This document shows, in pieces, positions 1 to 64,000 of a DNA stretch of 64,000 bases. The notes under the pieces were generated by a model. The model was not told where the DNA came from and made no database searches. It saw only the letters and a list, made by a program, of their open reading frames with translations. The DNA lies in the sequence record JX128258; one strand, 5' to 3'. Source of the stretch: Escherichia phage ECML-117. A program made the translations under genes and the position numbers. Every line of letters begins with the position of its first letter. Positions within the stretch are counted from its first letter, which is position 1.

Positions 1-116
1 GCATGACGCTGACCAGACTTTAATTCAATGGGTAAGTTTTGATAAAACTAGCGGCGGAAAGTATCGCTACTATGGCGACGAGCGATTCACCACTAAATTT
101 TATAAGGTACTCGACC

Positions 117-464
117 ATGGCTCATGTTAAAGATGAAACGCTGTATGGCGCAGAGATCAAGAAGCGTGTGCGTGAGATGGCTGAAGGCGGAACATTGCTA
201 CCGCCGCGAGTCCGCTGCGACCACGTGATTGGCGTATCCGGCACGAAGGAGATGGGCGTGTTGGTGAAAGACATTCGCGTTGGGGATGTCATGGTCATCG
301 ACCGACAAGCGCGAGTCGTTATCCAGGTGCAACCGAACGATGATGAAGGATGTGTCCTATTGAAGCTGAAGAAACTTTCATCCAGCCCAGCAAAGGCAGT
401 CATCAAGAAGGTCTGGCCAGAAGGATTACGCAAACTCATTCGTCGACCCGTGGAGAATGTGTGA
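117..464 (+). CDS. hypothetical early protein (about 115 aa)
   Basis: Track ORF 39..464; in-frame ATG at 117 preceded by AAGG; stop overlaps next start (TGATG). Start uncertain. Confidence 0.4.
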   Translation: MAHVKDETLYGAEIKKRVREMAEGGTLLPPRVRCDHVIGVSGTKEMGVLVKDIRVGDVMVIDRQARVVIQVQPNDDEGCVLLKLKKLSSSPAKAVIKKVWPEGLRKLIRRPVENV

Positions 465-700
465 TGGAAGATTATATTAACGCCATGTATATGGCATTCT
501 ATGTCGTTCAACTTCCCAATGGCGCGGTATTTTATGGCGAGTACACCTTTGACGTTCAATATGGCGTTTCAGAGCGTACAGTGTTAACAAGGGAGTTGAT
601 TGCGGACCTTAAGGACGACATCAAGCGCGTCGCGCGGCAGCAGTTCAATTTGGATGACACAGTCATCGTTCGTATAACCGGAATAACAGAGGTGCAGTAA
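464..700 (+). CDS. hypothetical early protein (78 aa)
   Basis: In frame with track ORF 350..700; ATG at 464 overlaps upstream stop; its stop overlaps next start (TAATG), suggesting translational coupling. Confidence 0.45.
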   Translation: MEDYINAMYMAFYVVQLPNGAVFYGEYTFDVQYGVSERTVLTRELIADLKDDIKRVARQQFNLDDTVIVRITGITEVQ

Positions 701-1029
701 TGACCCGTGATCAGATACTCGCCGCGCATGAGCGTGAAAAGGTCAAAGATATTTGTAAAAGGCACAAATCATTTGCCGATTCTTACGCCTTCTTAAAGTC
801 CTGCATCAAGCAAAATGCAAGGATGGATAACACTGTATTGACATTCAACCTTTTGTCTAACGGAGCAAAGCTTGATGCAATATGCGGCTGCAGATTTGCC
901 AGCGTGATGTTTGAAAGATGTGCTCACAAAGACTCTTTCTTCCATCAAGTCTCTCACCGGACGGGTGATACAAAGATAACAAGGACAAGGCACGAGATAG
1001 AGATTGACCTACTCCACTATGTAAAATGA
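700..1029 (+). CDS. hypothetical early protein (109 aa)
   Basis: Track ORF; start overlaps previous stop; same strand as neighbours. Confidence 0.5.
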   Translation: MTRDQILAAHEREKVKDICKRHKSFADSYAFLKSCIKQNARMDNTVLTFNLLSNGAKLDAICGCRFASVMFERCAHKDSFFHQVSHRTGDTKITRTRHEIEIDLLHYVK

Positions 1030-1053
1030 ATATCAAAAAGGTGAGCTAAATGC

Positions 1054-1082
1054 TTGCCTTTTCTTTTATCAATACTTATACT
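1054..1082 (+). promoter_or_regulatory. sigma70-like promoter (TTGCCT-N17-TATACT) in repeated cassette
   Basis: Hexamers read directly; the same about 80-bp cassette (AAAAAGGTGAGCTAAATGCTTGCCTTTT...TATACT) recurs at 2566-2640; precedes gene at 1115. Confidence 0.45.
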
Positions 1083-1114
1083 CTTTTCATCAAGACTAAC
1101 AAGCAAGGTGAATT

Positions 1115-1432
1115 ATGATTTACTTAGGCATCGACCAGGAACAAGACGAGCGGCTAGGAAGCGTGTTAAACGTAGAATTAAACACAGCTGTACACATCAA
1201 GCCTTGGCCAGAGGCGCACCCCGACGTAGTTGTACCCGTTGCACCTTGGACTCGTTACGTTGCCATTGACAATGATGGCCTTGTCCATTGTTACTCAGAA
1301 AAGCCGACATACTTCGAAAAGTATCACCAATGGCTTATGACTGGTTGGGCAAAGGTGCGATGCTGCGGCGAAGTCGGTCTGGAAGGCTGGAGCTTCAAGG
1401 CTAGTGAATCGTGTGTCGAGGTGCAATTATGA
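1115..1432 (+). CDS. hypothetical protein (105 aa)
   Basis: Track ORF; AAGGTG 7 nt upstream of ATG. Confidence 0.55.
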   Translation: MIYLGIDQEQDERLGSVLNVELNTAVHIKPWPEAHPDVVVPVAPWTRYVAIDNDGLVHCYSEKPTYFEKYHQWLMTGWAKVRCCGEVGLEGWSFKASESCVEVQL

Positions 1433-1647
1433 ATGCCGCGCTGGGTAAGCTGTCTTTCAACAAGCGCAATGAGTTGCGCATGGTGTCTCGTTTTCAATTT
1501 TTATTAAATGCTATGTCAAGCGTTGCCATAGCAATGCTTCGCGCTGATTGCCCTGCTGAAAAGCGTGAGACTTTATTCAAGCGTCACCAACAATTACGAA
1601 ATGCTGCTTATAAACTGCAGCAATATGCTATGGAGTATGCAAAATGA
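1429..1647 (+). CDS. hypothetical protein (72 aa)
   Basis: In frame with track ORF 1411..1647; ATG at 1429 overlaps upstream stop (ATGA). Confidence 0.45.
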   Translation: MNAALGKLSFNKRNELRMVSRFQFLLNAMSSVAIAMLRADCPAEKRETLFKRHQQLRNAAYKLQQYAMEYAK

Positions 1648-1928
1648 AGATGCAAAGATGTCCACATTGCTTGTCCACGATGCGGCTTACTGCTGAAGAA
1701 TATTTACATCACGTTAACGTTTGTGAGGCTAATCCTGAAAATTCGACGCGTTACTATTATCACTATCACGCAGAAGCGGAAGATGGATCAGGCGCAACAG
1801 GAATCGTTACCACGAAAGAAATGGTGATCACCAAAAAGGCGTATGAAAGCCTGCTGGATACAATCAAGGAAGTGTCTGGCAAAGAAATAGTCTGCATTAA
1901 ATCTTTATCTTTCTTGCACGAGGTGTGA
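1644..1928 (+). CDS. small C2HC zinc-finger-like protein (94 aa)
   Basis: Track ORF; N-terminal RCPHC...H...C motif; paralogous to the next gene. Confidence 0.5.
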   Translation: MKMQRCPHCLSTMRLTAEEYLHHVNVCEANPENSTRYYYHYHAEAEDGSGATGIVTTKEMVITKKAYESLLDTIKEVSGKEIVCIKSLSFLHEV

Positions 1929-1929
1929 A

Positions 1930-2307
1930 ATGAGAATGAAGCGTTGTCCGTATTGCCACGATGTGATGCATCTTCCGCATGAAGAGTTCGTGCAGCACAT
2001 GACTAATTGTGATAAGAATCCTAAGAGTGAAAGCCAGCTTGAAGAAAGAATGTTTCTGGTGTCATTCAAGTATTCAGCTTACGATGCACAGCCTGCTTAC
2101 GGTGCACCAAGTGCTGTTTACAGACCATTGAGAAGCGACATTGACTCAATGCAGCTTGCGGCCTGGATTAACGTTAAGGAAGGCATCACTCCGCACTTTA
2201 TCGCGCGCATCCAATCTCAGATTCTACAAATCAAGCGCGAATACAACCGTGACATCACTGAAGTGAAGGTGCTTTCCATTACGCCGATGAATAAGGAGTT
2301 GCCGTGA
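1930..2307 (+). CDS. small C2HC zinc-finger-like protein, paralog (125 aa)
   Basis: Track ORF; N-terminus MRMKRCPYCHDVMHLPHEEFVQHMTNC parallels MKMQRCPHCLSTMRLTAEEYLHHVNVC of the previous gene. Confidence 0.5.
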   Translation: MRMKRCPYCHDVMHLPHEEFVQHMTNCDKNPKSESQLEERMFLVSFKYSAYDAQPAYGAPSAVYRPLRSDIDSMQLAAWINVKEGITPHFIARIQSQILQIKREYNRDITEVKVLSITPMNKELP

Positions 2308-2564
2308 ACAAGGGTCCGATGACTAAGTTGGCCGTTGCCGCGCGGAAGCTTCGACAAGCCGTTAATGGGTCGCGGCCCGTGGTGTTGACACTCGACGACG
2401 CAAAGGCGCTGGTAGAGCTACTCGACGAGCACAACCGACGAAAGAATCTGGAGAACACATTACGCTGGCGCGTCACCCCAGCCGGGCGGGAGAGCGAGAA
2501 GAAAGCTTACTTGCGACGCAAACTAATGTCAGTCGGCCTTCACGAAGAGGCGAAGAAGATTTGA
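2304..2564 (+). CDS. hypothetical protein (86 aa, GTG start)
   Basis: Track ORF; GTG start overlapping upstream stop. Confidence 0.4.
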   Translation: MNKGPMTKLAVAARKLRQAVNGSRPVVLTLDDAKALVELLDEHNRRKNLENTLRWRVTPAGRESEKKAYLRRKLMSVGLHEEAKKI

Positions 2565-2586
2565 TTCAAAAAGGTGAGCTAAATGC

Positions 2587-2614
2587 TTGCCTTTTTATTT
2601 GCCTGTATTATACT
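2587..2614 (+). promoter_or_regulatory. sigma70-like promoter (TTGCCT-N16-TATACT), second copy of cassette
   Basis: Near-identical to cassette at 1033-1082; precedes gene at 2643. Confidence 0.45.
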
Positions 2615-2642
2615 TGTTTCATCAAGCAAAGGAGAATTGATT

Positions 2643-2948
2643 ATGAGTACCGAAGCGATGAAGAAAAAGGTTTCGAATGCTTTGCAAGAAGCCGTGAACT
2701 GTGGTGCCATTAAAGAGTTCAAGGAGACTCAAGAAGGCGGTGAGCCAGTATTCTTCTTTAAGAATAAAAAGGACGGTGTTGCAGCAATCATGTTGTTAAA
2801 GAATAGTGATGACACATTTATCCTTTGCGTCGGAGGATATGACCTTATCGTTGATGATGTATTTATCAATTGTGCCGACGGTCTTAACCCTATGCTGACA
2901 TTTGAGCGTCGCACCATCCGTGTTGCAACGTTTGGAGGGAAGTTATGA
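2643..2948 (+). CDS. hypothetical protein (101 aa)
   Basis: In frame with track ORF 2583..2948; ATG at 2643 preceded by AAAGGAGA; N-terminal region similar to product of 3587..4099. Confidence 0.5.
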   Translation: MSTEAMKKKVSNALQEAVNCGAIKEFKETQEGGEPVFFFKNKKDGVAAIMLLKNSDDTFILCVGGYDLIVDDVFINCADGLNPMLTFERRTIRVATFGGKL

Positions 2949-3130
2949 GTACCGAAGTCCACAACGCATCAGCCTTGGTTAGCTTTTACCGTAACAAAGG
3001 CGTGTCGCTCGTTAAAACGCCGCAAGGGATGTTGTTCTTTGGCACGCGATTCCTGAAAGCATCGGAGCGTGAAACGCTGTCCAAGTTCGACCAGAAAACA
3101 TTGCACGCAGTTTGGAGAAGACAACAATGA
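2945..3130 (+). CDS. hypothetical protein (61 aa)
   Basis: Track ORF; start overlaps upstream stop. Confidence 0.4.
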   Translation: MSTEVHNASALVSFYRNKGVSLVKTPQGMLFFGTRFLKASERETLSKFDQKTLHAVWRRQQ

Positions 3131-3420
3131 GACTAAGCCTAGCGCAAATTCAAACATTGTACCGGATGGAAGACGGAACGCCATACATGCTGCGCGGCGA
3201 CCGCAAGAAGGCTTATGAAAAGCGGCCATCACTGTTTCACGACATCAATGCGCCATCAATCCCTGTCTTATTCCGGTTGGGCCTTGTTGATTGGGCGGCG
3301 CCAGGAGAGAAAGACCCGACGCGCTATTCATCCGTGGTGATGACAAAAGCAGGTCGCGCGGCATTAAAAGAGATTAAAGAAAATATGGCTGGAGGTAAAT
3401 ATTATGACATCAAATCTTAA
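3127..3420 (+). CDS. hypothetical protein (97 aa)
   Basis: In frame with track ORF 3112..3420; ATG at 3127 overlaps upstream stop. Confidence 0.4.
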   Translation: MRLSLAQIQTLYRMEDGTPYMLRGDRKKAYEKRPSLFHDINAPSIPVLFRLGLVDWAAPGEKDPTRYSSVVMTKAGRAALKEIKENMAGGKYYDIKS

Positions 3421-3568
3421 AGCCCGTTTATTATTCATCAAGCCGCATGTGCCATATAAGATTAGTAAGCGCACCTGGCTTAACATTTACAACCGCAGCG
3501 GCGACCGTTGTTTGTACAAGGCAAAGCGGCGCAAGAAGGTATATTCTTACACAACATCCATCAAATAA
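3404..3568 (+). CDS. small basic protein (54 aa), not in ORF track
   Basis: ATG at 3404 with GGAGGT 7 nt upstream; translation MTSNLKARLLFIKPHVPYKISKRTWLNIYNRSGDRCLYKAKRRKKVYSYTTSIK; below the track size cut-off. Confidence 0.4.
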   Translation: MTSNLKARLLFIKPHVPYKISKRTWLNIYNRSGDRCLYKAKRRKKVYSYTTSIK

Positions 3569-3586
3569 GACTAGGAGAAGAATAAA

Positions 3587-4099
3587 ATGAAAATCGAACA
3601 ACTCGAAGCAGTATTGGAAATGGCCGTAAAGGCAGGCGCAATCAAAAGCTATCGTCGCGAGAAGTCAGATAGCGATAAGGTGTTTTGTCGCAACTTCTAT
3701 ATCGTTGGCAACCTTAACGACCACTACACCATCGAGTGGTATACTAACGTGATGACCCTTAAGTCGCGCACCATGGAGCTTTGGTGTGATGACATCTGTC
3801 TTTCGAATACTCACCCAAGCTATGATGTCGCCCTGGCATTCTATCACGGAAGCCGTCAACCTGTCGCCCACATCGGTGAGAAGCATGAGCATCTTAAGGC
3901 ACGACCAGAGGAATCAATGGAAGGTTGGATTGAATGGGCTGGCGGAAAGAATCCGGTGCCTGGTAAGATGGTCGAATACAGGCTGCGCAATGAAGGGGAT
4001 AAAGTGCTGTCAAGACTCTCTGACCATCTGCACTGGGCCCATATAGGAGGACTAAAAGGTAGTGACATCATTGCTTATCGGGTCGTTAAGGAGGGATGA
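3587..4099 (+). CDS. hypothetical protein (170 aa)
   Basis: Track ORF; AGGAGAAG upstream; N-terminus resembles product of 2643..2948 (AVKAGAIKSY vs AVNCGAIKEF). Confidence 0.55.
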   Translation: MKIEQLEAVLEMAVKAGAIKSYRREKSDSDKVFCRNFYIVGNLNDHYTIEWYTNVMTLKSRTMELWCDDICLSNTHPSYDVALAFYHGSRQPVAHIGEKHEHLKARPEESMEGWIEWAGGKNPVPGKMVEYRLRNEGDKVLSRLSDHLHWAHIGGLKGSDIIAYRVVKEG

Positions 4100-4548
4100 T
4101 GGGTAAACGCCTTATCGCCGCTGGTTGGGCCATACCGAAGTGGGGTCATCGTGCGCATTACTTTGACGAAGGAGAAGTGCAAAGCCTTTGTGGTCGCGCA
4201 ACGTATTTCGGTGATGAGCGCGTCAGCGGCGATTATATCGACTCGCTTTTAGGCAAAGGTGATTGCAAGAAGTGTCAGAATATATTAAGGGATATTCTTA
4301 CGCAAAAAGGATTGCTTGAGCTTGATGAATCGGAAGAAGTAATTGAACTTAAGCTGGAAGCCAATCACCTTATTAATATGTTCAAGAACTATTACGCAAC
4401 TAATATGCGCTCAAAAATGAGCGAGGAAGTAATAGAAAAGGTGTTCACCTACAATCCGCTAAGGATGAATAAAACCAAATTGAAGAAGTTTAATATAATG
4501 TTAAGGAAAGAATTTAAAAGGCTAGGGGTGAAGAATTTTATATTTTAA
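4096..4548 (+). CDS. hypothetical protein (150 aa)
   Basis: Track ORF; start overlaps upstream stop. Confidence 0.5.
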   Translation: MMGKRLIAAGWAIPKWGHRAHYFDEGEVQSLCGRATYFGDERVSGDYIDSLLGKGDCKKCQNILRDILTQKGLLELDESEEVIELKLEANHLINMFKNYYATNMRSKMSEEVIEKVFTYNPLRMNKTKLKKFNIMLRKEFKRLGVKNFIF

Positions 4549-4566
4549 TAGTGATTAATGTTAAGA

Positions 4567-4590
4567 GGGCCGATTGGCCCTTTTTGTTTG
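4567..4590 (+). terminator. rho-independent terminator (GGGCC-gatt-GGCCC + T-tract)
   Basis: Hairpin and TTTTTGTTT read directly after the stop at 4548. Confidence 0.6.
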
Positions 4591-4874
4591 CCCGTGGGGT
4601 GTGAGTCTTTATTATCGGATAAAGCGATTGATTTGTGTAAATCTATTAGAGGATGGTGGGGAATGAGGATTGTGACGTGATTTGTGTGTCTTGAATATGT
4701 GTGCGGATTTGGAAGAATATTGTACTGTGGTGCTGTGGGATTGGAGAGGGAATCACTAGGTTTTGGGGCGTGTACCGTGGTGTGTGGGCCTGTAGGCTGC
4801 GCCGTCTCTGGGATTGCCGCCTGAAATTTAAAAGGAGATATAGTTAGCTGGCTAACCTTACGTATAGAATTTAA

Positions 4875-5162
4875 GCGTATAATGACGTAAGATTTGGACC
4901 TATCCGTAGTTCACTCCACACACTTCTATGGTGCGCCGCGACTGGGTTCAGTGGTACATCTTACGGATGATACGGATGATACGCGTCGCCGCTATACTTT
5001 ATACAACTTTGAAAAAAACAATTAACTCCATTTTGAATTAATTTAAATTAATTTTTTTCTACATCCTCATACTTATACTAAACTTATGTTTATACGTATT
5101 ATCCGTAAGATATAAGTAAAAACAAAGACTTGCGGCAATACGGATGATACGTCATGATACGC
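4875..5162. promoter_or_regulatory. iteron/AT-rich control element, copy A
   Basis: GCGTATAATGACGTA at 4875-4889; tandem 9-mers in CTTACGGATGATACGGATGATACGCGTCGCCGC at 4960-4992; AT-rich tract 4993-5100; inverted ATCCGTAAG at 5101; ACGGATGATACG at 5140-5151. Homologous to copy B at 20906-21180. Confidence 0.5.
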
Positions 5163-5389
5163 TTCAACCAGCCAGCAGCGGCTAAGTCATTGATTTGCAT
5201 AACAAGCGGCGAAAGGGATGGATTTCTTTTATACGTATCAAACAGTACACCACGCACCACGGTCCGCTATTCATTCAGCACTATGATTTGTGTACTTTTA
5301 CAGCCAATTTGAACATCAATCTGCACTTGAATATAATGTTCATTCATTGTATAATTCACACTATTAATTTGCACTATGGGATTTGCACT

Positions 5390-5863
5390 ATGAGTCAAGA
5401 TTATGTAGCAATGCCTGAAGACTTTGAAGACCCGCGATTTGCAGAGCATAATCAGGCATTATTCGATGAGTTCATTGACCTTGTTATTCAGGGCCATGAC
5501 ATGCGCGCAGCTTTTGCACTAGTATTTGGCATGGAGGTTGCGACCGATAACTACACTGGCCAGCGAATCCTCTGCACGCAACGCAATCCGTACTACAAGA
5601 TGCGCTACAAAAAGCGTATGGAAGAGATGCCATTGAAGGAATTGTGGAGTGTAAAGAGTTCCATCCACAATTTAGTGAAGCTTGTGCGTGATCCAGAAGT
5701 CGCAGCATCAGCCAAGCTTAATGCCATTCGTGAACTGAATATCATCTACGGCATCACGATGATTGATGAGAATGGCAATAGTAAAATGGGCCGTTCCATG
5801 GACGATTTCTACAAGGATTTTGGAGAGGCAGCCAAAGAGGGTGAGCAATTCTCCCGCCACTAG
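5390..5863 (+). CDS. hypothetical protein (157 aa)
   Basis: In frame with track ORF 5195..5863; ATG at 5390 after two TATAAT-like boxes; the start codon overlaps a copy of the ATTTGCACTAT motif. Confidence 0.5.
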   Translation: MSQDYVAMPEDFEDPRFAEHNQALFDEFIDLVIQGHDMRAAFALVFGMEVATDNYTGQRILCTQRNPYYKMRYKKRMEEMPLKELWSVKSSIHNLVKLVRDPEVAASAKLNAIRELNIIYGITMIDENGNSKMGRSMDDFYKDFGEAAKEGEQFSRH

Positions 5864-5882
5864 CCAATTTGCACTATAAAAC

Positions 5883-5916
5883 GGCCCTAGAACACATTTT
5901 CTCCACTTCTAGGGCC
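5883..5916. other. perfect 10-bp stem-loop (GGCCCTAGAA-N14-TTCTAGGGCC)
   Basis: Read directly; lies 20 nt after the stop at 5863; no clear T-tract on the plus strand. Confidence 0.5.
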
Positions 5917-6261
5917 ATCGGTAATACGACGGGGAAGGTTACAACCATAAACGCTTTAGAAAGTGTATTATTATAAGTCATCTTTTAGTCACTTTACGTA
6001 ACAATTTACGACCTTCCGCCGTCCAGTCGAACGACTCCACCAGCAGATTTGCACTATAACCTAAGACGATGCGCCCTTTCTCGTTATCGACCCGCCAACA
6101 AGTCTCGAATAGCATTCGATTTGCACTATTAACTATCGCCGCAACGCGCGTTGGGTAAGCGCAATTTGCACTATGGTCGTAAAGGGATAAGGTGCGACCA
6201 CTTCCGATGGACAACGTAGCGATGAGAATAAGCGTATTCATAAGCCACCAATTTGCACTAT

Positions 6262-6284
6262 GAAAAGCGACCCCGAAGGGCCGC
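6262..6284 (-). terminator. putative rho-independent terminator for minus-strand gene 6292..6918
   Basis: Minus-strand GCGGCCC-ttcg-GGGTCGC hairpin (one mismatch) followed by TTTT. Confidence 0.4.
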
Positions 6285-6291
6285 CATTCGA

Positions 6292-6918
6292 TTAGATAAT
6301 CTGGAATGTGTAGGACTTGTTGCCGAACTCAAAGGTCAAGCGTCCAGCTTCTTTAAGCTTCATGCGGAAGCGAATGTGCTTGCTATCCGGTAATCCCAGC
6401 GCGGCGAACGCTACGCGGACCGATTTGAACTCGCCTACACCTTCGACCATGACGCCGTTACGGGTGAGACGCTTTTGCGCCACTTCCTTGTTATCCCAAC
6501 TTTTTGCAATACCTTCGCTATTCGAACGGCGATGGGAAGGACTGGCAATTTTATCCGCGCCAACCGGAGCATCATTCAGGCCGCTTTTAACGAAGGCTTC
6601 ATATTCTTCGTCGGTCATCGCGTCGAGTTCTTCCTGGGTCGGCTCCGCTTTTTTAACGACCGCACGCGCTTTGTGCGTTTTTACATCGCTGGACACTTCC
6701 TCGCGCGGCTTCGCGTCTGGGATGGGCGATTCGTTGGACGGCTCATCGAGCGCGTTTAAGGACTCGATTAACGCGATGACGCGAGTCTCAGCGGTGCGAC
6801 GGTCCGCAAACTTCTTAATCGGTTTTGAGCCGGAGTTAGCGTTATAGAATGCAACGAGGTCGGCGGTCTTAGTTGCGATAACGTCGCCGCTAGTAGAGAA
6901 ACGATTCAAGCTAACCAT
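6292..6918 (-). CDS. hypothetical protein (208 aa) with acidic central linker
   Basis: Track ORF; AGGAG upstream on minus strand; antisense plus-strand ORFs are Ser-rich and low-complexity; CpG-rich composition. Confidence 0.6.
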   Translation of the reverse strand: MVSLNRFSTSGDVIATKTADLVAFYNANSGSKPIKKFADRRTAETRVIALIESLNALDEPSNESPIPDAKPREEVSSDVKTHKARAVVKKAEPTQEELDAMTDEEYEAFVKSGLNDAPVGADKIASPSHRRSNSEGIAKSWDNKEVAQKRLTRNGVMVEGVGEFKSVRVAFAALGLPDSKHIRFRMKLKEAGRLTFEFGNKSYTFQII

Positions 6919-6987
6919 AATAAACTCCTAGTTTGGGAGCGGCGTTAACGACCTATTCGCTAACTCATCCCGTCCCGATATGAGTAC

Positions 6988-7015
6988 ATTATAATATAGT
7001 GTAGAAAAAAGTAAA
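6988..7015 (-). promoter_or_regulatory. sigma70-like promoter (TTTACT-N16-TATAAT) for 6292..6918
   Basis: Minus-strand read GTGCTTTACT...TATAATGTACTCATATCGGGACGGGATGAGTTAGCGAATAGGTCG is homologous to the plus-strand module upstream of 7554. Confidence 0.45.
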
Positions 7016-7059
7016 GCACTTTTTCGATAAAAATGCGATAAATTATTTTATCTTTTTTC

Positions 7060-7087
7060 TTTACTTCTTCGTACACTCGCGTATACT
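7060..7087 (+). promoter_or_regulatory. sigma70-like promoter (TTTACT-N16-TATACT) for 7144..7446
   Basis: CTTTACTTCTTCGTACACT shared with promoter at 7458; followed by TGTTTATATCGAGACGGG leader. Confidence 0.45.
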
Positions 7088-7143
7088 TGTTTATATCGAG
7101 ACGGGCGATGGCCCTTCCTTCTACTAGCATCGGGAGCTTTATT

Positions 7144-7446
7144 ATGACTACTTTAATCTCTTCCATCCTTACTTACGACGAAGACCGTTTAACCGTTCGC
7201 TCTCTTATCGCCGCCGTTAACGCGGAACTAGAATCTAGCGCCATTAAGGTCCGCGCGGTCGCCTTCATCGGCCTTTCCTTCGACGATATGAAGTACGCCG
7301 AACGTAGCGCCATCCGCTTCGCGAAGACCGACGACGAAGCCGTTACCCTTATCGAGACGGTTACGCCGCGCGGCGAAGCGTTAATTATCGTCGAGTATAT
7401 CGACGTAGAAGGCGATAAATCTTATAAACATTTTATCGCAGAATGA
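7144..7446 (+). CDS. small acidic protein (100 aa)
   Basis: In frame with track ORF 7087..7446; ATG at 7144 after GGGAG; codon usage rich in CpG, almost no CTG/CAG. Confidence 0.55.
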   Translation: MTTLISSILTYDEDRLTVRSLIAAVNAELESSAIKVRAVAFIGLSFDDMKYAERSAIRFAKTDDEAVTLIETVTPRGEALIIVEYIDVEGDKSYKHFIAE

Positions 7447-7457
7447 CGAAAAAGTGC

Positions 7458-7486
7458 TTTACTTCTTCGTACACTAAGACTATAAT
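7458..7486 (+). promoter_or_regulatory. sigma70-like promoter (TTTACT-N17-TATAAT) for 7554..7844
   Basis: Hexamers read directly; duplicated module of 7060-7087. Confidence 0.5.
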
Positions 7487-7508
7487 GTTTTATATCGAGA
7501 GGGGATGA

Positions 7509-7529
7509 GGTAGCGAATAGGTCGCTACC
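7509..7529 (+). other. leader stem-loop (GGTAGCGA-atagg-TCGCTACC) in 5' UTR
   Basis: 8-bp perfect stem between promoter and RBS; a related imperfect copy lies in the minus-strand leader of 6292..6918. Confidence 0.45.
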
Positions 7530-7553
7530 CTCCCGACTAACTAGGAGAATATT

Positions 7554-7844
7554 ATGATTACTTTAGCCGCTATCCGTTCCGCTCGCGTCGAAACTTCCGA
7601 AAACTCTAACGTATTTGGCGAAACCTTAGAGAGCGTTTATCTCTCTAACGTAGACGCAACTATCGAGTCTATTTATGAGCCGATCAACTTTCTCGACCTT
7701 TACAAGTATCGCGACGAGGACATCGTATCCTACCGCGTAACGATTAACGGCTTCGTTTATACGATCACCGAAATCGGCGGCGAATATATAGCTGTACCGC
7801 AACTCGGCGGCGAAGTAACTTACTTTAAAATCGTAAGCCTTTAA
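7554..7844 (+). CDS. small acidic protein (96 aa)
   Basis: Track ORF; AGGAGAA upstream; same unusual codon usage as 7144..7446; similar size and N-terminus (MITLAAI vs MTTLISSI). Confidence 0.6.
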   Translation: MITLAAIRSARVETSENSNVFGETLESVYLSNVDATIESIYEPINFLDLYKYRDEDIVSYRVTINGFVYTITEIGGEYIAVPQLGGEVTYFKIVSL

Positions 7845-7855
7845 GGAGAAGAAAG

Positions 7856-8065
7856 ATGACTAATATGAATAACTCTCTTAACGCGCGCGCCCATCGCACC
7901 GCCGTAATCGATATGTTTCGCGAGCTTAAGGAATTATGCGATAATATGAACGCGATGTTATCCATCGGCGGCTGGGGATACGAAGAAGAAGTTAAATACG
8001 CGGTTATGCGTCGCCGTCGCGATAACGTCCTTGGACAAATTAAACGCGCCGGATTATTCCTTTAA
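7856..8065 (+). CDS. hypothetical protein (69 aa)
   Basis: Track ORF; AAGGAGAAGAAAG upstream; same codon usage; followed by terminator. Confidence 0.55.
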   Translation: MTNMNNSLNARAHRTAVIDMFRELKELCDNMNAMLSIGGWGYEEEVKYAVMRRRRDNVLGQIKRAGLFL

Positions 8066-8091
8066 TTATAATCACCCACCGTTACTAATAG

Positions 8092-8116
8092 GCCGCGCTT
8101 AGTCGCGGCTTTTCTT
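8092..8116 (+). terminator. rho-independent terminator (GCCGCG-cttagt-CGCGGC + TTTTCTT)
   Basis: Read directly after the stop at 8065. Confidence 0.6.
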
Positions 8117-8586
8117 CGTCCCTATCTCAATGCGCTTCTCCGCGAAAATTCCTTTATCCTTCCCTTCGTCGTCGCATAATCTTCGTCGAGATGCTCCTTA
8201 GTTCGCATAACGGGTATTACGTTAAATGGAGAACATCGCGTAAGTCCTTGTTTTATATAGACACCTATATCGGACCGTTAAGGCGGGTCGCGTAAGTCGT
8301 TGTTTTATAAAGGCGCAAAACTTTCCCTTCGTTCCGAACTAAAACGAGAAATATGCGGACCCTTCGCCCGAAAATAGTACGCATGCGAAATTACCGACAT
8401 CTAGAATAATCCCCGCCGATATTATCCTACACGCAATCATTAGCCTTCGAATCATTATGCTTCATATTATTATGCATCGAATCATTCGCTTTCGAATTGT
8501 AACGCTGGAAACTGTAACGGCGATTGATTATTGCGTTCGTGTGGTTTTTATGGCATGGGTCTTTTGGTGCGTTTTGGTACTTGATG

Positions 8587-8709
8587 AAATTTGCAGTACA
8601 CTAATCAAAATACGACACATTTGGTCCACTAACTTTTCAAAGAAAAAGTCCTAGACAGTACCGTACTATTTTGTGCCCACAGTAAATTTGCAGTACACTC
8701 CTGCGCGGC
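8587..8709 (+). repeat. two copies of 16-bp motif AAATTTGCAGTACACT
   Basis: Exact copies at 8587-8602 and 8694-8709; shares the ATTTGCA core with the 11-bp array at 5367-6261. Confidence 0.7.
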
Positions 8710-8767
8710 AGGCAAAGAAAGGGCCGCCACAGCGACCCACGATTCACGGTTAAATCAGCAACACCCA

Positions 8768-9178
8768 CTATTCGCTCTTATGGGCATCACCAAAGCCATC
8801 CGCAATCTGGCTGATCAATGATTCAATGGACACAGTTTTACCAATTGATCGAGCGGTAATAGCAAGCATATTATCAATCAAACCATGATTGGATGCATAT
8901 GGTCCAGGTTTTGAATCATCTTCAGGACAGCCAAAAAGCTGGTCGCGCAAACTTTCGAGAGAACGCTCAATATTTTCCAGCTTCTCTTCTAAATCAGATT
9001 GGCGACGTAAAACCCATGTTAAGTCTCGGTTGCCGACTTCCAACCCATCAGAATCGCAAGCTGGAACGTCAATTTTGATGCTGCCACCAAAGGCCATTCC
9101 GCTGCCTTTAGTATATGTGTTGTGAATAGAATCATTCTTATTTGACATATCATTACCTTTCATGAGGGTGATTAACAA
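8768..9178 (-). CDS. hypothetical protein (136 aa)
   Basis: Track ORF on minus strand; start may be an internal Met. Confidence 0.5.
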   Translation of the reverse strand: MLITLMKGNDMSNKNDSIHNTYTKGSGMAFGGSIKIDVPACDSDGLEVGNRDLTWVLRRQSDLEEKLENIERSLESLRDQLFGCPEDDSKPGPYASNHGLIDNMLAITARSIGKTVSIESLISQIADGFGDAHKSE

Positions 9179-9208
9179 TAACTATAATAAAGCCGCATAG
9201 CGCGGCAT

Positions 9209-9469
9209 TCAAATCGGTTTGTTAATTGTAACGATTGGATTCATCAATCGATACCAACTGTGCTGGGTCGCCGGATACGGTCGAGCCAATGATACCCATC
9301 TGCTGAAAGAACTCTGAATAAACTTCCTTCCAGTATCTACGCGCTGCTTTCTGAGCCTGCCTTTGCGCTTGAAGCTTTTACCTTGAAAGATGAAACGGTC
9401 GCTTGCCGCTCGATACTCCACCACACCTTCCAGCCATTGTAAGAACGCTACTGATTCATTCTGATTCAT
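9209..9469 (-). CDS. hypothetical protein (86 aa)
   Basis: Track ORF on minus strand. Confidence 0.4.
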   Translation of the reverse strand: MNQNESVAFLQWLEGVVEYRAASDRFIFQGKSFKRKGRLRKQRVDTGRKFIQSSFSRWVSLARPYPATQHSWYRLMNPIVTINKPI

Positions 9470-9476
9470 GTTAACC

Positions 9477-9932
9477 TCAATATTTTAATAAGAAAGCACC
9501 CAACCAACTTTCCTCAATCTCGCGGCCAGTAGCCACACGGTCGGTCTTTGCTATGGGTCTGGATTCGCCGCAAGGTAATCCGTCTTGCAGTTGTGTACTA
9601 TTGCCAATTCTCACCATGACCTTTCCATCAGGGTCGATATAAGCGCGACAACCCATGATTTCGAGTCGTTGTAGACACTGGCGAATCGTTTTCAGCCTTT
9701 CACCGGACCGGATAGAGCGCGGTCGCGACCGCTGACCGTTCTTATTCACTGTCCGCTTAACGACCGGAATCTCATTGGTGCGTTTCGCTTTCGGTCGGTA
9801 ATAGGCTTCTTCGCCAGGAGTCGCACCTGGCGTCAATTCACGCTTGAGCGCCTTTTCAATATCGATGATCATAATTATGCCGCAGCAGCGTGGATGATTA
9901 CGTAAACTATGCCAAATAGCGCGGCAATACAT
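9477..9932 (-). CDS. hypothetical basic protein (up to 151 aa)
   Basis: Track ORF; the Cys/His-rich N-terminal extension looks unnatural, so the start may be the internal Met at 9872. Confidence 0.45.
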   Translation of the reverse strand: MYCRAIWHSLRNHPRCCGIIMIIDIEKALKRELTPGATPGEEAYYRPKAKRTNEIPVVKRTVNKNGQRSRPRSIRSGERLKTIRQCLQRLEIMGCRAYIDPDGKVMVRIGNSTQLQDGLPCGESRPIAKTDRVATGREIEESWLGAFLLKY

Positions 9933-9965
9933 ACCGTGCCCCAGAATGCAAAGCGTCGTGACTCT

Positions 9966-10187
9966 TTATCCATTGTCCACCGCTCCAATATCCTTCAAGA
10001 ACTTGTGCAAGTCACCTTTCTTATTAAGCTTTTGCATAGTTTTGATATCATCAAGTGATATGCCTTGATCGCTTTGTTGTTTGTCAATGCAGACAATGCC
10101 GCCTTTCTTGGCCTTGATTGTCATGCCTTTGGCTTCAATACTTTTTACGAAATCGGACAATAATTTAATTTCCATAATACACCTCAC
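9966..10187 (-). CDS. hypothetical protein (73 aa)
   Basis: Track ORF on minus strand. Confidence 0.4.
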   Translation of the reverse strand: MRCIMEIKLLSDFVKSIEAKGMTIKAKKGGIVCIDKQQSDQGISLDDIKTMQKLNKKGDLHKFLKDIGAVDNG

Positions 10188-10256
10188 TTGTTAACGTATA
10201 ATGAGTATAACTTAATAGCGCATAAAGTAAAGGCGCTTTTCAGCGCCTTGAGTGAA

Positions 10257-12614
10257 TTATTTTGCTGCTTTCAGCGCGGCTATTTCTGCCTTTAGTTCAT
10301 CTATCTGATCCATCAATGCAAGAATTGCCTCGTGATGGAGTGCTGCTGCAACGCCAGAAGTGTTTACTGACTTTACGTCATCCAGAATTGACCCATCACG
10401 CAGGGTGACTGGTGATGATTTTGTTTCTGATACGGCTTCAGGGAAGTCTTTCTCTACGTCCTGCGCGATGAATCCGTATCCGATTGAGCCATTTGTCTCC
10501 AGGACCCATGTGACCCCTTTGATGTTTCTCATCTTGGAGAGCGGATTACTGATGCGCTCAATGTTGCTTTTAATTCTTTCGTCAGATGTGCTTCGCCATT
10601 CCTGGCATCTTGCTATGCCGTCAGCACCAAATAGATAAGAGGCACTGCTGCCAATGCCATTCAAAATGTTAAGTTGCGCACGGTCCAATGCTGTTGTGCC
10701 ACTTCTGACTCCGCCAAGCATCCAATTCCCGTCATACCAGTCGCCGCCAACGGAGTTTATATAGCCTCCTTCTGGCACATTCGCGTAGTTGATCATCCTG
10801 ATGGCATTTCTTTCTGAAGCTGCCACCCCGACTGAATTCAACGGTTGTGCAACGACATCCTTGGGCCTTACGTATGCGTCAATGTGTAATGCGCCGTCAG
10901 GCCTTAGTGTGCCAATTTGAGTCTCTGCGCTTGGGAAGTACAAAGTCCCAGCTTGGTTGAATGACCATTCTTGCACCCCATTAGATATCACCGCACCTTG
11001 TTCAGATGTTAATCCATCAATTTTTCCGTATGCCTGCAAGAATGCTTGATACGCAACGTTCGTGCCAATCTTATATTCAGATTTTACACTACCGCCTCTG
11101 ACAAGCGTTCCGGCTGCAGGTTTTACTGCGTCGCCGTTAATCACACTCCAAGAAGTATTCGCGGCAACAAATCCACCCGATGCACGAATCACCCAAACGC
11201 CAACAAAGTTGCGACCCATGATTTCGTCAGTTGCCGCTCCATAAATCGGGCTTGATCTGGATGCATCAATATTTATTGTATTGAGACGCCCCTCCACTGC
11301 CCCGCTTCCAACAGGTATGGTGTCGCCGCCGCCTTGGGGGTACAAATCGTTGTTTGTGTAAAAAGCACCTCGGACGGCTGTGCCAAAGATTTGCGCATAA
11401 GTGCCTGCCGATACACCAGCAGCTGAGCCTGTGATGTTTGGTGCAGCAGATTCAAATATTTGACCGTTCGCAGTGGAGTTGCCGCCATCACCGCGCCCGT
11501 AAAGCGCCCGTACAGAGCCTGTCTGGACACCGTTAAGGTCTGGGACACGGAATGTCGTTGTGCCGTTACCTGAAGAATATTTTGCACGTTTGAACTTATC
11601 CGCAAGCCAGTCGGCATCTGCGATGGGTGAAAGCATCTGCGCATACGCCCAAAGTTCAGGCCAGTCAGCACGGTTTAGCAATTGCCCGTCTGCAACGACT
11701 TCGTATGGCTGAATATATGATCTACTATTGCGAAGATGGAAATCGCCAACACCATAGTTCATGACACCGTTCATACTTGGGCCAACGGTGCCTGTGTTTA
11801 CTAAGTTTTCAACCCAACGCTTAGTCGCGGCATCATAATCATTTACAGGGTCGCCAGCGAGCGGCGTTGATCCTTGTGGACGGATGTTTAGCCACGCCTG
11901 AGCATTATCTGCAGAGCCTGTGCCGCCCATTGAAGTTGGAACGATGCTCTGATCAGCAACAGGGCCGAATCCGAAAGCAGTCTTCATTCCTTGAATGGTG
12001 GTCTGCCCAGTTCCGCCATTTGCAATTGGAATCGTGCTTTGCGTACTATACATTTGCACCCAATCCGACCAGGATGATGAGCCAGCATTGTATAGCCTTT
12101 GGTATATGGCGTTGATCCAATAAGGCGTATATCTTTGGACGCAGCTTTCTCCTGCGACGCCAGTATTGTAAACTTCAAGAATACCAGCTTGTGAGACTGG
12201 ATAGTTCAGCGCCGATGATGCACCAGCATTTGCTGATTGATGATATTGACCAAACCATGAACCAGTCAAGGCATTGAGATTTATTCCGTTAGGAATCTCT
12301 CCAAAGTTTCGGACAGTACCCGTCAAAGTTGCGGCAGTGGTTCGAATAGAAAGCATGTCGCCAGCCGCCCATGCACGCGCTGCAGTCCCTTCTTGTGCAC
12401 GCTGCACGGTCAGGACGTTTCCAACAACGGCTGTTACTGTGACGATTTCGAATTGGAGGCCTGTTGCAGCGTCGACGATTGTCGCCACTACACGCTCGTT
12501 TGCGCCCAAGGTCGGAAAGCCCGACCCTGAGCGAATTGTGATTGTGGTGTCTGAAGTCGTCGTTGGTTGAGCCAGCGCGACCTCAAAGTTGTTTTTGAAT
12601 ATTAGCCTTGGCAT
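10257..12614 (-). CDS. tail spike/fibre protein with C-terminal intramolecular chaperone (S74-type autoproteolytic) domain
   Basis: 785 aa; Gly/Ser/Thr/Asn-rich fibrous body; C-terminal segment containing SDERIKSNIE and a terminal coiled coil, as in endosialidase-type chaperone domains. Confidence 0.7.
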   Translation of the reverse strand: MPRLIFKNNFEVALAQPTTTSDTTITIRSGSGFPTLGANERVVATIVDAATGLQFEIVTVTAVVGNVLTVQRAQEGTAARAWAAGDMLSIRTTAATLTGTVRNFGEIPNGINLNALTGSWFGQYHQSANAGASSALNYPVSQAGILEVYNTGVAGESCVQRYTPYWINAIYQRLYNAGSSSWSDWVQMYSTQSTIPIANGGTGQTTIQGMKTAFGFGPVADQSIVPTSMGGTGSADNAQAWLNIRPQGSTPLAGDPVNDYDAATKRWVENLVNTGTVGPSMNGVMNYGVGDFHLRNSRSYIQPYEVVADGQLLNRADWPELWAYAQMLSPIADADWLADKFKRAKYSSGNGTTTFRVPDLNGVQTGSVRALYGRGDGGNSTANGQIFESAAPNITGSAAGVSAGTYAQIFGTAVRGAFYTNNDLYPQGGGDTIPVGSGAVEGRLNTINIDASRSSPIYGAATDEIMGRNFVGVWVIRASGGFVAANTSWSVINGDAVKPAAGTLVRGGSVKSEYKIGTNVAYQAFLQAYGKIDGLTSEQGAVISNGVQEWSFNQAGTLYFPSAETQIGTLRPDGALHIDAYVRPKDVVAQPLNSVGVAASERNAIRMINYANVPEGGYINSVGGDWYDGNWMLGGVRSGTTALDRAQLNILNGIGSSASYLFGADGIARCQEWRSTSDERIKSNIERISNPLSKMRNIKGVTWVLETNGSIGYGFIAQDVEKDFPEAVSETKSSPVTLRDGSILDDVKSVNTSGVAAALHHEAILALMDQIDELKAEIAALKAAK

Positions 12615-12652
12615 TTTACGGTCCTCGTTTTGTCGACAACCGTATTATAACC

Positions 12653-12994
12653 TTAATTTCTTTTGAGAGGAATATGACGGTGGCTGCCATTATCTGGTTT
12701 AATAATGAGCATAAAAACGATTAGAAAGATGATGGCTGATATACTTAATTCAATCAGCGCGGCCTGAGATATGGATTGATCTTCGTGATACTGCTTTTGC
12801 ATTTCTGCTTTCTTCTGAGCGCAAACTTCAGGCGATATATAATCACCTTTTGAGTTGCCATAATAAATCTCGCCATTCTCAGAAATAAGTCTGCCGCAAA
12901 TATCCGTATCGGCCTTTGCGCTTGACATCATAATAACAGTGCCGATGATAGCAGCAATTGTCCAGATTAGCAGTTGTGATAAAGTATTGTTCAT
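12653..12994 (-). CDS. membrane/secreted protein (113 aa)
   Basis: In frame with track ORF 12653..13084; start at MNNTLSQLLIWTIAAIIGTVIMMSSAKA (signal-like) with a C-terminal hydrophobic segment. Confidence 0.45.
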   Translation of the reverse strand: MNNTLSQLLIWTIAAIIGTVIMMSSAKADTDICGRLISENGEIYYGNSKGDYISPEVCAQKKAEMQKQYHEDQSISQAALIELSISAIIFLIVFMLIIKPDNGSHRHIPLKRN

Positions 12995-13190
12995 GATAAC
13001 CTCTTTAAATTCCCTTCCCATATCGGGAAGGGCGAATGTTATTTTACGCGAAAGAATAGGCGCGTGCCACACAGCGAGTCCCAACGGCCCTCACCATCCC
13101 ATATCGACCCAACACCAGCGGTGATTGGGCCAGCAGAATTGGCGGCATTGGCCCAGGCGAGACGTTTCAACTTCCAACTGCACCAACGAT

Positions 13191-13454
13191 TCACAGTTCA
13201 CCTCCAGATTGCAAAACAAGTCCCGCATAGAGGATTGCTAAAGCTAAAGGCGCACCACTTCCAGCTTCTCTATTCTCTTTGATTTGAAGAGTGTCCTTAA
13301 GGAATTGCAGCTGAACGTTGAATTCATTTTCAATTCCAAGCACTCCAGCTAATTCTTTTACAGAATCTGCATATGCCTTGTCTAGCACTTCTTTTGGTAC
13401 TGTTAAAGTCAATTCATTTGCCATTTTCTTTCCACTCCACAAATGTGCTGCCAC
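13191..13454 (-). CDS. hypothetical protein (87 aa)
   Basis: Track ORF on minus strand. Confidence 0.4.
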   Translation of the reverse strand: MAAHLWSGKKMANELTLTVPKEVLDKAYADSVKELAGVLGIENEFNVQLQFLKDTLQIKENREAGSGAPLALAILYAGLVLQSGGEL

Positions 13455-13635
13455 TTGTTTCTCTATTTAGCAGGTATCTGCCGCGCATTCCATGAAGGCT
13501 GAATTCAACCGTCGATGGATTAGATTTTGAAAGCCACATCGCTTGACCGTCGAATGGTCCGCCAACGCATGTGTATTTGGCTTTTGGCTCACTCCTTTTG
13601 GGCCGTTTTGCCCGCTCTTTGATTGATAGTCTCAT
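13414..13635 (-). CDS. hypothetical protein (73 aa)
   Basis: Track ORF on minus strand. Confidence 0.35.
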   Translation of the reverse strand: MRLSIKERAKRPKRSEPKAKYTCVGGPFDGQAMWLSKSNPSTVEFSLHGMRGRYLLNRETSGSTFVEWKENGK

Positions 13636-13850
13636 CAGTCTTCACCTTGAGATTCAAGACAAGTAAGAACAAGCCATGTCATCGGAAGAATCAAAACCAG
13701 AGAAATAAGGGACCAGATGGACCAGCACAAGATGACAGACTTGAATGTGTGAACGTCGCCAAACGCAGCAGTGAAACAAAATCCCATCACGAAAGCAAGC
13801 GCGGTGGAGTGGTTATCAATGGCTTTGATGGCACGGTCGATGAGTTTCAT
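13635..13850 (-). CDS. small membrane protein (71 aa)
   Basis: Track ORF; two hydrophobic segments. Confidence 0.4.
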   Translation of the reverse strand: MKLIDRAIKAIDNHSTALAFVMGFCFTAAFGDVHTFKSVILCWSIWSLISLVLILPMTWLVLTCLESQGED

Positions 13851-13939
13851 ATTACCTCCGGTTTTGAGTTAATATGATTATAACGCAGAGCTTCAGAAAG
13901 GCAAACTTTTTGTGAATTTATGCCGTCCATGGCAAATGA

Positions 13940-14170
13940 TTAGTGAGAAGACACGACTAATGTGCCGCTTCCTTTCGCGAAAATCTCAACACCTGGCGGG
14001 ATTGTGACCGTGCCAACCACTGCGATTCCGATCAACTTGTCATCGGCTTTTTCTTCGAAACAGATCTCTGCGCCACCGCCGCGAACTTGAATAAGTGCGC
14101 CTGATACGTTTTCAGCAACAGAAAGAACGGAAGTGTAAGATGGAGTGAGTTGAATATTTACTAGGGCCAT
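13940..14170 (-). CDS. hypothetical protein (76 aa)
   Basis: Track ORF on minus strand. Confidence 0.4.
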   Translation of the reverse strand: MALVNIQLTPSYTSVLSVAENVSGALIQVRGGGAEICFEEKADDKLIGIAVVGTVTIPPGVEIFAKGSGTLVVSSH

Positions 14171-14288
14171 GATTTACTCCTGATAAAAAAATGGCCAGAA
14201 AGAATCTGGCCGAAAAGATCACCCTTTATCCACTACTAAGCTGGAATCATAATTTTACTTGATATAGCTGTCGCAAGCAAACTATAAT

Positions 14289-15749
14289 ATGAATAAAATA
14301 TTAACACATAATTGGAAAGTCATGTACCAGTTGAATCCTGCTTTAAGAGAAGTCTGGAAGACGAAAGCGCGATACAAAGTAATATACGGTGGTCGTGCAT
14401 CTTCCAAATCGCATGATGCCGCTGGTTTTGCTATTTATTTGGCGGCAAACTTTAAATTAAAATTCCTTTGCGTTCGACAATTCCAGAACAAGATTTCTGA
14501 ATCAGTATATACGCTATTAAAAGACAAAATAGAAATTTCTGATTTCAAAGATGAGTTCAACTTATTAAAGAACTCCATTGAACACAAAAGAACAAAATCT
14601 GAATTCTTATTTTACGGTATCGCACGCAATGTTGACGAAATCAAATCAACAGAAGGCGTTGATGTTCTTTGGCTTGAAGAAGCGCACGCACTTACTGAAG
14701 AGCAGTGGGACATCATTGAGCCGACAATTCGTAAGGAAGGGTCAGAAATATGGATCATATTTAACCCTGATGAAGAGGCTGATTTCGTCTACCAGAACTT
14801 TGTTATGCGACCGCCTAAAAATGCCATCGTTAAGAAGATTAACTGGCAGGACAATCCATTCTTGTCGCAAACAATGCTGGACGTTATCGCTGGCATGTAT
14901 GAGCGCGACCCGAAAAAGGCAGAACACGTTTATGGCGGAGTACCGAAGACAGGCGGCGACAAGTCGGTCATCAACCGTGCATTCGTCAAGGCCGCGCTAA
15001 ACCTCCACAAACACCCTACGTTGGGATGGAGCTTGTCAGGGTCTAACCGTATAGGCTTTGACGTGGCAGACGACGGCGACGACTTAAACGCCACAGCATT
15101 TGTCACGGGCAACGTATTGCGCGGCATCAAGACATGGGAAGGTCTGGAAGATGAATTGCTTAAGTCCGCAAGCGGAGTTTGGAAAGATGCATTAACATTC
15201 GGCGCATCAATTACCTATGACGCCATCGGTGTTGGTGCATTTGCTGGTTCAAAATTTGATGAGCTTAATGAGTATGCAATCCATGAAAATCCAACATTCC
15301 CAAGAATCGAATTTAATGCGTTCAACGCGCAAGGTGCTGTTGATGATCCTGATGACGTCTTCCTTGAGTTACCACACGTTGAAATACTCAATAAAGACCA
15401 TTTCGCAAACATAAAAGCGCAAAAATGGACTGAGATTGCCGAACGATTCAGGAAGACATATGAGTATGCAACAGGGCAGGCCGTATACCCGACTGATGAG
15501 CTGATTTCCATCGACACAGACGGCATTCCAGAACTTGGGATTCCTGCTTGGTCTGCGGAAGAAATTGAGACATTTCTTTTTGAGATGTCAGCGCCGCGCA
15601 AAGACACGTCTGTGCTTGGTAAGTTTAAAGTTGAATCGAAAAAGGATATGGCAAAGCGTGGAGTCAAATCGCCTAACAAAGCGGACGCAGCAATCATGGC
15701 GTTGATGAAACCAATTGTTGCAGCATCCGGCTTCTTCTCTAACCTTTAA
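14289..15749 (+). CDS. terL: terminase large subunit
   Basis: 486 aa; Walker A-like GGRASSKS, LWLEEAH Walker B-like segment, C-terminal nuclease-like region. TTGATA-N18-TATAAT abuts the annotated ATG, so the true start may be the internal Met at 14322. Confidence 0.8.
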   Translation: MNKILTHNWKVMYQLNPALREVWKTKARYKVIYGGRASSKSHDAAGFAIYLAANFKLKFLCVRQFQNKISESVYTLLKDKIEISDFKDEFNLLKNSIEHKRTKSEFLFYGIARNVDEIKSTEGVDVLWLEEAHALTEEQWDIIEPTIRKEGSEIWIIFNPDEEADFVYQNFVMRPPKNAIVKKINWQDNPFLSQTMLDVIAGMYERDPKKAEHVYGGVPKTGGDKSVINRAFVKAALNLHKHPTLGWSLSGSNRIGFDVADDGDDLNATAFVTGNVLRGIKTWEGLEDELLKSASGVWKDALTFGASITYDAIGVGAFAGSKFDELNEYAIHENPTFPRIEFNAFNAQGAVDDPDDVFLELPHVEILNKDHFANIKAQKWTEIAERFRKTYEYATGQAVYPTDELISIDTDGIPELGIPAWSAEEIETFLFEMSAPRKDTSVLGKFKVESKKDMAKRGVKSPNKADAAIMALMKPIVAASGFFSNL

Positions 15750-15752
15750 CAA

Positions 15753-15992
15753 TTAAAGCATTCCGTGCTGAAGGTCGAGTTTTCTTGCGGCAAACGACCT
15801 GGCACGGAATCGCTTACCCGCCCTTACTGCCTGTCGAATCTTCTTTTGCAAACACTTACGATCAAAATCGTTGCGGTCGACGGCTTCGAGTAAATCACGA
15901 CGCAGAGCACCCAGTGTCGACTTTTCAGAGACTTCAACGCCCAGCGCCGCTGCAACGTCTTTCAAAACATCGAGTTCGGTTAAAGTTCTCAT
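15753..15992 (-). CDS. small protein with Rho-N/HeH-like helix motif (79 aa)
   Basis: Track ORF; AAGGGGA upstream on minus strand; N-terminus LTELDVLKDVAAALGVEVSEKSTLGALRRDLLEAV. Confidence 0.45.
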   Translation of the reverse strand: MRTLTELDVLKDVAAALGVEVSEKSTLGALRRDLLEAVDRNDFDRKCLQKKIRQAVRAGKRFRARSFAARKLDLQHGML

Positions 15993-16405
15993 TTGATAAT
16001 CCCCTTGATGTCTGATTCTGCCATAAAGATTGGAGTTCCGCCGCCAGGAACAATCGAGCGCGTGACTTTATCAAACATATCGTTTTCTTCAACTTGAATA
16101 CGATAGAATTTATTTTTGGATGAAGATGGGCACAATCCCATAAATTTGCCGATTCCGCGAACGCATTCATCTTCAAAGTATACTGTTTCACCTTGGATGG
16201 AGTCGATGTCGTCTACTGGATAGACCTTGCGACCCAATAGCCACTCGTCCATAGTCGCCTGCAAGACGTTTCGCGCATCTAAAATCCACGGGTCAATAGT
16301 AGCACCTTCGTATCGCGCAGCAGTGGCCTTTGCCAGTTCTTCATATTCGCATACGTTAACGACTTCGCCGTTGTGCAAGACGACAAATACAATTGTTGTG
16401 CTCAT
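15989..16405 (-). CDS. hypothetical protein (138 aa)
   Basis: Track ORF; AAGGAG upstream on minus strand. Confidence 0.55.
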   Translation of the reverse strand: MSTTIVFVVLHNGEVVNVCEYEELAKATAARYEGATIDPWILDARNVLQATMDEWLLGRKVYPVDDIDSIQGETVYFEDECVRGIGKFMGLCPSSSKNKFYRIQVEENDMFDKVTRSIVPGGGTPIFMAESDIKGIIK

Positions 16406-16567
16406 TTCAATCTCCTTTCGTTTGGTTAACTAAAATATAACTCAAAATGATGCAAAAGCAAAATATTTTATGAACTATTTATGATCACCATACATATCAT
16501 TTGCTTACAAACACATGAATATTTATAATATAGATTGATTCCCTTTCACTGTCAGGTGGCGTTAACA

Positions 16568-18943
16568 ATGAAAATTCTTGGCATAAAACTCTGGGAGAAG
16601 ACGCAACCAGAAGCCGAACCAGCGGAGATGCCGCCAGGCGACCCATTGGCACCGTTTGAACGCCTTGAAAGGCGCGGCAGCGGTCAACGCTGGGAAAAGA
16701 CTGAAAGCAATCGACCTACCTTTAAGACGGTTGATGACTTCCCTTTGTATGAGCCTGATATTAATGGCGACGGTGTTGCTATCATAAAAGGTCGTTCAGT
16801 CGATTCCGCAACAGTATCCAAAAAAGTTATGGATAATGCCTTGAAGAACATCAGTTCAGAAGGGCAGGTCAACCCATACACAGTACCTATTCAACTTCAA
16901 AACTGGTATTTGTCACAGTCATTCATCGGCTATCAAGCTTGCGCAATCATCGCGCAGCACTGGCTGGTGAACAAAGCGTGTTCCATGGTAGGCCGCGATG
17001 CAGTCCGTAAAGGCTGGGAAGTCAAATCCAGTTCTGAGTCCGAATTATCAGTGCAGGCCAGCGAACGCCTAAAGCAAATTGATAAAGAATTTAATATCAA
17101 AGAGCACTTAGTTGAAGCCGAACGATTCAAAAATATTTTTGGTATCCGCGTCATCATATTTGATGTGCGTAGCGATGACCCAGAATACTACAGTAAACCT
17201 TTTAACATTGATGGTGTGACAAAGGGGTCTTATAAGGGAATCATTCAGGTTGACCCTTATTGGATGATGCCGTTTCTGACGTCTGAAAACACAGCAGACC
17301 CTGCATCACAGCACTTCTATGACCCAGAATATTGGGTAATCAGCGGACAACGTTATCATCGCAGCCACCTCATAATCTTGCGCAACGATGAGCCAGCTGA
17401 TATTCTCAAGCCGACTTATATTTACGGCGGCATTCCTCTGACTCAGCAGATTTATGAACGCATCTATGCCGCTGAACGTACCGCCAACGAAGCGCCATTG
17501 CTGGCGATGTCCAAGCGTACAACGACGCTGCGGACCGACGTTGACAAGGCTATTGCCAATGAGCGGTCTTTTGCAGAACGTCTGATGATGTGGATCAAGT
17601 ACCGCGACAACTATGCAGTCAAAGTGCTTGGCCAAAAAGAAGAGATGGACCAGTTTGACATCAACTTGTCAGACTTCGACAGCATCATCATGAACCAGTA
17701 CCAGCTTGTGGCCGCAATCGCAAAAGTTCCGTCGACCAAACTGCTTGGGACTTCGCCAAAAGGCTTTAACGCCACTGGTGAATTCGAGATGGTCAGCTAT
17801 CACGAAGAGTTGGAAACGTGCCAGCAGCATGACCTGACAAAAATTCTCGACCGCCATTACAAAATCCTTCTCAAATCAGAAGGGGTGGATGTCGATGTTA
17901 AGGTTGCATGGGAACCAGTTGGCTCACTTACTGCTACTCAACTTGCAGAAATCAATGATAAGCGAGCCAACACTGGCAAAACTCTTATTGATGCTGGCGT
18001 CATTTCTCCTGATGAAGAGCGCGACCGCATCAAAGACGACAAAAACAGCGGCTACAACCGTCTGCCGGAAGACGCAGCAGAAGAAACCCCAGGGATGTCT
18101 CCAGAGAATATGGCATTGCTTGGCAAGTCTGCTGGTGAAGTCCTGCAAGGTAAGGCCGATATTGAACAGGCGAAGGCTGATGTCGTTAAGATGGGCGGCC
18201 AGTTCTATAGCGAAACAGGTATTATGCCAGAGGGTGCCGCGCGTGGTGAGTTGGCGGAAAACCCTGACAAAGCGCCTGTCGAAATCAACATGGACGACAC
18301 CGATGATGAATCAAGCCATCAGGTTGATGTCCTAACGCAGTTGAAAGAAGGGCTGGAGGGCATTGCGGATTACTACCTGAAAGAAGGTCAGGATGTGGAT
18401 TTTGACCCTCAAAAAGATTCACGGTCGGTGCAACCGTCTACCCTTCCAAGCGTTAAAGGACACGTCGTCAACTTACGCCACAACGTGGGTAAAATGGACG
18501 CAGCATCATTACCTAAGATGAAGTTGCACGGAATGATTCTTGGCATTGAGAATCCGCGAAACAGCATTCGTAGAGGAAACAGCCTTGACGGTGAATGGGC
18601 CGTGAAGATGCCGCACCACTACGGATTCATCAAGGGCACCAAGGGCGCAGACGGTGATGAAGTCGACTGCTTTGTGGGTCCAAATCTGAAGTCGCCGAAA
18701 GTCTTTATCGTGAACCAAAACGATAACTACTCTGGCGAGTTTGATGAACACAAGTGTATGCTTGGATTCGATTCAGCAGAAGAAGCGAAAGAAGCTTATC
18801 AAGCATCATTTGGTAACGGTTGGAACGGATTCGACTCAATCCACGAATTAGATGTGAACTCATTCAAGGAGTGGTTGAAGGGTGATTGCTCTCAAGCATA
18901 CGGAGCACTCAATAATCCTACTAATTCACCGAAGCAAGGTTGA
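16568..18943 (+). CDS. portal protein with long C-terminal extension
   Basis: In frame with track ORF 16535..18943; ATG at 16568 after AGGTGG; about 790 aa; sits between terminase and head-morphogenesis genes. Confidence 0.7.
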   Translation: MKILGIKLWEKTQPEAEPAEMPPGDPLAPFERLERRGSGQRWEKTESNRPTFKTVDDFPLYEPDINGDGVAIIKGRSVDSATVSKKVMDNALKNISSEGQVNPYTVPIQLQNWYLSQSFIGYQACAIIAQHWLVNKACSMVGRDAVRKGWEVKSSSESELSVQASERLKQIDKEFNIKEHLVEAERFKNIFGIRVIIFDVRSDDPEYYSKPFNIDGVTKGSYKGIIQVDPYWMMPFLTSENTADPASQHFYDPEYWVISGQRYHRSHLIILRNDEPADILKPTYIYGGIPLTQQIYERIYAAERTANEAPLLAMSKRTTTLRTDVDKAIANERSFAERLMMWIKYRDNYAVKVLGQKEEMDQFDINLSDFDSIIMNQYQLVAAIAKVPSTKLLGTSPKGFNATGEFEMVSYHEELETCQQHDLTKILDRHYKILLKSEGVDVDVKVAWEPVGSLTATQLAEINDKRANTGKTLIDAGVISPDEERDRIKDDKNSGYNRLPEDAAEETPGMSPENMALLGKSAGEVLQGKADIEQAKADVVKMGGQFYSETGIMPEGAARGELAENPDKAPVEINMDDTDDESSHQVDVLTQLKEGLEGIADYYLKEGQDVDFDPQKDSRSVQPSTLPSVKGHVVNLRHNVGKMDAASLPKMKLHGMILGIENPRNSIRRGNSLDGEWAVKMPHHYGFIKGTKGADGDEVDCFVGPNLKSPKVFIVNQNDNYSGEFDEHKCMLGFDSAEEAKEAYQASFGNGWNGFDSIHELDVNSFKEWLKGDCSQAYGALNNPTNSPKQG

Positions 18944-18944
18944 T

Positions 18945-19796
18945 ATGGCTTTTAAAGCTTCGAAAAAACGTGAACGCCGCTCACCCGATAGAATTGGGCG
19001 CGGCAGTCCGATAATCCCATCAAACGCTATTGCGATGGCCTACCGTCGTGAGATGAAAGGTCTTTGCTATGCGATGATTGATGACTATCAGGCAGGAATT
19101 TCAGAGTGGCTTGAAAAGAAGCAGGTGCAGAAGTTCTTTGCGCAAGACTCTGCTGATTCAACATTCCAAACTCTTATGAAACGTCTGCAGCTGAAATGGG
19201 CAAAGGCGTTTGCTCGTGTTGGGTCGAAGATTGCCGCTGATTTTATCAAATCGGTTGAAAAGGGTGCTACTTCTGCTACATTCGCCAGCCTTAAGTCCGC
19301 AGGCATAGAAGCGCCAAAGGCCACATATAACAAATTCGTTGAGAACACTCTTAGAACAAGCGAGACGTTTAACACGACTCTAGTGACTAAGGTCGGCGAG
19401 GATATTCACAACAGAGTGTACGAAGCAGTCATGCTTTCGCTGACTTCGCCCGACCCAGCCCAGCAAGGCACGTCAGGCATTCAGGCGGCGTTGCGAAACG
19501 TAAAACACTTCTCTGCAAAGAGAGTCGACTTAATCGCTAAAGACCAGACAAGCAAATTGTATTGCGTTCTAAGCGATGAAAGGATGCGCCAGAATGGAGT
19601 CGAAGAATTTGAGTGGGCGCACTCAGGAGCAGGAAAGGAGCCGCGAATCTCTCATGAACACGTCGACGGAATGAGATTCAAACTTGATGACAAGCGCCTA
19701 TGGGAAGTTGGCGGCGAATTGAAGTTCAAAAAGGGTGACATCGGTCCTCCTGGATGGGCAATACACTGCAAGTGCAGAAAAATACCAATCATTTGA
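18945..19796 (+). CDS. head morphogenesis protein (minor capsid, Mu F/SPP1 gp7-like)
   Basis: In frame with track ORF 18882..19796; position immediately after portal; basic N-terminus. Confidence 0.5.
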   Translation: MAFKASKKRERRSPDRIGRGSPIIPSNAIAMAYRREMKGLCYAMIDDYQAGISEWLEKKQVQKFFAQDSADSTFQTLMKRLQLKWAKAFARVGSKIAADFIKSVEKGATSATFASLKSAGIEAPKATYNKFVENTLRTSETFNTTLVTKVGEDIHNRVYEAVMLSLTSPDPAQQGTSGIQAALRNVKHFSAKRVDLIAKDQTSKLYCVLSDERMRQNGVEEFEWAHSGAGKEPRISHEHVDGMRFKLDDKRLWEVGGELKFKKGDIGPPGWAIHCKCRKIPII

Positions 19797-19803
19797 GGTC
19801 ATT

Positions 19804-20724
19804 ATGACGATACCAATCAGCACGTTTCCTCTATCTGGACAAACGCCAGTATTGCCTGCTGTATATGCTAACGGCTTGGCGATTGTTTCAGAATTTACAT
19901 CTGATAAAAACCTGATTGTTCCATTGAGTCCGCCATTGGCGTCTGGTTACAACTCAGTTGGTCAATTCTTTATGATCGGTAATGATGGCGATTCTACCAG
20001 CAAGCCGAATCTGACACTTTCAGTTCCCAAAATGAACATAACAGACGTGCAGACTGGTTTAACTGCATCTACAATCACCATCGCTTTTGGAGAAGCAGTG
20101 ATTATAGGTATGGAGTCTGGAGGGTCAAAGAATGCTGTCGCCGTTAAAGTGGTAAAATCAAGCGGCAACCAATACACGTTACCAGCGGCAACGGCTTCTG
20201 TTCTCGGCGGCGTCAAGATAGGAAGTGGCATAAGTGTTGCAGGCGACGGTACAATTAGTGTTACTCAATACTCGTTACCGATTGCATCAGCATCAACCTT
20301 GGGTGGCGTAAAAGTAGGAACGACACTATCAATTGATGGTTCTGGAGTTCTCAATGCTGCTGCAAGCAATGTGCAAAACACAAGCAATAGTGTAAGCAAT
20401 CCTCCGACAACTCTGGTGAATCTGGCAACATTAAACCTGCCTGCAGGGAAATGGCTTGTGACAGCAAGTCAGTTGACTGTAGCAACAGAAGGAGTTCAAG
20501 CGAATACCGGAATTACAGTAAAATTGTCAACAAGTAATTCAGATATTACGGATGATGCATTTACGATGTCGGCTGGCATTCGGGCTGCAGGTCGTTTCGG
20601 CGGCAATATTCCAACAAAGATAATTACTCTTGCCGCGCCTGGCAACGTGTATCTAAACTATCAATGCACAGACGCATTGACATCTACCGTTTACGGACAG
20701 ATCACCGCAATTAAGTTGAACTAA
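19804..20724 (+). CDS. virion protein with fibre-like repeats
   Basis: In frame with track ORF 19735..20724; repeated LGGVKIGSGISVAGDGTISV and LGGVKVGTTLSIDGSGVLN units. Confidence 0.5.
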   Translation: MTIPISTFPLSGQTPVLPAVYANGLAIVSEFTSDKNLIVPLSPPLASGYNSVGQFFMIGNDGDSTSKPNLTLSVPKMNITDVQTGLTASTITIAFGEAVIIGMESGGSKNAVAVKVVKSSGNQYTLPAATASVLGGVKIGSGISVAGDGTISVTQYSLPIASASTLGGVKVGTTLSIDGSGVLNAAASNVQNTSNSVSNPPTTLVNLATLNLPAGKWLVTASQLTVATEGVQANTGITVKLSTSNSDITDDAFTMSAGIRAAGRFGGNIPTKIITLAAPGNVYLNYQCTDALTSTVYGQITAIKLN

Positions 20725-20734
20725 AGAGGAAGTT

Positions 20735-20872
20735 ATGCAAAAGATTATCCAGTCACGTTACGTTAAAGTGCGAAATATTAATTGCAACTCTTTGCTTTCT
20801 TGGAAATGGGCTGTTTACGACTCGATGCTGATTGGCGTTTTAGTTGCTGGAGTGCTTTTTAATATTCACTGA
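20735..20872 (+). CDS. small membrane protein (45 aa), not in ORF track
   Basis: ATG at 20735 after AAGAGGAAG; translation MQKIIQSRYVKVRNINCNSLLSWKWAVYDSMLIGVLVAGVLFNIH with one hydrophobic segment. Confidence 0.35.
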   Translation: MQKIIQSRYVKVRNINCNSLLSWKWAVYDSMLIGVLVAGVLFNIH

Positions 20873-20905
20873 ATCGCCTGGCAATGGATTGTCGCAGGAT
20901 TTTAC

Positions 20906-21180
20906 GCGTATAATGACGTATCATCCGTATCAAGTAAGTAGTTGTTTTCAAAAGAATCTTACGGATGATACGGATGATACGCGTTGCCGCGATACTTTAT
21001 AGGAATTCAAATAAATTAATTTAAAATTATATATCTAATTTAATTTTATTTTTTTATAAACTCTTATATATGAAAAGTATCCGTATCATCCGTATCATCC
21101 GTAGCACACCAGTGATAGCGCGGCTTATACACCGATACGGATAAAAAATACGCCTCATCTTATCCGTATCATCCGTATCA
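20906..21180. promoter_or_regulatory. iteron/AT-rich control element, copy B
   Basis: GCGTATAATGACGTA at 20906-20920; CTTACGGATGATACGGATGATACGCGTTGCCGC at 20958-20990; AT-rich tract 21001-21075; inverted triple ATCCGTATCATCCGTATCATCCGTA at 21079-21103; inverted double at 21162-21180. Confidence 0.55.
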
Positions 21181-21289
21181 CACTAATTAAGGCGCGGCTA
21201 TATCGGCTGTTATACATATTCAAACCATAATTATTGTTTGCCTAAGTTTTTTTCATTAGATATAATACACAATACTTATTTGAGGGTGG

Positions 21290-22708
21290 ATGCGAATGCA
21301 AACGGCACGCGAAATTGACAAAAATGGATTCTTGACGATTGTGGGTTGTCCCATTTCGTCATTTGGCATTTTTGATTATTCTGCAGGTCAGGTTGGACTT
21401 GATGGTGATCCGAATCGCATCGTAAAAGTTTATCGCCCAGAGTCAGCGGTGAAAGACCCCGAAGCGATAGATTCATTCAAAAATATCCCTTTCATCGACA
21501 ATCACGAAATGCTTTCTGGATTCGAAGGTGATGAGGATAACACAGCACCCGAAGAGTATGGCGTTGATGGCGTTCTAACTGGCAATGTTTATTATGACAA
21601 GCCATGGATGCGCGGCGACCTTAAAGTTTTTAGCCGTCGTCTGAAGAAGGCCATCGACTCTGGAAAGGTTGACTTGTCTTTGGGCTATGACTGTGAATTC
21701 ATCATACAGTCTGGAGAGTTTGACGGGCAGCCGTATGAAGTGGTACAGACAACTCTTCGCGGCAACCACATTGCTCTCGTGGACGTTGGTCGAGTACCAG
21801 GTGCACGGGTGCTGGATGGTCGTTGCTTTGACCATCTTTGTTTGACGACTGTAACACCATCCAACGAGGATTTAGACATGCCAAAACCGTTAAAAGGTAA
21901 AGCGCGTGATAATGCTGTTGAACAGCTGAAATCACTGATCCCTGCGCTCGAACAATTTCTGAATGAAGAGAGCACCGAAGCTGCTCATCAGGACGAAGTT
22001 GAAGTGAAAGCAGAAGAGAAGGATTCAACCGAAGAACGTGAAGAAGTGATGGTTGATCCAGAAGTCAAAGCAGAAGCTGAAGAGACTCCAGAAGGTGAAG
22101 AGAAGTTTGAATTTGAAACTGAATCTCACGCTGGCGGCGAGCTTCCGCAACTGATCAGCCAAATCGAAGCACTTATTGCAAAACTGAAAGGTGGCGCGGT
22201 AGGTGATGAAGAAGAAGTTGAAGCCGAAGTCAAAGACGAAGAAGTTGAAGTCAAGGCTGAAGATGTATCACCTTGCGACAAAGCTGAAGATGTGGTTAGC
22301 GGCCTGCAAAACAGCAACGTAAAGGGGGCTTCGGTCGAAAAAGATGACAAACCGACAAAAGCGGCGAAAGCGTCGCCAGGTCCAGCAAAAGGGGAACACT
22401 CAATGGCATCTGATTCAGCAGTTGCTGCTTTCTACGCTGATTCTGCTCGTAAGAATAGCCTCTACCAGCGCCTGTCTAAAGTTGTTGGTGCCTTTGATCA
22501 TGCAACTATGGACTCCAAGTCCGTAGCGAAATATGGCGCTAAAAAGTTAGGCTTGAAGTGCGTTGATGGTGCTGAGTTTGACGTGGTGGATAATTATCTG
22601 CGCGGCGTTGAACACGGTCAAAAACAGCGTGTAGTCGCAAAACAAAAGGCCGCTGCGGATTCTGCAGCAACTGACGAAGCGTTTGAAGCTTGGTTGAAAG
22701 GGGAATAA
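21290..22708 (+). CDS. prohead scaffold/protease-like protein with acidic low-complexity centre
   Basis: 472 aa; Glu/Lys/Ala-rich acidic repeats (EVEVKAEE...); lies immediately upstream of the capsid gene. Confidence 0.55.
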   Translation: MRMQTAREIDKNGFLTIVGCPISSFGIFDYSAGQVGLDGDPNRIVKVYRPESAVKDPEAIDSFKNIPFIDNHEMLSGFEGDEDNTAPEEYGVDGVLTGNVYYDKPWMRGDLKVFSRRLKKAIDSGKVDLSLGYDCEFIIQSGEFDGQPYEVVQTTLRGNHIALVDVGRVPGARVLDGRCFDHLCLTTVTPSNEDLDMPKPLKGKARDNAVEQLKSLIPALEQFLNEESTEAAHQDEVEVKAEEKDSTEEREEVMVDPEVKAEAEETPEGEEKFEFETESHAGGELPQLISQIEALIAKLKGGAVGDEEEVEAEVKDEEVEVKAEDVSPCDKAEDVVSGLQNSNVKGASVEKDDKPTKAAKASPGPAKGEHSMASDSAVAAFYADSARKNSLYQRLSKVVGAFDHATMDSKSVAKYGAKKLGLKCVDGAEFDVVDNYLRGVEHGQKQRVVAKQKAAADSAATDEAFEAWLKGE

Positions 22709-22710
22709 AC

Positions 22711-23328
22711 ATGACTTTCCAAACTAGTGTAGGCCGTCAATATACAACTGGCTTTCCTGGCGACATCGTTCGCGACGGCCCACAGCGTGGGAAGCCAGGC
22801 CGAATTGCCAACGCTAACGAAGGCGCAAACGTAAACGCCATCAGCCGTGTGTTCGGTTTTAAGACTGACGTATCCTTAATGGGTACTGGTCAAACCAAAA
22901 CTTTGGGCGCGCAGGACTTTGAAGTTGAGCTGGGCGGCACTAACTACTACGGCATCCTCGGCAATAGCAAGCGTTACGCGCTGTATGGCAACTCTACTGG
23001 TCCTTTGGGTGCCAGCATGGTTCTGCCTCAATATAGCGAAGGCGAGTTCTATGATATGTGCACGGGCCTCGTAGTTGAAGTATTCAACCCAAGCACCAGT
23101 CCGCAGACGCTTAACTATGGCGACCTGCTTGCTTATGTACCTAAAGGCATTTCCAGCGGTAACAACCCGAACAACTTGCCTATTGGTGCAATTATCGCCT
23201 ATACTGGCTCATTGCCAACTGGCATGGTTGCCATCCCAGGCGGTATTGTGATTGACCCGACGACTATTGCCCTTTCCGGCCCAAGCGTCCAGTCTTCCAC
23301 TTATACCATTGTACAATTGACTCGTTAA
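22711..23328 (+). CDS. head structural protein (205 aa)
   Basis: In frame with track ORF 22690..23328; ATG at 22711 after GGGGAA; between scaffold and capsid genes. Confidence 0.45.
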   Translation: MTFQTSVGRQYTTGFPGDIVRDGPQRGKPGRIANANEGANVNAISRVFGFKTDVSLMGTGQTKTLGAQDFEVELGGTNYYGILGNSKRYALYGNSTGPLGASMVLPQYSEGEFYDMCTGLVVEVFNPSTSPQTLNYGDLLAYVPKGISSGNNPNNLPIGAIIAYTGSLPTGMVAIPGGIVIDPTTIALSGPSVQSSTYTIVQLTR

Positions 23329-23342
23329 TAGGCAGGTGAATA

Positions 23343-24482
23343 ATGACTCGCATTAGCCAAACACACTCTCGCCTCCCAGCGAGCAAGGTGCGCCCTTTTG
23401 ATATGCAATCCGTGACCGACGCGGCTGTTTCCCAGCTTGCGCGTATCGGTATTGTGTTTGATTCCGCGATTGTGCGTGATCAGATTGAGCACTTAAACCG
23501 TGCAGGCGCTTTCCGCGTAGGTGACGCCGCATTTACTGCGCCGCAAACCACGCCATCAATCCCGACCCCGCTGCAGTTCCTGCAACAGTGGCTGCCTGGC
23601 TTCGTCAAAATCATGACCGCTGCCCGTAAAATTGACGAGCTGGTTGGTATTGACACCGTTGGTCAGTGGGAAGATGCAGAAATCGTTCAGGGCATCGTTG
23701 AACCAGCTGGCACCGCAGTTGAATATGGTGATTTCACCTCTATTCCTCTGGCAAGCTGGAACGTGAACTTTGAACGCCGTTCCATCGTTCGCGGTGAAAT
23801 GGGCATGGCAGTCGGCATGCTGGAAGAAGGCCGCGCGTCTGCGATGCGTCTGAACTCTGCAGAGACCAAGCGCCAGCAGGCTGCTGTATCTCTGGAAATC
23901 ATGCGTAACGCAATCGGCTTCTATGGTTGGTATAACGGGAACAACCGCACGTTCGGCTTCCTGAATGATCCAAACCTGCCAGCGGCAATGACTTCAAACA
24001 CCACTTCCGGCTGGGCTACTGCGACCTTCCAACAGGTGACTGCAGACATCCGTTTGATGGTTCGTCAAATCCGTGTCAACTCTCAGGACCAGATTGATCC
24101 AGAGAAGGTTGATATGACTCTGGCGCTGCCGACCAACTCTATTGATTGGCTGTCAAACACCACCGACTTCGGTATTTCTGTACGTGACTGGATCACCCAG
24201 ACTTATCCGAAGATGAAGATCAAATCTGCACCGGAACTCAACGGCGCACTTGGCAGTGACCCGACTTTCCTGAACGTGGCATATCTGTACGCTGATCACA
24301 TCGATTCCTCAATTGATGGCTCAAGCGATGATGGTTCCGTATTCAGTCAGCTGGTCCAGACTAAGTTTATGACTCTGGGCGTTGAGAAACGCGCTAAGAG
24401 CTACGTTGAAGACTACGCAAACGCAACAGCAGGCGTTCTGCTCAAGCGTCCTTTCGCAGTCGTCCGTATGACTGGTATCTAA
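23343..24482 (+). CDS. major capsid protein
   Basis: 379 aa; follows scaffold; typical size and position; followed by stem-loop ATGGGGCG-N14-CGCCCCAT at 24508-24537. Confidence 0.65.
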
Positions 24483-24597
24483 TTGCTGTGATTACACAGT
24501 AAAACACATGGGGCGTGGTCGAAAGGCTTCGCCCCATATCAATAGACCTCAAGGGCTGTAGGGGCTTATCTGAGGCTTATATAAATAGGACTACAAA

Positions 24598-25062
24598 ATG
24601 CCAAAATACATCGTTTCAACTATGTCTATGTCAGTCAACTACACTTTCTATACGGAAGTGAAAGAAAACCCGAATGCAAAAGCTGGTTCAGGCGCTCTTC
24701 CAAATATTCGCAAACAGATTCTGATCAAGGGCGGTGCTGGTCTTACTTCGGCAACTTCCGGCTTTGGTGAAATGGCAAAAGGCGCTGATGGTGCACCTTT
24801 GTGGACTCCTGAAGGAATCGTCACCGTTGTAAGCGATGCTGATTTTGAACATTTAAAAGATCATCACGTATTCAAGCAGCACCTTGAAAAAGGTCTGGTT
24901 AAAGTGGTTAACCACGACATCGTTGGCAATCATAAAGCTGTCGCTAAAGAAGTGCGCGGCATGTCAGATGACCCGTTCGCACCTATGACGCGTGAGACGG
25001 CTGACAAGCGCATCAAGGTTAAATTGAGCGGCGAACAAGAAGATGATTTGTTCCGCGTTTAA
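24598..25062 (+). CDS. head-associated protein (154 aa)
   Basis: Track ORF; AGGACTACAAA upstream; position after capsid gene. Confidence 0.45.
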   Translation: MPKYIVSTMSMSVNYTFYTEVKENPNAKAGSGALPNIRKQILIKGGAGLTSATSGFGEMAKGADGAPLWTPEGIVTVVSDADFEHLKDHHVFKQHLEKGLVKVVNHDIVGNHKAVAKEVRGMSDDPFAPMTRETADKRIKVKLSGEQEDDLFRV

Positions 25063-25067
25063 ATAAG

Positions 25068-25532
25068 GTGAATGCCATGTCATTAGATTACGAAAAGTTC
25101 AGAATAAAATTTCCACAGTTTGCTGATCAGGTAAAATTCCCTGACACAACGCTTCAAGTATTCTATGACATGGCATGTGAATTTATTGAATCACAAGACA
25201 GTCCTTGTCGTGTTTTAAATGGCAGTAAATTGGAGCTGGCATTGGAATATATGACGGCTCATCTTTTATGCATAGCCACAGACCAACAGGTGTCTGTGTC
25301 TTCTGGTGACGGAGTTGAACAAGGCGGCTTCGTGACTGGTGCAACAATCGGTGACATCACCGTGAATAAGGTAGCGCCGCCTGCAAGTGATGGTTGGGAA
25401 TACTGGCTTTCAAGCACTCCTTATGGCATGGCGCTTTGGGCGCTTCTGCAAGCACTGGCTGTCGGCGGCTTGTCGTTTGGCGGTCTTCCAGAGCGCGAAG
25501 GATTTCGTAAAATTGGTGGGGTATTCTGGTGA
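25068..25532 (+). CDS. head-tail connector/completion protein candidate (154 aa)
   Basis: Track ORF; position in module. Confidence 0.4.
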   Translation: MNAMSLDYEKFRIKFPQFADQVKFPDTTLQVFYDMACEFIESQDSPCRVLNGSKLELALEYMTAHLLCIATDQQVSVSSGDGVEQGGFVTGATIGDITVNKVAPPASDGWEYWLSSTPYGMALWALLQALAVGGLSFGGLPEREGFRKIGGVFW

Positions 25533-25915
25533 GGATTCCTGGCGTAAACTTATATCGAGTTGCGACAAAGGTCATCGGTCGCCAACCGATTCAATATTAC
25601 ATGTACAAGGGGCGTACTCTTGATAAAATGCGCAACTACGTTACCACTTATGAAGAGCCAATCACCCTGCTTGCTTCGGTGCAGGCTGTGCTTCGAAATC
25701 AATACGTCGAGCTTGGATTAGAGCTTCAAAAGAACTATGTCAAAATCTGGGTGGACAAAGACATCGTTGACCTTGACCGCGACGCTTCCGGCGACTATTT
25801 TGTGTTTGGTGGGAAAACGTATAAAATGGAAGACGAAACGACATGGTTTGACCAAGATGGTTGGACGTCTTGCCTTGCCGTGGAAGTAAAACAAAGCTTT
25901 CCAGTGTCTACTTGA
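25529..25915 (+). CDS. head-tail joining protein candidate (128 aa)
   Basis: Track ORF; overlapping start and stop with neighbours. Confidence 0.4.
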   Translation: MRIPGVNLYRVATKVIGRQPIQYYMYKGRTLDKMRNYVTTYEEPITLLASVQAVLRNQYVELGLELQKNYVKIWVDKDIVDLDRDASGDYFVFGGKTYKMEDETTWFDQDGWTSCLAVEVKQSFPVST

Positions 25916-25916
25916 G

Positions 25917-26498
25917 GTGCATATGACAGATGTCGACCTGATTGACATGCTGGCAACGCGAATTGAAGAAGGTCTGGCGGCGTATAGTCGTGCAGACCTT
26001 TCTGCTGTTCCGGTCCAGAAAAAGTATCAACCGACTCAACAGGGTATTCCGACTGGTGACCAAATTTGGTTTAACCTTTTATTCTCAGTTCCTTTTGGTT
26101 GGTCCATGAGGAAAAGTGAATTTGTCAATGATGAGTCTCAATTCGTAAACGGAAAATTCAAGGATATTGAAGATCAAATATACGCTACACGTTTTCAAAT
26201 TAGCGGCTTATTTCCAGAAGTCCCTGGCAATCCAGAAAAGCCTACTGCTAATGACGTGTTGACTTATTTGGCAAGATTCATAACTCATAAAGCTAATCTG
26301 AGAGATTGGTTCAAAAAGCACCAAGCTTCAGTATATCGAATCGACATGAATAATAATGAAAAGTTTTATGATGACATGTCGCAATTTGAATCATTCCCTT
26401 CTTTTGATTTAGTAATACTTCACAGAAACGCAATTTCAATTGATACTCCTGCAGTTGCAAGAGCTGTTAATAATGACTTGGGTGACGTTCCGGTGTAA
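25917..26498 (+). CDS. hypothetical virion protein (193 aa)
   Basis: Track ORF. Confidence 0.4.
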   Translation: MHMTDVDLIDMLATRIEEGLAAYSRADLSAVPVQKKYQPTQQGIPTGDQIWFNLLFSVPFGWSMRKSEFVNDESQFVNGKFKDIEDQIYATRFQISGLFPEVPGNPEKPTANDVLTYLARFITHKANLRDWFKKHQASVYRIDMNNNEKFYDDMSQFESFPSFDLVILHRNAISIDTPAVARAVNNDLGDVPV

Positions 26499-26499
26499 T

Positions 26500-26985
26500 A
26501 TGACAAAATCAAAAATGATAGAAAAACAGATTAAGGCACTTCAATCTATGAAGGGTCTTACTGTTGAGGCAGGATGGTTTGATTCAACAAGATACCCTTC
26601 AGAAACTGGTGGAGAAGGAATGTTGGTGTCAGAAGTCGCGCGGCTTAATGAATTTGGTCACATAGCCGTTTTGAACTTTGGGCAAGGGCCAGTCAGGGTA
26701 GAAGTTCCACCCAGACCATTCATGAGATATGCCTATGAATTATTCGTTAGTGAGCGCAGTGAAATAGAGAATAAAATTGCTAAAAAGATTTTTTCCGGTA
26801 AAATAGACGCTAGACAGGCATTAGGTCAAATTGGGCTTGCGATGGAAGCAAAGATTGTCGAATCAATTAAAAACGGACCGTGGCAACCAAACGCCAGATA
26901 TACTGTACGTGTGAAGGGATTCGACAAGCCTTTGATTCACACTAGCCTCATGTGGCAATCTGTCAGCAGCCAAGTCATTAAATAA
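26500..26985 (+). CDS. tail completion protein candidate (161 aa)
   Basis: In frame with track ORF 26440..26985; ATG at 26500. Confidence 0.4.
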   Translation: MTKSKMIEKQIKALQSMKGLTVEAGWFDSTRYPSETGGEGMLVSEVARLNEFGHIAVLNFGQGPVRVEVPPRPFMRYAYELFVSERSEIENKIAKKIFSGKIDARQALGQIGLAMEAKIVESIKNGPWQPNARYTVRVKGFDKPLIHTSLMWQSVSSQVIK

Positions 26986-26997
26986 GAGGACACCGAC

Positions 26998-28536
26998 GTG
27001 ATCAGTCAATCTCGTTATATTAAAATTGTATCAGGGGTCGGAGCAGGCGCGGCTGTTGCAGTTCGCAAACTGTCGCTTCGCGTCATGACTTCTAATACAG
27101 TTCTGCCGCCAGGCATTGTAGCAGAATTTTCAACGGCTGATGCTGTTGGATCATATTTCGGTTATTCTTCCGAGGAATATAAGCGCGCAGCATTATATTT
27201 TGGATTCATCAGCAAGCAAATTAACTCGCCTGATTCAATCAGCTTCTCGCGTATTGTTTCAACTGCGATTCCAGCAATGGTAATCGGTGATACTGAGCCT
27301 AAAGTGCTTGCTACGTTTCAAGCATTCACTGGCGCTATATTAAGCATCACTTACGATGGCACAGACTACCTGACTGACGCAATTAACCTTTCAGCGGCGA
27401 CAAGTCTGGCGAATGTTGCTGAACTTCTGGAGACGGCAATCAATACTAAATTTGCAGCAGAAGGTGGCACATCGGTGCCTGCACTTGCTGATGCAGAGGT
27501 GTATTGGAATGCTAATACTCAGCAGTTCACGCTGGAAGCAGCGCCGTCTACCGCTGGTGCAGGCAACCTGTCTATCAACGTCACAGGCCAACCGACCGAC
27601 CCGTCTCAAGCGTTGGGTTGGACCACCACTGGCACCGTAACAGTTGCAGGCCAGGGCGTTTCAAGTCCGGTAGAAGCAATCGCAGCATCTGTGGAAATCT
27701 CCAACAACTTCGGCTCATTCCTTTTCGCTGGAGCAGACCGAACTCTGGAAGAGATTACCGCTGTGGCAGCGTGGACTCATTCGCAGAATAATATGTACAT
27801 GTATTTATTCTCGACTTCTTTTGCTAATATCGGGTCATACTACACCGCTCTGAAAGGGTACTCAGGCGTTGGCATGATGATTCGCGCAACTAACCTTGCA
27901 AACGATTACATCGACCAAGCACCTGCTGAAATCCTCGCGGCAACAAACTATAATACTGTGAATGCAACTCAAAACTACATGTATTATCAGTTTGACACTC
28001 GCAACGTGACTGTTTCAACTGACTCTCGCGCAGATACTGCTGATCAAAACCGTGCCAACTACATCGGCGCTACTCAGCAGGCAGGACAAACATTGGCGTT
28101 CTTCCAGCGCGGTGTATTGATGGGCGGGTCAACTGCAGCAGTCGATATGAACACTTATGCCAACGAGATGTGGCTCAAGTCCGCTATTACATCTCAGCTG
28201 TTCAGCATGTTCTTGAATCTTGGTCGCGTCCCTGCTAACGAAGAAGGGAAAGCGACTGTACAAGCCATGATTCAGGTTGCTGTGGATAACGCAAAAGTAA
28301 ACGGCACCATCTCTGTTGGCAAGGCGCTGACTGAGATTCAGAAACAATACATCACGCAAACTTCCGGTGACAACACTGCTTGGCGGCAGGTTGAAACTAT
28401 CGGTTACTGGCTGACTGTAGATTTTGATACTGAAACCACTTCCGATGGGCGCACCGAATACTATGCAACATACACGCTAATCTACTCTAAAGATGATGCT
28501 GTGCGTCGCGTTGAAGGTCGTGACGTTCTTATCTAA
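26998..28536 (+). CDS. tail sheath protein candidate
   Basis: 512 aa; lies immediately upstream of a 155-aa tube-like gene; GTG start on track, with an alternative internal Met. Confidence 0.5.
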   Translation: MISQSRYIKIVSGVGAGAAVAVRKLSLRVMTSNTVLPPGIVAEFSTADAVGSYFGYSSEEYKRAALYFGFISKQINSPDSISFSRIVSTAIPAMVIGDTEPKVLATFQAFTGAILSITYDGTDYLTDAINLSAATSLANVAELLETAINTKFAAEGGTSVPALADAEVYWNANTQQFTLEAAPSTAGAGNLSINVTGQPTDPSQALGWTTTGTVTVAGQGVSSPVEAIAASVEISNNFGSFLFAGADRTLEEITAVAAWTHSQNNMYMYLFSTSFANIGSYYTALKGYSGVGMMIRATNLANDYIDQAPAEILAATNYNTVNATQNYMYYQFDTRNVTVSTDSRADTADQNRANYIGATQQAGQTLAFFQRGVLMGGSTAAVDMNTYANEMWLKSAITSQLFSMFLNLGRVPANEEGKATVQAMIQVAVDNAKVNGTISVGKALTEIQKQYITQTSGDNTAWRQVETIGYWLTVDFDTETTSDGRTEYYATYTLIYSKDDAVRRVEGRDVLI

Positions 28537-28583
28537 ATAATTGCCGCCGTAATTGGCGGCCATCTCTCTGAGAGGAATCTGTA

Positions 28584-29051
28584 ATGATTAACGTTTCCGG
28601 TTTTGGCGCTTCGATTCGTTTAGTGGCATCAAACACTTTTCCAAATGGTGTAACCCTTTCTGATTTCGCAGATGATGCTGATCCGATTGACGCGCCTGAT
28701 CTTCAAATCTCTGAAGCGGCAATGGGATTGAACGGTGACTTGGTAGTCTGGAACCGTGCCAACCCTCTTGAAGTAGGCGTCAACATCATCCCTACTTCTG
28801 AAAGCGATGTAAACTTAGATGTTCTGGCAGCAGCTAACCGTGTAGGCAAGCGCAAGAACTCTGCGAAAGACGTGATCACCCTTATTCTGACCTACCCTTC
28901 TGGCATGGTCATCACACTGAACAAGGGCACTTTGACGACTGGTTCAGTGATTCCTGGCATCCAGTCTCAGGGTCGTGTAAAAACACGTCAATATCGCTTT
29001 AAGTTTGAGAACGTAGTCAAAACTGGCGTGAGCAACCAAGAGATTTTATAA
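28584..29051 (+). CDS. tail tube protein candidate
   Basis: 155 aa; AGAGGAATCTGTA upstream; paralogous to 30002..30499. Confidence 0.5.
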   Translation: MINVSGFGASIRLVASNTFPNGVTLSDFADDADPIDAPDLQISEAAMGLNGDLVVWNRANPLEVGVNIIPTSESDVNLDVLAAANRVGKRKNSAKDVITLILTYPSGMVITLNKGTLTTGSVIPGIQSQGRVKTRQYRFKFENVVKTGVSNQEIL

Positions 29052-29380
29052 TGTATCAAATACCACTTGACAGCGTACCTAACCAGAATATCAGCTTTAA
29101 CGTTGACGGTGCTTATTGGCAGCTGCACATATTCGCCGCAATTGAGCACATGTGCGCAGATGTTTACCGCAATGGCGAATTGTTGATTCAAGGGGTGCGC
29201 TGTTTTGGTGGTGTACCAATGGTGCCTTATAAATATCTCATGATTGGGTACGGCAACTTTATTTTTGACAGCGTACCCGATTATGAGAATTTTAACTCTG
29301 GCGGCTGTAATTTATATTACATGTCAGAATCTGAGTTGGCTGAATTCCAGAAAACTGCTGAAGCGGAGTTTGCAATTTGA
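29051..29380 (+). CDS. hypothetical tail protein (109 aa)
   Basis: Track ORF. Confidence 0.4.
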   Translation: MYQIPLDSVPNQNISFNVDGAYWQLHIFAAIEHMCADVYRNGELLIQGVRCFGGVPMVPYKYLMIGYGNFIFDSVPDYENFNSGGCNLYYMSESELAEFQKTAEAEFAI

Positions 29381-29733
29381 CAACTCTAACGATTGAAGTT
29401 AATGATAACAACGACCTGTTTCTGCCTGATGGAAGAAATTTGAATATTCTGTCAGGAGAAAAGGCTATGGTACAAGTTATCAAGGCAGCGCATCAAATGC
29501 GACTTGGTGAAGACTTGTACGATGTTGAAAACGGAGTCGATTATTTGGGCACTGTTTTCAAATCGCCCGTTGATGAAGACGGTGCGAGAAAGTCGATTGC
29601 AGATGCTATTCTGAAGAAAGCAGACGTTGCCGGAATCGACTCATTGACTGTCACCATCCAAAACGGTATTCTTGGATTTACCGCTGAAGTGGTGACTATT
29701 TATGGCGAACGTATAAAGGTGAGTAATCAATAA
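29377..29733 (+). CDS. hypothetical tail protein (118 aa, TTG start)
   Basis: Track ORF. Confidence 0.35.
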   Translation: MTTLTIEVNDNNDLFLPDGRNLNILSGEKAMVQVIKAAHQMRLGEDLYDVENGVDYLGTVFKSPVDEDGARKSIADAILKKADVAGIDSLTVTIQNGILGFTAEVVTIYGERIKVSNQ

Positions 29734-29999
29734 TGGCACAAGTAATTCATTTTGCTAATGGCGTCATGAAATTTGGCGAAAAATTTGAAGACGCATCGGA
29801 ATTATTTAACAAGACTTCAAAGCCTGTTGCGGAGAAGAAAGAACAGGTCGAAGAGAAGACATTAGAGTCGAAAGTTGATTTTGATTCAATGAGCGTCTCT
29901 GAATTGAAGGCTTATGCAAAGGAACATGAGATTGACATCAAAGGTCTTTCTTATAAGGATGAAATTCTTGCGGCAGTTAAATCTGCATCTGCGGAGTAA
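29733..29999 (+). CDS. small protein with C-terminal HeH/Rho-N-like motif (88 aa)
   Basis: C-terminus MSVSELKAYAKEHEIDIKGLSYKDEILAAV. Confidence 0.45.
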   Translation: MAQVIHFANGVMKFGEKFEDASELFNKTSKPVAEKKEQVEEKTLESKVDFDSMSVSELKAYAKEHEIDIKGLSYKDEILAAVKSASAE

Positions 30000-30001
30000 A
30001 C

Positions 30002-30499
30002 ATGGTCAATATTAGTGGATTTGGCACAAGCATTAGAATTGTCGCTCTCCAATCTTTCCCTGTTGGGCTGAATATCAGTTCTTTGTCTGATGACCAGGAT
30101 TCGCTAATTATTGAGGAAGTTGAATCAGTAGGCTATCAACTTACTTATGACGGCGGCATTTGTATTTATGATAAGGCCGCCGTCGTTCGCGTATCCATTG
30201 CGGTGATCCCAAACACTGAAGACGACATAAACCTAAAGCTTTTGCTTTCCGCTCGTAAAGGCGGATTCAAGTGGCTTCCTATACAGGATGTCACGTCAAT
30301 GCTTATTACATATCCTGATGGCGGCAGAGTAGCATTTTCGAACGGGACCATAATCAGCGGTCCGCTTGGCGACTCCATTGAGCAATCCGGTCGCCGTAAG
30401 ACAAACAGATACACATTCGTGTTTGCCAGCTACGGCGGCGCACAGAGCACATCACAAATTGCAAAAGGCGTGGTGCAGAGTATATTGGGGTCAATTTAA
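30002..30499 (+). CDS. tail tube-like paralog (165 aa)
   Basis: MVNISGFGTSIRIVALQSFPVGLNISSLSDDQD parallels MINVSGFGASIRLVASNTFPNGVTLSDFADDAD of 28584..29051. Confidence 0.5.
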   Translation: MVNISGFGTSIRIVALQSFPVGLNISSLSDDQDSLIIEEVESVGYQLTYDGGICIYDKAAVVRVSIAVIPNTEDDINLKLLLSARKGGFKWLPIQDVTSMLITYPDGGRVAFSNGTIISGPLGDSIEQSGRRKTNRYTFVFASYGGAQSTSQIAKGVVQSILGSI

Positions 30500-31032
30500 T
30501 GGCTATCGATTTATTGTCATATAGTCTTTCCAACAGAAGCTTCACAATAAGAAGCTTCAACCTTGGGGAAGTGTCAACGCTTGGTTGGGCGATTGTTAAC
30601 GTTAAAATAAGACTCCAAGCAAAGATATTCAAGAACCAAAGGGAGGATGGGAGCTATATTGTCGATGGCAGGGTCAAAATGCCTAGAATATTGACTGTGA
30701 CTGTAATAGCACAGACAAAAAGCGCGTCCGAAGCAATCGCAAAGATGCTGCAAAATAGGTCCACTATATACACAATAAATTCTCGTGGGCTAATATTTGA
30801 ACGTATGGTGCTGCAAAATAACAATTTCAGCCAAGATGCTGACAATATAACTTCACAACCCATACAACTGGTCTTCCATGAGATATTAACACAGCAGGAT
30901 GTGTCTATTCAAACAGCGCAAGCAGCCGACTCCACTGTCATTGAGCGCGGCATCGCTTATATAAAAGAGACTACTGCCAGCGTCACTGGCGTTGCAACAA
31001 AGGTGATGAATGGCATCAAGGGGATGTTCTGA
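30499..31032 (+). CDS. hypothetical tail protein (177 aa)
   Basis: Track ORF. Confidence 0.4.
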   Translation: MAIDLLSYSLSNRSFTIRSFNLGEVSTLGWAIVNVKIRLQAKIFKNQREDGSYIVDGRVKMPRILTVTVIAQTKSASEAIAKMLQNRSTIYTINSRGLIFERMVLQNNNFSQDADNITSQPIQLVFHEILTQQDVSIQTAQAADSTVIERGIAYIKETTASVTGVATKVMNGIKGMF

Positions 31033-31592
31033 TGGACTTTGTTTCGATTCTGCTTTCTGGTCAATCTCTGACCATAACGAATGAGTCGACAGGGCTTCCT
31101 GTCTGGACAAGGCTTTCTCCAGTGTCTGCAGAAATAACATCACCAGCAGAAACTACTCAATTTCCCCTTGCTGGAACGGCGATGCAGGTGGTGGAAGTAT
31201 CAAGCACATCCTCAGTAAGCAATTTACAGGCGGCAAAAGTAATAATGCCAGCGCACATGGCGCTAAACGTAATTTGCAACGACCAATCGACTATTGAAAA
31301 CATAATTAATACATTCGACAATGATGAAGTCACATTTTCGATAACTTCTCGAAGCATAATTGCAAGCAAAATGTCGATGTCTGATGTCGAAATAACTCAG
31401 TCAGAAGAAAACCTGAATGGAGTCTCAATTGTAATAACATTTGAACAGACGTCATTTAGTATTCAAGGAAGCTTTGACCCTAAACAGTCCGCAGATGAAT
31501 CGTCAAATGGCGTGGCTATTAAAGAGCCAGTCAGTTTGACTACAACTGTGAGTTCGTTATATAATAAAATAAAATCAACAGTAGGAATATAA
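31032..31592 (+). CDS. hypothetical tail protein (186 aa)
   Basis: Track ORF. Confidence 0.4.
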   Translation: MDFVSILLSGQSLTITNESTGLPVWTRLSPVSAEITSPAETTQFPLAGTAMQVVEVSSTSSVSNLQAAKVIMPAHMALNVICNDQSTIENIINTFDNDEVTFSITSRSIIASKMSMSDVEITQSEENLNGVSIVITFEQTSFSIQGSFDPKQSADESSNGVAIKEPVSLTTTVSSLYNKIKSTVGI

Positions 31593-31593
31593 A

Positions 31594-32010
31594 ATGAAGA
31601 TCACCAATAAACAAACTGGTCGCAAAGTAGAAATTAAAATCAGCAAAATGACTGCGATGGAAGGTTGGAACATACAGCGCCGATTCATCGAATTTGCGAT
31701 GTCAAAAGACCCTGCCTTTCGTTCAGAATACACAATGGAAGTATTAAGCTTTGCGAAGGTTGAACTTGATGTCGGGCAAGAAATTCCTCTGAGCACTGGC
31801 GCACTTATTGACAACCATCTTGGCGACTGGGAAAACTTGAAATTGGTTTTCGAAGCAGTATTGATGGAAAACGGAATCAACCCAGAGACTCACGCTGAAC
31901 GTGAAGGATACTGGGAACAAGCTGGCGGCGAAATGGCTGCAGCATTTATTGGCGAATCGATGCGATTAATCGCGCCATTCCTCAGCGGCGAGACTCCAAA
32001 CAAGGGGTAA
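31594..32010 (+). CDS. tail assembly chaperone candidate (138 aa)
   Basis: Lies immediately upstream of the tape measure gene. Confidence 0.4.
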   Translation: MKITNKQTGRKVEIKISKMTAMEGWNIQRRFIEFAMSKDPAFRSEYTMEVLSFAKVELDVGQEIPLSTGALIDNHLGDWENLKLVFEAVLMENGINPETHAEREGYWEQAGGEMAAAFIGESMRLIAPFLSGETPNKG

Positions 32011-32013
32011 ACT

Positions 32014-34194
32014 GTGTCTGACTCATTAGAAAAATTTGTTCTTCAATATACGGTGGACTTGAAAGAGTCCATCAATCGTCTTGAGCAATTGCAAGATAAG
32101 GTTGATCAGACAAACAAAAAGGCAAAGTCCGCTGGTAAAGACTTCACCGGAGCATTCAAAGATGTGTTTGGTGAGTTGAAGCCTCTCACAGCTGAACTGG
32201 GGTCTATTGACGGAATCCTTGCGCGGCTTACTTACCGCTTTGCCGCGCTCGTTCCTGTTGTCGCAGGATTGGCTGTCGTCGTCAAATCCATTGTTGATGT
32301 TCGAAAAGAATACGAAGCGCAAAGGAAGCTGGGATTTGAAGCAGGACTTTCACCAATTGGCGTGGAGCAATTACAGCGACAATTGAATGAGAGTTCAGGC
32401 GGAGTTCTTGGTGCGCAAGGGTCAAGGGATTTAATCAGCAAGGCTTCTAATCTCGCATTCAACGCATACACCAACCCCGATGTGATGAACAAGGACAACT
32501 TGTTGCTGAACAAGATGGGGACCAGTCCTTTCAACAGTAACGGCGGCATAAAAGACACGAACCAGCTGCTTGATGAAATTGGCACAAAGCTGAGAAGTGT
32601 GAATGAGCAAACCGCTCGTGCTATTGGTGCTCTGGCAGGTTTTACCGCCGATGAAGTCCGTGCGCTTCGTGAGCGAAATCAATCAGTCAAAGAAAGCACC
32701 CGTATAAGCGACGAAGAAACCGCGAAGCTGCAAAGACAGCAGGCTGCGCTTGAAACGATACGAAACAGCATGGGGCAAATTCAAGAAGACTGGCGACGCA
32801 TTGAACTGGTAATCGGTGAGAACGTGATGCCAGCATTCTCGACGCTTGTCAGTAAAACCGCCGATACAGTCGAAGGATTCCAGATGATGTTCCAAAGAAT
32901 GTCTGATGGATGGTCCGAATTTGTCGACAATTTCATTGCTGACTTGAAGCACCCGTTTGATAAACAGGCGGCTGTTAACGAGCGCCACGAGCGCGCCGTT
33001 GATAGATGGATCACACAGATGGCAGACGGCGATGTGAAACGCCAGAGGAACCAGGAGCAAAACGCGGCTGAACAACGTTCTGCGCAAGCACTTTTCACTC
33101 GCGACATCAACCTGTTTTCAAGTGCCGTTTCAACCTTTGCTGGAGTCATTGATGAGCGACAAGCATGGGCTGCATGGGCTGGTGAGATAGGACGAAGCGC
33201 AGGCCAATCCGCAATGCCTGGCACGCCAGCACTAAGCACTGGTGCGACCGTAGGCAACAACTTGGGGTCAGGAAATCCGACTGCATATGACTCAATCTAT
33301 GAGGAAGCCTCCAAGCGTTATGGAATCCCTGTTGCGATGATGAAGGCCGTCACAGAAGTCGAATCTGGATTCAACCCTAATGCCGTAAGCGGAGCAGGTG
33401 CGACCGGATTGATGCAAATAATGCCTTCCAACTTCAAGGGGCTTGGCATTACAGACGGTAACGACCCAAGACAAAACATTATGGGCGGCGCTCAACTTCT
33501 CAAGGAATATTTAACTGCTGCCAATGGCGATTGGAATCTTGCGCTGACTATGTATCACGGCGGATATGACCGCAGCGGATGGGGGAAGAACACCCGTGCA
33601 TACCCTGGCAAGGTAATGGCCGCTCTCGAACGACAGGCAAATGGAGAATACGCCACGGGAGCGCCGCAAGGTGCACCAGTGACTCCAGTCCTTAGCGGTA
33701 GCGGAGTAGAAGCGCCGAAAGGAAGCTATGCACCAGTACAAGGCCAATCCCGCCAAACGGTGCAATACAGACAGTTGCAAGAAGCCATTGCAGGATACCT
33801 AAACGTGCCAGTTGAGCAGTTGATGCAAGGGCAAGTTAACAAAGGCGATATTGACTTTGCTCAAACTTACCTTAAACTTGGAACGCAAAGGGATTATATT
33901 AAAAACATGCAGCTGGCTTCAACTCCAGGCGTAAGACCGAACATTCAGGCCGAAGCGATGAAGAATGCTCGTCTTGCCGCATTCCAGCTTGAGGCGTTCC
34001 AGAAATACGGCGGCGACCTCTCCGCGAATAGTCGACCTGGTGGGCGTGATATTACTATGGGTCAGAAAAACGTTGTCATCAACGTCAACGGCGCTCAAGA
34101 CCCACGAAGCACGGCTATTGAGACTAAGCGCGTGCTTGAACAAGATGATATCAACGACATAAACAACCTTACTGCTACACCTTTGAAGTGGTGA
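32014..34194 (+). CDS. tail tape measure protein with lytic transglycosylase (SLT) domain
   Basis: 726 aa; helical N-terminal half; EVESGFNPNAVSGAGATGLMQIMPSNF, an SLT-type catalytic region; GTG start. Confidence 0.65.
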   Translation: MSDSLEKFVLQYTVDLKESINRLEQLQDKVDQTNKKAKSAGKDFTGAFKDVFGELKPLTAELGSIDGILARLTYRFAALVPVVAGLAVVVKSIVDVRKEYEAQRKLGFEAGLSPIGVEQLQRQLNESSGGVLGAQGSRDLISKASNLAFNAYTNPDVMNKDNLLLNKMGTSPFNSNGGIKDTNQLLDEIGTKLRSVNEQTARAIGALAGFTADEVRALRERNQSVKESTRISDEETAKLQRQQAALETIRNSMGQIQEDWRRIELVIGENVMPAFSTLVSKTADTVEGFQMMFQRMSDGWSEFVDNFIADLKHPFDKQAAVNERHERAVDRWITQMADGDVKRQRNQEQNAAEQRSAQALFTRDINLFSSAVSTFAGVIDERQAWAAWAGEIGRSAGQSAMPGTPALSTGATVGNNLGSGNPTAYDSIYEEASKRYGIPVAMMKAVTEVESGFNPNAVSGAGATGLMQIMPSNFKGLGITDGNDPRQNIMGGAQLLKEYLTAANGDWNLALTMYHGGYDRSGWGKNTRAYPGKVMAALERQANGEYATGAPQGAPVTPVLSGSGVEAPKGSYAPVQGQSRQTVQYRQLQEAIAGYLNVPVEQLMQGQVNKGDIDFAQTYLKLGTQRDYIKNMQLASTPGVRPNIQAEAMKNARLAAFQLEAFQKYGGDLSANSRPGGRDITMGQKNVVINVNGAQDPRSTAIETKRVLEQDDINDINNLTATPLKW

Positions 34195-34198
34195 TCAT

Positions 34199-35071
34199 TT
34201 GAAAAAGAGAATCCTTAAAGTCACCTTATCCATGCCGGATGGCACAAGCCAAGTGCTTGACGAAGGATTGATGCTTAGATGCCGAATCAAAAAGGCAGCA
34301 CTTTCCGTTCAGAATAAGGCCACGATTGAAGTTGCAGGATTAACAGGGTACTTGAGAGAGTACCTGCTTTCCAACTTCACGGCATTCAACAAACGTCTGC
34401 GTGATCAAGGCCAGCTGGCGGCGAACTACGTCAACGTGACTATTGAAGCTGGATACAGAGAAGGGAGTGTAATCAGCAGCAACTTGGTATACAAGGGACA
34501 GGTGACGACAGTTGAGATAACAGCGCCGCCGCCGAATATTGTCATCAGAATCACTTGCTACACCAACCAAATAAACAGAACTAAGTTCATCACTCAAGCT
34601 GCGCCATCCAACCCGACTTTCAAAGAGTTTGTGGAATGGTCTGCAAAACAAATGGACATCGATACTGTTATTTGTGATACGTCGATTAACAATCAGCGAC
34701 TTGTGAATCCAGGAAGAACGACATATGTTGCTGCTGCGCTGCTGCTTGAGATCCAGAACTATCAACGCAACTCCATCGCGGCATACATTGATGACGATAC
34801 GTTAATTGTCAAGGATAAAGACAAAATTCTAAATCCAGACCAGATTACGGTCATTGAGGAATTTGTCGGAATACCGATGTGGAACGAGTGGGGTGCAGAC
34901 TTCACTTGTATGTATAACGCAGATTTGAAGCTTGCACAAGGTGTTAAATTCAAATCAGTCTTAAACCCAAGCTTGAACGACACCACATTTGTCATCATGC
35001 AACTTGAATATGATTTAGCAAGTCGTGATGATATATTTACGGTGACGGGCGGCGTTGCACCATCGGCATAA
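34199..35071 (+). CDS. tail/baseplate hub protein candidate (290 aa, TTG start)
   Basis: Track ORF immediately after tape measure. Confidence 0.4.
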   Translation: MKKRILKVTLSMPDGTSQVLDEGLMLRCRIKKAALSVQNKATIEVAGLTGYLREYLLSNFTAFNKRLRDQGQLAANYVNVTIEAGYREGSVISSNLVYKGQVTTVEITAPPPNIVIRITCYTNQINRTKFITQAAPSNPTFKEFVEWSAKQMDIDTVICDTSINNQRLVNPGRTTYVAAALLLEIQNYQRNSIAAYIDDDTLIVKDKDKILNPDQITVIEEFVGIPMWNEWGADFTCMYNADLKLAQGVKFKSVLNPSLNDTTFVIMQLEYDLASRDDIFTVTGGVAPSA

Positions 35072-35073
35072 AT

Positions 35074-35595
35074 ATGAGAAAGAATAAAATAATCGACTTG
35101 TTTGGCGTGACTTATGAAATTCATCAATTCAGTGCAATAGATGCATTTGAAATGGTGGATGACATAAGCATATTGACTCCACTTGAATTATTAAGTGAAT
35201 GTTATGTGATCAAATATGACGGAACTAAAGTCAGATTAAATTCTGAGAAGGCCATCAGTGAAGAAGTGAAAAGTGTGCCAAATCACTTGCCGCCCAACCT
35301 TGTATTGAAAGTTCTAATGGAAGCGGTGAAGAAGCACAATTTTGGATTCCTCAGTGATTGGAAAGGCACTAAGATTCCAAATAGATTCTTGGCTGACGTA
35401 CCGACCGTAGAGCCTAATTATCTTGAGCCGATGGTTGCAAGCCTAATAAACAATGGTCTTGCTTCGTTAAAAGAATTGGAAGAATATTATTCATTGCGTG
35501 ATGCATTCGCTATGTTTGATGGACTAATAGCAAAATCACTTAATGAAGCCTACTCAAACGAAGCTGCCATTAAAGAATCAAAGTCAAATCGCTAA
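35074..35595 (+). CDS. baseplate-associated protein candidate (173 aa)
   Basis: Track ORF. Confidence 0.4.
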   Translation: MRKNKIIDLFGVTYEIHQFSAIDAFEMVDDISILTPLELLSECYVIKYDGTKVRLNSEKAISEEVKSVPNHLPPNLVLKVLMEAVKKHNFGFLSDWKGTKIPNRFLADVPTVEPNYLEPMVASLINNGLASLKELEEYYSLRDAFAMFDGLIAKSLNEAYSNEAAIKESKSNR

Positions 35596-35608
35596 AATAT
35601 TGCTTATA

Positions 35609-35651
35609 GACTCCTTATAGATTATAATTTGTTGATCAGATATAAGGAGTC
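35609..35651 (+). promoter_or_regulatory. 11-bp perfect inverted repeat enclosing TATAAT and the RBS of 35653..36381
   Basis: GACTCCTTATA (35609-35619) and TATAAGGAGTC (35641-35651) separated by 21 nt; the right arm contains the AAGGAG Shine-Dalgarno. Confidence 0.5.
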
Positions 35652-35652
35652 T

Positions 35653-36381
35653 ATGATGGCAGAAAAGTTAACCCAACTTACAAGCCCCAACCAAACTGAC
35701 AAATCAAGTATGTTTGCCGCGCTGCAGGGAATGCTGGACCGTGGCAAGTATACCACTGACGGCATGATTCCTGCACAAGTAATATCTTATGACCGCAAAC
35801 AGAATTTAGCAGTCATAAAGCCTGTTATTCATTTCGTAAGTCTTGATGATAAGCCAGTGGAGCGTCAACCTTTGGTGTCAATTCCGGTACTGGCAATCGG
35901 CGGCGGCGGCTTCGTGATCAACTTCCCTTTGAAGGAAGGGGACTTGGGCTGGATATTCGCTGGCGACCGAGAGTTGTCGACATTCCTTGAAGAATTGAAG
36001 CCGACTGCGCCTACCAATGGCCGTGTAAAAACTTTCGCTGATGGACTGTTCATACCGGATGTATTCCGAAAATACACCATAAGCGGAGAGGATGCAGGGT
36101 CAATGGTAATTCAATCCCTCAGCGGCGCTGTGAGAATTGCACTAAGCGATGACTCAATAAACATAACTGCGTCTGCTGGAGTAAACGTCAAGACCCCGAT
36201 AACCACTATCGATCAACAATTGATAGTAAATGGAAAGGCAACATTCAATGGTGGGATAGAAGGCAAAGAAGGAACGACGGCAACGCTTCCGACTGGCACA
36301 ACGGTCGGCGGCATTGATGTATCCACTCACGGGCATATCGGTAACGGGCCTGGAAACAGAACTGGGAATATGATAGAATGA
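35653..36381 (+). CDS. baseplate central spike candidate (gpV/Mu gp45-like)
   Basis: In frame with track ORF 35629..36381; Gly-rich beta-like body and C-terminal VSTHGHIGNG (HxH apex-like). Confidence 0.45.
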   Translation: MMAEKLTQLTSPNQTDKSSMFAALQGMLDRGKYTTDGMIPAQVISYDRKQNLAVIKPVIHFVSLDDKPVERQPLVSIPVLAIGGGGFVINFPLKEGDLGWIFAGDRELSTFLEELKPTAPTNGRVKTFADGLFIPDVFRKYTISGEDAGSMVIQSLSGAVRIALSDDSINITASAGVNVKTPITTIDQQLIVNGKATFNGGIEGKEGTTATLPTGTTVGGIDVSTHGHIGNGPGNRTGNMIE

Positions 36382-37649
36382 GTGCACAATATTCTTACAT
36401 AGTAAGCACTGGTGTGATCACCATTGACACGGCAGATTTATTGGCTGATGTTCAAGGTGAATGGATTGAGTCTTTAGGGGTCGGGCTTGATGTTGATGCT
36501 TCGACGCCGCAAGGCACGCTAATCGCAACAGAGACATTGGCAAGAACTTCAGTGATGAAGAACAATGCCGAATTGGGAAGCCTCATCAACCCTAACTACT
36601 CATATGGAGTATACCTTGATGCAATCGCGGCGCTTCTTGGCATCGAGCGCACAAAGAATGTAAGCACAATGTTGAAAGGTGTGACTGCAGAGGGAACGCC
36701 TCTGCTGGAAATTCCTGCTGGAAGTCTTCTTACTGATTCAAATGGTACATACTGGTATGTGCTGGAAGACGTTCAAATCACTTCGACTGGCAAGACAAGT
36801 AATATGACTCTTGCGTCAAAAGATTATGGATCATTCACTGTTGCGCCTGATGAAGAGTTTACAGTGGTGCAAGGTTATGACGTCATCGGATGGTCAAGAA
36901 CTTATTCAACGTCGGCAACAACGACCGTGCCAGGAACACAATACATGAGCGACGGAGCATTAAAGGCCGCTCGCGTTAAGCGTCTTTACCAGCAGGGCAT
37001 TGCATCACTTGGTGCCATTCGCGCTCGCGCCATGTCGGTCGACGGTGTAGAATCTGTGATGGTCGTGGAGAACGACACAGGAGCGCCTGGAACGGTGCGC
37101 GGCATCACCTTCTCAACGCCTAACGGTGTTTGGGTGTGCGCAAGCGGAACATTTGACAAGCAAGTTTTTGCGGAGACGATATTCAAGGCGAAGATGGGCG
37201 GTCAACCTTGGGACTTTGGCGCTGCTAATCAAGGTGATCCGGTAAACTCTCCTGATGGAATCGAAGTGGTCGATGCAGAATCACAGCTGTCTTATTTCGT
37301 CAAATTCAACAATGCAGTGATATATGATTTGTATGTTGATATAACCGTTTCAAGAGGAACGGCTACCGCTGATGCTGAGTCTATCATTGCCGCTGTGCTG
37401 AATTACGGCAATGGCAATTTTAACGGTGAGCAGGGATATACAGTAGGTCAATCTCAATCTTCTTTTGAAATCGCTTCAGCAGTATCCTGTGAATATCCAG
37501 GACTTTATATCAAAGATTGCAAAATTGCAGCAGTCAAAAGCGGACAGGCAGCGCCAACTTATCCTTCCGATTATGGCAGCGAGTGGATTGCCAATCCATG
37601 GGATAAGGCCAATACTATGCGCGGCTTCATCAACGTTAAATTTGTGTGA
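36378..37649 (+). CDS. baseplate J-like wedge protein
   Basis: 423 aa; follows spike candidate; size and position typical of gpJ/gp6 family. Confidence 0.5.
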   Translation: MSAQYSYIVSTGVITIDTADLLADVQGEWIESLGVGLDVDASTPQGTLIATETLARTSVMKNNAELGSLINPNYSYGVYLDAIAALLGIERTKNVSTMLKGVTAEGTPLLEIPAGSLLTDSNGTYWYVLEDVQITSTGKTSNMTLASKDYGSFTVAPDEEFTVVQGYDVIGWSRTYSTSATTTVPGTQYMSDGALKAARVKRLYQQGIASLGAIRARAMSVDGVESVMVVENDTGAPGTVRGITFSTPNGVWVCASGTFDKQVFAETIFKAKMGGQPWDFGAANQGDPVNSPDGIEVVDAESQLSYFVKFNNAVIYDLYVDITVSRGTATADAESIIAAVLNYGNGNFNGEQGYTVGQSQSSFEIASAVSCEYPGLYIKDCKIAAVKSGQAAPTYPSDYGSEWIANPWDKANTMRGFINVKFV

Positions 37650-37655
37650 GGAACT

Positions 37656-40394
37656 ATGCAAAAGTTTGACACAAACCTGTTGCAAAACCTTAAGTGGATG
37701 CAGAACAACGCGCCAAACATCACATCTTTGGTTCAGAAGAAGAGTGACTGGTATGAGCGATATCAAGATCAGTTTTGGATTGACTGGTACAAGAACATAT
37801 TCAACATTGATACTTGTGATGCAATGGGCATCTATATTTGGTGTGACATACTATGCATACCAAGGGATTTTGTTGACTTAAGCAACTATGAGCACAACTG
37901 GGCATTTGGACCCACACGCGACAACTTCGAAGGGCCGGACAATATCGGCGGCAACTTCTTTGGTGCTGGCGGAAAGGTTGTGAAAAACATCGAAGAAGCC
38001 CGCATCCTTCTGAAGCTTCGTTATCTGACGCTTACAAGTGATGGCCGCATAGAAAGCATCAACCGTATGCTTAAGTGGATTTTCAACCGTGGAGAAGATT
38101 GGGATTACTCTTCATCGCGCTACGCATATGTGACAGATAATACTCAAGGCGCGGTGTCTTCTTCTGAAGCAACAAACGGCTCATTCCTTCTGTACGACTG
38201 GCAGGGGTCAACTGAGATTCAGCACGATTATAAACAAGTTCTTTTGAGCCACGGCAACAACGCAGGACTTACCATAAGTGGGGTGGCAGGGACCGTTTCG
38301 CGAATGGCACACCCAGACTGGTATTCATGGGGTAATGGTTCCGGCGCTGGTATTGTCGGCGGTGATACACGACAATATGGCGGCCCTGACTATTACGGCC
38401 AACTGTGCGGTGACTACCCAGGAGAGGCCATAGAGAATTTCGCCAACGCAGTACGGGTCATCAAGACCGCTTCCAGCGGCGAGCCTGTGTATTCTTTGGC
38501 CAATAATCCAAGCGCCAAATCTATTGCTCTTCCTTCTCAGGCTGGTGTAAACGTTTGCTATAGCTTCTACATAAAAGTGCTTTCTGAAAACGTGGCTTCT
38601 GTTTCCGTAACAGAGAACAGTGATGCATCGAGTAATGGAAAACTTTTCGACCCAGTGACTGGGCAGTTCAACCTTGACTCTTCTTTGAGTTATTTCATCA
38701 CAGGCAAGTTCGACGGTGTGAGAAGGGAATCAAACCGTGGTGGCATCAAGGCAATCGGCGGCGATTGGTACAGAATCTGGATTGTAGAGCAAACTGCAAA
38801 CGCGACGGCTGGGGTGAAAACAAGCTTTTCAATTGAGTTGAAAGCAACTGCCGCTGGATCAACCCAGACTCGCGAATTGCCTGAAGGGTCTGATGCGCTT
38901 CTTTTTGGATACTCCATTTGTGTTTGCGACCCTGTTCAAAATCCTAATGGACCTGAGCCTTATTTCTATGGGACTCAAAATCCTCCTGCAGATGGAACGG
39001 CAATCCTGTCTGTTACGGCAGGAACGCTCAACAACATATCTTGCGCAAACGGTCCGTTGACAACAAGGGATGGCGTGGTAGGTGAATCATTCATGCAGCC
39101 TGGTTCATCGCTTGCATACTCTGGTTCAATCGACGGCTACCCGTACCCAGGAAACGCAACATTGATTGCAGAGACTGACGGCATCAGACGCTCATGGAAC
39201 GTTAGCCGATTGGACGGCGTACCGCCGCCGCCGACCGCTGACTATTACATGGAATATGTCATCGGGCCTTATTTCGCCAACAACTTATCCGACAACTTTA
39301 AGACGCTAGTTGGCGACAGGAATGAAGGATTCTTGCCAGCAAATGCCGGAATACGTTGGCAGCTTTACCAAGAAGTCGCAGACTTATCTGATATTGATTT
39401 GACTGTCAGCAACATAACAGACACGCGAGTAGGATTCGAAACGGAAGGTGTCGCATGGATTAACACTGACGGCATCATCAGAGTTGGCGGCATAAACGAG
39501 TGGCCGTTGAACAACTTCAAAGGTGTTATACGACAGCTTGAATCTTTGAAAGGTGTGAACCAAGTTATCGACGGCGCACTTGTCAACGACTATTCAATCT
39601 CAAAAGCATCAAGAGATGACTTTGGTCGTGAAATCCCACGTGCCGCGATCACAAACTACTGGCGATACACACAACCCAATGACGGCACATCTTTTGGCAA
39701 TATCGTCAAGGACGGAGATAACACGGTAACGGCGACGCCAATCAGCGGTGTGCCCAACCAGTTCCCATCATTCAAGCTTTCCGCTACAATAGGGACTGTG
39801 CCAGCATCCGGCTATGCACGTGCTGTACTTGCTACTAAATACACTGGCAACCTGACTGGTCCTTTGTCATTTATCGCAATAGTTAAAAACAACACGGTAA
39901 ACGGTCAAAAACTTTTCGTAACCGTACCGGATGGTATGGGCGGCTATATCCCTAAATTCTACAGCATAGGCGCAGGTGATTTGCAACGTATCGAAATTGA
40001 CCTTGCCGCTGAGATTGTTGCAGGAACGACTTGGGATGGTTCGACAGGTGGAATCAGCATTGGTTTGATATCAGGGAAAGACTTGCCGACCGAAGTTGGT
40101 ACGACTCTTGAACTTGATATTTTAAGCTTGATGCTTGTTTCTGGTAATACGATGAATGCGCTTGCGATTTCAACAAGCGAAGACTTTGCAAAGAAAACTG
40201 CAACTTCTATATACATCAAAAACCCAGGGTCACTGGCGACTGGAGTTCAATTGATAGCTTCGAATGGGGATGTTGTAGCGACAGTAAACTTTCCAAGAAG
40301 TGCTGCTGGCGGTTATGTTTCAAGCATGAATATAACTGACTTAACTGGTGATTGGGCATCAACCCTTTTATCAAAAATTAAATACATCGTGTAG
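37656..40394 (+). CDS. large baseplate/tail fibre protein (912 aa)
   Basis: Track ORF; Gly/Thr/Ser-rich; precedes distal fibre gene. Confidence 0.55.
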   Translation: MQKFDTNLLQNLKWMQNNAPNITSLVQKKSDWYERYQDQFWIDWYKNIFNIDTCDAMGIYIWCDILCIPRDFVDLSNYEHNWAFGPTRDNFEGPDNIGGNFFGAGGKVVKNIEEARILLKLRYLTLTSDGRIESINRMLKWIFNRGEDWDYSSSRYAYVTDNTQGAVSSSEATNGSFLLYDWQGSTEIQHDYKQVLLSHGNNAGLTISGVAGTVSRMAHPDWYSWGNGSGAGIVGGDTRQYGGPDYYGQLCGDYPGEAIENFANAVRVIKTASSGEPVYSLANNPSAKSIALPSQAGVNVCYSFYIKVLSENVASVSVTENSDASSNGKLFDPVTGQFNLDSSLSYFITGKFDGVRRESNRGGIKAIGGDWYRIWIVEQTANATAGVKTSFSIELKATAAGSTQTRELPEGSDALLFGYSICVCDPVQNPNGPEPYFYGTQNPPADGTAILSVTAGTLNNISCANGPLTTRDGVVGESFMQPGSSLAYSGSIDGYPYPGNATLIAETDGIRRSWNVSRLDGVPPPPTADYYMEYVIGPYFANNLSDNFKTLVGDRNEGFLPANAGIRWQLYQEVADLSDIDLTVSNITDTRVGFETEGVAWINTDGIIRVGGINEWPLNNFKGVIRQLESLKGVNQVIDGALVNDYSISKASRDDFGREIPRAAITNYWRYTQPNDGTSFGNIVKDGDNTVTATPISGVPNQFPSFKLSATIGTVPASGYARAVLATKYTGNLTGPLSFIAIVKNNTVNGQKLFVTVPDGMGGYIPKFYSIGAGDLQRIEIDLAAEIVAGTTWDGSTGGISIGLISGKDLPTEVGTTLELDILSLMLVSGNTMNALAISTSEDFAKKTATSIYIKNPGSLATGVQLIASNGDVVATVNFPRSAAGGYVSSMNITDLTGDWASTLLSKIKYIV

Positions 40395-40404
40395 AGGAAC
40401 GGCA

Positions 40405-42189
40405 ATGCCAACACTTATTAACAGACCTTTCGCGCAAAGCGGTGATGTATCCGTGGTGCCGGATGCAAGCCCAAGCGGTTATGTGAACTTCCAGCGCGGC
40501 TACACTCCTGACTATGCGCTTGCGCTGGAGGCCGGAAACGTCGCCGCGAAAGCTGTTGAGCGCGAATCGATGAACTGGTTGCTGAATTTGATTACAGACA
40601 ACCTTATGTTTATTCAAGATCATGGCGCTCAACAATATTTCTCTTCTGACTTGAAGCCGGATGGATACCCGAAAAACGCCATTGTTGTCAGCAACTCTGG
40701 AACGCCTTCAGCACCTGAGTGGCGCATCTTTCAAAGCGTGGTCGACGGCAACACAAGCGCCGTACCAGCTAACGGAGAAACGGAATCTTGGCAGGAATTA
40801 ACACTGCCCAGCGAAGCGCGAAAATACATTCCTATGCCTGCTGGCGGCGATGCGCAAAACCCGTACTTCGTTCGCGGATTGATTTCAAGCTTTGTTGACT
40901 TCGATAATATTACGACTTCCACAACTATCGTCATTCAATCCGATGCCGTCGCCGCTCTTTGCTCTAACATCCCGAATGCGGTTGGCGCAACGAAGGTTGC
41001 AGGTCGACTGCAGGTCTGCGCTTGGCAGGTCAATGCGCAGACCTTTGCTTTGCAGCAATATACATCAATGAATGGCTATTTGTTTACTCGCTCTTATACT
41101 TCTGGTGCTTGGAGTGCTTGGATTCAAAATGCCACTGTTCAAGACGTGCAAATCGGAACTCCAAACCTTGCATCTGGTAAAGGCGCGCAAGATATAATCC
41201 TCACCGTTCCAGCAGGGTATTCATGGCCGCCTTCTGCGGGTAGTCGTTTGACCATCGTCAATGACGTGACTACTACCGGACCTGTCACCGTGACCATTGG
41301 TGTAAACAAAGTTGCCGTTCTTGGATTCGACGGCGGCGAGTTACCAGCTGGCGCTATCGTAGGCTTGTTGCCATTCACCATCATTTATGACGGCGCTGTT
41401 TGGCGTCTCCTTCAGGCATTTGGCGCGGCGCAAATCGGCGTTGATGCTACTGAGCCGCAACAGTTTGTTACAAAGCGCCAACTCGATGCTTTGGCTGCGA
41501 AGTTGATCACTATGGGTGACGTATTCGAAGTCGGTGAGACTCGATTCCTTACCAACGGAACCAACCCAAATACTAAACTGGGCGCTTACGGTCAGGTATG
41601 GACACGACTGCCTGATAACATGGTCATTAGAACATCTGGAACGTCGCGGAACGGTCTTGCCACTGGCGGCGCGGACTCTGTCACCCTTACCGCTGCCATG
41701 CTCCCTCTTCACAACCACAGCGTAAACATAACTACGCGTCAGAGCGGCCCATGGTCCAATACTACTGGAGATGCTGGAAATCACAACCACACAGGCGATA
41801 CCAGTCAGAACGGCGCTCACTCTCATGGTATGGATGCAGCAGGAAATCATTACCATGACAGCGGTTGGGGAGAGGCGTATGCGGACCAAGCGCGTTACGG
41901 AGTTTATGACGGTACTCACAACAACCTTGGGAGTGCAAGGTCTGATTATGATAACTACAAATACAACACTTCAACTAATGGCAACCACGTCCATAATATT
42001 CAATCTTCTGGATCACACACTCATGGTTTGAATATAAATTACGCTGGCAATCACAGCCATGGCTATACCCTTCCCGCTCACACTCACGATGTGGTCGGTA
42101 ATACTGGCGATGCAGGGCAGTCGGTGCCAACGGCTGTTGCGACTTTGCCGCGATACGTTGTTTTGAATGGCTGGTACAGAAGCGCATAA
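40405..42189 (+). CDS. tail fibre with His-x-His repeat tip
   Basis: In frame with track ORF 40348..42189; ATG at 40405 after GAGGAACGG; C-terminal GNHNHTGD, GAHSHG, GNHYHD, GNHVHN, GSHTHG, GNHSHG, AHTHD repeats as in metal-binding fibre tips. Confidence 0.65.
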   Translation: MPTLINRPFAQSGDVSVVPDASPSGYVNFQRGYTPDYALALEAGNVAAKAVERESMNWLLNLITDNLMFIQDHGAQQYFSSDLKPDGYPKNAIVVSNSGTPSAPEWRIFQSVVDGNTSAVPANGETESWQELTLPSEARKYIPMPAGGDAQNPYFVRGLISSFVDFDNITTSTTIVIQSDAVAALCSNIPNAVGATKVAGRLQVCAWQVNAQTFALQQYTSMNGYLFTRSYTSGAWSAWIQNATVQDVQIGTPNLASGKGAQDIILTVPAGYSWPPSAGSRLTIVNDVTTTGPVTVTIGVNKVAVLGFDGGELPAGAIVGLLPFTIIYDGAVWRLLQAFGAAQIGVDATEPQQFVTKRQLDALAAKLITMGDVFEVGETRFLTNGTNPNTKLGAYGQVWTRLPDNMVIRTSGTSRNGLATGGADSVTLTAAMLPLHNHSVNITTRQSGPWSNTTGDAGNHNHTGDTSQNGAHSHGMDAAGNHYHDSGWGEAYADQARYGVYDGTHNNLGSARSDYDNYKYNTSTNGNHVHNIQSSGSHTHGLNINYAGNHSHGYTLPAHTHDVVGNTGDAGQSVPTAVATLPRYVVLNGWYRSA

Positions 42190-42197
42190 GGTGATTT

Positions 42198-42842
42198 ATG
42201 ATTAATGCAAACGTAATATCTAAAGGGACCGGATGCAGCATGGATGTTGCAGAGAAATGGGTGGACCCTTTCAAGCAGGCTTGTGAGCACTACGGAATCA
42301 AAAGCAAGAATGCCATCGCGGCATTCCTTGCAAATGTAGGAGTAGAGACAGGCAGCTTGAAGACATTTGTGGAAAATCTCAATTACTCCGCTCAAGGTCT
42401 TGCCAATACATGGCCTAGTCGTTACAGCGTCAACGGTCGCTCTGGAAGCGCCCCGAACTCATTGGCCCTGTCTATTGCCCGTAAACCTGTGGAAATCGCC
42501 AATAATACATATGCAAACCGCATGGGCAACGGTTCAGTAGCATCTGGCGACGGTTGGAAGTACCGTGGCCGTGGTGCCATTCAGCTGACTGGTAAGGCGA
42601 ACTATGCGGAATATACGCGCCAATCAGGTTATGATGCATTGAACAATCCTGATATTCTGACTGAACCAAAATACATCGCTGACAGCGCGGCATGGTTCTT
42701 TAAGAATAGCGGCTGTATTCCTCTTGCGGATGCAGGAAATTTTGATTCAACCGTTAAGCGGATTAACGGGGCCGCGCCGAACGCAGCAAACCACGGTGAG
42801 TTGCGAAGAAAGCGTTACAAAGATGCACTAGCAGTTATGTAA
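42198..42842 (+). CDS. endolysin, glycoside hydrolase family 19-like
   Basis: 214 aa; AAFLANVGVETG and YRGRGAIQLTGKANY motifs typical of GH19 phage lysozymes. Confidence 0.7.
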   Translation: MINANVISKGTGCSMDVAEKWVDPFKQACEHYGIKSKNAIAAFLANVGVETGSLKTFVENLNYSAQGLANTWPSRYSVNGRSGSAPNSLALSIARKPVEIANNTYANRMGNGSVASGDGWKYRGRGAIQLTGKANYAEYTRQSGYDALNNPDILTEPKYIADSAAWFFKNSGCIPLADAGNFDSTVKRINGAAPNAANHGELRRKRYKDALAVM

Positions 42843-42848
42843 GAAAAA

Positions 42849-42875
42849 GGCCCATATGGGCCTTTGTTTATTTTA
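42849..42875. terminator. bidirectional rho-independent terminator (GGCCC-atat-GGGCC)
   Basis: Palindrome flanked by A-tract upstream and TTTGTTTATTTT downstream, between convergent genes. Confidence 0.6.
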
Positions 42876-43098
42876 CGGCTTCAACTTGGACGGGCGGAGC
42901 GGAACTTGTATCAATGTCTGGTAAGTCGAAATAATACCCCGCCATACCAATTGCACCCACAATCGCGGCCCGTGCCACCTTGTTGCTAATTGACTCCCCA
43001 ATAAGCTTTACCAACAGGGACAAGATTTGAGACGTCAAAGCCTTTTTCAGCCTTTTGTTTTCTTCCAAATCTTTCTGCATAACTACCACCCATGTCAA
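42868..43098 (-). CDS. small membrane protein (76 aa), possibly holin-like
   Basis: Track ORF; one hydrophobic segment AAIVGAIGMAGYYF. Confidence 0.35.
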   Translation of the reverse strand: MTWVVVMQKDLEENKRLKKALTSQILSLLVKLIGESISNKVARAAIVGAIGMAGYYFDLPDIDTSSAPPVQVEAVK

Positions 43099-43637
43099 CG
43101 CACTTCCTGTGTCTTAACATTACCTGAAGCATCTCTCAAGGGCAGTGGATAGTAGGCCATTTGGTAGTCTGATACGCCTTCAATGTGATAAAACACGATT
43201 ACGTCTTTGCTGTTGATGAGCATGTTAACGACATCTGATTTATCTTCTGGAGTGAGTATTAGTGCGCCGCCTGTCCTGCTGTCTACTGCAACAGGGTATG
43301 TCTTGTCGACAAGGCCGCTGTCCAATGTATTATACCTGACAACGATTTCAGGGGCATCAACTTTTGCCATTGACATTCCGAACACAAACGACACGACTTG
43401 TCGACCGCGATCATTCATTACGCACATCTTTTCTTTGTCAAATCTTTCTTTTATTACGTCGTATTTGTTCCAGCAGAACTCAAAGGATTGCCCATTGTTG
43501 AAATATCTCGTCAAAACTTTCGCAATTCCATTCGGCGGAGTAAACATATTTTCAGCCGATGCAGTCTTGGTGAAGAATATAACTGTCAGCATGGCCATGA
43601 TGATGATCAAAACAATCTTTAATTTGTTAGCTTTCAT
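43095..43637 (-). CDS. secreted/periplasmic protein (180 aa)
   Basis: N-terminal signal-like MKANKLKIVLIIIMAMLTVIFFTKTASA. Confidence 0.5.
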   Translation of the reverse strand: MKANKLKIVLIIIMAMLTVIFFTKTASAENMFTPPNGIAKVLTRYFNNGQSFEFCWNKYDVIKERFDKEKMCVMNDRGRQVVSFVFGMSMAKVDAPEIVVRYNTLDSGLVDKTYPVAVDSRTGGALILTPEDKSDVVNMLINSKDVIVFYHIEGVSDYQMAYYPLPLRDASGNVKTQEVR

Positions 43638-43710
43638 TATAATTCACCTTTTGATTATGAATATTAATAGTATAGGCTTAAGGTTTTGAAAGTAAATACG
43701 CCGAAAGTAA

Positions 43711-43739
43711 ATAAAAGAAAAGCCGGAAATTTCCGGCTT
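43711..43739 (-). terminator. rho-independent terminator after ligase gene
   Basis: Perfect palindrome AGCCGGAAATTTCCGGCT followed on the minus strand by TTTCTTTT. Confidence 0.5.
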
Positions 43740-43811
43740 ATGTATACACTGTATATTAAATTCTATAAAACGGCGCGATAGATTATACGCAACAATTATT
43801 TATCCAGTGTG

Positions 43812-44786
43812 TTAAAAATACTCCATATCGGTAATATCACGGAAGCACTTATACAAGGCAGAGCGCGGCACGTCAACGATGCCAAAGTTAAAGAATTTAT
43901 ATGTCAGATATTTGTTGCGATAGTTCTCGCGATTCTCCCAAAGCATTTTTCTCTCTGCCATAGGCATTGAACCAGCGGAGACGCGGAAAGGAATCATTTC
44001 GCCTTTCTCATCAACATATTTTGGATTGACAACCACAAATGATCCAAGGTATCCTTTCGCAACTAAGCCTTCAGCCTCTTTCGAACGCTTAGTGCGACCC
44101 AACTCATCAATGAATGCCTCGTTGTTGTTCTCCATCATCTCAACGAAGTCTATGATCAATCCTTCTTCATCGGTCCACGGCTTGTCCTTCCACACATCAC
44201 GTGACTTTGGCGTCGCGCGGCCATGCTTGTATTTGCCCGTCCAAGACTTGCCATACAAGCCTTCATAGCCAAGCTGGTCTGCTTCGATTTGCATTGCCGC
44301 GTACTGTTCCATATTTTCGATGTTTCGATATTCGAGAGCGCGAAGGAATGGGCGTCGACCATGGTTGATGAGGTGCTGATTGACTTCAGCAACTCTAGCG
44401 CGATAGTTTGCATAACGCTTTTCAAAAGGCAAATCAGGGTCGCTGAAGTCATCAAACACCCACCATGTAAAGTTAGTGATTGCATCAGTATTCATGCAGG
44501 CTGTATAGGCTTGCTGCATGACGTTCTTGTCGTTCGGATTGCCGTCAATAAGCTCTCCATCAAGGCCATGAATCAATTCACCCAAAAAGAGGAACTCTTT
44601 TTTGATTTGAATGTTGCGCAGAGCCATGCCGGACGTGCCCATTGGCAAGTTGTCATACGCCATCGCGCGTATGCCATCGACCTTGAAGGACAACCCGCAA
44701 GGCAGCGGCACATCTTCGCCGCGCTCGATAATTTGCTTACGCTGGCAACCCTTCATTGGTTTTAATGCTTTGATTTCCCCTGCCAT
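43812..44786 (-). CDS. ATP-dependent DNA ligase
   Basis: 324 aa; adenylation motif I FKVDGIRAM (KxDG). Confidence 0.7.
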   Translation of the reverse strand: MAGEIKALKPMKGCQRKQIIERGEDVPLPCGLSFKVDGIRAMAYDNLPMGTSGMALRNIQIKKEFLFLGELIHGLDGELIDGNPNDKNVMQQAYTACMNTDAITNFTWWVFDDFSDPDLPFEKRYANYRARVAEVNQHLINHGRRPFLRALEYRNIENMEQYAAMQIEADQLGYEGLYGKSWTGKYKHGRATPKSRDVWKDKPWTDEEGLIIDFVEMMENNNEAFIDELGRTKRSKEAEGLVAKGYLGSFVVVNPKYVDEKGEMIPFRVSAGSMPMAERKMLWENRENYRNKYLTYKFFNFGIVDVPRSALYKCFRDITDMEYF

Positions 44787-45379
44787 TATTCGCGACCCTC
44801 ATTCATTACTTGTTCCATTGCGTAGGCATAAGCCTGATCAGTCGATTTGATGAACGTGCCGTTGTACATCACCCCTTTACGGTCCTTGATGTCTTCATAG
44901 GCGGCTTGAGCGCAATCAGAAAGTCGAAGTCCATAATCATGCGCTACGCCGGAAAGATAATCCACAGCGGCCATGATGGTGACATCAATATCCATGCTCT
45001 GATTTTTAGCAATGGCGTCGCCAAGTCGTCCGAGCGTCTTTGCCAAGCGAAGGATAAAGGAATGAGGGTGAGCGCCTTTGTCAGCGCAACCGCCGCCGTT
45101 AATGTCTTCGATTTTTGCGCCATTTTGCGCGGCAAGAATAGTTAACACAACAAGGCAATCGCCGATGTCGTCCTTGATGGCGGCTTGTAAATCACAGATG
45201 GCCTGCTCTGTATATCCGATTTCAGGGTCAAAGAACACAAGGTCATGTAATTGATCAACGTGGTCGGTCAACTCCCCAAACTCGCTAATAAGCTTCGGGT
45301 ATTGGTCTTTAAGGCCGCAACCTTTGATGATGTTACGGTCAGAAGCCCACTGGCGAATGTTTGCATAAATCTGGTTCAT
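44786..45379 (-). CDS. MazG-like nucleotide pyrophosphohydrolase candidate
   Basis: 197 aa all-helical; EFGELTDH and DIGDCLVVLTILAA segments resembling MazG metal-binding helices. Confidence 0.45.
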   Translation of the reverse strand: MNQIYANIRQWASDRNIIKGCGLKDQYPKLISEFGELTDHVDQLHDLVFFDPEIGYTEQAICDLQAAIKDDIGDCLVVLTILAAQNGAKIEDINGGGCADKGAHPHSFILRLAKTLGRLGDAIAKNQSMDIDVTIMAAVDYLSGVAHDYGLRLSDCAQAAYEDIKDRKGVMYNGTFIKSTDQAYAYAMEQVMNEGRE

Positions 45380-45894
45380 TTATTTTCCTTTGATGCGTTG
45401 AATTGGTCGATTTTAATTTTAGCCTGATTATAAGTATCAATCAAGCTATTAACTTTCTCTTTTAATCGGTTCGTTTCTGCGGCGAACTGAACAAGAAATC
45501 GGACATCCTCTTCTGATAGTCCACAGTTTCCTTCTGGGATAGAGAGGCGTCCAGTGGTCGCAGAGTCGGGCACACTCCTGAGTAATTCACGGGAGCAGCT
45601 GAGTTGCTCGCGCAGCTTGATATTCCCAGACTTGTAACGAGCAATAGTGTCATCAGCAACCAGTTGCGCTTCCTGGCGACCCTTCTCATATGCCGATGCC
45701 GATTCAACCTGTAAAGATGCAATTTGCTCTTCGAGTGCATTTATCTTGTCCTTACGCTCATTAAGCGATGTCAGATATTGATTATCCTTGGCCAGTGATG
45801 CGTTGGTTTGCTGAAGGTCTTCAACGTATGATCCAGCGGCGAACGCGCCAACAAGGGCCAGAATTTTCAGAAGCGGCACAATTCTTTCTATCAT
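45376..45894 (-). CDS. Rz: i-spanin (Rz-like)
   Basis: 172 aa; N-terminal transmembrane segment then coiled coil; contains an embedded out-of-frame lipoprotein ORF. Confidence 0.6.
   Translation of the reverse strand: MIERIVPLLKILALVGAFAAGSYVEDLQQTNASLAKDNQYLTSLNERKDKINALEEQIASLQVESASAYEKGRQEAQLVADDTIARYKSGNIKLREQLSCSRELLRSVPDSATTGRLSIPEGNCGLSEEDVRFLVQFAAETNRLKEKVNSLIDTYNQAKIKIDQFNASKENK
45462..45653 (-). CDS. Rz1: o-spanin (Rz1-like), embedded in Rz gene
   Basis: Out-of-frame ORF wholly inside 45376..45894; MTLLLVTSLGISSC lipobox-like signal; Pro-containing mature part. Confidence 0.5.
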   Translation of the reverse strand: MTLLLVTSLGISSCASNSAAPVNYSGVCPTLRPLDASLSQKETVDYQKRMSDFLFSSPQKRTD

Positions 45895-45951
45895 GATGCA
45901 CCAGATAAATAAAAGGCCGCCAATCGGCAGCCTTGTTGATTTGATTGTCGA

Positions 45952-46812
45952 TTAAAACTCTTCTGCGTCAGTCGGAGTTTCGTTGACAGGACCAGCGGCA
46001 CCGCTTGCTTCTTCCTGCTTGCTGCGGTCAATGTTAACGTTGCCGCCAACTACGTCGTTGTGGAATGCTTTGGCGACTTCATACAGACCTTTGTCCTGCA
46101 CCAGACCTTCCAGCTCAAACTTCAGAACTGACCAGGTGTTGCCGTCTTTGGACTGAGACGCAGTACCCATGCGAACGATGTTCATAAAGGTCGGCGGAGT
46201 TTTCAGGCCCTGCGGAGTCTGAACTTTCTTCTGCTGCAGAGCGGTCATCAGCATGCGAGACGGCTTGATCATGGAAGAAGTCAGAGACAGCATTGCGCTA
46301 CCAAATTCACCAGTTTCTTCGTTTAACAGGATCACAAAGTGGTTACGTGTATCTGCGTAGTAAGGTGATTTCTTCTCGTGCACTTTGCCGTTTTCATCCG
46401 GCACAAACACCTTACCGTTGATCTCAACAGCGCGGCCTGCCGCGACTTCTGCATCAACGTGCTCTTTGGTGAATTCACCTTTAAAGCCTTTATCGTCTGA
46501 CTCGCGACCGCCCCAAAGGATGAAGGTGCGTTTGAATGCGCAAGGGATGATCTGCACGCCTTTCTTGCCGTCATACAACTCACCAGTAACTGTGTTGTAC
46601 AGCATACCAGCTTTTGCGCCAGGCACGTGTTTTGGATCATCTTCGTCGACCATCGGAGACATCTTTTGCAGTACAACGATAAAAGGAATGGCATAAGCGT
46701 CGGCATCGGCACCTTCAAAACCAGCGCCAAAATCGGTCATATCGACAAAATCAGCCATAGCGGACATCTGGGTGTTTTTCACTGCAACTTCGGTAGTTTC
46801 TTTCTTAGACAT
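45952..46812 (-). CDS. putative ssDNA-binding/annealing protein with acidic C-terminal tail
   Basis: 286 aa; C-terminus NETPTDAEEF as in phage SSB tails; call is tentative. Confidence 0.3.
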   Translation of the reverse strand: MSKKETTEVAVKNTQMSAMADFVDMTDFGAGFEGADADAYAIPFIVVLQKMSPMVDEDDPKHVPGAKAGMLYNTVTGELYDGKKGVQIIPCAFKRTFILWGGRESDDKGFKGEFTKEHVDAEVAAGRAVEINGKVFVPDENGKVHEKKSPYYADTRNHFVILLNEETGEFGSAMLSLTSSMIKPSRMLMTALQQKKVQTPQGLKTPPTFMNIVRMGTASQSKDGNTWSVLKFELEGLVQDKGLYEVAKAFHNDVVGGNVNIDRSKQEEASGAAGPVNETPTDAEEF

Positions 46813-46871
46813 TTGATGTTTTCCTATAGTATCAAGTTTCGTGGCAACCTGATTTCAAGATAAAGGTTAAA

Positions 46872-47429
46872 TTACTTTTTGCTTTTAGGCAAGGTTATTT
46901 TAGCTTCTTTATACTCAAAAACGCTAATATCTTCACTAACTGGATTACCCGCTTCCAGCTGTTCTTTTACAAATGACTTCAGTGTAGCAGAATGAACGCC
47001 TTGTTTCAACGTGGCTTCAACACCGTCTTCACGCAGCGCGGCAACAATCTCTTGCGCTTGCTCGATTTCTTCGCGACCGAACTCAGCCGTGACGCTGGAC
47101 TTGATCAAGCCGCCGTAACCGTTGTTGACAAGCCAATCGAATACTTTCAATTCATTTTCTTTCTTGATTGAAGCATTGACTTTTGACTCTACCTTGATTT
47201 TGGTTTTGTCTTCAAGCTTGATTTCGGACACGCCAAGCTCATCCATAACGCCAGGAAGCAGAACAGTTTTGATTTCACTGATGCGCTGCTTTTGCATATC
47301 AGCTTCATCTTCAAGCTCTGTCAAAGCTTCTTGGCGTTCTGCCAATTCCGATACTAAGCGCGCAAGGCGCTCTTGAATGCTCTCAGGAGCGACCTGCGGC
47401 AAATCATCTTCCCAATTAATATTGCTCAT
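46872..47429 (-). CDS. hypothetical coiled-coil protein (185 aa)
   Basis: Track ORF. Confidence 0.5.
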   Translation of the reverse strand: MSNINWEDDLPQVAPESIQERLARLVSELAERQEALTELEDEADMQKQRISEIKTVLLPGVMDELGVSEIKLEDKTKIKVESKVNASIKKENELKVFDWLVNNGYGGLIKSSVTAEFGREEIEQAQEIVAALREDGVEATLKQGVHSATLKSFVKEQLEAGNPVSEDISVFEYKEAKITLPKSKK

Positions 47430-47689
47430 ATTTTACCTTCTTGCATTAGCCCTTCAACACGGGTCATTTGATAACGTTCAGGTTTCCAAGCCGCCAAAGC
47501 CTTCTCAGCGCCTTTTAAAGTTTTATATGCCTTGATGCCAGGCATAATAACGGTATTCACCCCAGCACCGTTGCCATAATCAAACTCTTTTACAACGCGG
47601 AATATGCCGTCAATTTCTTTGACCAAAAGACGTTTGAACGCGATTGCGCCAGTAGCTTCATTTTTGTAACGTTCAAGGATGCGTACCAT
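47426..47689 (-). CDS. hypothetical protein (87 aa)
   Basis: Track ORF; AGAGGA upstream on minus strand. Confidence 0.45.
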   Translation of the reverse strand: MVRILERYKNEATGAIAFKRLLVKEIDGIFRVVKEFDYGNGAGVNTVIMPGIKAYKTLKGAEKALAAWKPERYQMTRVEGLMQEGKI

Positions 47690-47721
47690 TTTGTATTCCT
47701 CTGTTTCGTTTCGATGAAGTA

Positions 47722-47750
47722 ATTATGACTCATCTTCCCTGACAAGTCAA
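47722..47750 (-). promoter_or_regulatory. sigma70-like promoter (TTGACT-N17-CATAAT)
   Basis: Read on minus strand between the SNF2 stop and the start of 47426..47689; overlaps a CGTTTCGATGA element. Confidence 0.4.
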
Positions 47751-47763
47751 ATTATTTTTGATA

Positions 47764-49287
47764 TTAATTCATCTTTTTGCCGTCGAGGATGTGATCAGCA
47801 AGCATAGACTTCATACTTAGTGAACGCTGAATTTCTTCGTCGATGGTATCAACACCAATAAAATCAACATACAATACGCTTGATTTTGTTCCGATGCGGT
47901 GATTTCGGTCTTCGGATTGCTTGCGCAACTCGTTGTCATAGTTGCAAGAATAGTAGATTGCCAAGTCAGCGGCGGTAAGCGTGATGCCGATGCCTGCCGC
48001 TGCAGCGTGGCAAACCAATACCTGTGTTCCGCCATTCGCCACTGTGTTCTTCTGGAAGTCATCAATTAAGAACTCGCGTTGCTCTTTTGACGTTTCACCG
48101 TTGTATACACCAGTGACCACGCCTTCAGACTCAAGCCAATCCTTAATCTGGTTCATCTCTTCCTTAAAGATGGCCCAAACAATGAATTTGCGCTCTGGGT
48201 CATCTTCCAACACCCCTTCCACATAGTCCTTAAATGCCGTGAATCGTGGGTTGTCTTCCATGTAGACCATCTCATCATACACCTTAACAAAGCCGGATGT
48301 CACCTGCTTCATCTTAGTGCGCGACGCGATCATCTCAAACTTGACGTTTTCTTCTTCGCCTTTGTACTCCATCAGATAGTTGTACTCATTCTTGAGTTCA
48401 TCGTAAACATCGCGTTGTTTAGGCGACAACTCGAAGTCAATAAACTTGTACACCTTCTCTGGAAGGTCCGGCAAGTATTCCGCTTTTGTCGCACGAAAAT
48501 AGTGCGGTTCCATCAGCCGGATAAGCTTGTCAAGGTTTTTGTACATCGGTCGGCCAAACTGGTCTTTGCGCGGCACTTGCGGAATCCCATGGCCATTGCC
48601 GCCGATTTTCTTGAGGATGGCTTGCATCTCTGGGTCGTGCGCTTCAAGTAGCACCGTGAATTCAGAGTTGAATGCACGGAATGATTTGGTGCCGAGCAAG
48701 CCTGCTTCAAGGAAGTGGTATTGCATGTAAATATCCGCAGGCGAGCGCGGCAACGGCGTGCCAGAAAGGATTCGACGGGCCTTTGCCAGCCGTCCCAATT
48801 CCACAACCTTGATGGAGCGTTTTGCTGTGTTATTCTTGATTCGCGTTGATTCGTCGATAATCATCAGGCAGCGGTATTTCTTCAAGACCGACTCGATGTG
48901 TTGATAACCGACTGGTGTGTTGACTGTGTCGATGTTGAATGAGAAAATGCGCGCAGGCACTTCGCCTTCAGGGTAGTGATCAGCAAACATCTTCTCCCAA
49001 AGCGCCTTGCCCTTTTTAGTCTTCATCTTGTCATTGCCGCGCCAGTAGTGCCCAATCCACTTGATGGAAAGGTGTTCTGGTGCTTCACGACGAATCCAGT
49101 TTGAGTGGACACCGTTTGGAGCGATGACGACCATGGCATCGAACGCGCCAGCGACGAAGTGCTTTTCAAACTCTGCCAAAGCGGTCCAAGTTTTACCAAG
49201 ACCCTGTTCCATGAAATAGGCAAAGTATTTTCTGCGGCCTGCTTTATCAAGCGCCAGAAGCTGGTGGCGCATCCCTTGTGTTTTCAT
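47764..49287 (-). CDS. SNF2-family helicase/ATPase
   Basis: 507 aa; Walker A GLGKT, DEST box (MIIDESTRIKN), C-terminal helicase domain. Confidence 0.7.
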   Translation of the reverse strand: MKTQGMRHQLLALDKAGRRKYFAYFMEQGLGKTWTALAEFEKHFVAGAFDAMVVIAPNGVHSNWIRREAPEHLSIKWIGHYWRGNDKMKTKKGKALWEKMFADHYPEGEVPARIFSFNIDTVNTPVGYQHIESVLKKYRCLMIIDESTRIKNNTAKRSIKVVELGRLAKARRILSGTPLPRSPADIYMQYHFLEAGLLGTKSFRAFNSEFTVLLEAHDPEMQAILKKIGGNGHGIPQVPRKDQFGRPMYKNLDKLIRLMEPHYFRATKAEYLPDLPEKVYKFIDFELSPKQRDVYDELKNEYNYLMEYKGEEENVKFEMIASRTKMKQVTSGFVKVYDEMVYMEDNPRFTAFKDYVEGVLEDDPERKFIVWAIFKEEMNQIKDWLESEGVVTGVYNGETSKEQREFLIDDFQKNTVANGGTQVLVCHAAAAGIGITLTAADLAIYYSCNYDNELRKQSEDRNHRIGTKSSVLYVDFIGVDTIDEEIQRSLSMKSMLADHILDGKKMN

Positions 49288-49706
49288 GACAATTCCTCTA
49301 AATACTTGATGATGTGGTGAATAGTTCCCTTCACGATTATCTCACGTTGAACGTCTGCAATATTATAACGCTTTAATTCAATCGAAGGGTGGACTAAATA
49401 AAACATCTTCTCAGAATCGACTTTAAGCAAAACAAATGATGGGTATTTCCAATCATTCCACGAAGAAAGAAAGCTGCACTGACCTTTCTCAAATGCATTT
49501 CTGAAAGGTGCAGTGGTGGCCCTTGCAGGCCACGATTCAAAGAACTTCATTTCAAGCCAAAAGCCGCGCCCTTTCCGGTTGGTGCCGATTACGTCCGGCA
49601 CGCCATCACCCGTCATCGATTCGATTCGTTGAAGCTTCAATATTGATTCTGAATGTTTCTTCAAAGGAACGAAAATGTATTTTTGTTCACGGTTATTTGT
49701 TGCCAT
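49284..49706 (-). CDS. VRR-NUC domain nuclease
   Basis: 140 aa; GVPDVIG...GRGFWLEMK (PD-(D/E)xK) motif. Confidence 0.6.
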   Translation of the reverse strand: MATNNREQKYIFVPLKKHSESILKLQRIESMTGDGVPDVIGTNRKGRGFWLEMKFFESWPARATTAPFRNAFEKGQCSFLSSWNDWKYPSFVLLKVDSEKMFYLVHPSIELKRYNIADVQREIIVKGTIHHIIKYLEELS

Positions 49707-52590
49707 CTGGATACACCTGTTTGATCACGTCGACGATAAACATGTCAATGCCTTCAAGCTTGCGGCCTTTCATCAGGAAGAATGCACCGTTCCCAACGTT
49801 CTCTGCGATGTATTTCCCGTACTTCTGGAACTTCTCTGGGCGAATCCTGAAGCGCATTGGCGAGTCTGTCGAATCATCCTTGCACATAAGGTCGATGAAC
49901 TGGGTCTCAATCTTGTTTCCAAACTTATCCTTATCCGCATAGCGGCCATCAGCTTGAAGACCCTTTTTAAGTTTGCCGTGCTTTGTATAAATGCCGCGCT
50001 CAAGACGTTTACGGATGCGTGTTGCTTCGTTTTCATCTGCCAGCACTTTCTTGGTCAACTTGCCGATTACTATTGCACGCTCGTCATCGCCGACTTCCTT
50101 CATCTGGCGTATTGAAGCACCGGAAGTAACGCCAATCAGATATGGGTCATTATACGCCCAACCGAACTTGGTGTGCATCTCTGTAAGGTCGCCGTATTTG
50201 ACTTCAGCATTTGCCAATGCGTCCTTTTGTTTTTGCGTTAAGGTTCCGGCTTCACGTGCTTCGATGTACTTCATCGCCTTCACCATTCCGTACCCTTTAG
50301 CGTTCATTATGCCGCCAATTAGCTTTCCGTTAGCGATGGTCCAGTTCATTGAAGAGTGATCAGGGTCGATTGGCACATAATCCACGCCTTCCTTCGCAAG
50401 TTCACGTAATATCGCAATCGTCTGGTCTTCGTCCTTAGCAGCGCGTAAGCAAGCAGCAGCAAATTCCAACGGGTAGTGTCGTTTAAGCCACAAGGTCCAG
50501 TAGGTCACGACCGCGTATGACACGGAGTGTGACTTGTTAAAGCCCCATGACCCGAACGTCGCCATCGCCTGCCAAAGCTTTCTTGCATCCGCTTCCGGTA
50601 CGCCGTTATTTATTGCGCCTGCAACGAAGTCTTCGCCAAGCTTGTTAAAGTATTCCTCACCCTTACGACCTGACATCGCCTTACGTACAGCGGATGTTTT
50701 CGCCCAGTCAAATGAACCAATCTCTTTAACCACGGCCATGATTTGCTCTTGGTAAAGAAACACGCCGTAAGTCTCTTTTAAGTACGGCTCAAGTTGCGGT
50801 ACGTCGTACTCAATCGGCGCACGTCCTGCCGCGCGTTCAATGTATTTCTGGGCCATACCGGACGACAACGGGCCAGGTCGGCCAAGTGCTGTCAGGTTAT
50901 CGATTTTGTTAAAGTTATCAACGTGCACAAAGTTGGTCACTGAGCGTACAGCGTCGCCTTCAAACTGGAAGATGCCTGACATCTTGTTTTCGTTAAGGAT
51001 GTCAAGGACGCTTTGGTCATCAAGCTTGATTCCGTACAGCGTTTCAGCATCTATCACACCAGTATCAGAAATGATTCCGAGGGTACGAAGACCCAATGCA
51101 TCAAGCTTCAAAAGGTTAAGGTATTCGCTGTCAGGCTTATCAATTTGCGCAATCCCTTCCGCCGTCACTGTACAGTAATCAGAGATTGGGTCATTACACA
51201 CGATGATTCCCGCTGCGTGAACGCCAGTGTGGGAAGGGTGAATCTCAAGGTCACCCATGCATCGCGCGGCATCGGGATATTTAGCCACAAACTCTTGGCC
51301 CGTGGTCGTTGTTGCAAAGGTATCCTCCAGGCCGTGACCATAACGGGCGTCACCAGATGAGTATTCAAGCAATGCGTTTTTAATGTTGGCCGTTTCGTGA
51401 TATCCAATGTTGAATTTCTTACCAACTTGAGCCATTACTGAGTTGGCCTTAAGCGTGTTGATGTTGCCAAGCTTTGCAACGTTCATTTCGCCGTATTTTT
51501 CTTTAAGGTAATCAAACACCATATAGCGTTTGGTATCCTCAAAGTCAATATCAATATCAGGAAGGTCGGCGCGGCTTACGTCGATGAATCGGGCGAACAG
51601 CAGCTTATACGGGATTGGGTCAACTTCCGTGATGCCGAGGCAATAACAAACCAGTGAACCAGCCGATGAGCCGCGAGCGGGTCCGACGAGCATTTTTGTT
51701 TTTGCAAATCGTACAAGGTCCGCTACCACCAGAAAGTATGAGTCGAAATCTTTCAGCTGAATCTGGTGAATCTCTTCGTTGAATCGGTCCTCATATTCCT
51801 GAGTCCATTCTTTGATGTGACCTGCCTTAAGGCGGTACTCCATACCCTCACGAGCAAGCTTTACCATGTCACCAGCAAGGTGGATAATCGGTGCCTTGCG
51901 CAGCTTCAGGTCAAGTCCCACGATTCCGTTTGCAATATCAACCGCATTGGCAGTTGCTTGATTCAACTCATCTTCGGTCAGGATTCCTTTAAGCTGTTTG
52001 CGCAAGTCTTCCGCGTCAACAATGCAGTGCGGCTTGACCGTGTCGCGAACTTCCCAAGCATAAGCAAAGTCAACGTGCTCAGGTGAAGGCATGTGGTTGT
52101 ATCCGGTTAAAACCAGCGGCCTTCCGTTGCTGCGGTGAGCCAATACCTGGCGCTTGGCCAAAAGGAACGATGATGGGTTGACGTCTATATAATCGTAGTC
52201 CTCTGGCCGCAGCAACTCCACGGCACCGCCACAGAATTTAACGACTCCATCGAGCGCCCCGAACTCTGCACGGGTCAGTCCGCCGCGTTGTGTTGCAAGC
52301 GTGGTCGCGTTGTAAAAGGACTTCAGGTCAAGCGCCAATATCCAAGCCTTCGGTTTGAATCCATTTTTCGGGTCCGCATCAGGGTCGATGATTGGAATTT
52401 CCATGCCGAACATAGGCTTGATATCATTCTTCTGACATTCCTTTTCCCAGCGAACGTGACCCCATGTATTATTATCAACTAATGCCGCGACTTCGCAGCC
52501 CAACTCTTTGAGCCGTGCTATAATTTCAGGATGCCGTCCATATACTTCTTTGAACGTGTAACCGCTGCGAACTCTCAATTGTGGAAACAT
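49693..52590 (-). CDS. dnaE: DNA polymerase III alpha-type (DnaE-like) polymerase with PHP domain
   Basis: 965 aa; N-terminal PHP-like region, central palm-like region (GPARGSSAGSLVCYCLGITEVDP). Confidence 0.75.
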   Translation of the reverse strand: MFPQLRVRSGYTFKEVYGRHPEIIARLKELGCEVAALVDNNTWGHVRWEKECQKNDIKPMFGMEIPIIDPDADPKNGFKPKAWILALDLKSFYNATTLATQRGGLTRAEFGALDGVVKFCGGAVELLRPEDYDYIDVNPSSFLLAKRQVLAHRSNGRPLVLTGYNHMPSPEHVDFAYAWEVRDTVKPHCIVDAEDLRKQLKGILTEDELNQATANAVDIANGIVGLDLKLRKAPIIHLAGDMVKLAREGMEYRLKAGHIKEWTQEYEDRFNEEIHQIQLKDFDSYFLVVADLVRFAKTKMLVGPARGSSAGSLVCYCLGITEVDPIPYKLLFARFIDVSRADLPDIDIDFEDTKRYMVFDYLKEKYGEMNVAKLGNINTLKANSVMAQVGKKFNIGYHETANIKNALLEYSSGDARYGHGLEDTFATTTTGQEFVAKYPDAARCMGDLEIHPSHTGVHAAGIIVCNDPISDYCTVTAEGIAQIDKPDSEYLNLLKLDALGLRTLGIISDTGVIDAETLYGIKLDDQSVLDILNENKMSGIFQFEGDAVRSVTNFVHVDNFNKIDNLTALGRPGPLSSGMAQKYIERAAGRAPIEYDVPQLEPYLKETYGVFLYQEQIMAVVKEIGSFDWAKTSAVRKAMSGRKGEEYFNKLGEDFVAGAINNGVPEADARKLWQAMATFGSWGFNKSHSVSYAVVTYWTLWLKRHYPLEFAAACLRAAKDEDQTIAILRELAKEGVDYVPIDPDHSSMNWTIANGKLIGGIMNAKGYGMVKAMKYIEAREAGTLTQKQKDALANAEVKYGDLTEMHTKFGWAYNDPYLIGVTSGASIRQMKEVGDDERAIVIGKLTKKVLADENEATRIRKRLERGIYTKHGKLKKGLQADGRYADKDKFGNKIETQFIDLMCKDDSTDSPMRFRIRPEKFQKYGKYIAENVGNGAFFLMKGRKLEGIDMFIVDVIKQVYPDGNK

Positions 52591-53132
52591 TATTTACTCC
52601 ATATGTCATATACGCCAATTTGTTGGCAGACTTTGTGCAGTAATATTACGTCGTCTAATGCACGGTGCTTCTGTTCATATTTTCCGAAATATAATTCATA
52701 CAGCTCTTGAAGCTTAACTCTTCGGCCAAAAATAGGCAAGGTTTGCTCGACTGTACAAATGTTTATTTCTGGAAAATTAACATCACCAAGTGTAAGACCT
52801 TCGCGCTGTAATGCATAGTCAAGAATGTTTTTATCAAACGCATGGTTGTGCGCGATAGTTGCATCCGTCTTCTTGAAGATTTCTTTTAGTTGCGGAACGA
52901 AATGGATGAAGGGTGGATTACACTCAAGGTCTTCGTTGGTTAATCCGGTAATCTTTGTGATGATTTCTTCAATCACAATTTCAGGATTAATTATGAACTC
53001 GAACGTTTCAAGAATCTCTTTGCCGTCCGTCAGCAGTCCTGCAAATTCAATAGGGCGCGGCTGCATTCCAAGCGGCGCTTTCGGGTGCACGGTTAATCCG
53101 GTTGTTTCGAAGTCATAAGGGAGAAATAACAC
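52590..53132 (-). CDS. DnaQ-like 3'-5' exonuclease (DEDDh)
   Basis: 180 aa; YDFETTG (Exo I), HNHAFD (Exo II), HRALDD (Exo III). Confidence 0.7.
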   Translation of the reverse strand: MLFLPYDFETTGLTVHPKAPLGMQPRPIEFAGLLTDGKEILETFEFIINPEIVIEEIITKITGLTNEDLECNPPFIHFVPQLKEIFKKTDATIAHNHAFDKNILDYALQREGLTLGDVNFPEINICTVEQTLPIFGRRVKLQELYELYFGKYEQKHRALDDVILLHKVCQQIGVYDIWSK

Positions 53133-53186
53133 ATTGGCCTCCTACAAAAAGGCCGCCCATTAGGACGGCCACAGATTCACGATTCG

Positions 53187-53738
53187 TTATGCAGTGTACG
53201 GAGTACCGTCTTGATTCAAGCGCACGATAAACTTCAAATCAACGCCGATGATTTCACGCGTATCAAAGATCACATAGTTGTAACGACGCTGACCAGCAAT
53301 ATTTGGGTTGGTGTGAGAGTCGGTCACAACTTCCTGCGCAACCTGAATGCCTTCTTCTTTAAAGAACTTGCGCCATTCAGCAAGTTCAGCGGCAGTCACG
53401 TGCATACCAAGATGGCTAACCTGATTGTCGTGCGCATCGATGTATTCGATGTTTTCGTGAATCCAGTTGCAACCTTTTGTATAGTCAAGAATTTCAAGCT
53501 CAAGAGGCTTACCAGCGCCGCCATCGGTGCCGTTGCCAGCCTGATAGTTGAAGCGCAAGTCAGCTTCGTTGGTGCAATCGCCGCGCTGACCCTTAAAGAC
53601 ATCAGCTTCAAATACGCGACCAGTAGCAACAACGTGATCATGGAACCATTCTGTCAGGCCGATTTTAGCCAGGAAATTCTGTGCGCGCTGAGCACCTGGA
53701 ATTGACAGGGCGATTTGTTCAATTTTAAAGTGTGGCAT
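53187..53738 (-). CDS. hypothetical protein (183 aa)
   Basis: Track ORF; no confident motif. Confidence 0.5.
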   Translation of the reverse strand: MPHFKIEQIALSIPGAQRAQNFLAKIGLTEWFHDHVVATGRVFEADVFKGQRGDCTNEADLRFNYQAGNGTDGGAGKPLELEILDYTKGCNWIHENIEYIDAHDNQVSHLGMHVTAAELAEWRKFFKEEGIQVAQEVVTDSHTNPNIAGQRRYNYVIFDTREIIGVDLKFIVRLNQDGTPYTA

Positions 53739-53834
53739 TTTGTTTCCTTAATTAAATATTATTGATTAATTACTGTGTTATCTTCGTCCTGTTTCTTTTC
53801 AGGAGCGGGTGTGACAACTTCAAATGTTCGTGAT

Positions 53835-54518
53835 TTATTTCCCAAATGGAATATCAGTACCAGACATAAAACGCCATGCGCCCGTAATTAAGATATGGCG
53901 AATGAAGTCAGCAATTACTTGCGGCTCAGTCTCCAATCCATTCATCAACGCCTTTTTCTGGTATTCAGCAGCATACTCAGGAGTCCAGCCGCGAGTCGCG
54001 CAAACAGCATCTTCAATCTGTTTGGACATACCAGTGCCGCGCAACTTGTTAGGACTAATAGAAAATACCGTGATCCCGTATTTAGGCGTAAGCTCGTGAG
54101 CCATCTGCTTGCTAATCATGAGCGCAGCAGCCTTGGAAGCATTATAACACAAGCTGGACGTCATAGGAATATGCGCAGCGTTGGAAACGATATTGATCAC
54201 AAAACCTTTGTTGTCGATAAGACTTTTCAGCGCGGCTTGAGTCGTGTTGACGAAAGAGAAGGCGTTGGTGTGCATAACGCGATTGAACTCTTCGTAGTTA
54301 ACATCTTCAAACCAGTTGTTGGAGTTGACGCCAGCACAGTTGATCAAGCCTTCTACATCATATGGGCTTAAAATTTCTTTCATCTGTTTCGCGTCGCGGA
54401 CGTCATATCCGTATGCTGAATCGATTCCAAGCACGTTATGACCGTAAGCGCCAAGGGTGTCAAAAATAGATTTACCAAGACCGGAATTGGAACCTGTTAC
54501 AACAATTACTTTTTTCAT
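53835..54518 (-). CDS. short-chain dehydrogenase/reductase (SDR)
   Basis: 227 aa; VTGSNSGLGKS cofactor-binding motif and YNASK catalytic motif. Confidence 0.65.
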   Translation of the reverse strand: MKKVIVVTGSNSGLGKSIFDTLGAYGHNVLGIDSAYGYDVRDAKQMKEILSPYDVEGLINCAGVNSNNWFEDVNYEEFNRVMHTNAFSFVNTTQAALKSLIDNKGFVINIVSNAAHIPMTSSLCYNASKAAALMISKQMAHELTPKYGITVFSISPNKLRGTGMSKQIEDAVCATRGWTPEYAAEYQKKALMNGLETEPQVIADFIRHILITGAWRFMSGTDIPFGK

Positions 54519-54539
54519 TTATTTATCCTTTTTGGACTT

Positions 54540-54573
54540 CGTTTCGATGAGATAAATATAACTCATCGAAACG
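54540..54573. repeat. perfect 12-bp palindrome CGTTTCGATGAG-N10-CTCATCGAAACG
   Basis: Read directly between HAD and SDR genes; a related imperfect element lies at 47706-47733. Confidence 0.7.
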
Positions 54574-54583
54574 CACAAGTAAA

Positions 54584-55456
54584 CTATTTATTGAAATTAA
54601 TATTGTGGGTGTTGACGAGACGTTCACACATGGCGCTGTAAACACCATCGTCGTGTATAGAGTCTTCGTGCTTCAGGCCGCTGATTGCAAAGCGTGTAAG
54701 CTTGACAATCTTAAGCTCGAACAGATGCCACATGTGGTAGTCTTCCGGCGTTTTCAACGTTACGCCATTAGGGAAAAGCACCTGCATAACCTGGCCAACC
54801 ATCACGGCATTATCGCCATAGACAGCGTTGCGCTCACGGAAGGTTGCTGCCATTGCATCAAGAATATCGGCGGCAGTTGCCGGAGATTGTTCAACTTCCA
54901 CAGTCTTAGTCTCTTCTTGTCCTGTTGCGCTTGGATCAATTGCTAATTGTTGCACCACTTCACCTGCCTTGCAAAGATTAAATGTAAAAGCGATTTTATT
55001 TTGAGCAACGGAATTATAATACAATGCTTCATCTTGCATCCGCGCGAGCACGTCTTGTCGGTCGTCGAATACATTGATGATTCGATAATCGCCGTGCCGC
55101 AATGCGTGCGATAGCCATGCAGATTTCATAATAGTTGATGGACGTTTGTCGCCATAGTCTCTCATCTTGATTGTAAATTCATCAAAAGGAAAAACATTGT
55201 CCAGACGTTCAAAAGTCACTTGTCTGTATTTTTCTGGCCTTGCAGTCCAATATTCAACCGCCTCACCGCGAAGAGATGCCGACTCTACTGCTGATGCAAT
55301 GCGAGGATAGAACTGATCATAACCAATACCGCTGTGATAGTCATCATAGTCTGACAACGGACCTGCCACCTTTATGCGGTCCAAGCGCCAACGGTCATCA
55401 AACAGCGTTCCGTCAAGGTCGAATACGTTTAATATTTGGTTATTTTTAATACTCAT
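54584..55456 (-). CDS. HAD-superfamily hydrolase/phosphatase
   Basis: 290 aa; N-terminal motif I FDLDGTLF. Confidence 0.55.
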   Translation of the reverse strand: MSIKNNQILNVFDLDGTLFDDRWRLDRIKVAGPLSDYDDYHSGIGYDQFYPRIASAVESASLRGEAVEYWTARPEKYRQVTFERLDNVFPFDEFTIKMRDYGDKRPSTIMKSAWLSHALRHGDYRIINVFDDRQDVLARMQDEALYYNSVAQNKIAFTFNLCKAGEVVQQLAIDPSATGQEETKTVEVEQSPATAADILDAMAATFRERNAVYGDNAVMVGQVMQVLFPNGVTLKTPEDYHMWHLFELKIVKLTRFAISGLKHEDSIHDDGVYSAMCERLVNTHNINFNK

Positions 55457-56256
55457 CCCTTTGACACTCCATCTTTAGCAACTGGATTGTTGGTGATTGG
55501 CGCGGCATCCCAAAACTGGATGCGCAACTCTTCTTGCTGTGCCGTGGTATCCATCCAATCACGATACCAAGGGCAATGGGCTTTGCCATGACGAGGAAAC
55601 GCGCATTTACCCATACCGATGCATTGCGGCTGTAGTAAAGGATTAGCCCACGGGTGCACCTTGAGGACTTCCGCAACCATTGCGCGAAATACTTCTTGAT
55701 ACTCGCCTTGGGTGCGCGTGCACAAGCGGTTGGAAGCCATCTGTTGCAGCGTGCGCAAGTTGAACTTTGCCATGATATGCGTTTGCATATTAGAAGGCAA
55801 CACGGCACGTGCATCTTGAATCTCTGCGCCAGCCGCGCGAAGTTCTTGGTATAGGGCGTCAATGGTCGCCATTGCATCATCCCAGGTGTTAGCCAACTTC
55901 AAACGCTGCTCGTCGATTCTCTCGCCGATAACCCTGTCAGGGTCGTCATACTCAAACGCTTTCGGACGAATCGCATCAAACGCAGAAGACTCCTGAGCGC
56001 GGCTGGTGCGTTCTTGATATGCGCCTGTGCGTGTGCGTACCATCTGATGGGTCATGTTCTTTGATACATCTGTGATATCAAAAATATAGTCCACAAAGTC
56101 AAAAGGTGACTTGATTGTATCGAGCATGTAGCGCCAATGCTCTTGCTTCTCTGATTCCGTCATCTCAGAGACAGGCTTACCAGTCATGCGCGTGTTCTTT
56201 GTTTCCAGCAAAAGGTCAAGTGCATCTTGGGTGTATCGAATTAATTCAACTTTCAT
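55453..56256 (-). CDS. ThyX-like (flavin-dependent thymidylate synthase fold) protein with non-canonical motif
   Basis: 267 aa; SPFDFVDYIFDITDVS and RTRTGAYQERTS align by eye to ThyX TPFEHIVFTFHVKAP and RHRIASYNELS; the RHR-x7-S signature is altered. Confidence 0.4.
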   Translation of the reverse strand: MKVELIRYTQDALDLLLETKNTRMTGKPVSEMTESEKQEHWRYMLDTIKSPFDFVDYIFDITDVSKNMTHQMVRTRTGAYQERTSRAQESSAFDAIRPKAFEYDDPDRVIGERIDEQRLKLANTWDDAMATIDALYQELRAAGAEIQDARAVLPSNMQTHIMAKFNLRTLQQMASNRLCTRTQGEYQEVFRAMVAEVLKVHPWANPLLQPQCIGMGKCAFPRHGKAHCPWYRDWMDTTAQQEELRIQFWDAAPITNNPVAKDGVSKG

Positions 56257-56269
56257 TTTAATTATCCTA

Positions 56270-56716
56270 TTAACGGTAATTCACTAGTTGCTGATCACCA
56301 GAGAAGGTGCAATGATAAACGAATTGTGCGTTATAAAGCAACTGAAAACTTTTCTTTGGTTCACTATTAGCACTCATCGATGTGAATACTTCTGCACCGG
56401 AACGGTTTTCACCGATTAAGTTGACAAAGCCGCCAGTTGTGCGAGGTTGAACGAAAGTGAAGCGTTGCATCCACGGAGTCCGGTTGGCACCTTTACCTGT
56501 GAATCCTTGAATCTGAATATTCAGACCTTCTTGCTCGTTCACACCGATGTAAGTGGTAATCTTTGCACCAGTCGTTGCTGCGGTCTTCCCGTCCATCGCT
56601 TCGCAATCGTAAACAGCGATTGAATCGGAAGTGCGGATGGCAGCTTCAGTCGCTTCCATATACATGGTGCCGAGAATAGCAGTTGCGGCAAGCGCGATTC
56701 CAGTGATTCGTTTCAT
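56270..56716 (-). CDS. secreted protein (148 aa)
   Basis: Signal-like N-terminus MKRITGIALAATAILGTMYMEATEA. Confidence 0.5.
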   Translation of the reverse strand: MKRITGIALAATAILGTMYMEATEAAIRTSDSIAVYDCEAMDGKTAATTGAKITTYIGVNEQEGLNIQIQGFTGKGANRTPWMQRFTFVQPRTTGGFVNLIGENRSGAEVFTSMSANSEPKKSFQLLYNAQFVYHCTFSGDQQLVNYR

Positions 56717-56781
56717 TTTCGTTTCCTCTATGAGTTCTGCTTCAATGATTAAAGTATACGCCCATTGAAGCAGAAAGCAAA

Positions 56782-57777
56782 TTATTTATTAGCAATATAA
56801 GCAAATTTTTGATAGTTATTTGCTTTGATGAGTTTTTCGACTTCAACAAGGTCATGAGCGACGTCATCAAGCAAAATGTTTCGCCAGGTAGCGAATCTAC
56901 CGACACTAAAAACGTTCAAATCCATAGTCAGCTGCAGGAGTAGGGCGTGTCGCAAGTCTTTCGGAATGTCGACAATCTTGCCATATTTCTGGTCGACCTT
57001 TTCAACTTCTTCAAGAGCGATATCACTCCATGAAAGGCCAAATGCCGTCAACACTTCGTCGACTTCTGCGCGAAGCTTCATGTCACGGTAACGAGTGATG
57101 CCTCCAGCGGCTTCAACTGCAGCTTCACTTACGCTGACTAAAGGAATTGTTTCAATGATAAGCGTGTCACCAGTAATTGATGCGCGGTAAGTTCTGACGG
57201 AGTAGTCAGGGAAGTAAATTGTCTGATACAAATCACACTTACGTTTAATCTTAAAGCGGTAAACGCGAATGTTTGCTTTATCAAATGAAAAATCAAGCTT
57301 TTGATCAATTCCAGCAAGCTTCATCATGACTGGCAGCGGCGACGTGTTGATGATTGGCGTCTCGCTATAGCCGCAAAGAGTATCAACAGGAGTATTAAAG
57401 AATATGCGGTCACCCAGTTTGTCGACAAGCTGATCATAAAAGTCATCAGGCGCAATATAACGCGTTGCAGTCTTAAGCTTCATGATTGAACGGCTGCCAA
57501 ACTGATTGGTGACCTTCATGGAATACATATTGGCAAGGTTAATTGGGCAATGGTCATGGTAGTAGTTGCCGCGAAAATACACAGCCTTGTCAACTGTCAC
57601 GGCCTTAAAGGGGATTCCGGTAATACGGCTTACTTCTTCGCCACGGAAGCGTAGCAATGCCTTGTGCTGTTGCGCTCGTTCCCCTGCTTCGTACACAACA
57701 GAGTTCGGGAAGTGACACGCTGTGATAAGTCCTGCCAGTCCGCCGCCGATAATCATTACAGGTTGTTTCATGTTCAT
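56782..57777 (-). CDS. FAD/NAD(P)-binding flavoprotein oxidoreductase
   Basis: 331 aa; N-terminal IIGGGLAGL Rossmann motif; C-terminal GRFATWRNILLDD resembles the C-terminal motif of UGM/amine-oxidase-type flavoenzymes. Confidence 0.5.
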   Translation of the reverse strand: MNMKQPVMIIGGGLAGLITACHFPNSVVYEAGERAQQHKALLRFRGEEVSRITGIPFKAVTVDKAVYFRGNYYHDHCPINLANMYSMKVTNQFGSRSIMKLKTATRYIAPDDFYDQLVDKLGDRIFFNTPVDTLCGYSETPIINTSPLPVMMKLAGIDQKLDFSFDKANIRVYRFKIKRKCDLYQTIYFPDYSVRTYRASITGDTLIIETIPLVSVSEAAVEAAGGITRYRDMKLRAEVDEVLTAFGLSWSDIALEEVEKVDQKYGKIVDIPKDLRHALLLQLTMDLNVFSVGRFATWRNILLDDVAHDLVEVEKLIKANNYQKFAYIANK

Positions 57778-57909
57778 TTGTCCTTTGTGGGTGATATGAG
57801 AAGTATAATAGCTAAATTATTTTACAGCAACAAGTCATTTTATTTAGTACAGATGAAAAAAGACCCACAACAAGTGTGGGTCAATTACCGCTGCATAACC
57901 GTCCTAAGG

Positions 57910-58755
57910 TTATTCCGCTTGATCACCGTCTTCGGCATCGTCGTTGGATTCAACATCGACAAACTCGATGTGACCCATCTCTTCCAGCTTGCTCAGGTAG
58001 GAGCGAACGGAAGCGCCAAACAGTTGATCTTTAACTTTTTCGCCCAGCTCATCGATAGACTGCGCCACGCCAACTTCGCCTTCTTTGATCGCCGCCAGAA
58101 CGCGTCCACGGGTGGAGTGCTCTTGCGGCTGGCTCAGGCCATTGCCAGTGTAGATGAAGTGAGTAGCTTTTGCACGACGCTGACCGTTTGCCTTTTTAGC
58201 GGCCTTACGTTCTGCGATGGCTTTGCGACGTTCTTCAGCTTCTTTCTTACGCTGTTCTTTCTGCTGTTCTGCAGCTTCTTTCGCCGCAATCTTAGCAGCT
58301 TCACGCTCTGCCTTGCGTTTCGCTTTAGCTTCTTCTTTAGCCTTCTCTTTTTCGGCCTTCGCTGCAGCACGGGCTTGATCACGCTCTGCTTTCTTAGCAG
58401 CAGCTTGCTCAGCTTTCAGACGCTTGGCTTCTTCTTTAGCCTTCGCCTTTTCGATTTCTTTTGCTGCTTTAGCGGCTTCACGCTCTGCCTTCTTAGCAGC
58501 AGCCTTTTCTGCACGCTCTTTGGCTTTCTTCGCTGCTTCTTCAGCACGTTTCTGAGCCTTCTCATCAGCAGCCTGCTTACGTTTCAGTGCAGCTTCTTCA
58601 CGCTTGGCTTGTTTTTCCTGCTCACGCTTTTGGCGTTTTTCTTCGGCTTCTTTCTTTTTAGCCAGGCGTTTTTCTTCAGCCACGCGACGACGTTCTGCTG
58701 CAGCTGCTTGTTTTTCTTCTTTAGATAATACTTTGATTGCTTCGGCCATGTTCAC
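57910..58755 (-). CDS. Lys/Ala/Glu-rich (TolA-like repeat) protein with C-terminal globular domain
   Basis: 281 aa; about 180 residues of KAEEKAA-type repeats; the plus-strand ORF 57664..58728 is its low-complexity antisense. Confidence 0.55.
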   Translation of the reverse strand: MNMAEAIKVLSKEEKQAAAAERRRVAEEKRLAKKKEAEEKRQKREQEKQAKREEAALKRKQAADEKAQKRAEEAAKKAKERAEKAAAKKAEREAAKAAKEIEKAKAKEEAKRLKAEQAAAKKAERDQARAAAKAEKEKAKEEAKAKRKAEREAAKIAAKEAAEQQKEQRKKEAEERRKAIAERKAAKKANGQRRAKATHFIYTGNGLSQPQEHSTRGRVLAAIKEGEVGVAQSIDELGEKVKDQLFGASVRSYLSKLEEMGHIEFVDVESNDDAEDGDQAE

Positions 58756-58908
58756 AGTCCTTAAATAAATTAGTTTATTTTATATTCCCCGTTTGGGATA
58801 ACTTAATTATGCCTTCAGTCGCCGCCAGTAGCAACTAAAAACTCTGGCGGCAATGCCACTTTAATTAAACTGATTTTCAGTTTTATTTTTCGTAAATTTA
58901 CGTCAACA

Positions 58909-60093
58909 TTAACGCGCTTTCAAATCACGGTACACAGTCAGATTCTTCTTAGCGCGGGTAATAGCCGTATACATCATCTTGGCATACGGAACGCCGCGCA
59001 AGATTTCTTCCAGCACGCACACATTGTCCCACTCGCTGCCTTGCGATTTGTGCACCGTTATGACATAGCCATAGTCCATTCCTCCAACAGCGCGTTGGGC
59101 CTCTTTGCGCACTTCCTGATCAGTAGAGAAGGAAAGAGGATTTATCTTCACCTTTATATCTTTGCCATCGGTAAGCGAGCGCAAATTGACATACATTATT
59201 TCATTAGACTCATCTTCATCCCTTTCAAAGTCCGGCACTGGCTCATAACTAATAACAATTCCTTGTTCGCCATTACAGAATCCTGGCCCGTGTTGGTTGA
59301 ATGTGCAAATAACTTTCTCGCCGATTCCTGGCATTGGCGTTATACGTCCGCTCACTTGTCGCAATAATGAATTCCATTTATCTTTGGTGCTATTATAAGA
59401 GCAAATAATTTGATCATCTTCGCCCATAAATTTCTTCAGAGCGGTAACGCGCGGCGATTCAGCCAACACCTTTACATCATCATATTCACGCGGAGGAAGT
59501 CGGTTGCCCTGTCGCACGAAGAAGGAAGCGCGGATTATGTTGGACTCTTTCCCCTGCCGCATGATTTCGGTCAACAGTACGTCAACTGCATCTTCAGTAA
59601 AGTAGGCAGCGGCTTTTACCGGAGGGACTTGTCCAATGTCGCCTAATGCCAGCACAGGGATGCGGTGATCAAGAAGGCGTTCTGTGTCCCACTCACCGAC
59701 CATTGAAGCTTCATCAAGGACGACAAGATGCGGCCTTTCATCAAGAGTTGACTTTCTTGCGAATATTGGTTCATTGTCATCGTTAACGCCGCGCACGTTA
59801 TAGATGAACTGGTGAAGGGTCTTAGCGCCACGACACCCTTTCTGCTTCAATCGGCTGGCTGCCTTTCCGGTCGGCGCAATATAAATGGCACCGTACTCAC
59901 CGACACAACGGCGCACAATCTCACGCGCAATAGAGGTTTTACCTGTTCCTGCATAGCCAGCGATGAAAAATACGCGCTTCGTTGTTTTACCGTCCTGCAA
60001 TCGCTTGTACCATGCAACGGCCTTTTCGATGGCATCAATTTGTTGCGCGTTGAACTGAATCACCGGCTCATCATTAAATTCTGGAATGTTCAT
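58909..60093 (-). CDS. SF1 DNA helicase (Dda/RecD-like)
   Basis: 394 aa; Walker A GYAGTGKTS, Walker B VLDEASMV, C-terminal ITVHKSQGSEWDNV. Confidence 0.7.
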   Translation of the reverse strand: MNIPEFNDEPVIQFNAQQIDAIEKAVAWYKRLQDGKTTKRVFFIAGYAGTGKTSIAREIVRRCVGEYGAIYIAPTGKAASRLKQKGCRGAKTLHQFIYNVRGVNDDNEPIFARKSTLDERPHLVVLDEASMVGEWDTERLLDHRIPVLALGDIGQVPPVKAAAYFTEDAVDVLLTEIMRQGKESNIIRASFFVRQGNRLPPREYDDVKVLAESPRVTALKKFMGEDDQIICSYNSTKDKWNSLLRQVSGRITPMPGIGEKVICTFNQHGPGFCNGEQGIVISYEPVPDFERDEDESNEIMYVNLRSLTDGKDIKVKINPLSFSTDQEVRKEAQRAVGGMDYGYVITVHKSQGSEWDNVCVLEEILRGVPYAKMMYTAITRAKKNLTVYRDLKAR

Positions 60094-60419
60094 TATAACT
60101 CCACTACGCTTTCAAGGTCCAGATATACTGGAATAAAATGGCAATCTTCTTTTCGTTCAAACATCTCACCGTCAACTCGGCTGAAGAAAACAGTCGTGTT
60201 TGGTATCTTCCACCCTTGCTCGTCGCGCACCAGGTACGCCATGGATTCAACAGGGATGTAAAGTGATACCGGATTTGCGGCAAAGATGAATTTGATTCTG
60301 TCTGGTTGACCCAGGAATCGCATAATTGTAAGACTTGAATTCAGTCTTGTATTAAGGAAGGACTCAACGATGCCGACGTGTGTTGCACGTTCGCGTTGCT
60401 TCGTATCTTTTTCGTTCAT
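60093..60419 (-). CDS. hypothetical protein (108 aa)
   Basis: Track ORF. Confidence 0.45.
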   Translation of the reverse strand: MNEKDTKQRERATHVGIVESFLNTRLNSSLTIMRFLGQPDRIKFIFAANPVSLYIPVESMAYLVRDEQGWKIPNTTVFFSRVDGEMFERKEDCHFIPVYLDLESVVEL

Positions 60420-60522
60420 TTCAGGCGACCTTTGTTAGTGCGGAAATATTTTCTGATAGTATAATTGCAGATATAGTATAAAGCAAAGTAAATCGAAATT
60501 GTGAAATAAATGGTAAATATTG

Positions 60523-60550
60523 TTGACTTTGTATCACTCAATATTATACT
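60523..60550 (+). promoter_or_regulatory. sigma70-like promoter (TTGACT-N16-TATACT)
   Basis: Read directly in the divergent intergenic region upstream of 60580. Confidence 0.5.
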
Positions 60551-60579
60551 GCAGGTATTGATCACCGAAGGAAAGAAAG

Positions 60580-61662
60580 ATGGCTAGTTTAAGAGAAGAA
60601 GCAAAAATAATTGAAGAGTTTTTGACGGAACTCCAAAGAGGCATTCCAGAAGATGAACGCGTCATGACCGTGTTTGCGCCTGAAGCAACGGTGCAGACCG
60701 ACGAGCGCGGCAAAAAGATTAACAGCAGCTTCTGGCCTAAGCCTTGGAAGCTTGGCAAGCCGCTGATGCAACATCAGAACGGTTACGCCTGCATAAGTTC
60801 AATGCGTAAGTCTCCCAACCCCAAGACAGGCGAGATGCGATACTGGCGCACGGAATCGGCTTTCGGTCATGGCATGGCGATGATGGTCGACGACATTGGT
60901 CACGGTAAAGGGTCCAAAGGCGATTTAGATTTGGAATTCTTTTTCGAGCGCCTGAAGCCAACCGTCATTGTCGAGACTTCACCGAACAACCACCAGCTGT
61001 GGTATTTCTTTAAAGACCCGATTGACCATCTTATCCAGTTCAAAGCATTCCTTGGGTCTTTCGTAAACATGGTACTCAAGAAGGGCGGCGACAACACGAT
61101 TAAAGATGTAACGCGCGTGGGCCGTGTTCCTGGGTGCATCAACAACAAGCGTGTGACTCACGACGGCCCCTATAAATATGTCGATGAGAACGGCGACCCG
61201 TTCCGCTGCCGACTTGTTCATGCAGACTATTCTTTGCGCTACACAATCGAAGAGATTTGCCAAGCCTTCGGTTTCCACGTCGTTATGCCGCAAAAGCGTG
61301 AAATTCAAATCGACGTTGACGAATACAAATATGACGCTGTTTGGTATAAGATAGCCCAGCAAATCCTTGCGCGCAATAAGATGGGCGAAGGGTCCGATGG
61401 CGATGTGGTTGAAAATATGTCAGGTAAATGTCGCATCATCTGTCCTTGGGGTGAAGAGCACACCAACGGCGACCCATACGGCGCTTATTTTCGCGGCCCA
61501 ATCCCTGGCGCTGAACATGAATTCGTTTTCGGTTGCGCTCACGACTGTCACCGGAAAGGGGAAGGCAAGAAAGGATGGACCGCTTTTGTTGAAGCAGTAG
61601 TCATGCCTTATATTGAGAATCAACTTGATATGATAAATCGTCGCGCAGGTGGCATAAAATAG
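60580..61662 (+). CDS. primase-like replication protein (Prim-Pol/RepB'-like candidate) with C-terminal Cys/His cluster
   Basis: 360 aa; MVDDIGHG acidic motif, C-terminal CPWGEEH...CAHDCH; lies upstream of an SF3 helicase. Confidence 0.35.
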   Translation: MASLREEAKIIEEFLTELQRGIPEDERVMTVFAPEATVQTDERGKKINSSFWPKPWKLGKPLMQHQNGYACISSMRKSPNPKTGEMRYWRTESAFGHGMAMMVDDIGHGKGSKGDLDLEFFFERLKPTVIVETSPNNHQLWYFFKDPIDHLIQFKAFLGSFVNMVLKKGGDNTIKDVTRVGRVPGCINNKRVTHDGPYKYVDENGDPFRCRLVHADYSLRYTIEEICQAFGFHVVMPQKREIQIDVDEYKYDAVWYKIAQQILARNKMGEGSDGDVVENMSGKCRIICPWGEEHTNGDPYGAYFRGPIPGAEHEFVFGCAHDCHRKGEGKKGWTAFVEAVVMPYIENQLDMINRRAGGIK

Positions 61663-61720
61663 TTTGCTTTTATTTTTCTAGCAACTATAATCATTTTATG
61701 AACTGAAGCAGAGGTGATCT

Positions 61721-61867
61721 ATGCAAAGCGAAGAATTGAACATCGAGCTTGAAGGTCTGTTAAATTCGTTAGAACCTAAGCACGTAGAGCTTCCCACCCT
61801 TGAAGGTGTCATGGCTCACAACCAATCGGCTGCGGCCAAACACTACTTTGAATTTGTTAAGGAATAA
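61721..61867 (+). CDS. small protein (48 aa), not in ORF track
   Basis: ATG at 61721 after GAGGTGA; stop at 61865-61867. Confidence 0.35.
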   Translation: MQSEELNIELEGLLNSLEPKHVELPTLEGVMAHNQSAAAKHYFEFVKE

Positions 61868-61869
61868 AA

Positions 61870-62160
61870 ATGAACGAACCAAAAATGATGACTCCTGAAG
61901 AAGCGCAAAAACTTCGCGTGGAGAACGAGCTTAAGCTTGTCAATGAAATTCTTCCTCTGTTTAAAGGCTATGCGGTTGAAGAAGTCGTTGGCGCAATCCT
62001 TAATGTGTCGACGCACGTAGCGATGAATCTGAATGCAGAGCGTTTCAATACTTTGCTGACGATCAACAAATTTACTGTCAGTGCAACATTCACCGTTGAG
62101 CCAGTAAATTTTGAAGAAGCTGCAGCCGCAATTCAACAACAGCGAGATCAAGAGGTGTAG
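61870..62160 (+). CDS. hypothetical protein (96 aa)
   Basis: Track ORF. Confidence 0.45.
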   Translation: MNEPKMMTPEEAQKLRVENELKLVNEILPLFKGYAVEEVVGAILNVSTHVAMNLNAERFNTLLTINKFTVSATFTVEPVNFEEAAAAIQQQRDQEV

Positions 62161-62161
62161 C

Positions 62162-62425
62162 ATGGGCGCTTTCCGCAACGAGTTTATTTGGAACGTCACA
62201 AGCAGTCTTTCGACTTGTCCTAACTGTGCGAGCGATGTGATCAAGGTGCGGCAGCATCGCAGTGCAGAGGAAGGTGCCTGGGAGGACGGCGACCTTGTAG
62301 AGTGCCAGTGCTGCTCTCACGAAGGCGTGGTGGAGCTTTACGCAGGAGAAGGTTGTCCACCAGCAGAACGTTCAGCACGCGTTGAATGGGATGCGACAGA
62401 CTCCATCGGTGATCCTCAACAGTAA
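62162..62425 (+). CDS. small zinc-ribbon protein (87 aa)
   Basis: In frame with track ORF 62111..62425; ATG at 62162; CPNC...CQCC Cys pairs. Confidence 0.45.
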   Translation: MGAFRNEFIWNVTSSLSTCPNCASDVIKVRQHRSAEEGAWEDGDLVECQCCSHEGVVELYAGEGCPPAERSARVEWDATDSIGDPQQ

Positions 62426-62544
62426 ATTTAGGTATAGATACATATGAAAGCCGTAAAGAAATACACATTAATCATTTCCCTTGTTATCATCCTGGGGCTA
62501 TTATATGTATTGGATATGGCATATTATTTGGCAGGGGTGAGTAA

Positions 62545-62835
62545 ATGAATATTGTAATTCTTTATGGTGAGAATATCAGCGATGACGACATCGAAGTTGC
62601 CGTTGATGTTTACGGTATCGATGAGGTGAAACGTGTTGAAGAAATTAATGGCTCAAATCTTAATGAGATTGCCAAAGAAGCTGGTTGCCCTTCGGAAGAG
62701 ATTTTGGTGGTTACTAACGATGACCTGTCTTCTATGGATTGTTTGCGCCGCATCTTCACCGATTGCCAATACCTTCATTCTGTTCAGTCAGTAAACAAAT
62801 TGAGAAAGGCATACGCTGACCAATTTCCTTGCTGA
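62545..62835 (+). CDS. hypothetical protein (96 aa)
   Basis: Track ORF; GGGGTGAG upstream. Confidence 0.45.
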   Translation: MNIVILYGENISDDDIEVAVDVYGIDEVKRVEEINGSNLNEIAKEAGCPSEEILVVTNDDLSSMDCLRRIFTDCQYLHSVQSVNKLRKAYADQFPC

Positions 62836-62886
62836 TAGTTCACCAGTTATATTGCTTTAAACTGAGTTTTACTATATTAATATACA

Positions 62887-62910
62887 ACGCCAGATTTCTG
62901 GCGTTTATTT
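62887..62910 (+). terminator. rho-independent terminator (ACGCCAG-attt-CTGGCGT + TTATTT)
   Basis: Read directly after the stop at 62835. Confidence 0.55.
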
Positions 62911-62971
62911 ACCGCACCCTGAAAGGATATATCCATGCAACAATATAACAAAGCCGTATCAGGAGGATTAA

Positions 62972-64000
62972 ATGTCAATTGAACATGACAATCTTCCAGA
63001 GGATACAGGTGATGAATTTGGTGCAATCTTTGACGAAATTCAAGACGCTGGTGTTTCAGAAGAGATGCAAGCGGCAGAGCAGCAAGGCACCAGAGCTAAA
63101 ATCAGCCTCCAGCATAAGGCTGTTGAGAAAGATGCAGAGCGCATGGAATGCTACGGTGAAGAAGACTTGGTTGAAAGAGCACGCTTGCTCGCCTCACTTC
63201 AGGTAATCAAGTTCCCTCATTATAAACCGACGAAAGATGATTTTGTTCTTCAGGCGGACCGGACGAGTGACATGAACCGTTATGCGGTTTTCGACGCGTT
63301 GTTTGATAAGGGAAGCGGCATTGTCCCATTCCCTCACAAAGATACTTTTCGTGGACGCTTAGTCGACCATCGCGGAGAAACATTCACCGACCGGACGTTG
63401 GAAGTCACAGAGATAGTTGCCGCTGTCGACGCAGCAGGCCTGTCCAACCCAAACTCACGTCAGGTCGCTCAATCCTATAAGGAATGGGCCATGCGTTATC
63501 AGCGCGACGACCTGATGGACTTCTTCTACAAGAAGCTGCCTGAATGGGACGGTACTGCGCGCATTGAAAAATACCTTATCGAGCTATTCCGACCGTTCGA
63601 TACAGAGTTAAACCGACAAATCGGTGTGTATTTTTGGCTATCGCTCTATAACCGCCTGACCAATCCTGGCTGTCAAGCGCCAATCTCCATTGCGCTAATC
63701 GGCGGCCAGAACGCAGGGAAGAGTTATTTTAGTAAGCTACTTTGCGAAGCTATTATGAACGACCGCCACGCAACACCGATTCCGTTGAACTTGGCCGCGC
63801 AAAACTTCAACCCGTTCTTGCGAGCTATTACGGGTCGCTCAATTATCGCGAACGTTGGCGAGATGACAGGCTTTAAAAAGGCTGACATCGAAAACATGAA
63901 AGCATTCCTGACTAAGACGGAAGATGACCTGGACTTCAAATTTGAAGACACGCAGGTTAAACCACGCCAGTGGATTGCTATCATGGACGGCAACGAATAC
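62972..64000 (+). CDS. SF3 (D5/VirE-like) helicase, 3'-truncated by window end
   Basis: ATG at 62972 after AGGAGG; open to window end (343 codons); Walker A IGGQNAGKS and Walker B-like IAIMDG; absent from track because no stop lies in the window. Confidence 0.55.
   Translation, partial: MSIEHDNLPEDTGDEFGAIFDEIQDAGVSEEMQAAEQQGTRAKISLQHKAVEKDAERMECYGEEDLVERARLLASLQVIKFPHYKPTKDDFVLQADRTSDMNRYAVFDALFDKGSGIVPFPHKDTFRGRLVDHRGETFTDRTLEVTEIVAAVDAAGLSNPNSRQVAQSYKEWAMRYQRDDLMDFFYKKLPEWDGTARIEKYLIELFRPFDTELNRQIGVYFWLSLYNRLTNPGCQAPISIALIGGQNAGKSYFSKLLCEAIMNDRHATPIPLNLAAQNFNPFLRAITGRSIIANVGEMTGFKKADIENMKAFLTKTEDDLDFKFEDTQVKPRQWIAIMDGNEY

Follow-up and report, generated by a model that had tools for sequence, protein, structure and literature searches.

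The segment at positions 4591-4810 of the stretch of phage DNA analysed here (the window; 64,000 nucleotides) is a non-coding, C-depleted spacer, and we place it with high confidence at the outer edge of the control region that carries the left boundary of the direct terminal repeat (DTR) in a WFH-like Wifcevirus. Comparison of its versions across the genus indicates that it is the strand composition of this spacer (few C, more G than C and a T-rich plus strand) that is maintained, and not its sequence. What is new here is this conservation of composition among unrelated sequence versions. In the literature searched, we found no mention of the tract or of an analysis of the Wifcevirus junction, and no GT-rich elements at phage terminal repeats. 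Most economically, the tract belongs to known kinds of elements, being either a rut-like insulator or a junction spacer.

Every sequence match to the window comes from a myophage of the genus Wifcevirus with E. coli or Shigella as host, and the window is itself from such a phage, with 97.5% identity to Escherichia phage vB_EcoM_WFH (WFH). Wifcevirus genomes of about 68 kb have been described, to which a DTR of about 3.7 kb is added (PMC6563267), and the DTR of phage Mansfield was determined by PhageTerm as 3,673 bp (PMC6753283). The boundaries of the repeat were set here by mapping the ends of the WFH, WFC, Ro157lw and Mansfield records onto the window. The left boundary, 5029|5030 (AATTAACTCC|ATTTTGAATT), is identical in these four phages, and the right boundary, 8564|8565 (GGGTCTTT|TGGTGCG), is found in WFH and Ro157lw; in the WFC record, the right end of the repeat lies 82 nt further right. 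The tract thus sits at the extreme right of the unique region, 220-440 bp from the left DTR boundary and outside the repeat, and belongs to an 841-bp non-coding control region (4549-5389) that spans this boundary. Read on the plus strand, the order of elements is early-operon gene, terminator, GT-rich spacer, ACCGTGGTG box, iterons, AT-rich genome end and DTR early promoters. The features to which we refer are the following:

4096-4548, plus strand: last gene of the plus-strand early/middle operon of small genes
4563-4590, plus strand: intrinsic terminator closing that operon (hairpin and U-run; the WFH record annotates a terminator here)
4591-4773, plus strand: core of the GT-rich, C-poor non-coding spacer, whose skew runs on to about 4810
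4774-4787, plus strand: invariant box ACCGTGGTGTGTGG at the 3′ edge of the tract
4851-5029: iteron-bearing, highly conserved DNA just outside the DTR (pi 0.0085)
5030-8564: DTR of about 3.5 kb, in a single copy in the window, as given by the mapped record ends
5030-5389: non-coding start of the DTR, with an AT-rich stretch, iterons, the inverted box and promoters
8519-8578, plus strand: second GT-rich stretch (82% G+T), which straddles the right DTR boundary

The earlier note on this DNA had located the tract directly after a terminator, and this was confirmed: the hairpin at 4563-4584 (AAGAGGGCC-GAUU-GGCCCUUUU) has a predicted stability of -14.1 kcal/mol (z=-3.6) and is followed by the U-run UUUUUGUUU, in agreement with the WFH annotation, while the same hairpin reaches -11.5 kcal/mol on the minus strand. 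At the other edge of the tract, no column is variable between 4768 and 4787 among 10 genomes; the box found there has degenerate copies upstream (4592 and 4725) and, inside the DTR, an inverted partner (5250-5263). The iteron motif ACGGATGATACG has 16 matches (3.7 expected), including those at 4963 and 4972, with a minus-strand variant at about 4875-4888. Inside the DTR, there are an inverted iteron (5095-5106) and direct iterons (5140-5161), and a second iteron module is found at 20.9 kb (20917-21176). The physical genome end is contained in about 65 bp of AT-rich DNA, and tandem sigma-70-like promoters are predicted at 5309-5355, ahead of the first DTR gene (5390-5863).

On its plus strand, the tract contains 81 G, 73 T, 41 A and 25 C. 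Among all 220-nt windows of the 64 kb, G+T content peaks at 0.718 in the one starting at 4574, the next independent peak being 0.623, and the tract has a z-score of 5.6. The maximum GC skew of the 64 kb (0.62) also falls in the tract; since the other non-coding segments of at least 120 nt in the window never exceed 0.28, its skew is not matched by that of other intergenic regions. The depletion of C is stronger in the body of the tract than these counts suggest, as 10 of the 25 Cs are within the last 36 nt and there are only 14 in the 185 nt between 4596 and 4780. The segment had been described as made almost entirely of G and T with very few C, which is right insofar as it is the extreme of the 64 kb and has 11% C, but overstated, as G+T amounts to 70% and A to 19%. 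Similarly, the TGTGTG runs and GGGG tracts that had been pointed out are both present, although only the former reflect an enrichment. TGTG appears 11 times (3.1 expected, P~0.001), with TGTGTG/GTGTGT at 4683, 4698 and 4780, and there are 36 TG steps where 26.7 are expected; by contrast, the three GGGG (4596, 4658 and 4765) and nine GGG are no more than the composition predicts (3.9 and 10.8, respectively). No tandem repeats were found within the tract, and of the motifs counted in it, which included Chi, KOPS (the FtsK-orienting GGGNAGGG), GGA and primase trinucleotides, only the enriched TGTG and a depleted GTT were notable.

The window-type tract is present only in nine clade-1 Wifcevirus phages (11 records), with 90-95% identity. 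A BLAST search of E. coli genomes found no homologue of it, and pattern scans of IMG/VR and metagenomes found no allele types beyond those known. Within the genus, there are at least four spacer types at this site (window/WFH, WFC, Bas98/99 and RCIP0319), and the pairwise identity between types (0.52-0.56) is that of the shuffled baseline (0.54 ± 0.014). In all 12 of the 12 genomes compared, however different in sequence, G+T is 0.65-0.82 and C is 0.00-0.13 at about -490 to -250 from the left boundary, these positions being counted from 5020, i.e., 10 nt left of the true boundary. The most constant property among the alleles is the depletion of C with more G than C: for instance, the Bas98/99 spacer has 400 bp and is partly A/T-rich, yet it is C-poor. 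The alleles other than the window type are T-rich (40-44% T). A depletion of GTT in the tract (1 observed, 9 expected) was considered as a possible signature and dropped, because the T-rich alleles do not share it.

Of the parts of the junction, it is the tract that varies most inside clade 1, with a pi of 0.086, compared with 0.049 for all sites of the upstream gene and 0.0085 for the iteron region (4851-5029). Even so, the synonymous diversity of the upstream gene in this clade is 0.161, and 26% of four-fold degenerate sites differ genome-wide between the window and Bas101. Synonymous sites thus change about twice as fast as the tract, or faster, which implies some constraint on it. A regional mutation bias was rejected as the origin of the skew, as the four-fold sites of the eleven plus-strand genes just upstream are nearly unskewed (GC skew +0.03, T-A skew +0.08); therefore, whatever lowers C acts on the spacer alone. 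Because the unalignable alleles are all C-poor, with more G than C, and neighbouring neutral sites are unskewed, composition, rather than sequence, is what is maintained. The substitutions within the tract, which are given below, also keep C low.

To account for this maintenance we prefer, tentatively, to regard the tract as a composition-defined, polar and sequence-independent transcription insulator between the DTR and the early operon. In this proposal, leftward minus-strand RNA coming from the DTR would contain a C-rich, G-poor and nearly unstructured sequence of more than 200 nt, which could serve as a loading (rut) site for Rho. The Rho-loaded RNA would next reach the terminator hairpin, where a pause would occur, and antisense transcription would be halted before the early operon, which has about 40 small genes. 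The plus-strand RNA, being C-poor, would be a poor substrate for Rho. Over its 220 nt, the minus-strand RNA of the tract has 37% C and 11% G, and the only extended region of the window, on either strand, where C continuously exceeds G by at least 25 points is the minus strand of 4586-4817. Two of the features expected of a rut site, namely a C-rich, G-poor stretch of at least 70-80 nt and little structure, are found on this strand, as they are in all alleles; its predicted fold is -24.4 kcal/mol over 249 nt (z=+0.17); in the other alleles, the corresponding values range from -16 to -27 kcal/mol per 230 nt, with the terminator hairpin included. Known rut sites, such as lambda tR1 and trp t′, are defined by their composition and lack a consensus, which fits the existence of unalignable alleles that share one composition.

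Some observations argue against the insulator. The element is antisense to the adjoining operon and longer than a rut site needs, and there is no comparable signal elsewhere in the window. Additionally, no convincing leftward sigma-70 promoter was found between 4830 and 5389, and the best leftward sigma-70-like matches, at 5428-5400, 5487-5458 and elsewhere, are weak (8-9/12). The nearest minus-strand genes end in their own terminators (about 5882-5917 and 6267-6284), and we found no expression data for Wifcevirus in the literature searched. It is for these last three reasons that we give the insulator as a tentative proposal.

The second explanation, which we consider possible rather than probable, is that the composition is a by-product. 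The tract would then be decaying duplicated junction DNA with no function of its own, and its composition would be that to which substitutions converge under a local, strand-asymmetric process, for instance cytosine deamination on the plus strand. As part of this explanation, a self-reinforcing ratchet might possibly operate, in which R-loops would arise from the naked, untranslated and C-poor RNA of read-through transcription and would escape clearance by Rho. The high variability of the tract relative to the rest of the junction is consistent with decay, as is the presence in all four alleles of degenerate upstream copies of the downstream box, of the GC-box or of the iterons (Fisher-combined P about 0.004). 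Substitutions point in the same direction, as C>T changes are found at 7 of the 25 C sites of the tract and G>A changes at 6 of its 81 G sites (Fisher P=0.012). The equilibrium predicted with a crude rate matrix built from the substitution counts of the tract (A.25, C.13, G.20, T.42) resembles the composition of other alleles, particularly the WFC type, the window type being richer in G. Moreover, the spectrum of pair types in the tract is not significantly unlike that of four-fold sites after correction for composition. An excess of G<->T substitutions that had been considered vanished against the spectrum of four-fold sites and composition (chi-square about 7, 5 df). On the other hand, the neighbouring four-fold sites are on the same strand and have the same direction of transcription and replication, and they are unskewed, so the process responsible could act over no more than about 200-400 bp. 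It would also have to accommodate the constraint deduced above from the rate of change of the tract, the retention of 200-400 bp by a compact phage genome in every lineage examined and the strong terminator directly upstream, which limits read-through.

It is doubtful, although conceivable, that the tract acts at the DNA level as a cis element of the DTR junction, where a strand-asymmetric duplex rich in TG steps would aid terminase assembly, the termination of packaging or the duplication of the repeat. A GT-rich stretch on the same strand would then precede each boundary of the repeat. The earlier note had indicated that a shorter GT-rich stretch recurs at 8520-8580, and indeed 8519-8578 has the highest G+T content of all 60-nt windows in the 64 kb. 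Relative to the genome, its orientation matches that of the tract; relative to local transcription, it does not. When 60-mers are ranked by G+T content, the two highest are found on the plus strand, one starting at 4651, which places it 320-379 bp before the left boundary, and the other at 8519, on the right boundary. The probability that the two GT extremes co-locate with the two boundaries by random placement is about 6e-4, but it rises to an estimated 0.06 if the extremes are restricted to non-coding DNA. The orientation common to both stretches hints at a DNA-level property linked to the repeat. A DNA-level role is also favoured by the enrichment of TG steps, by the constant position of the spacer relative to the left boundary in all alleles and by the clustering of iterons and short repeats in arrays next to the two boundaries, which suggests sites for protein assembly. 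A 10-mer present at both 4624 and 8520 (GCGATTGATT) was discarded as a link between the two stretches, as such a match is expected by chance in 64 kb.

One difficulty for a DNA-level role is that the two stretches differ in kind: 8519-8578 behaves like a sequence-specific site and the main tract does not. The former has a mean column identity of 96% among the window, WFH, WFC and Ro157lw, is about 97% conserved across clades, and lies in a right-boundary region (8400-8770) that is nearly invariant between clades and has dense short direct repeats. By contrast, the tract is variable and cannot be aligned between clades. The conservation that is characteristic of packaging signals is thus seen in the adjacent iterons and in 8519-8578, but is lacking in the tract, and the suggestion of a packaging or recombination signal is supported only by location near the DTR boundaries and weakened by sequence. 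Additionally, the two stretches are at unequal distances from their boundaries (220 bp and 0 bp), and the repeat junctions of T5 and T7 have no non-coding GT tract. The Pbunavirus relatives have been reported to be circularly permuted (PMC12345254), in which case no comparison of DTRs within the family would be possible. A variant of the DNA-level role, which we consider unlikely, is that both GT stretches form a composition-defined, strand-specific signal that, in phages with long DTRs, marks the approach to each boundary for the machinery of packaging or of duplication of the repeat. Were the signal read as a physical or strand property, this would explain why the tract can be replaced by unrelated GT-rich DNA.

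It is very unlikely that the tract belongs to a replication origin, in which DNA synthesis would start at the AT-rich element between the iterons, primed by an R-loop of the plus-strand transcript. Origins based on R-loops or RNA primers are found in ColE1, T4 ori(uvsY) and mitochondrial CSBII. In favour of this, a G-rich plus strand is followed in the control region by iterons, by an AT-rich segment of about 100 bp and by inverted iterons, and there is a weak plus-strand promoter-like site at 4588-4615; furthermore, the asymmetry of C>T changes is on the strand that would be displaced. However, the tract contains no R-loop initiation motif (three runs of at least three G or two of at least four G within 10 nt), its G content is 36.8%, where R-loop-forming sequences have at least 40%, and purines are only 55%; in the other alleles the abundance of T would produce unstable rU:dA hybrids. 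The strong terminator just upstream also argues against this role, as does the fact that the second iteron module (20.9 kb) has no tract of this kind, with the exception of a small GT-rich ORF.

A role as an enhancer of recombinational pairing is more improbable still. Here, the GT-rich stretches, being Chi-like and, as single strands, favoured by recombinases of the RecA type, would promote strand invasion in the formation of concatemers or in the exchange of early-gene modules. RecA and Rad51 are reportedly biased towards GT-rich DNA (Tracy and Kowalczykowski, 1996/97), resection of 5′ ends would leave the GT-rich 8520-8564 as the 3′ end at the right terminus, and there are mosaic breakpoints at the tract, where the homology with Bas99 stops at 4610 and that with clade 2 restarts at 4958. 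Against this role, the tract is not at a DNA end and is outside the repeat, where the exchange that forms concatemers would not occur. Chi (GCTGGTGG) is absent from the tract, which holds one copy with a single mismatch (GATGGTGG), and the whole window has one plus-strand Chi, at 49260. In addition, the relatives have no annotated recombinase gene.

The last group of explanations, according to which the tract would be a gene for a small protein, a structured or small RNA or a G-quadruplex, is the most improbable. The absence of ORFs that had been noted is correct in the sense that there is no credible coding frame, although three mechanical ORFs of 40-48 aa overlap the tract and are annotated in some GenBank records. 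Among 10 clade-1 genomes, the ORF at 4558-4680 is frameshifted in two and that at 4684-4824 has stop codons in three. The third (4701-4847), with a GTG start, is open in all 10, with a pN/pS of 0.40, compared with 0.14 in a genuine neighbouring gene; it has no Shine-Dalgarno sequence and no match to a PHROG family. The ORFs annotated in the WFC-type allele are also broken (in 4-5 of 6 genomes). On all these grounds, we rejected the tract as protein-coding.

As for RNA, an Rfam scan of 4300-5400 with E-values up to 10 gave only chance-level matches, all outside the tract, the best scores being 15-20 bits, compared with gathering scores of 45-120. The plus-strand RNA of the tract folds more weakly than 199 of 200 dinucleotide shuffles (z=+2.17), and neither strand is more stable than its shuffles. 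Folding of the four alleles, in which the segments of the other alleles included the terminator hairpin, gave inconsistent stabilities. Homologues, in which compensatory base changes would be sought, are either at least 90% identical or unalignable. A structured RNA, which had been offered as one meaning of the skew, thus finds no support. The same applies to a CsrA-type sponge RNA, as GGA is not significantly enriched (9 observed, 5.5 expected, P=0.07), there is no array of hairpins and the fold is weaker than that of shuffles. The G-quadruplex, also suggested at the outset, did not hold in its canonical form: there are three GGGG, six runs of at least three G and two weak two-tetrad motifs in the tract, but no motif of four such runs with loops of 1-7 or 1-12 nt was found in 4501-4900, and the sole arrangement of four runs requires loops of 8, 14 and 17 nt. 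The G4Hunter maximum is 1.24 (threshold ~1.5), with a segment mean of 0.55, and G-runs are not enriched. For all these classes, the existence of alleles with no sequence homology is a further objection.

These results matter for several reasons. How boundaries are recognised, cut and duplicated in phages with long, exact repeats is poorly understood outside T7. In addition, Wifcevirus phages are candidates for the biocontrol and detection of O157, and they have been reported as very fast replicators (PMC11990801) that can be rebuilt in vitro (PMC11074155). The map of the junction, together with a spacer whose composition is maintained, also delimits a region that may be retained or tested when these genomes are engineered. 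Should the insulator be true, the tract would be a clean natural case of a consensus-free regulatory element based on composition only. If, instead, the skew is a by-product, the tract would mark a very local, strand-specific process beside the genome end.

Known pac and cos sites are sequence-specific; the tract, on the contrary, is the least conserved part of its junction and cannot be aligned between clades. The composition of one strand, rich in G+T and poor in C and A, resembles that of the vertebrate mitochondrial heavy strand and of G-rich R-loop zones, and the excess per site of C>T over G>A on the G+T-rich strand is like the asymmetry produced by single-strand exposure. Unlike asymmetries of the mitochondrial type, however, that of the tract is confined to about 200-400 bp, with unskewed neutral sites beside it and no R-loop motif.

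T5 likewise has a long repeat, of about 10 kb compared with 3.5 kb here, with small early genes (pre-early in T5) and strong host-type promoters, and the repeat-laden non-coding DNA that occupies 8066-8767 here, where the repeat has its inner end, is like the injection-stop region of T5, although the stepwise entry of DNA is a feature of T5 and not one known for Wifcevirus. By contrast, coding DNA reaches the right repeat in T5, where the GT-rich windows are genes for small membrane proteins. The concatemer junction of T7 and T3 contains arrays of short repeats, pac sequences and a transcription pause site. Here too, non-coding DNA lies directly outside the DTR, short motifs surround the cut sites, and the end of an operon and promoters adjoin the junction. 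The T7 repeat, however, has 160 bp with specific conserved sequences, compared with 3.5 kb and a variable tract here, and the T7 junction has no GT-rich or C-poor tract.

Finally, in comparison with rut sites such as lambda tR1 and E. coli trp t′, the tract differs in being antisense to the adjacent operon, more than 200 nt long and unique in the genome. It resembles them in that its minus-strand RNA would be long, C-rich (37%), G-poor (11%), unstructured and followed by a hairpin, and in that it is defined by composition and not by a consensus.

The 12-mer ACGGATGATACG, together with its variant ACGTCATGATACG, is confined in the window to two iteron clusters, and 16 matches with up to two mismatches were observed against 3.7 expected. 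The clusters, together with the non-coding region at the inner end of the ~3.5-kb direct terminal repeat (DTR, 5030-8564), are located as follows.

Iterons and the inner DTR end
4875-5161: iteron cluster 1, surrounding the left genome end
20917-21176: iteron cluster 2, in the non-coding gap ahead of a head-protease-like gene (21290-22708)
8066-8767: 700-bp non-coding region at the right (inner) end of the DTR

Both clusters follow a common layout, in which two overlapping direct copies are followed by GCCGCnATACTTTATA, by about 100 bp with an A+T content above 80% and, finally, by inverted copies. Cluster 2 is approximately 75% identical to cluster 1 and is kept across the genus. Around cluster 1, the entire iteron and terminus module is enclosed by a 14-nt inverted repeat whose arms, ACCGTGGTGTGTGG (4774-4787) and CCACGCACCACGGT (5250-5263), lie 462 bp apart and are complementary at 13 of 14 positions. 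The plus-orientation box, ACCGTGGTGTGTGG, is without variation in clade 1 (the Wifcevirus phages carrying the window/WFH-type GT tract), and in the other alleles the GT tract carries a related core, CCGTGGTG, at its 3′ edge.

Several GenBank relatives (Bas98-101, kaset and RCIP0319) are annotated with three to five “hypothetical protein” CDSs in the non-coding junction (4549-5389), some of which span the iterons and reach the genome end. Most of these CDSs are broken in close relatives and probably represent annotation artefacts. Other GT-rich windows (0.68-0.74) correspond to small ORFs, at 20737-20872 in ECML-117 and at 110826-111490 in T5. The T5 ORFs are annotated as single-pass membrane proteins and, by eye, the product of the ECML-117 ORF also looks like a membrane peptide. 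This coding GT-richness stems from Val, Leu, Phe, Gly and Trp codons and is distinct from the phenomenon seen in the non-coding spacer (4591-4810).

The motif AATTTGCA(C/G)TA forms an oriented repeat family confined to the DTR: all 11 copies (5366-8700) are on the plus strand, limited to the DTR interior and the 130 bp past its right boundary, a stretch that holds two exact copies of AAATTTGCAGTACACT (at 8587 and 8684). The non-coding region at this end (8066-8767) is approximately 96-97% identical between the two clades, and contains a pyrimidine-rich stretch (8100-8200) and several short direct-repeat families that include TCGCGTAAGTCnTTGTTTTATA (two copies) and AATCATTnGCnTTCG (three copies). 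It is a candidate for a terminase end site or for a T5-like injection-stop-type region. The deposited right end of the DTR in WFC (after TTTTCAAAGAAA) lies 82 nt rightward of that in WFH and Ro157lw (after GGGTCTTT), despite the near-identical local sequence of the three records; either the position of this end is imprecise, or one of the records was mis-trimmed.

As for the paired iteron clusters, their organization looks like that of a duplicated protein-binding module, of either the origin or the pac type, and calls to mind oriL and oriR of SPP1.

What the first reader, a model, noticed from the sequence alone, without database searches (positions are those of the whole stretch)
4875..5162. 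Iteron plus AT-rich element A: candidate replication origin or regulatory hub
Tandem 9-bp units (GGATGATAC x2) in a 33-bp block, an AT-rich tract of about 100 bp, then inverted copies of the same unit. This is the classic iteron/DNA-unwinding-element architecture of replication origins. The block CTTACGGATGATACGGATGATACGCGTCGCCGC is repeated almost exactly 16 kb away in element B, and both copies are preceded by GCGTATAATGACGTA.
Basis: seen in the sequence. Interest (0 to 1): 0.65.

Follow-up and report, generated by a model that had tools for sequence, protein, structure and literature searches.

The report
Phage DNA-packaging cut site, duplicated
The repeat-flanked AT-rich element is the place where this E. 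coli phage's DNA is cut to make the left end of the packaged genome, just upstream of the small-terminase gene, rather than a demonstrated replication origin; an ancient twin copy 16 kb away with the same lineage-specific repeats is still unexplained.

Summary
GGATGATAC occurs 9 times in 64 kb (0.33 expected), only at 4965-5150 (A) and 20918-21174 (B). The two AT-rich spacers are the two lowest-GC 100-nt stretches in the window.

The window is a Wifcevirus (WFH/Mansfield-like E. coli myophage) with a ~3.5-kb direct terminal repeat (DTR). Four records open at the read-mapped left genome end, which is window 5029|5030. That is in the middle of A's spacer, about 5 nt from the dyad axis and 360 nt upstream of terS (E 9e-33 to the E217 small terminase, 7UXE).

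The same two-site layout exists in Pantoea Kyle, Serratia MyoSmar, Pseudomonas Ab27 and an uncultured lineage: A upstream of terS and holding the mapped end, B upstream of the head protease. Each lineage has its own 9-bp-period unit, shared by its A and B.

Best reading: A is a pac-type terminase recognition and cleavage site (like SPP1 or P1 pac), with the units as binding repeats for a phage protein, probably TerS. B is a conserved uncut paralogue of unknown role. A replication-origin function is untested and not excluded, especially for B. No paper describing these repeats was found.

The parts
4793..4812 (+). First copy of the GCGCCG...CTGGG motif (TAGGCTGCGCCGTCTCTGGG)
   Evidence: Direct repeat D2. 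The pattern GCGCCG-N(2-6)-CTGG has 4 hits in the window, two of them here, against 0.63 expected.
4927..4946 (+). Second GCGCCG...CTGGG motif. It contains the 17-mer GGTGCGCCGCGACTGGG, which is identical in Serratia phage MyoSmar at the same relative position.
   Evidence: It resembles the CTGGG-core phage-specific promoter class of Pbunavirus 14-1 (PMC10914365). Whether it acts as a promoter here is not shown.
4875..4889 (-). It forms an inverted pair with 5148-5167.
   Evidence: Inverted repeat I3: 20 nt, 90% complementary. Family TACGTCATGATACG. It is not conserved as TATAAT in the WFC lineage's A copy.
4961..4983 (+). Left array: 2.4 tandem 9-bp units (TTACGGATGATACGGATGATACG) within the 33-nt block 4960-4992 shared with B
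   Evidence: The left edge (4958) is the mosaic breakpoint in 15 or more relatives.
4993..5091 (.). AT-rich spacer (GC 0.18) with an A7 tract (5011-5017) and a T7 tract (5051-5057) placed symmetrically
   Evidence: It is the second-lowest-GC 100-nt window in the 64 kb.
5029..5030 (.). Left physical end of virion DNA, which is the left boundary of the direct terminal repeat (...AATTAACTCC|ATTTTGAATT...)
   Evidence: Position 1 of records Mansfield (PhageTerm), WFH, WFC and Ro157lw maps to window 5030 (PMC6753283). The core TTAACTCCATTTT is invariant in six relatives.
5092..5114 (-). Right inverted arm (degenerate unit, ATACGTATTATCCGTAAGATATA)
   Evidence: Inverted repeat I1: 23 nt, 87% complementary to 4955-4977, 114-nt spacer, dyad axis 5034.5.
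5138..5163 (+). Further direct units (ATACGGATGATACG followed by TCATGATACGC)
   Evidence: Invariant in relatives.
5130..5262 (+). Conserved non-coding block right of the cut. It holds TTGCGGCAA, CAGCGGCTAA (also present in Kyle's A element) and CAGTACAC (5243).
   Evidence: CAGTACAC occurs only 3 times in the window, all within 250 nt of a DTR boundary.
5309..5355 (+). Two overlapping sigma-70-like promoters for terS (TTGAAC-17-TATAAT and TTGAAT-17-TATAAT)
5390..5863 (+). terS, the small terminase subunit
   Evidence: E = 9e-33 to PDB 7UXE, the E217 small terminase. Annotated as terS in Mansfield.
5030..8564 (+). Direct terminal repeat, 3535 nt in this window
   Evidence: The last base of WFH and Mansfield position 3673 both map to window 8564. 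Korf 2019 reports about 3.7 kb.
8565..8699 (+). Right DTR-boundary region: |TGGTGCG..., then AAATTTGCAGTACACT twice (8587-8602 and 8684-8699). It contains no 9-bp units.
   Evidence: The boundary context is homologous in MyoSmar and Kyle.
20906..21180 (.). Element B, the paralogue: inverted units 20917-20932, left array 20960-20981, spacer 20982-21081 (GC 0.18; the lowest-GC 100-nt window, 20990-21089, is 0.15), inverted arrays 21079-21106 and 21156-21180
   Evidence: Strong palindrome (-31.9 kcal/mol, z = -8.1). About 99% conserved including the spacer. No mapped end.
21238..21266 (+). Sigma-70-like promoter (TTGCCT-17-TATAAT) for the head maturation protease operon (ORF 21290-22708)

Best explanation
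Element A is the packaging-initiation and terminus-generating site of a phage with direct terminal repeats. It is a pac-type site.

Proposed mechanism:
1. A phage-encoded, lineage-specific DNA-binding protein binds short 9-bp-period repeat arrays on both sides of a ~100-nt AT-rich spacer that bends and melts easily. The most likely protein is the ring-shaped small terminase TerS, encoded 360 nt downstream.
2. This complex presents the spacer to the large terminase, which cuts at 5029|5030.
3. That cut creates the left genome end. Packaging then proceeds rightward through terS.
4. The right end is made about 3.5 kb past the next copy of A, at a separate conserved site (8564|8565) that lacks the units.

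Element B is an ancient paralogue. It has the same repeats and a similar AT-rich core, but it lacks A's cut-site core (TTAACTCC|ATTTT) and A's flanking motifs. It is bound by the same protein but probably not cut, and its role is unresolved: an auxiliary or synapsis site, a regulatory site, or an origin.

Shown: the end position, TerS identity, two-site conservation, and unit co-variation.
Inferred: that the units are protein-binding sites, that the protein is TerS, and that B is not cut.
For: 1. End position. Four GenBank records start at window 5030: Mansfield (explicitly opened at the PhageTerm DTR boundary), WFH, WFC and Ro157lw (PMC6753283; PMC6563267). The end is about 5 nt from the dyad axis of the 23-nt inverted arms. 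It lies between symmetric A7 and T7 tracts. A random position would fall in this 99-nt spacer with p of about 0.0015.

2. Independent replication in other genera.
- Kyle's exact 3603-bp DTR starts in the AT-rich centre of its own repeat-flanked element upstream of terS.
- MyoSmar's PhageTerm DTR boundary (3559|3560; PMC6753285) does the same.
- Pbunavirus Ab27's 'single fixed read termination' (PMC4482731) also does.

3. The downstream ORF is a genuine TerS: E = 9e-33 to 7UXE. That protein is an experimentally characterised decameric small terminase (PMC9611059).

4. Lineage-specific units shared by A and B within each genome. W is GGATGATAC, Kyle AATAWCCGR, MyoSmar TACTTTTCG, Ab27 GTAATTTGG, and the uncultured lineage TTAGTTGCGG/TTATTGCGG. 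There are essentially no cross-hits between genera. Three hosts are Enterobacterales, whose DnaA, IHF and Fis specificities are the same, yet the units differ.

5. Genetic linkage with terS. In 15 or more Wifcevirus records, homology to the window starts exactly at the outer edge of the left array (4958). The arrays, spacer and terS stay 93-100% conserved while the left flank is replaced. Pbunavirus shows the same pattern, with an invariant TerS N-terminus.

6. Architecture. [quoted passage not shown] From memory, P1 pac is similar. TerL is SPP1-like per the Mansfield annotation.

7. Evidence that B is probably not cut. B has no mosaic breakpoint (27 of 28 records cover at least 80% of the query). 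It has no mapped end and lacks the AACTCC core.
Against: 1. No binding data exist. TerS is one candidate among all the phage's DNA-binding proteins.
2. A true pac site is expected to be unique. B carries the same arrays, better preserved than in A, and is conserved in five lineages. That is not predicted by a simple pac model.
3. The right DTR boundary has none of the units, so the units cannot be the only terminase signal. A different motif, CAGTACAC, marks both DTR boundary regions and is absent from B.
4. [quoted passage not shown]
5. The dyad-symmetric, AT-cored layout equally fits bidirectional origins. The phage encodes a VapE/D5-type helicase whose gene is directly next to A in MyoSmar and Ab27.
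6. The Pbunavirus comparison meant to falsify TerS was uninformative, because TerS and the right array are both invariant there.
7. Some record starts may have been copied from earlier records rather than determined independently. Mansfield, MyoSmar and Ab27 are documented as read-based. Kyle's record contains an exact duplicated DTR.
Confidence: 0.55

Rival explanations
1. A and B are replication origins, in a refined form. A phage initiator would bind the unit arrays on both sides of the AT-rich DNA-unwinding element and open it for bidirectional replication. Candidates are the VapE/D5-type SF3-like helicase or an unidentified protein. The layout would resemble herpesvirus oriS/oriL or SV40, with two copies per genome as in SPP1 oriL/oriR or P4 ori/crr. 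The terminase cut inside A would then reflect coupling of origin opening (or DTR duplication by strand displacement) to end formation. This would parallel T7, where origin-like promoter-plus-AT-rich elements sit at the genome ends and are needed for concatemer processing.
For: - The two lowest-GC stretches of the window are flanked by repeated protein-site-like units.
- There is strong dyad symmetry, especially in B (z = -8.1).
- Two copies exist per genome, conserved in five lineages.
- Both lie upstream of strong outward-facing sigma-70-like promoters, which would feed negative supercoils into the AT core.
- A GCGCCG...CTGGG motif like the 14-1 phage-specific promoters points into the element (PMC10914365).
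- The VapE-like helicase gene abuts A in MyoSmar and Ab27.
- B has no other obvious job.
- The T7, HSV, SPP1 and P4 parallels come from my own knowledge and were not tested here.
Against: - There is no replication data at all.
- The units are 9 bp, not helically phased, with only 2-3 per array. They are unlike 17-22-bp iterons.
- No Rep/O/DnaA-type initiator was found next to A in this phage. The VapE gene is about 9 kb away.
- Third-codon-position GC skew among co-oriented genes does not flip at B. A lies at a local maximum of cumulative skew, not a minimum.
- In Pbunavirus Banzai the skew minima lie in the replication module, not at the A or B analogues (PMC12390725). This is weak evidence, because transcription dominates skew.
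- The exact 100-nt spacer sequence of B is conserved, not merely its AT content.
- The arrays co-inherit with terS, not with the replication genes.
Confidence: 0.25
2. The units are operators for a phage transcription factor that co-regulates the two adjacent sigma-70-type promoters (terS at 5309-5355, the protease-scaffold-capsid operon at 21238-21266). This would time or balance terminase and head production. The genome end falling in A would then be incidental or secondary.
For: - Both elements sit directly upstream of consensus-like host-type promoters of late genes, and this holds in all genera examined.
- A virulent phage that uses host RNA polymerase needs some way to delay such promoters.
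- In B the nearest array ends about 58 nt upstream of the -35 hexamer.
Against: - In A the nearest exact units are about 150 nt from the -35 hexamer, and the AT core is about 280 nt away.
- Other late operons, such as terL-portal at 14170-14289, have no units.
- A ~100-nt conserved AT-rich dyad core is not needed for an operator.
- The mapped end lies at the centre of the core in four genera, which is very unlikely to be incidental (p of about 0.0015 each).
Confidence: 0.1
3. A and B are copies of a selfish or structural intergenic repeat with no dedicated protein partner. Examples would be a MITE-like or promoter-stem-loop element, or a recombination hotspot homogenised by gene conversion.
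For: - A and B are paralogous over about 150-250 nt in each genome.
- Assemblies tend to break there.
- The left flank of A is recombinogenic.
Against: - There are exactly two copies, at the same syntenic positions, in five lineages whose genomes share little or no nucleotide identity.
- The unit sequence is replaced in each lineage while the architecture, the 9-bp period and the distances to the cut are kept.
- Purifying selection on B is very strong.
- No transposase or homing endonuclease is associated.
Confidence: 0.04

Closest known systems
SPP1 pac site (pacL-pacC-pacR), bound by the small terminase G1P
   Same: - The small terminase contacts repeated sites on both sides of the point where the large terminase cuts (PMC9611059).
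- The site lies just upstream of the terminase genes.
- The large terminase of this phage group is annotated as SPP1-like.
- From memory, the flanks contain bent, A-tract-rich DNA.
   Different: - SPP1 packages by headful without exact ends. Here both ends are exact and form a 3.5-kb DTR.
- The unit sequence, the 9-bp period and the ~100-nt AT-rich core are specific to this group.
- To my knowledge SPP1 has no second pac-like copy.
P1 pac site (hexanucleotide repeats flanking a central cleavage region); recalled from memory, not checked here
   Same: Short repeated elements are clustered on both sides of the cut region within a site of about 160 bp.
   Different: - P1's repeats carry Dam methylation sites and are read by PacA with IHF/HU.
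- P1 packages by headful.
- There is one copy per genome.
T7/T3 concatemer junction with origin-like elements phiOL/phiOR and a hairpin intermediate; recalled from memory
   Same: - The phage has exact direct terminal repeats.
- Promoter-plus-AT-rich, origin-like elements sit at the genome ends and are needed for concatemer processing.
- Inverted repeats near the junction are proposed to help duplicate the repeat.
- There is an additional internal origin at about 15% of the genome, compared with B at about 22%.
   Different: - The T7 repeat is 160 bp and depends on T7 RNA polymerase promoters. This phage has no RNA polymerase gene.
- Here the two cuts are 3.5 kb apart and have different sequence contexts.
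- T7 has no 9-bp unit arrays.
Two-site iteron origins (SPP1 oriL/oriR, P4 ori/crr) and dyad-symmetric origins (HSV oriS/oriL); recalled from memory
   Same: - The same short binding repeats plus an AT-rich region occur at two distant places in one genome.
- Binding sites in inverted orientation flank an AT-rich centre.
- A D5/VapE-type helicase is encoded by the phage.
   Different: - Nothing shows that replication starts here.
- A genome end maps in A.
- The units are shorter and fewer than iterons.
- The linkage is with terS, not with replication genes.
T4 gp16 'synapsis' of pac-like sequences in genes 16 and 19; recalled from memory
   Same: This is a precedent for a small terminase recognising two homologous sites a few kb apart that bracket terminase genes. 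Here A and B bracket terS, terL and portal.
   Different: - The T4 sites lie within coding sequence and are single short homologies.
- T4 has no unique ends.
- The model itself is not firmly established.

Membership tests
pac-type or terminus-generating terminase site | A physical end of virion DNA maps within the site | tested here: met
   Position 1 of Mansfield (PhageTerm), WFH, WFC and Ro157lw equals window 5030, inside the spacer (PMC6753283). The same holds in Kyle, MyoSmar and Ab27.
pac-type or terminus-generating terminase site | Located in or next to the small terminase gene | tested here: met
   The cut is 360 nt upstream of terS (5390-5863). TerS identity: E = 9e-33 to 7UXE.
pac-type or terminus-generating terminase site | Lineage-specific recognition sequence that co-evolves with the packaging proteins | tested here: met
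   There are five different units in five lineages, with no cross-hits. The arrays co-inherit with terS across mosaic breakpoints.
pac-type or terminus-generating terminase site | Specific binding by TerS and cleavage by TerL | not testable with these tools
   This needs EMSA, footprinting, ChIP and cleavage assays.
pac-type or terminus-generating terminase site | Unique in the genome | tested here: not met
   B (20906-21180) carries the same arrays and a similar core. However, it lacks A's cut-site core and has no mapped end.
Iteron-type replication origin | Three or more direct repeats of about 17-22 bp, helically phased, on one side of the AT-rich region | tested here: not met
   The units are 9 bp, with 2-3 tandem copies at 9-bp spacing, on both sides of the AT tract and in opposite orientations.
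Iteron-type replication origin | Adjacent AT-rich DNA-unwinding element | tested here: met
   GC is 0.18 in A and 0.15 in B. These are the lowest in the window.
Iteron-type replication origin | Cognate initiator gene in cis or adjacent | tested here: inconclusive
   No Rep/O/DnaA-like gene lies near A in this phage. The flanking genes are small hypotheticals and terS. A VapE-like helicase gene is adjacent in MyoSmar and Ab27 but about 9 kb away here.
Iteron-type replication origin | Replication initiates at the site | not testable with these tools
   Only proxies are available. There is no third-codon-position GC-skew flip at B, and A lies at a local cumulative-skew maximum. Both are weak.
Host DnaA-box cluster | Matches to TTATNCACA | tested here: not met
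   By eye, the unit TCATCCGTA matches TTATCCACA at 6 of 9 positions and fits only the relaxed consensus. The units differ completely between phages of related enterobacterial hosts.
Known structured RNA | Rfam covariance-model hit | tested here: not met
   There are 0 matches at gathering thresholds in the whole window.

The most novel reading that the evidence does not exclude
A and B form an obligatory two-site system conserved across Wifcevirus, Kylevirus, Myosmarvirus, Pbunavirus and uncultured relatives. One phage protein, plausibly the decameric TerS ring, reads 9-bp-period arrays at both sites.

Under this reading B is not a relic but a working partner. One option is a replication origin of the same design as the packaging site, meaning origin and pac share one recognition module. 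The other is a synapsis or checkpoint site that couples packaging initiation at A to the head-gene operon. Either way, this would be the first defined, naturally reprogrammed DNA code for this TerS family.
Probability: 0.25. Interest if true: 0.75.

Novelty: new variant of a known kind. Interest (0 to 1): 0.55.

Why it matters
How small terminases recognise viral DNA is still called unanswered in the field's own review (PMC9611059). The E217 TerS of this family has a solved decameric structure but no defined DNA target.

This analysis provides a candidate target with built-in controls. There are short 9-bp-period arrays at fixed distances on both sides of a base-resolved cut. They are rewritten in five related lineages while the architecture stays the same. 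That makes specificity-swap, footprinting and cryo-EM experiments straightforward.

It also matters practically. [quoted passage not shown] Wifceviruses are now available in the BASEL collection (Bas98-101). Knowing the packaging site informs predictions of transduction risk, genome rebooting and engineering.

The conserved twin element B is a real open question. If it is an origin or a packaging checkpoint, it would link replication or head expression to packaging through a shared DNA code.

Tried and rejected
1. **Host DnaA, IHF or Fis sites.** Rejected. The match to the DnaA box is poor, and the units differ between phages of related hosts.

2. **GCGTATAATGACGTA as a shared promoter.** Not supported. 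The scan finds no -35 hexamer, TATAAT is lost in the WFC lineage's A copy, and the sequence belongs to a variant-unit family.

3. **GCGCCG...CTGGG as a general phage promoter class in this genome.** It occurs only next to A, so its role stays open.

4. **B as a second physical end.**
   - The E215 record starts in B's centre, but it is a raw SPAdes contig (PMC5971607). A coverage drop in a 24-30% GC stretch of a 55% GC genome is the simpler cause.
   - The IMG/VR contig L011/L054 ends exactly at the edge of the 33-nt block shared by A and B, which is a typical assembly repeat break.
   - Neither case is evidence of cutting.

5. **Falsifying TerS through natural variation inside Pbunavirus.** Uninformative. 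TerS and the right array are both invariant, and only the left flank varies.

6. **Transcript-start data for Pbunavirus 14-1 at the A and B analogues.** The supplementary tables are not held and the main text gives no coordinates.

7. **The primary E217 terminase paper (PMC10026623).** Not held.

8. **Skew-based origin mapping.** There is no flip at B. The AT3-skew shift right of B is most simply codon usage in highly expressed head genes.

9. **Known RNA families.** None found.

10. **Small ORFs next to the elements as the DNA binder.** The 45-aa ORF before B (20735-20872) has a hydrophobic C-terminal stretch and looks membrane-anchored (read by eye). The 52-aa ORF in A has no Pfam hit.
Full report

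Yes.
- The 9-mer GGATGATAC occurs 9 times in the 64-kb window against 0.33 expected. No shuffle reaches 9. All copies lie in two places, 4965-5150 (A) and 20918-21174 (B).
- With one mismatch, only one further copy joins these clusters (5096-5104, minus strand). The remaining single-mismatch hits are scattered at background level.
- The 33-nt block is at 4960-4992, and its B copy at 20958-20990 is 32/33 identical. The 15-mer GCGTATAATGACGTA occurs only at 4875-4889 and 20906-20920.
- The two AT-rich spacers are the two lowest-GC 100-nt windows in the entire window (0.18 and 0.15; mean 0.46).
- Both elements are dyad-symmetric. A has 23-nt arms, 87% complementary, 114 nt apart. B has 22-nt arms, 100% complementary, 100 nt apart.
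- As single strands, B folds to -31.9 kcal/mol (z = -8.1) and A to -18.2 kcal/mol (z = -3.4).

- In A the only inverted unit is degenerate, and the exact downstream copy is direct.
- The 15-mer is best seen as an inverted variant unit of the TACGTCATGATACG family.

**2. What genome is this?**

The window is 97-99% identical to Wifcevirus myophages of E. coli and Shigella, such as WFH, FEC19, kaset and Mansfield. These phages are distant relatives of Serratia MyoSmar, Pantoea Kyle and the Pseudomonas PB1-like Pbunaviruses (PMC11990801).

Gene order, from the Bas101 and Mansfield annotations:
- Element A, then terS (+).
- Small genes and a tail fibre (-).
- terL, portal and head morphogenesis genes (+).
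- Element B, then the head protease, scaffold, capsid, tail genes and endolysin (+).
- The replication module (-).
- Primase and a long run of small early genes (+), ending at A.

**3. The key fact: a genome end lies inside A.**

[quoted passage not shown] WFH and WFC carry 'a terminal repeat of about 3.7 kb' (PMC6563267).

Position 1 of Mansfield, WFH, WFC and Ro157lw all map to window 5030...AATTAACTCC|ATTTTGAATT.... This position is:
- in the middle of A's AT-rich spacer;
- about 5 nt from the axis of the inverted arms (5034.5);
- between an A7 tract (5011-5017) and a T7 tract (5051-5057).

The other DTR boundary is at 8564|8565, so the DTR is 3535 nt here.

The ORF 360 nt downstream of the cut (5390-5863) is a small terminase. 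It matches PDB 7UXE, the decameric TerS of Pbunavirus E217, with E = 9e-33 (PMC9611059).

**4. The layout is ancient, and the unit changes together at A and B.**

| Lineage | End evidence | Unit (same at its A and B) |
|---|---|---|
| Window (Wifcevirus) | PhageTerm DTR; four records start at 5030 | GGATGATAC |
| Pantoea Kyle (TerS 44% identical) | Exact 3603-bp DTR; left end in the AT-rich centre of a 695-nt gap before terS | AATAWCCGR, e.g. GGAATAACCGGAATAACCAAAATAACC |
| Serratia MyoSmar | PhageTerm DTR of 3,559 bp (PMC6753285) | TACTTTTCG |
| Pseudomonas Ab27 | Record opened at a 'single fixed termination' of reads, with no DTR (PMC4482731) | GTAATTTGG, e.g. AGTAATTTGGTAATTTGGTAA |
| Uncultured (IMG/VR contig 3300022852_000007) | None | TACTTAGTTGCGG(T/A)(T/A)ATTGCGGTTGC |

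Further points:
- In Kyle, a 516-nt gap before the protease homologue is the B analogue. A and B also resemble each other across the centre, including the cut site.
- In Ab27, position 1 lies in the AT-rich centre of an element flanked by inverted CCTACTGCCGCGAGG / CCTCGCGGCA arms. A and B are paralogous over about 250 nt.
- Cross-searching each unit against the other genera's elements gives essentially nothing.
- The tandem period is 9 bp in every lineage. The left array sits 54-72 nt from the end in both the window and Kyle, and B has the same geometry.
- Other uncultured terS loci also have their own short repeats flanking an AT minimum upstream of terS.

Three of the hosts are Enterobacterales, which share DnaA, IHF and Fis specificities, yet the units are completely different.

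**5. Linkage and recombination.**

- In 15 or more Wifcevirus records, homology to the window begins at query position 459, which is window 4958. That is exactly the outer edge of the left array.
- The arrays, the spacer, about 360 nt of non-coding DNA and terS remain 93-100% identical.
- Three different left flanks exist, and each still carries unit-like copies.
- Pbunavirus shows the same pattern. The cut core, the right array and the TerS N-terminus are invariant, while the left flank is mosaic with degenerate units.
- B shows no such breakpoint: 27 of 28 records cover at least 80% of the 1-kb query. It is about 99% conserved through the whole spacer.

Two inferences follow. The arrays belong to the terS module. 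DNA ends are made at A, where ends stimulate recombination, but probably not at B.

**6. Other features.**

- Both elements lie in gaps between a terminator-like hairpin and a sigma-70-like promoter facing away from the element: 5309-5355 for terS and 21238-21266 for the protease.
- Left of A are two GCGCCG...CTGGG motifs (4793-4812 and 4927-4946). They are found nowhere else in a comparable context.
- The 17-mer GGTGCGCCGCGACTGGG is identical in MyoSmar at the same position, although the genomes share only 17% nucleotide identity (PMC6753285). It resembles the CTGGG-core promoters of Pbunavirus 14-1, which are inactive without phage factors (PMC10914365). In the uncultured lineage the motif precedes both A and B.
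- The right DTR boundary is homologous across genera (...GGGC...|TGGTGCG.TTT... then CAGTACACTAAT) and has none of the 9-bp units.
- CAGTACAC occurs three times in the window, all within 250 nt of a DTR boundary and none in B. Signals other than the units therefore distinguish real cut sites.

**7. Interpretation.**

The best-supported reading is that A is a pac-type terminase recognition and cleavage site:
- Repeated recognition elements on both sides of a bendable, meltable core are bound by a ring oligomer, most plausibly TerS.
- The large terminase cuts at 5029|5030.
- Packaging runs rightward and terminates at the separate right-boundary site one genome plus one DTR later.

[quoted passage not shown] From memory, it also matches P1 pac.

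My confidence by layer:

| Claim | Confidence |
|---|---|
| The end is made in A | ~0.95 |
| The units are binding sites for one phage protein shared by A and B | ~0.85 |
| That protein is TerS | ~0.5 |
| B is not cut | ~0.7 |

**8. Rivals.**

The origin reading is not excluded.
- In its favour: dyad-symmetric sites around an AT core are typical of bidirectional origins; two-copy origin systems exist (SPP1 oriL/oriR and P4 ori/crr, from memory); T7 has origin-like elements at its ends that are required for concatemer processing (from memory).
- Also in its favour: the phage encodes a VapE/D5-type helicase and a RepB-type primase, and the helicase gene abuts A in MyoSmar and Ab27.
- Against it: no replication evidence, units unlike iterons, no skew signal (PMC12390725), and linkage with terS.

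A dual role is possible, for example origin-like opening used to duplicate the DTR at the nick. A purely regulatory role and a selfish-repeat role are less likely, for the reasons given in the rival entries.

**9. Novelty.**

- The DTR and its boundary are already annotated in GenBank, and pac sites with flanking repeats are a known kind.
- I found no paper describing the unit arrays, their 9-bp period, the link between the arrays and the end, or the conserved twin B.
- I rate it a new variant of a known kind, with moderate-to-good interest. It offers a concrete, naturally reprogrammed candidate DNA target for a structurally solved TerS family, in phages used for therapy. The role of B is a real open question.

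Noticed in passing
window 8565-8699 (also Kyle 3604-3660; MyoSmar record ends): [quoted passage not shown] It is then followed by two copies of AAATTTGCAGTACACT (8587-8602 and 8684-8699). The boundary context and CAGTACACTAAT are conserved in MyoSmar and Kyle. CAGTACAC occurs only 3 times in the window, all within 250 nt of a DTR boundary. This is a candidate right-end (termination) signal.
   Followed up: partly
window 4793-4812 and 4927-4946; MyoSmar 3634-3650 and 3350-3375: The GCGCCG...CTGGG motif is confined to the left flank of A. The 17-mer GGTGCGCCGCGACTGGG is identical in MyoSmar, where a second, convergent copy lies on the other side of the cut. It resembles the CTGGG-core phage-specific promoters of Pbunavirus 14-1 (PMC10914365). 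Whether it is a promoter or another binding site is unknown.
   Followed up: partly
E215 MF490241 record start/end (L024/L025); IMG/VR contigs L011/L054, L062: Several assemblies break inside or at the edge of element B. E215 (a raw SPAdes contig) breaks in the AT-rich centre, about 14 nt from the position paralogous to the A end. A Wifcevirus-like metagenome contig ends exactly at the edge of the 33-nt block shared by A and B. These are probably coverage and repeat artefacts, but a minor physical end at B has not been excluded.
   Followed up: partly
window ~60.5-64 kb; Bas101 46261-47343 and 48653-50323; MyoSmar 3936-5711; Ab27 ORF93: The two genes annotated 'DNA primase' are different proteins. 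One is a RepB-type primase (PF16793). The other is a VapE-like/D5-type P-loop protein (PF05272), whose gene lies directly next to element A in MyoSmar and Ab27. In Wifcevirus and Kyle it is separated from A by 6-9 kb of small early genes.
   Followed up: partly
window 21290-26498: Third-codon-position AT skew turns clearly negative in genes right of B (down to -0.36 in 22711-23328 and -0.31 in the capsid gene), while genes left of B are near zero. GC3 skew shows no flip. This is most simply codon usage in highly expressed head genes, not replication.
   Followed up: no
window 16431-16530, 4465-4564, 6978-7077, 43597-43696, 60444-60543: These are the next-lowest-GC 100-nt windows (0.21-0.23). 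They lie at operon boundaries: before portal, at the end of the early operon, at the structural/replication switch, and at the divergent replication/early junction at about 60.5 kb. The last is a more conventional place to look for an origin.
   Followed up: no
Kyle MN038177 41268-41383: Three copies of Kyle's unit core AATAWCC lie within 115 nt inside the NTP-pyrophosphohydrolase gene. This is the only cluster outside Kyle's A and B. It could be chance or a third weak site.
   Followed up: no
WFC MK373777 DTR end; Ab27 LN610579 junction: Two record-level oddities:
- WFC's duplicated end implies a DTR of 3784 nt, ending about 97 nt beyond the boundary shared by WFH and Mansfield.
- Ab27's end/start junction (GCGAAAA|CGATTG) lacks one T that other Pbunaviruses have (GCGAAAATCGATTG). 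This suggests a 1-nt uncertainty or an overhang at the mapped end.
   Followed up: no
window 20735-20872: The small ORF just upstream of B encodes a 45-aa protein with a hydrophobic C-terminal stretch (MQKIIQSRYVKVRNINCNSLLSWKWAVYDSMLIGVLVAGVLFNIH). Small ORFs of 46-70 aa occupy the same position in Kyle, MyoSmar and Ab27.
   Followed up: no

Follow-up and report, generated by a model that had tools for sequence, protein, structure and literature searches.

A repeated 11-bp word surrounding the small terminase gene of an Escherichia coli phage is, judged from its sequence and context, a DNA signal that acts in cis and is linked to the end of the genome; its most likely role is in packaging the DNA or handling its ends. 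The array was examined in a 64,000-nucleotide stretch of Escherichia phage ECML-117 (record JX128258), referred to here as the window, which belongs to Wifcevirus, a group of E. coli myophages of ~68 kb described in the BASEL paper as very fast-replicating (PMC11990801). As a more specific reading, the array is a candidate pac/cosB-like recognition site of the phage's own terminase, to which we give somewhat less than an even chance.

The window contains seven exact copies of ATTTGCACTAT, all on the plus strand, with successive spacings of 14, 486, 180, 72, 45 and 87 bp (Table 1). None of 100 shuffled sequences reached seven copies, the shuffled mean being 0.05 matches, in full agreement with the original prediction, which had considered the repetition beyond chance and had placed all seven copies correctly. 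The core of the motif is GCACTA and its consensus A-T-Y-Y-GCACTA-Y. Degenerate copies occur at ~5274-5284 (GCACTA core at 5278), at 5354 (ATTCACACTAT) and at 5512-5522 (TTTTGCACTAG), the last being the one degenerate copy inside terS, and close doublets 12-15 bp apart recur. A genome-wide scan, as proposed with the original prediction, was carried out on the complete Bas99 genome (68,355 bp). All nine of its TYYGCACTAY sites lie within 1.2 kb around terS, with none at a distance and 0 on the minus strand; the motif therefore does not occur at similar density elsewhere in the genome.

Table 1. Features of the array, the terminal repeat and its right boundary (window positions)
Feature	Position	Strand	Basis or remark
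Direct terminal repeat (DTR), 3.5 kb	5030..8564	.	left physical end 5030, right boundary 8564/8565
Two putative tandem sigma-70-like promoters, TTGAAC-17-TATAAT and TTGAAT-17-TATAAT	5309..5355	+	consensus scan, 10/12 each
Motif copies 1 and 2	5367-5377, 5381-5391	+	14 bp apart; between promoters and terS
terS, small terminase subunit, 157 aa	5390..5863	+	phmmer E = 9e-33 to PDB 7uxe
Chi-variant CCACTAGC (5857-5864), then directly motif copy 3 (5867-5877)	5857..5877	+	
ORF87, conserved, 87 aa, N-terminal hydrophobic segment	5978..6241	-	homologues in L006 (58%), Kyle, PA1, MTx
CCACCAGC (6037-6044; reverse complement of E. coli Chi), then directly motif copy 4 (6047-6057)	6037..6057	+	
Motif copies 5 (6119-6129) and 6 (6164-6174)	6119..6174	+	
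Motif copy 7	6251..6261	+	between ORF87 start and minus-strand terminator (~6267-6287) of the 208-aa gene
208-aa early gene, phrog_4730	6292..6918	-	conserved throughout the phage family
Small protein, 'transcriptional regulator' PHROG family phrog_10377	7856..8065		inside DTR
Boundary box 1, GGTACTTGATGAAATTTGCAGTACACTAATCA, holds first 16-mer	8576..8605	+	starts 12 bp right of DTR boundary
Boundary box 2, second 16-mer copy	8684..8699	+	

Several familiar classes of repeat do not account for the motif. The 11-bp unit and irregular spacing, compared with the regular 24-48 bp repeats of CRISPR, uphold the earlier dismissal of that class. DnaA boxes, TT(A/T)TNCACA (10.1101/866236), were rejected because the invariant positions are wrong, GCACTA in place of CACA: ATTTGCACT mismatches at positions 1 and 9, and many Kyle sites carry C at position 4. 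An RNA-family explanation was also rejected, as an Rfam scan of 4500-9500 returned a single sub-threshold match and no tRNA genes were found. The ACTAT end loosely resembles T7-type promoter cores, as had been remarked in the original prediction, and the copies could on that ground be promoters read by an RNA polymerase or sigma factor specific to the phage. This reading is effectively refuted and retains only a very slight probability: the complete Bas99 genome has no annotated RNA polymerase or sigma factor, all copies fall in one 0.9-kb patch with none upstream of another gene, and five of the seven are directed into the 3' ends of convergent genes. On inspection and from gene orientation, sigma-54, sigma-70 and phage promoter readings of the motif were all discarded.

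The location of the array links it to the genome end. The PhageTerm-predicted DTR of Mansfield (1..3673) corresponds to window boundaries at 5030 and 8564. Both repeat copies are present in the WFH and Ro157lw records, whose ends match these boundaries, and the WFC record ends at the equivalent of window position 8645, 81 bp further right than the DTR boundary. The identity of the "island" of the original prediction had been missed: it is the direct terminal repeat of the phage (5030-8564), with the small terminase gene flanked by motif copies. The array (5367-6261) lies inside this repeat, 2.3 kb away from the right boundary, and its first exact copy is 337 bp inside the left terminus. GC skew turns at the genome end; the turn is uninformative on a replication origin because gene orientation switches at the same place. 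No DTR protein matched Pfam or NCBIfam. Alignment of the left-terminal 360 bp across genera showed poor conservation, and footprinting of the region within Wifcevirus has little power because it is ~95% identical throughout.

Analysis of the gene content places terS at the center of the array. Residues 3-147 of the product match PDB 7uxe ("Small terminase"), and in Mansfield the annotation, made from HHpred, is likewise terminase small subunit; against Pfam the product gave no match, and its PHROG, phrog_4783, is of unknown function. Exact copies flank the gene and are thus sited as in terminase recognition sites, which lie in or next to terS. The gene is far from terL, as is likewise the case in the related phage E217 (PMC9611059), and the TerL protein belongs to the Pbunavirus and P22/Sf6-type headful lineage. 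Copy 2 covers the terS ATG at 5390, an overlap already recognized in the original prediction. The region 5864-6291 had been called gene-poor, but it is not gene-free, since the conserved minus-strand ORF87 holds copies 4-6. Copy 3 lies directly against the T-tract of a terminator hairpin on the minus strand (~5880-5915), annotated in WFH as 853..888(-). In L006, a doublet or triplet equivalent to copies 1 and 2 is present and the arrangement of copy 7 is identical, and the position of the copy 5 site, GCACTATTAAC, is kept in L006, Kyle and PA1. In Bas99 and WFC, the variable linker of the 208-aa protein carries two extra motif copies, a gained doublet; a PDB sequence search with this protein returned nothing useful.

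The tandem sigma-70-like elements upstream of copies 1, 2 and terS are putative promoters, and this arrangement raises the question of regulation. The array could be an operator or roadblock for a phage regulator, controlling terS and insulating it from the leftward early unit. Copies 1 and 2 stand between these elements and the ATG of terS, terminators on the minus strand adjoin copies 3 and 7, and the DTR encodes the phrog_10377 protein. This role is nonetheless improbable: in Kyle and PA1 most copies are intragenic and none lies between promoter and terS start, 7-14 copies are excessive for an operator, and what is shared with another late-gene upstream region (20917-21174), which precedes a head-protease homologue, is a different repeat, ACGGATGATACGG, in place of the motif. 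An antisense RNA, in which the terS leader would pair with repeats in the leftward transcript, was rejected as well, as the Kyle and PA1 terS leaders are devoid of copies.

The same neighborhood bears on DNA replication. The array could be an origin or initiator-loading site, with iteron-like sites for the phage primase-helicase or another initiator. Many short, same-oriented direct repeats at a single locus would suit this role, the phage has genes for several helicases and for a primase that carries a VapE-like domain, and TTTGCACTAC occurs in regular 22-24-bp iteron-like arrays of unrelated viral contigs. The origin of satellite phage P4, with its short repeated octamers (ori/crr), offers a precedent, and such iterons share with the array direct repeats confined to one locus; iterons are bound by one protein. 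However, iterons are typically 17-22 bp, whereas the unit here is 11-12 bp, spacing is irregular (14-486 bp), several copies are intragenic (most of them in Kyle and PA1), and the neighbors are terS and small early genes, with neither an adjacent initiator gene nor an obvious AT-rich unwinding element found. The iteron function suggested in the original prediction thus fits poorly, and an origin is quite unlikely.

Conservation and codon usage provide further evidence on the nature of the signal. Copies 4-6 are antisense to ORF87, where each is read as xSAN, and across the ORF87 family 10 of 10 SAN tetrapeptides are encoded as xxT-AGT-GCR-AAT. SAN is absent from the ORF87 homologue of MTx, a phage that also lacks the array. 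Because the antisense gene encodes the motif through one fixed codon set, selection on the motif is, from these sequences, selection at the DNA level, and the fixed xSAN codons make a clean case of a DNA signal overwriting protein sequence. GCACTA is found 10 times in L006, and in the Pantoea phages Kyle and PA1 it has 14 and 13 copies, with 0 on the reverse strand in each (Poisson p from 1e-10 to 3e-13). These arrays persist although TerS identity to the window protein falls to 70% in L006 and 44% in Kyle. The motif is absent from MTx, PCSE1 and the Pbunaviruses, which have TerS homologues, and no clear equivalent array was seen there; in MTx, PCSE1, E217, tabernarius and 10 metagenomic loci, only scattered lineage-specific repeats without a clear family-wide pattern were observed. 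For a selected cis-acting DNA signal that is locus-exclusive, strand-uniform and conserved, a set of protein-binding sites, as the original prediction had favored, is the most plausible reading.

For the candidate terminase site, the following mechanism is proposed. TerS, produced from the gene embedded in the array, would bind ~10 same-oriented ATTYGCACTAY sites starting 337 bp inside the left terminus. This binding would mark phage concatemers and position the large subunit for a cut at 5029/5030, and the conserved boxes just right of 8564 may serve the other repeat boundary. The array stands at the genome end, inside the DTR and wrapped around the TerS gene, and it is locus-exclusive, conserved across deep divergence and selected as DNA. 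In these respects it resembles pac and cosB sites, such as the lambda cosB R-sites next to Nu1, the SPP1 pacL/pacR boxes and the P1 pac hexamer arrays, which are likewise short repeated words in or by terS, near the end cut, at one genome locus. The doublets 12-15 bp apart would be a good fit for a ring-shaped oligomer with neighboring DNA-binding domains. The P22/Sf6-type lineage of TerL is also consistent with a terminase site, since the P22 pac site sits inside the terS gene (PMC9611059).

Other observations count against this assignment. For the homologue with a solved structure, E217 TerS, DNA binding in vitro was not appreciable (PMC9611059). MTx, PCSE1 and Pbunavirus TerS homologues occur without the motif, and the conserved boundary boxes, one of which lies 12-35 bp from the right boundary, are better placed than the array as a cleavage-site signal. 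While pac and cosB sites span ~100-200 bp, the array is irregular, unphased and spread over 0.9-1.2 kb, with 7-14 copies in a single orientation, many of them intragenic. It starts 337 bp from the cut, which is near but further than at classical sites, and is 2.3 kb from the other boundary. The phage also differs from pac/cosB systems in having exact 3.5-kb terminal repeats in place of cohesive or headful ends. Finally, a very similar word occurs in the terminal repeats of T5 and of a phage contig of 122 kb whose terminal-repeat region is T5-like and which we take to be Pectobacterium phage My1. No protein homology between the repeat regions was found and T5-like phages were not seen among the terminase relatives, which points to some other reader. 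A review (PMC9611059) reports no DNA target for this TerS family, members of which are found in the therapeutic Pseudomonas phages E217 and PB1, and a conserved, locus-exclusive array at terS, selected as DNA, is a concrete candidate target sequence. If the array is a packaging signal, it would explain the lone terS at the genome end and would offer a means of engineering Wifcevirus phages or of using them in transduction.

The T5 word suggests that the array may instead be a polar, end-proximal, Chi-like signal, in which case T5 "direct repeat D" (DRD) would be an element of the same type. Its reader would be a factor of the host or the phage, or else a DNA translocase that enters or passes the end, with a role in entry, end protection or terminal-repeat recombination. 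We regard this as unlikely. T5 has nine copies of TGTGCAAATCCGACA (reverse complement GGATTTGCACA; 9672-10409 of AY587007) at the end of its 10-kb repeat, and at least 10 copies, several of them GGATTTGCACTA, are found in the My1-like contig. DRD and the array have the ATTYGCAC core in common, together with a T/C variation that appears in two T5 copies (GGATTCGCACA) and is known from Kyle and WFC. Both comprise ~9 copies in a single orientation, irregularly spaced, in the long DTR of a virulent enterobacterial phage. As read from the coordinates, GTGCAAAT lies on the strand with its 3' end at the nearby terminus, both in the right repeat of T5 and in the left copy of this phage. The function of DRD is unknown (10.1101/866236).

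The match to T5 is nonetheless incomplete. When the array was compared with GGATTYGCAC, the ATTYGCAC core was present, GATTTGCAC occurred in three of the seven copies, and the second G occurred only in copy 2 (GGGATTTGCAC). The invariant part is CGGATTYGCACA in DRD but GCACTAY in the Wifcevirus array. DRD is also non-coding and straddles the inner repeat boundary, away from the outer end of the left copy, whereas the array lies 0.3-1.2 kb from the outer left end and has three intragenic copies. The link to T5 came from a database-wide pattern scan for motif doublets with >120 matches, approximately the chance number by our own estimate. Most of the matches are unrelated tandem repeats or iterons, or 14-kb contigs that have inverted terminal repeats but differ in their flanks. 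A tblastx comparison of window 4500-9500 with the left terminal repeat of T5 and with two My1 loci gave no match at 1e-2, so that protein homology to these repeat regions was not found, and no T5-like record was listed among the TerL or the TerS relatives. The likeness to DRD could be chance.

Chi sites provide a second comparison for a polar signal. The first 2 kb of Kyle and PA1 hold 7-9 dense, correctly oriented Chi sites interspersed among the motif copies, which they match in strand, irregular spacing and gene embedding, as Chi clusters near phage ends do more generally. RecBCD recognizes Chi, GCTGGTGG, which is a different word from the motif (ATAGTGCAAAT on the corresponding strand). 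The true Chi of the window is separate, at 6037; Chi is not enriched in the window, where the DTR has one copy and one variant and the count over the genome is close to chance. A fixed motif-Chi pairing was rejected, and the two are independent, because their order and distance vary. A broader proposal, that the arrays of GTGCAAAT/ATTYGCAC in Wifcevirus, Kylevirus and T5-like phages belong to a single class of polar signal near DNA ends, whose reader would be a shared factor, probably of the host, or else the entry or packaging machinery, is rather unlikely. If true, it would add a second Chi-like word for phage DNA ends in unrelated long-terminal-repeat Enterobacterales phages and would at last give T5 direct repeat D a function.

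The right boundary of the repeat is marked by different sequences. The 16-mer AAATTTGCAGTACACT has exactly two copies in the window, as originally predicted, although the second sits at 8684-8699 and not at 8694-8709, and the two lie outside the right DTR boundary by 23 and 120 bp. Box 1 is conserved beside the right DTR boundary in Kyle, with 17/18 identical positions over CAGTACACTAATCA.AAT between flanks that diverge. PA1 has a related box copy, the boundary not being mapped there, and MTx has a related sequence at its boundary; in Kyle and PA1 a second box copy lies 340-460 bp from the first. The homologous box in these two phages reads AATTTCACA-GTACACTAAT or AAATTCACC-GTACACTAA, whereas TTYGCACTAY is retained at their sites of the 11-mer type, and the connection drawn in the original prediction between 11-mer and 16-mer through an ATTTGCA core is probably superficial. 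The 16-mers are a separate element, part of a conserved box just beyond the right repeat boundary.

The seven 11-mer copies are genuine and form a conserved array of cis-elements not described before, most likely a candidate terminase or genome-end recognition signal. The window matches Wifcevirus phages at ∼93-96% identity; these E. coli myoviruses measure 66-72 kb and include Mansfield, WFH, Ro157lw and Bas98-101. In Mansfield, PhageTerm predicts a direct terminal repeat (DTR) at 1..3673, and both DTR copies are present in WFH and Ro157lw. All three relatives put the physical left terminus at window 5030 and the right edge of the repeat at 8564|8565; the WFC record extends 81 bp beyond that edge. 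The "island" of the original prediction is therefore the DTR. All seven exact ATTTGCACTAT copies predicted for the 64-kb window were recovered, each on the plus strand, with a mean of 0.05 matches expected from dinucleotide-preserving shuffles. The first copy starts 337 bp in from the left genome end, and copy 2 overlaps the ATG at 5390, as had been noted. Allowing up to two mismatches across the window added matches only in the same patch, apart from the two 16-mers AAATTTGCAGTACACT. Both 16-mers exist, the first at 8587 as originally placed; the second begins at 8684, ten positions off the predicted 8694.

A genome-wide scan finds the motif at one locus only. Bas99, whose complete genome is 68,355 bp, has nine TYYGCACTAY sites; all of them cluster around the small terminase gene (terS), at 59159-60355, and the minus strand has none. 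GCACTA is likewise enriched near terS in a metagenomic relative (L006) and in Pantoea phages Kyle and PA1 (p = 1e-10 to 3e-13, first-order background). The consensus is A-T-Y-Y-G-C-A-C-T-A-Y, in which GCACTA is invariant, and some sites, such as GCACTATTAAC, are conserved in position in all four lineages. The motif was not found at the TerS loci of MTx, PCSE1, E217, tabernarius and ten metagenomic loci.

Coordinates of the array and associated features
Feature	Record	Coordinates	Remarks
Exact motif copies 1-7	window	5367, 5381, 5867, 6047, 6119, 6164, 6251	
Degenerate motif copies	window	5354; 5512	ATTCACACTAT; TTTTGCACTAG
GCACTA near terS	L006 (72 kb)		n=10; minus strand 0; TerS 70% to window
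GCACTA near terS	Kyle (L016)	first 1.5 kb	n=14; minus strand 0; TerS 44% to window
GCACTA near terS	PA1 (L045)		n=13; minus strand 0; TerS 60% to Kyle's
Motif doublet in linker	Bas99 (L047)	60341-60365	L047 10341-10365
Tandem sigma-70-like promoters (n=2)	window	5309-5355	upstream of copies 1 and 2
Leftward early unit	window	6292..6918; 5978..6241	208-aa gene, terminator, ORF87, second terminator
Chi	window	6037-6044	n=1; directly 5' of copy 4
Chi variant CCACTAGC	window	5857-5864	n=1; directly 5' of copy 3
Chi array	Kyle (L016)	255-1972	
Chi array	PA1 (L045)	2465-4037	
Chi array	MTx (L007/L035)	163-1283	
Boundary boxes	window	8576-8605; 8684-8699	
Boundary boxes	Kyle (L016)	3615-3645; ∼3950-3985	
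Boundary boxes	PA1 (L045)	∼6245-6290; 6705-6750	
ACGGATGATACGG repeats	window	4955-5155; 20906-21174	window totals 5 (+), 4 (-)

By homology, the ORF at 5390-5863 is the small terminase: residues 3-147 align with PDB 7uxe "Small terminase" (E = 9e-33), and its Mansfield homologue is annotated TerS on the basis of HHpred. Pfam and PHROGs gave it no name. Homologues occur in Pbunavirus (E217, PB1), Myosmarvirus MTx, Kylevirus and others. Because terS lies inside the terminal repeat, virion DNA holds two copies of it. The Bas99 gene is ∼9 kb from terL (1..1428) when the circular map is followed the short way round. The nearest non-family relatives of TerL are headful terminases of the P22/Sf6 type, yet the ends are fixed in these phages.

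A terminase recognition signal is the favoured reading, tentatively and at somewhat less than even chance, because the array wraps an orphan terS and adjoins the terminus, because the terminase lineage is P22/Sf6-like, with pac inside or beside terS (PMC9611059), and because closely paired sites would fit a ring-shaped oligomer. Counting against it, the array extends over a very wide stretch, no DNA binding by E217 TerS was seen in vitro (PMC9611059), the motif is absent from other TerS lineages, and the resemblance to T5 points elsewhere. Every reading still in contention, terminase recognition included, is a cis-acting function of DNA linked to the genome end.

The leftward early unit converges with terS from downstream. 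Copies 3 and 7 adjoin the T-tracts of its two minus-strand terminators. ORF87, an 87-aa ORF whose homologues are found in L006 (at 58% identity), Kyle, PA1 and MTx, contains copies 4-6. By this conservation ORF87 is a real gene, and the stretch earlier described as gene-poor is not free of genes. Within the ORF87 family, 10 of 10 xSAN tetrapeptides are encoded xxT-AGT-GCR-AAT, the reverse complement of the motif. SAN sites number 1 to 4 per homologue and vary among phages; the homologue in MTx, a phage without the array, has no SAN at corresponding positions. Bas99 and WFC have gained a motif doublet, 14 bp apart like copies 1 and 2, in a variable linker of the 208-aa protein, replacing DAPVGADKIAS with DSANCVVQNGT. 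The fixed xSAN codons and this replacement show selection at the DNA level: the word dictates the peptide, not the peptide the word.

The main rival, itself rather unlikely, is a polar end signal resembling Chi, of the type of T5 direct repeat D (DRD). A viral-contig scan for motif doublets gave >120 matches, about chance level by our own estimate and mostly unrelated repeats. One was a 122-kb phage contig, T5-like in its terminal-repeat region and presumably Pectobacterium phage My1, whose non-coding region there holds at least 10 copies of TCGGATTTGCAC(T/A), of which several read GGATTTGCACTA. T5 DRD comprises nine TGTGCAAATCCGACA copies (reverse complement GGATTTGCACA) at 9672-10409, in one orientation and irregularly spaced, running across the point where the 10,139-bp repeat ends; the T/C variant in two of them is that seen in Kyle and WFC. 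DRD has no assigned function (10.1101/866236). Protein homology between the window DTR and the T5 repeat region was not found, and no T5-like records are listed among the TerL relatives. The resemblance is a lead rather than an established relationship.

Chi itself shares the zone. Its complement, CCACCAGC, occurs on the plus strand nine times in Kyle and seven in PA1 in the initial 2 kb of the terminal repeat, and several times in MTx; the Kyle and PA1 arrays have none in the opposite orientation. Chi is thereby placed on the strand with its 3' end at the left terminus, the orientation that RecBCD recognises on entering there. Over the whole window the Chi count is about that of chance. Chi-motif order and spacing vary; the two are therefore independent signals with a common zone and polarity.

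A replication origin ranks next and is doubtful. An operator or roadblock follows as marginally less probable. An operator role at the terS promoter is not general because Kyle and PA1 lack copies there. Among the ideas raised originally, the argument against CRISPR stands, classic iterons also fit poorly, and promoters are excluded, with no polymerase or sigma gene annotated in Bas99, a single motif locus and the wrong orientation. DnaA boxes mismatch at invariant positions.

A better candidate for a transcription-control element is ACGGATGATACGG, a repeat distinct from the motif and common to the regions upstream of terS and of the head-protease operon. It is accompanied in both regions by a ∼45-bp promoter-like unit and an AT-rich tract; the first region spans the genome left end and the second lies upstream of the head-protease homologue (21290..22708). 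Since the copy at 4955-5000 falls to the left of the physical end, reading into terS from it would require concatemeric or circular DNA.

The 16-mers are a separate element from the array: they are part of a ∼30-bp box that directly follows the DTR boundary on its right side, where the window reads GGTACTTGATGAAATTTGCAGTACACTAATCA. The box occurs twice each in the window, Kyle and PA1, with the consensus GTACYTRG..AAATTYVC..GTACACTAAT. Kyle has GTACCTGGTCCAATTTCACAGTACACTAATCA ∼12-43 bp past its own boundary at 3603, the GTACACT part beginning 33 bp past; MTx has box-related sequence past the right boundary and GCGTACACTAAC at the left end. Because the flanks diverge, the box is a phylogenetic footprint, and it is probably part of a boundary or cleavage signal. 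The original prediction had tied the 11-mers to the 16-mers through ATTTGCA. In Kylevirus the first half of the box has become AATTTCACA or AAATTCACC while array sites are still TTYGCACTAY, and the sharing of ATTTGCA in Wifcevirus is probably incidental.

Other repeats lie near the right boundary. TCGCGTAAGTC(C/G)TTGTTTTATA occurs at 8236-8260 and 8288-8312, in a 700-bp non-coding stretch spanning it. Just inside lie TCGAATCATT / TAATCATT repeats (window 8440-8490; Kyle 3535-3595), which resemble T5 direct repeat C (GAATCATT; T5 9468-9637); window 8470-8487 has 11-mers in common with T5 DRC1 and the T5-like contig. Three early sigma-70-like promoters (6988-7026, 7059-7087, 7457-7486) share the block GTGCTTTACTTYTTYSTACACTA-N4-TATAAT/TATACT, with GTACACT, also found in the boundary boxes, in their spacers. 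Inverted repeats flanking the 100-aa gene 7144..7446 (6946-6981/7492-7527, 36 nt, 89%; 6997-7026/7447-7476, 30 nt, 90% complementarity) duplicate the promoter-leader module in opposite orientations.
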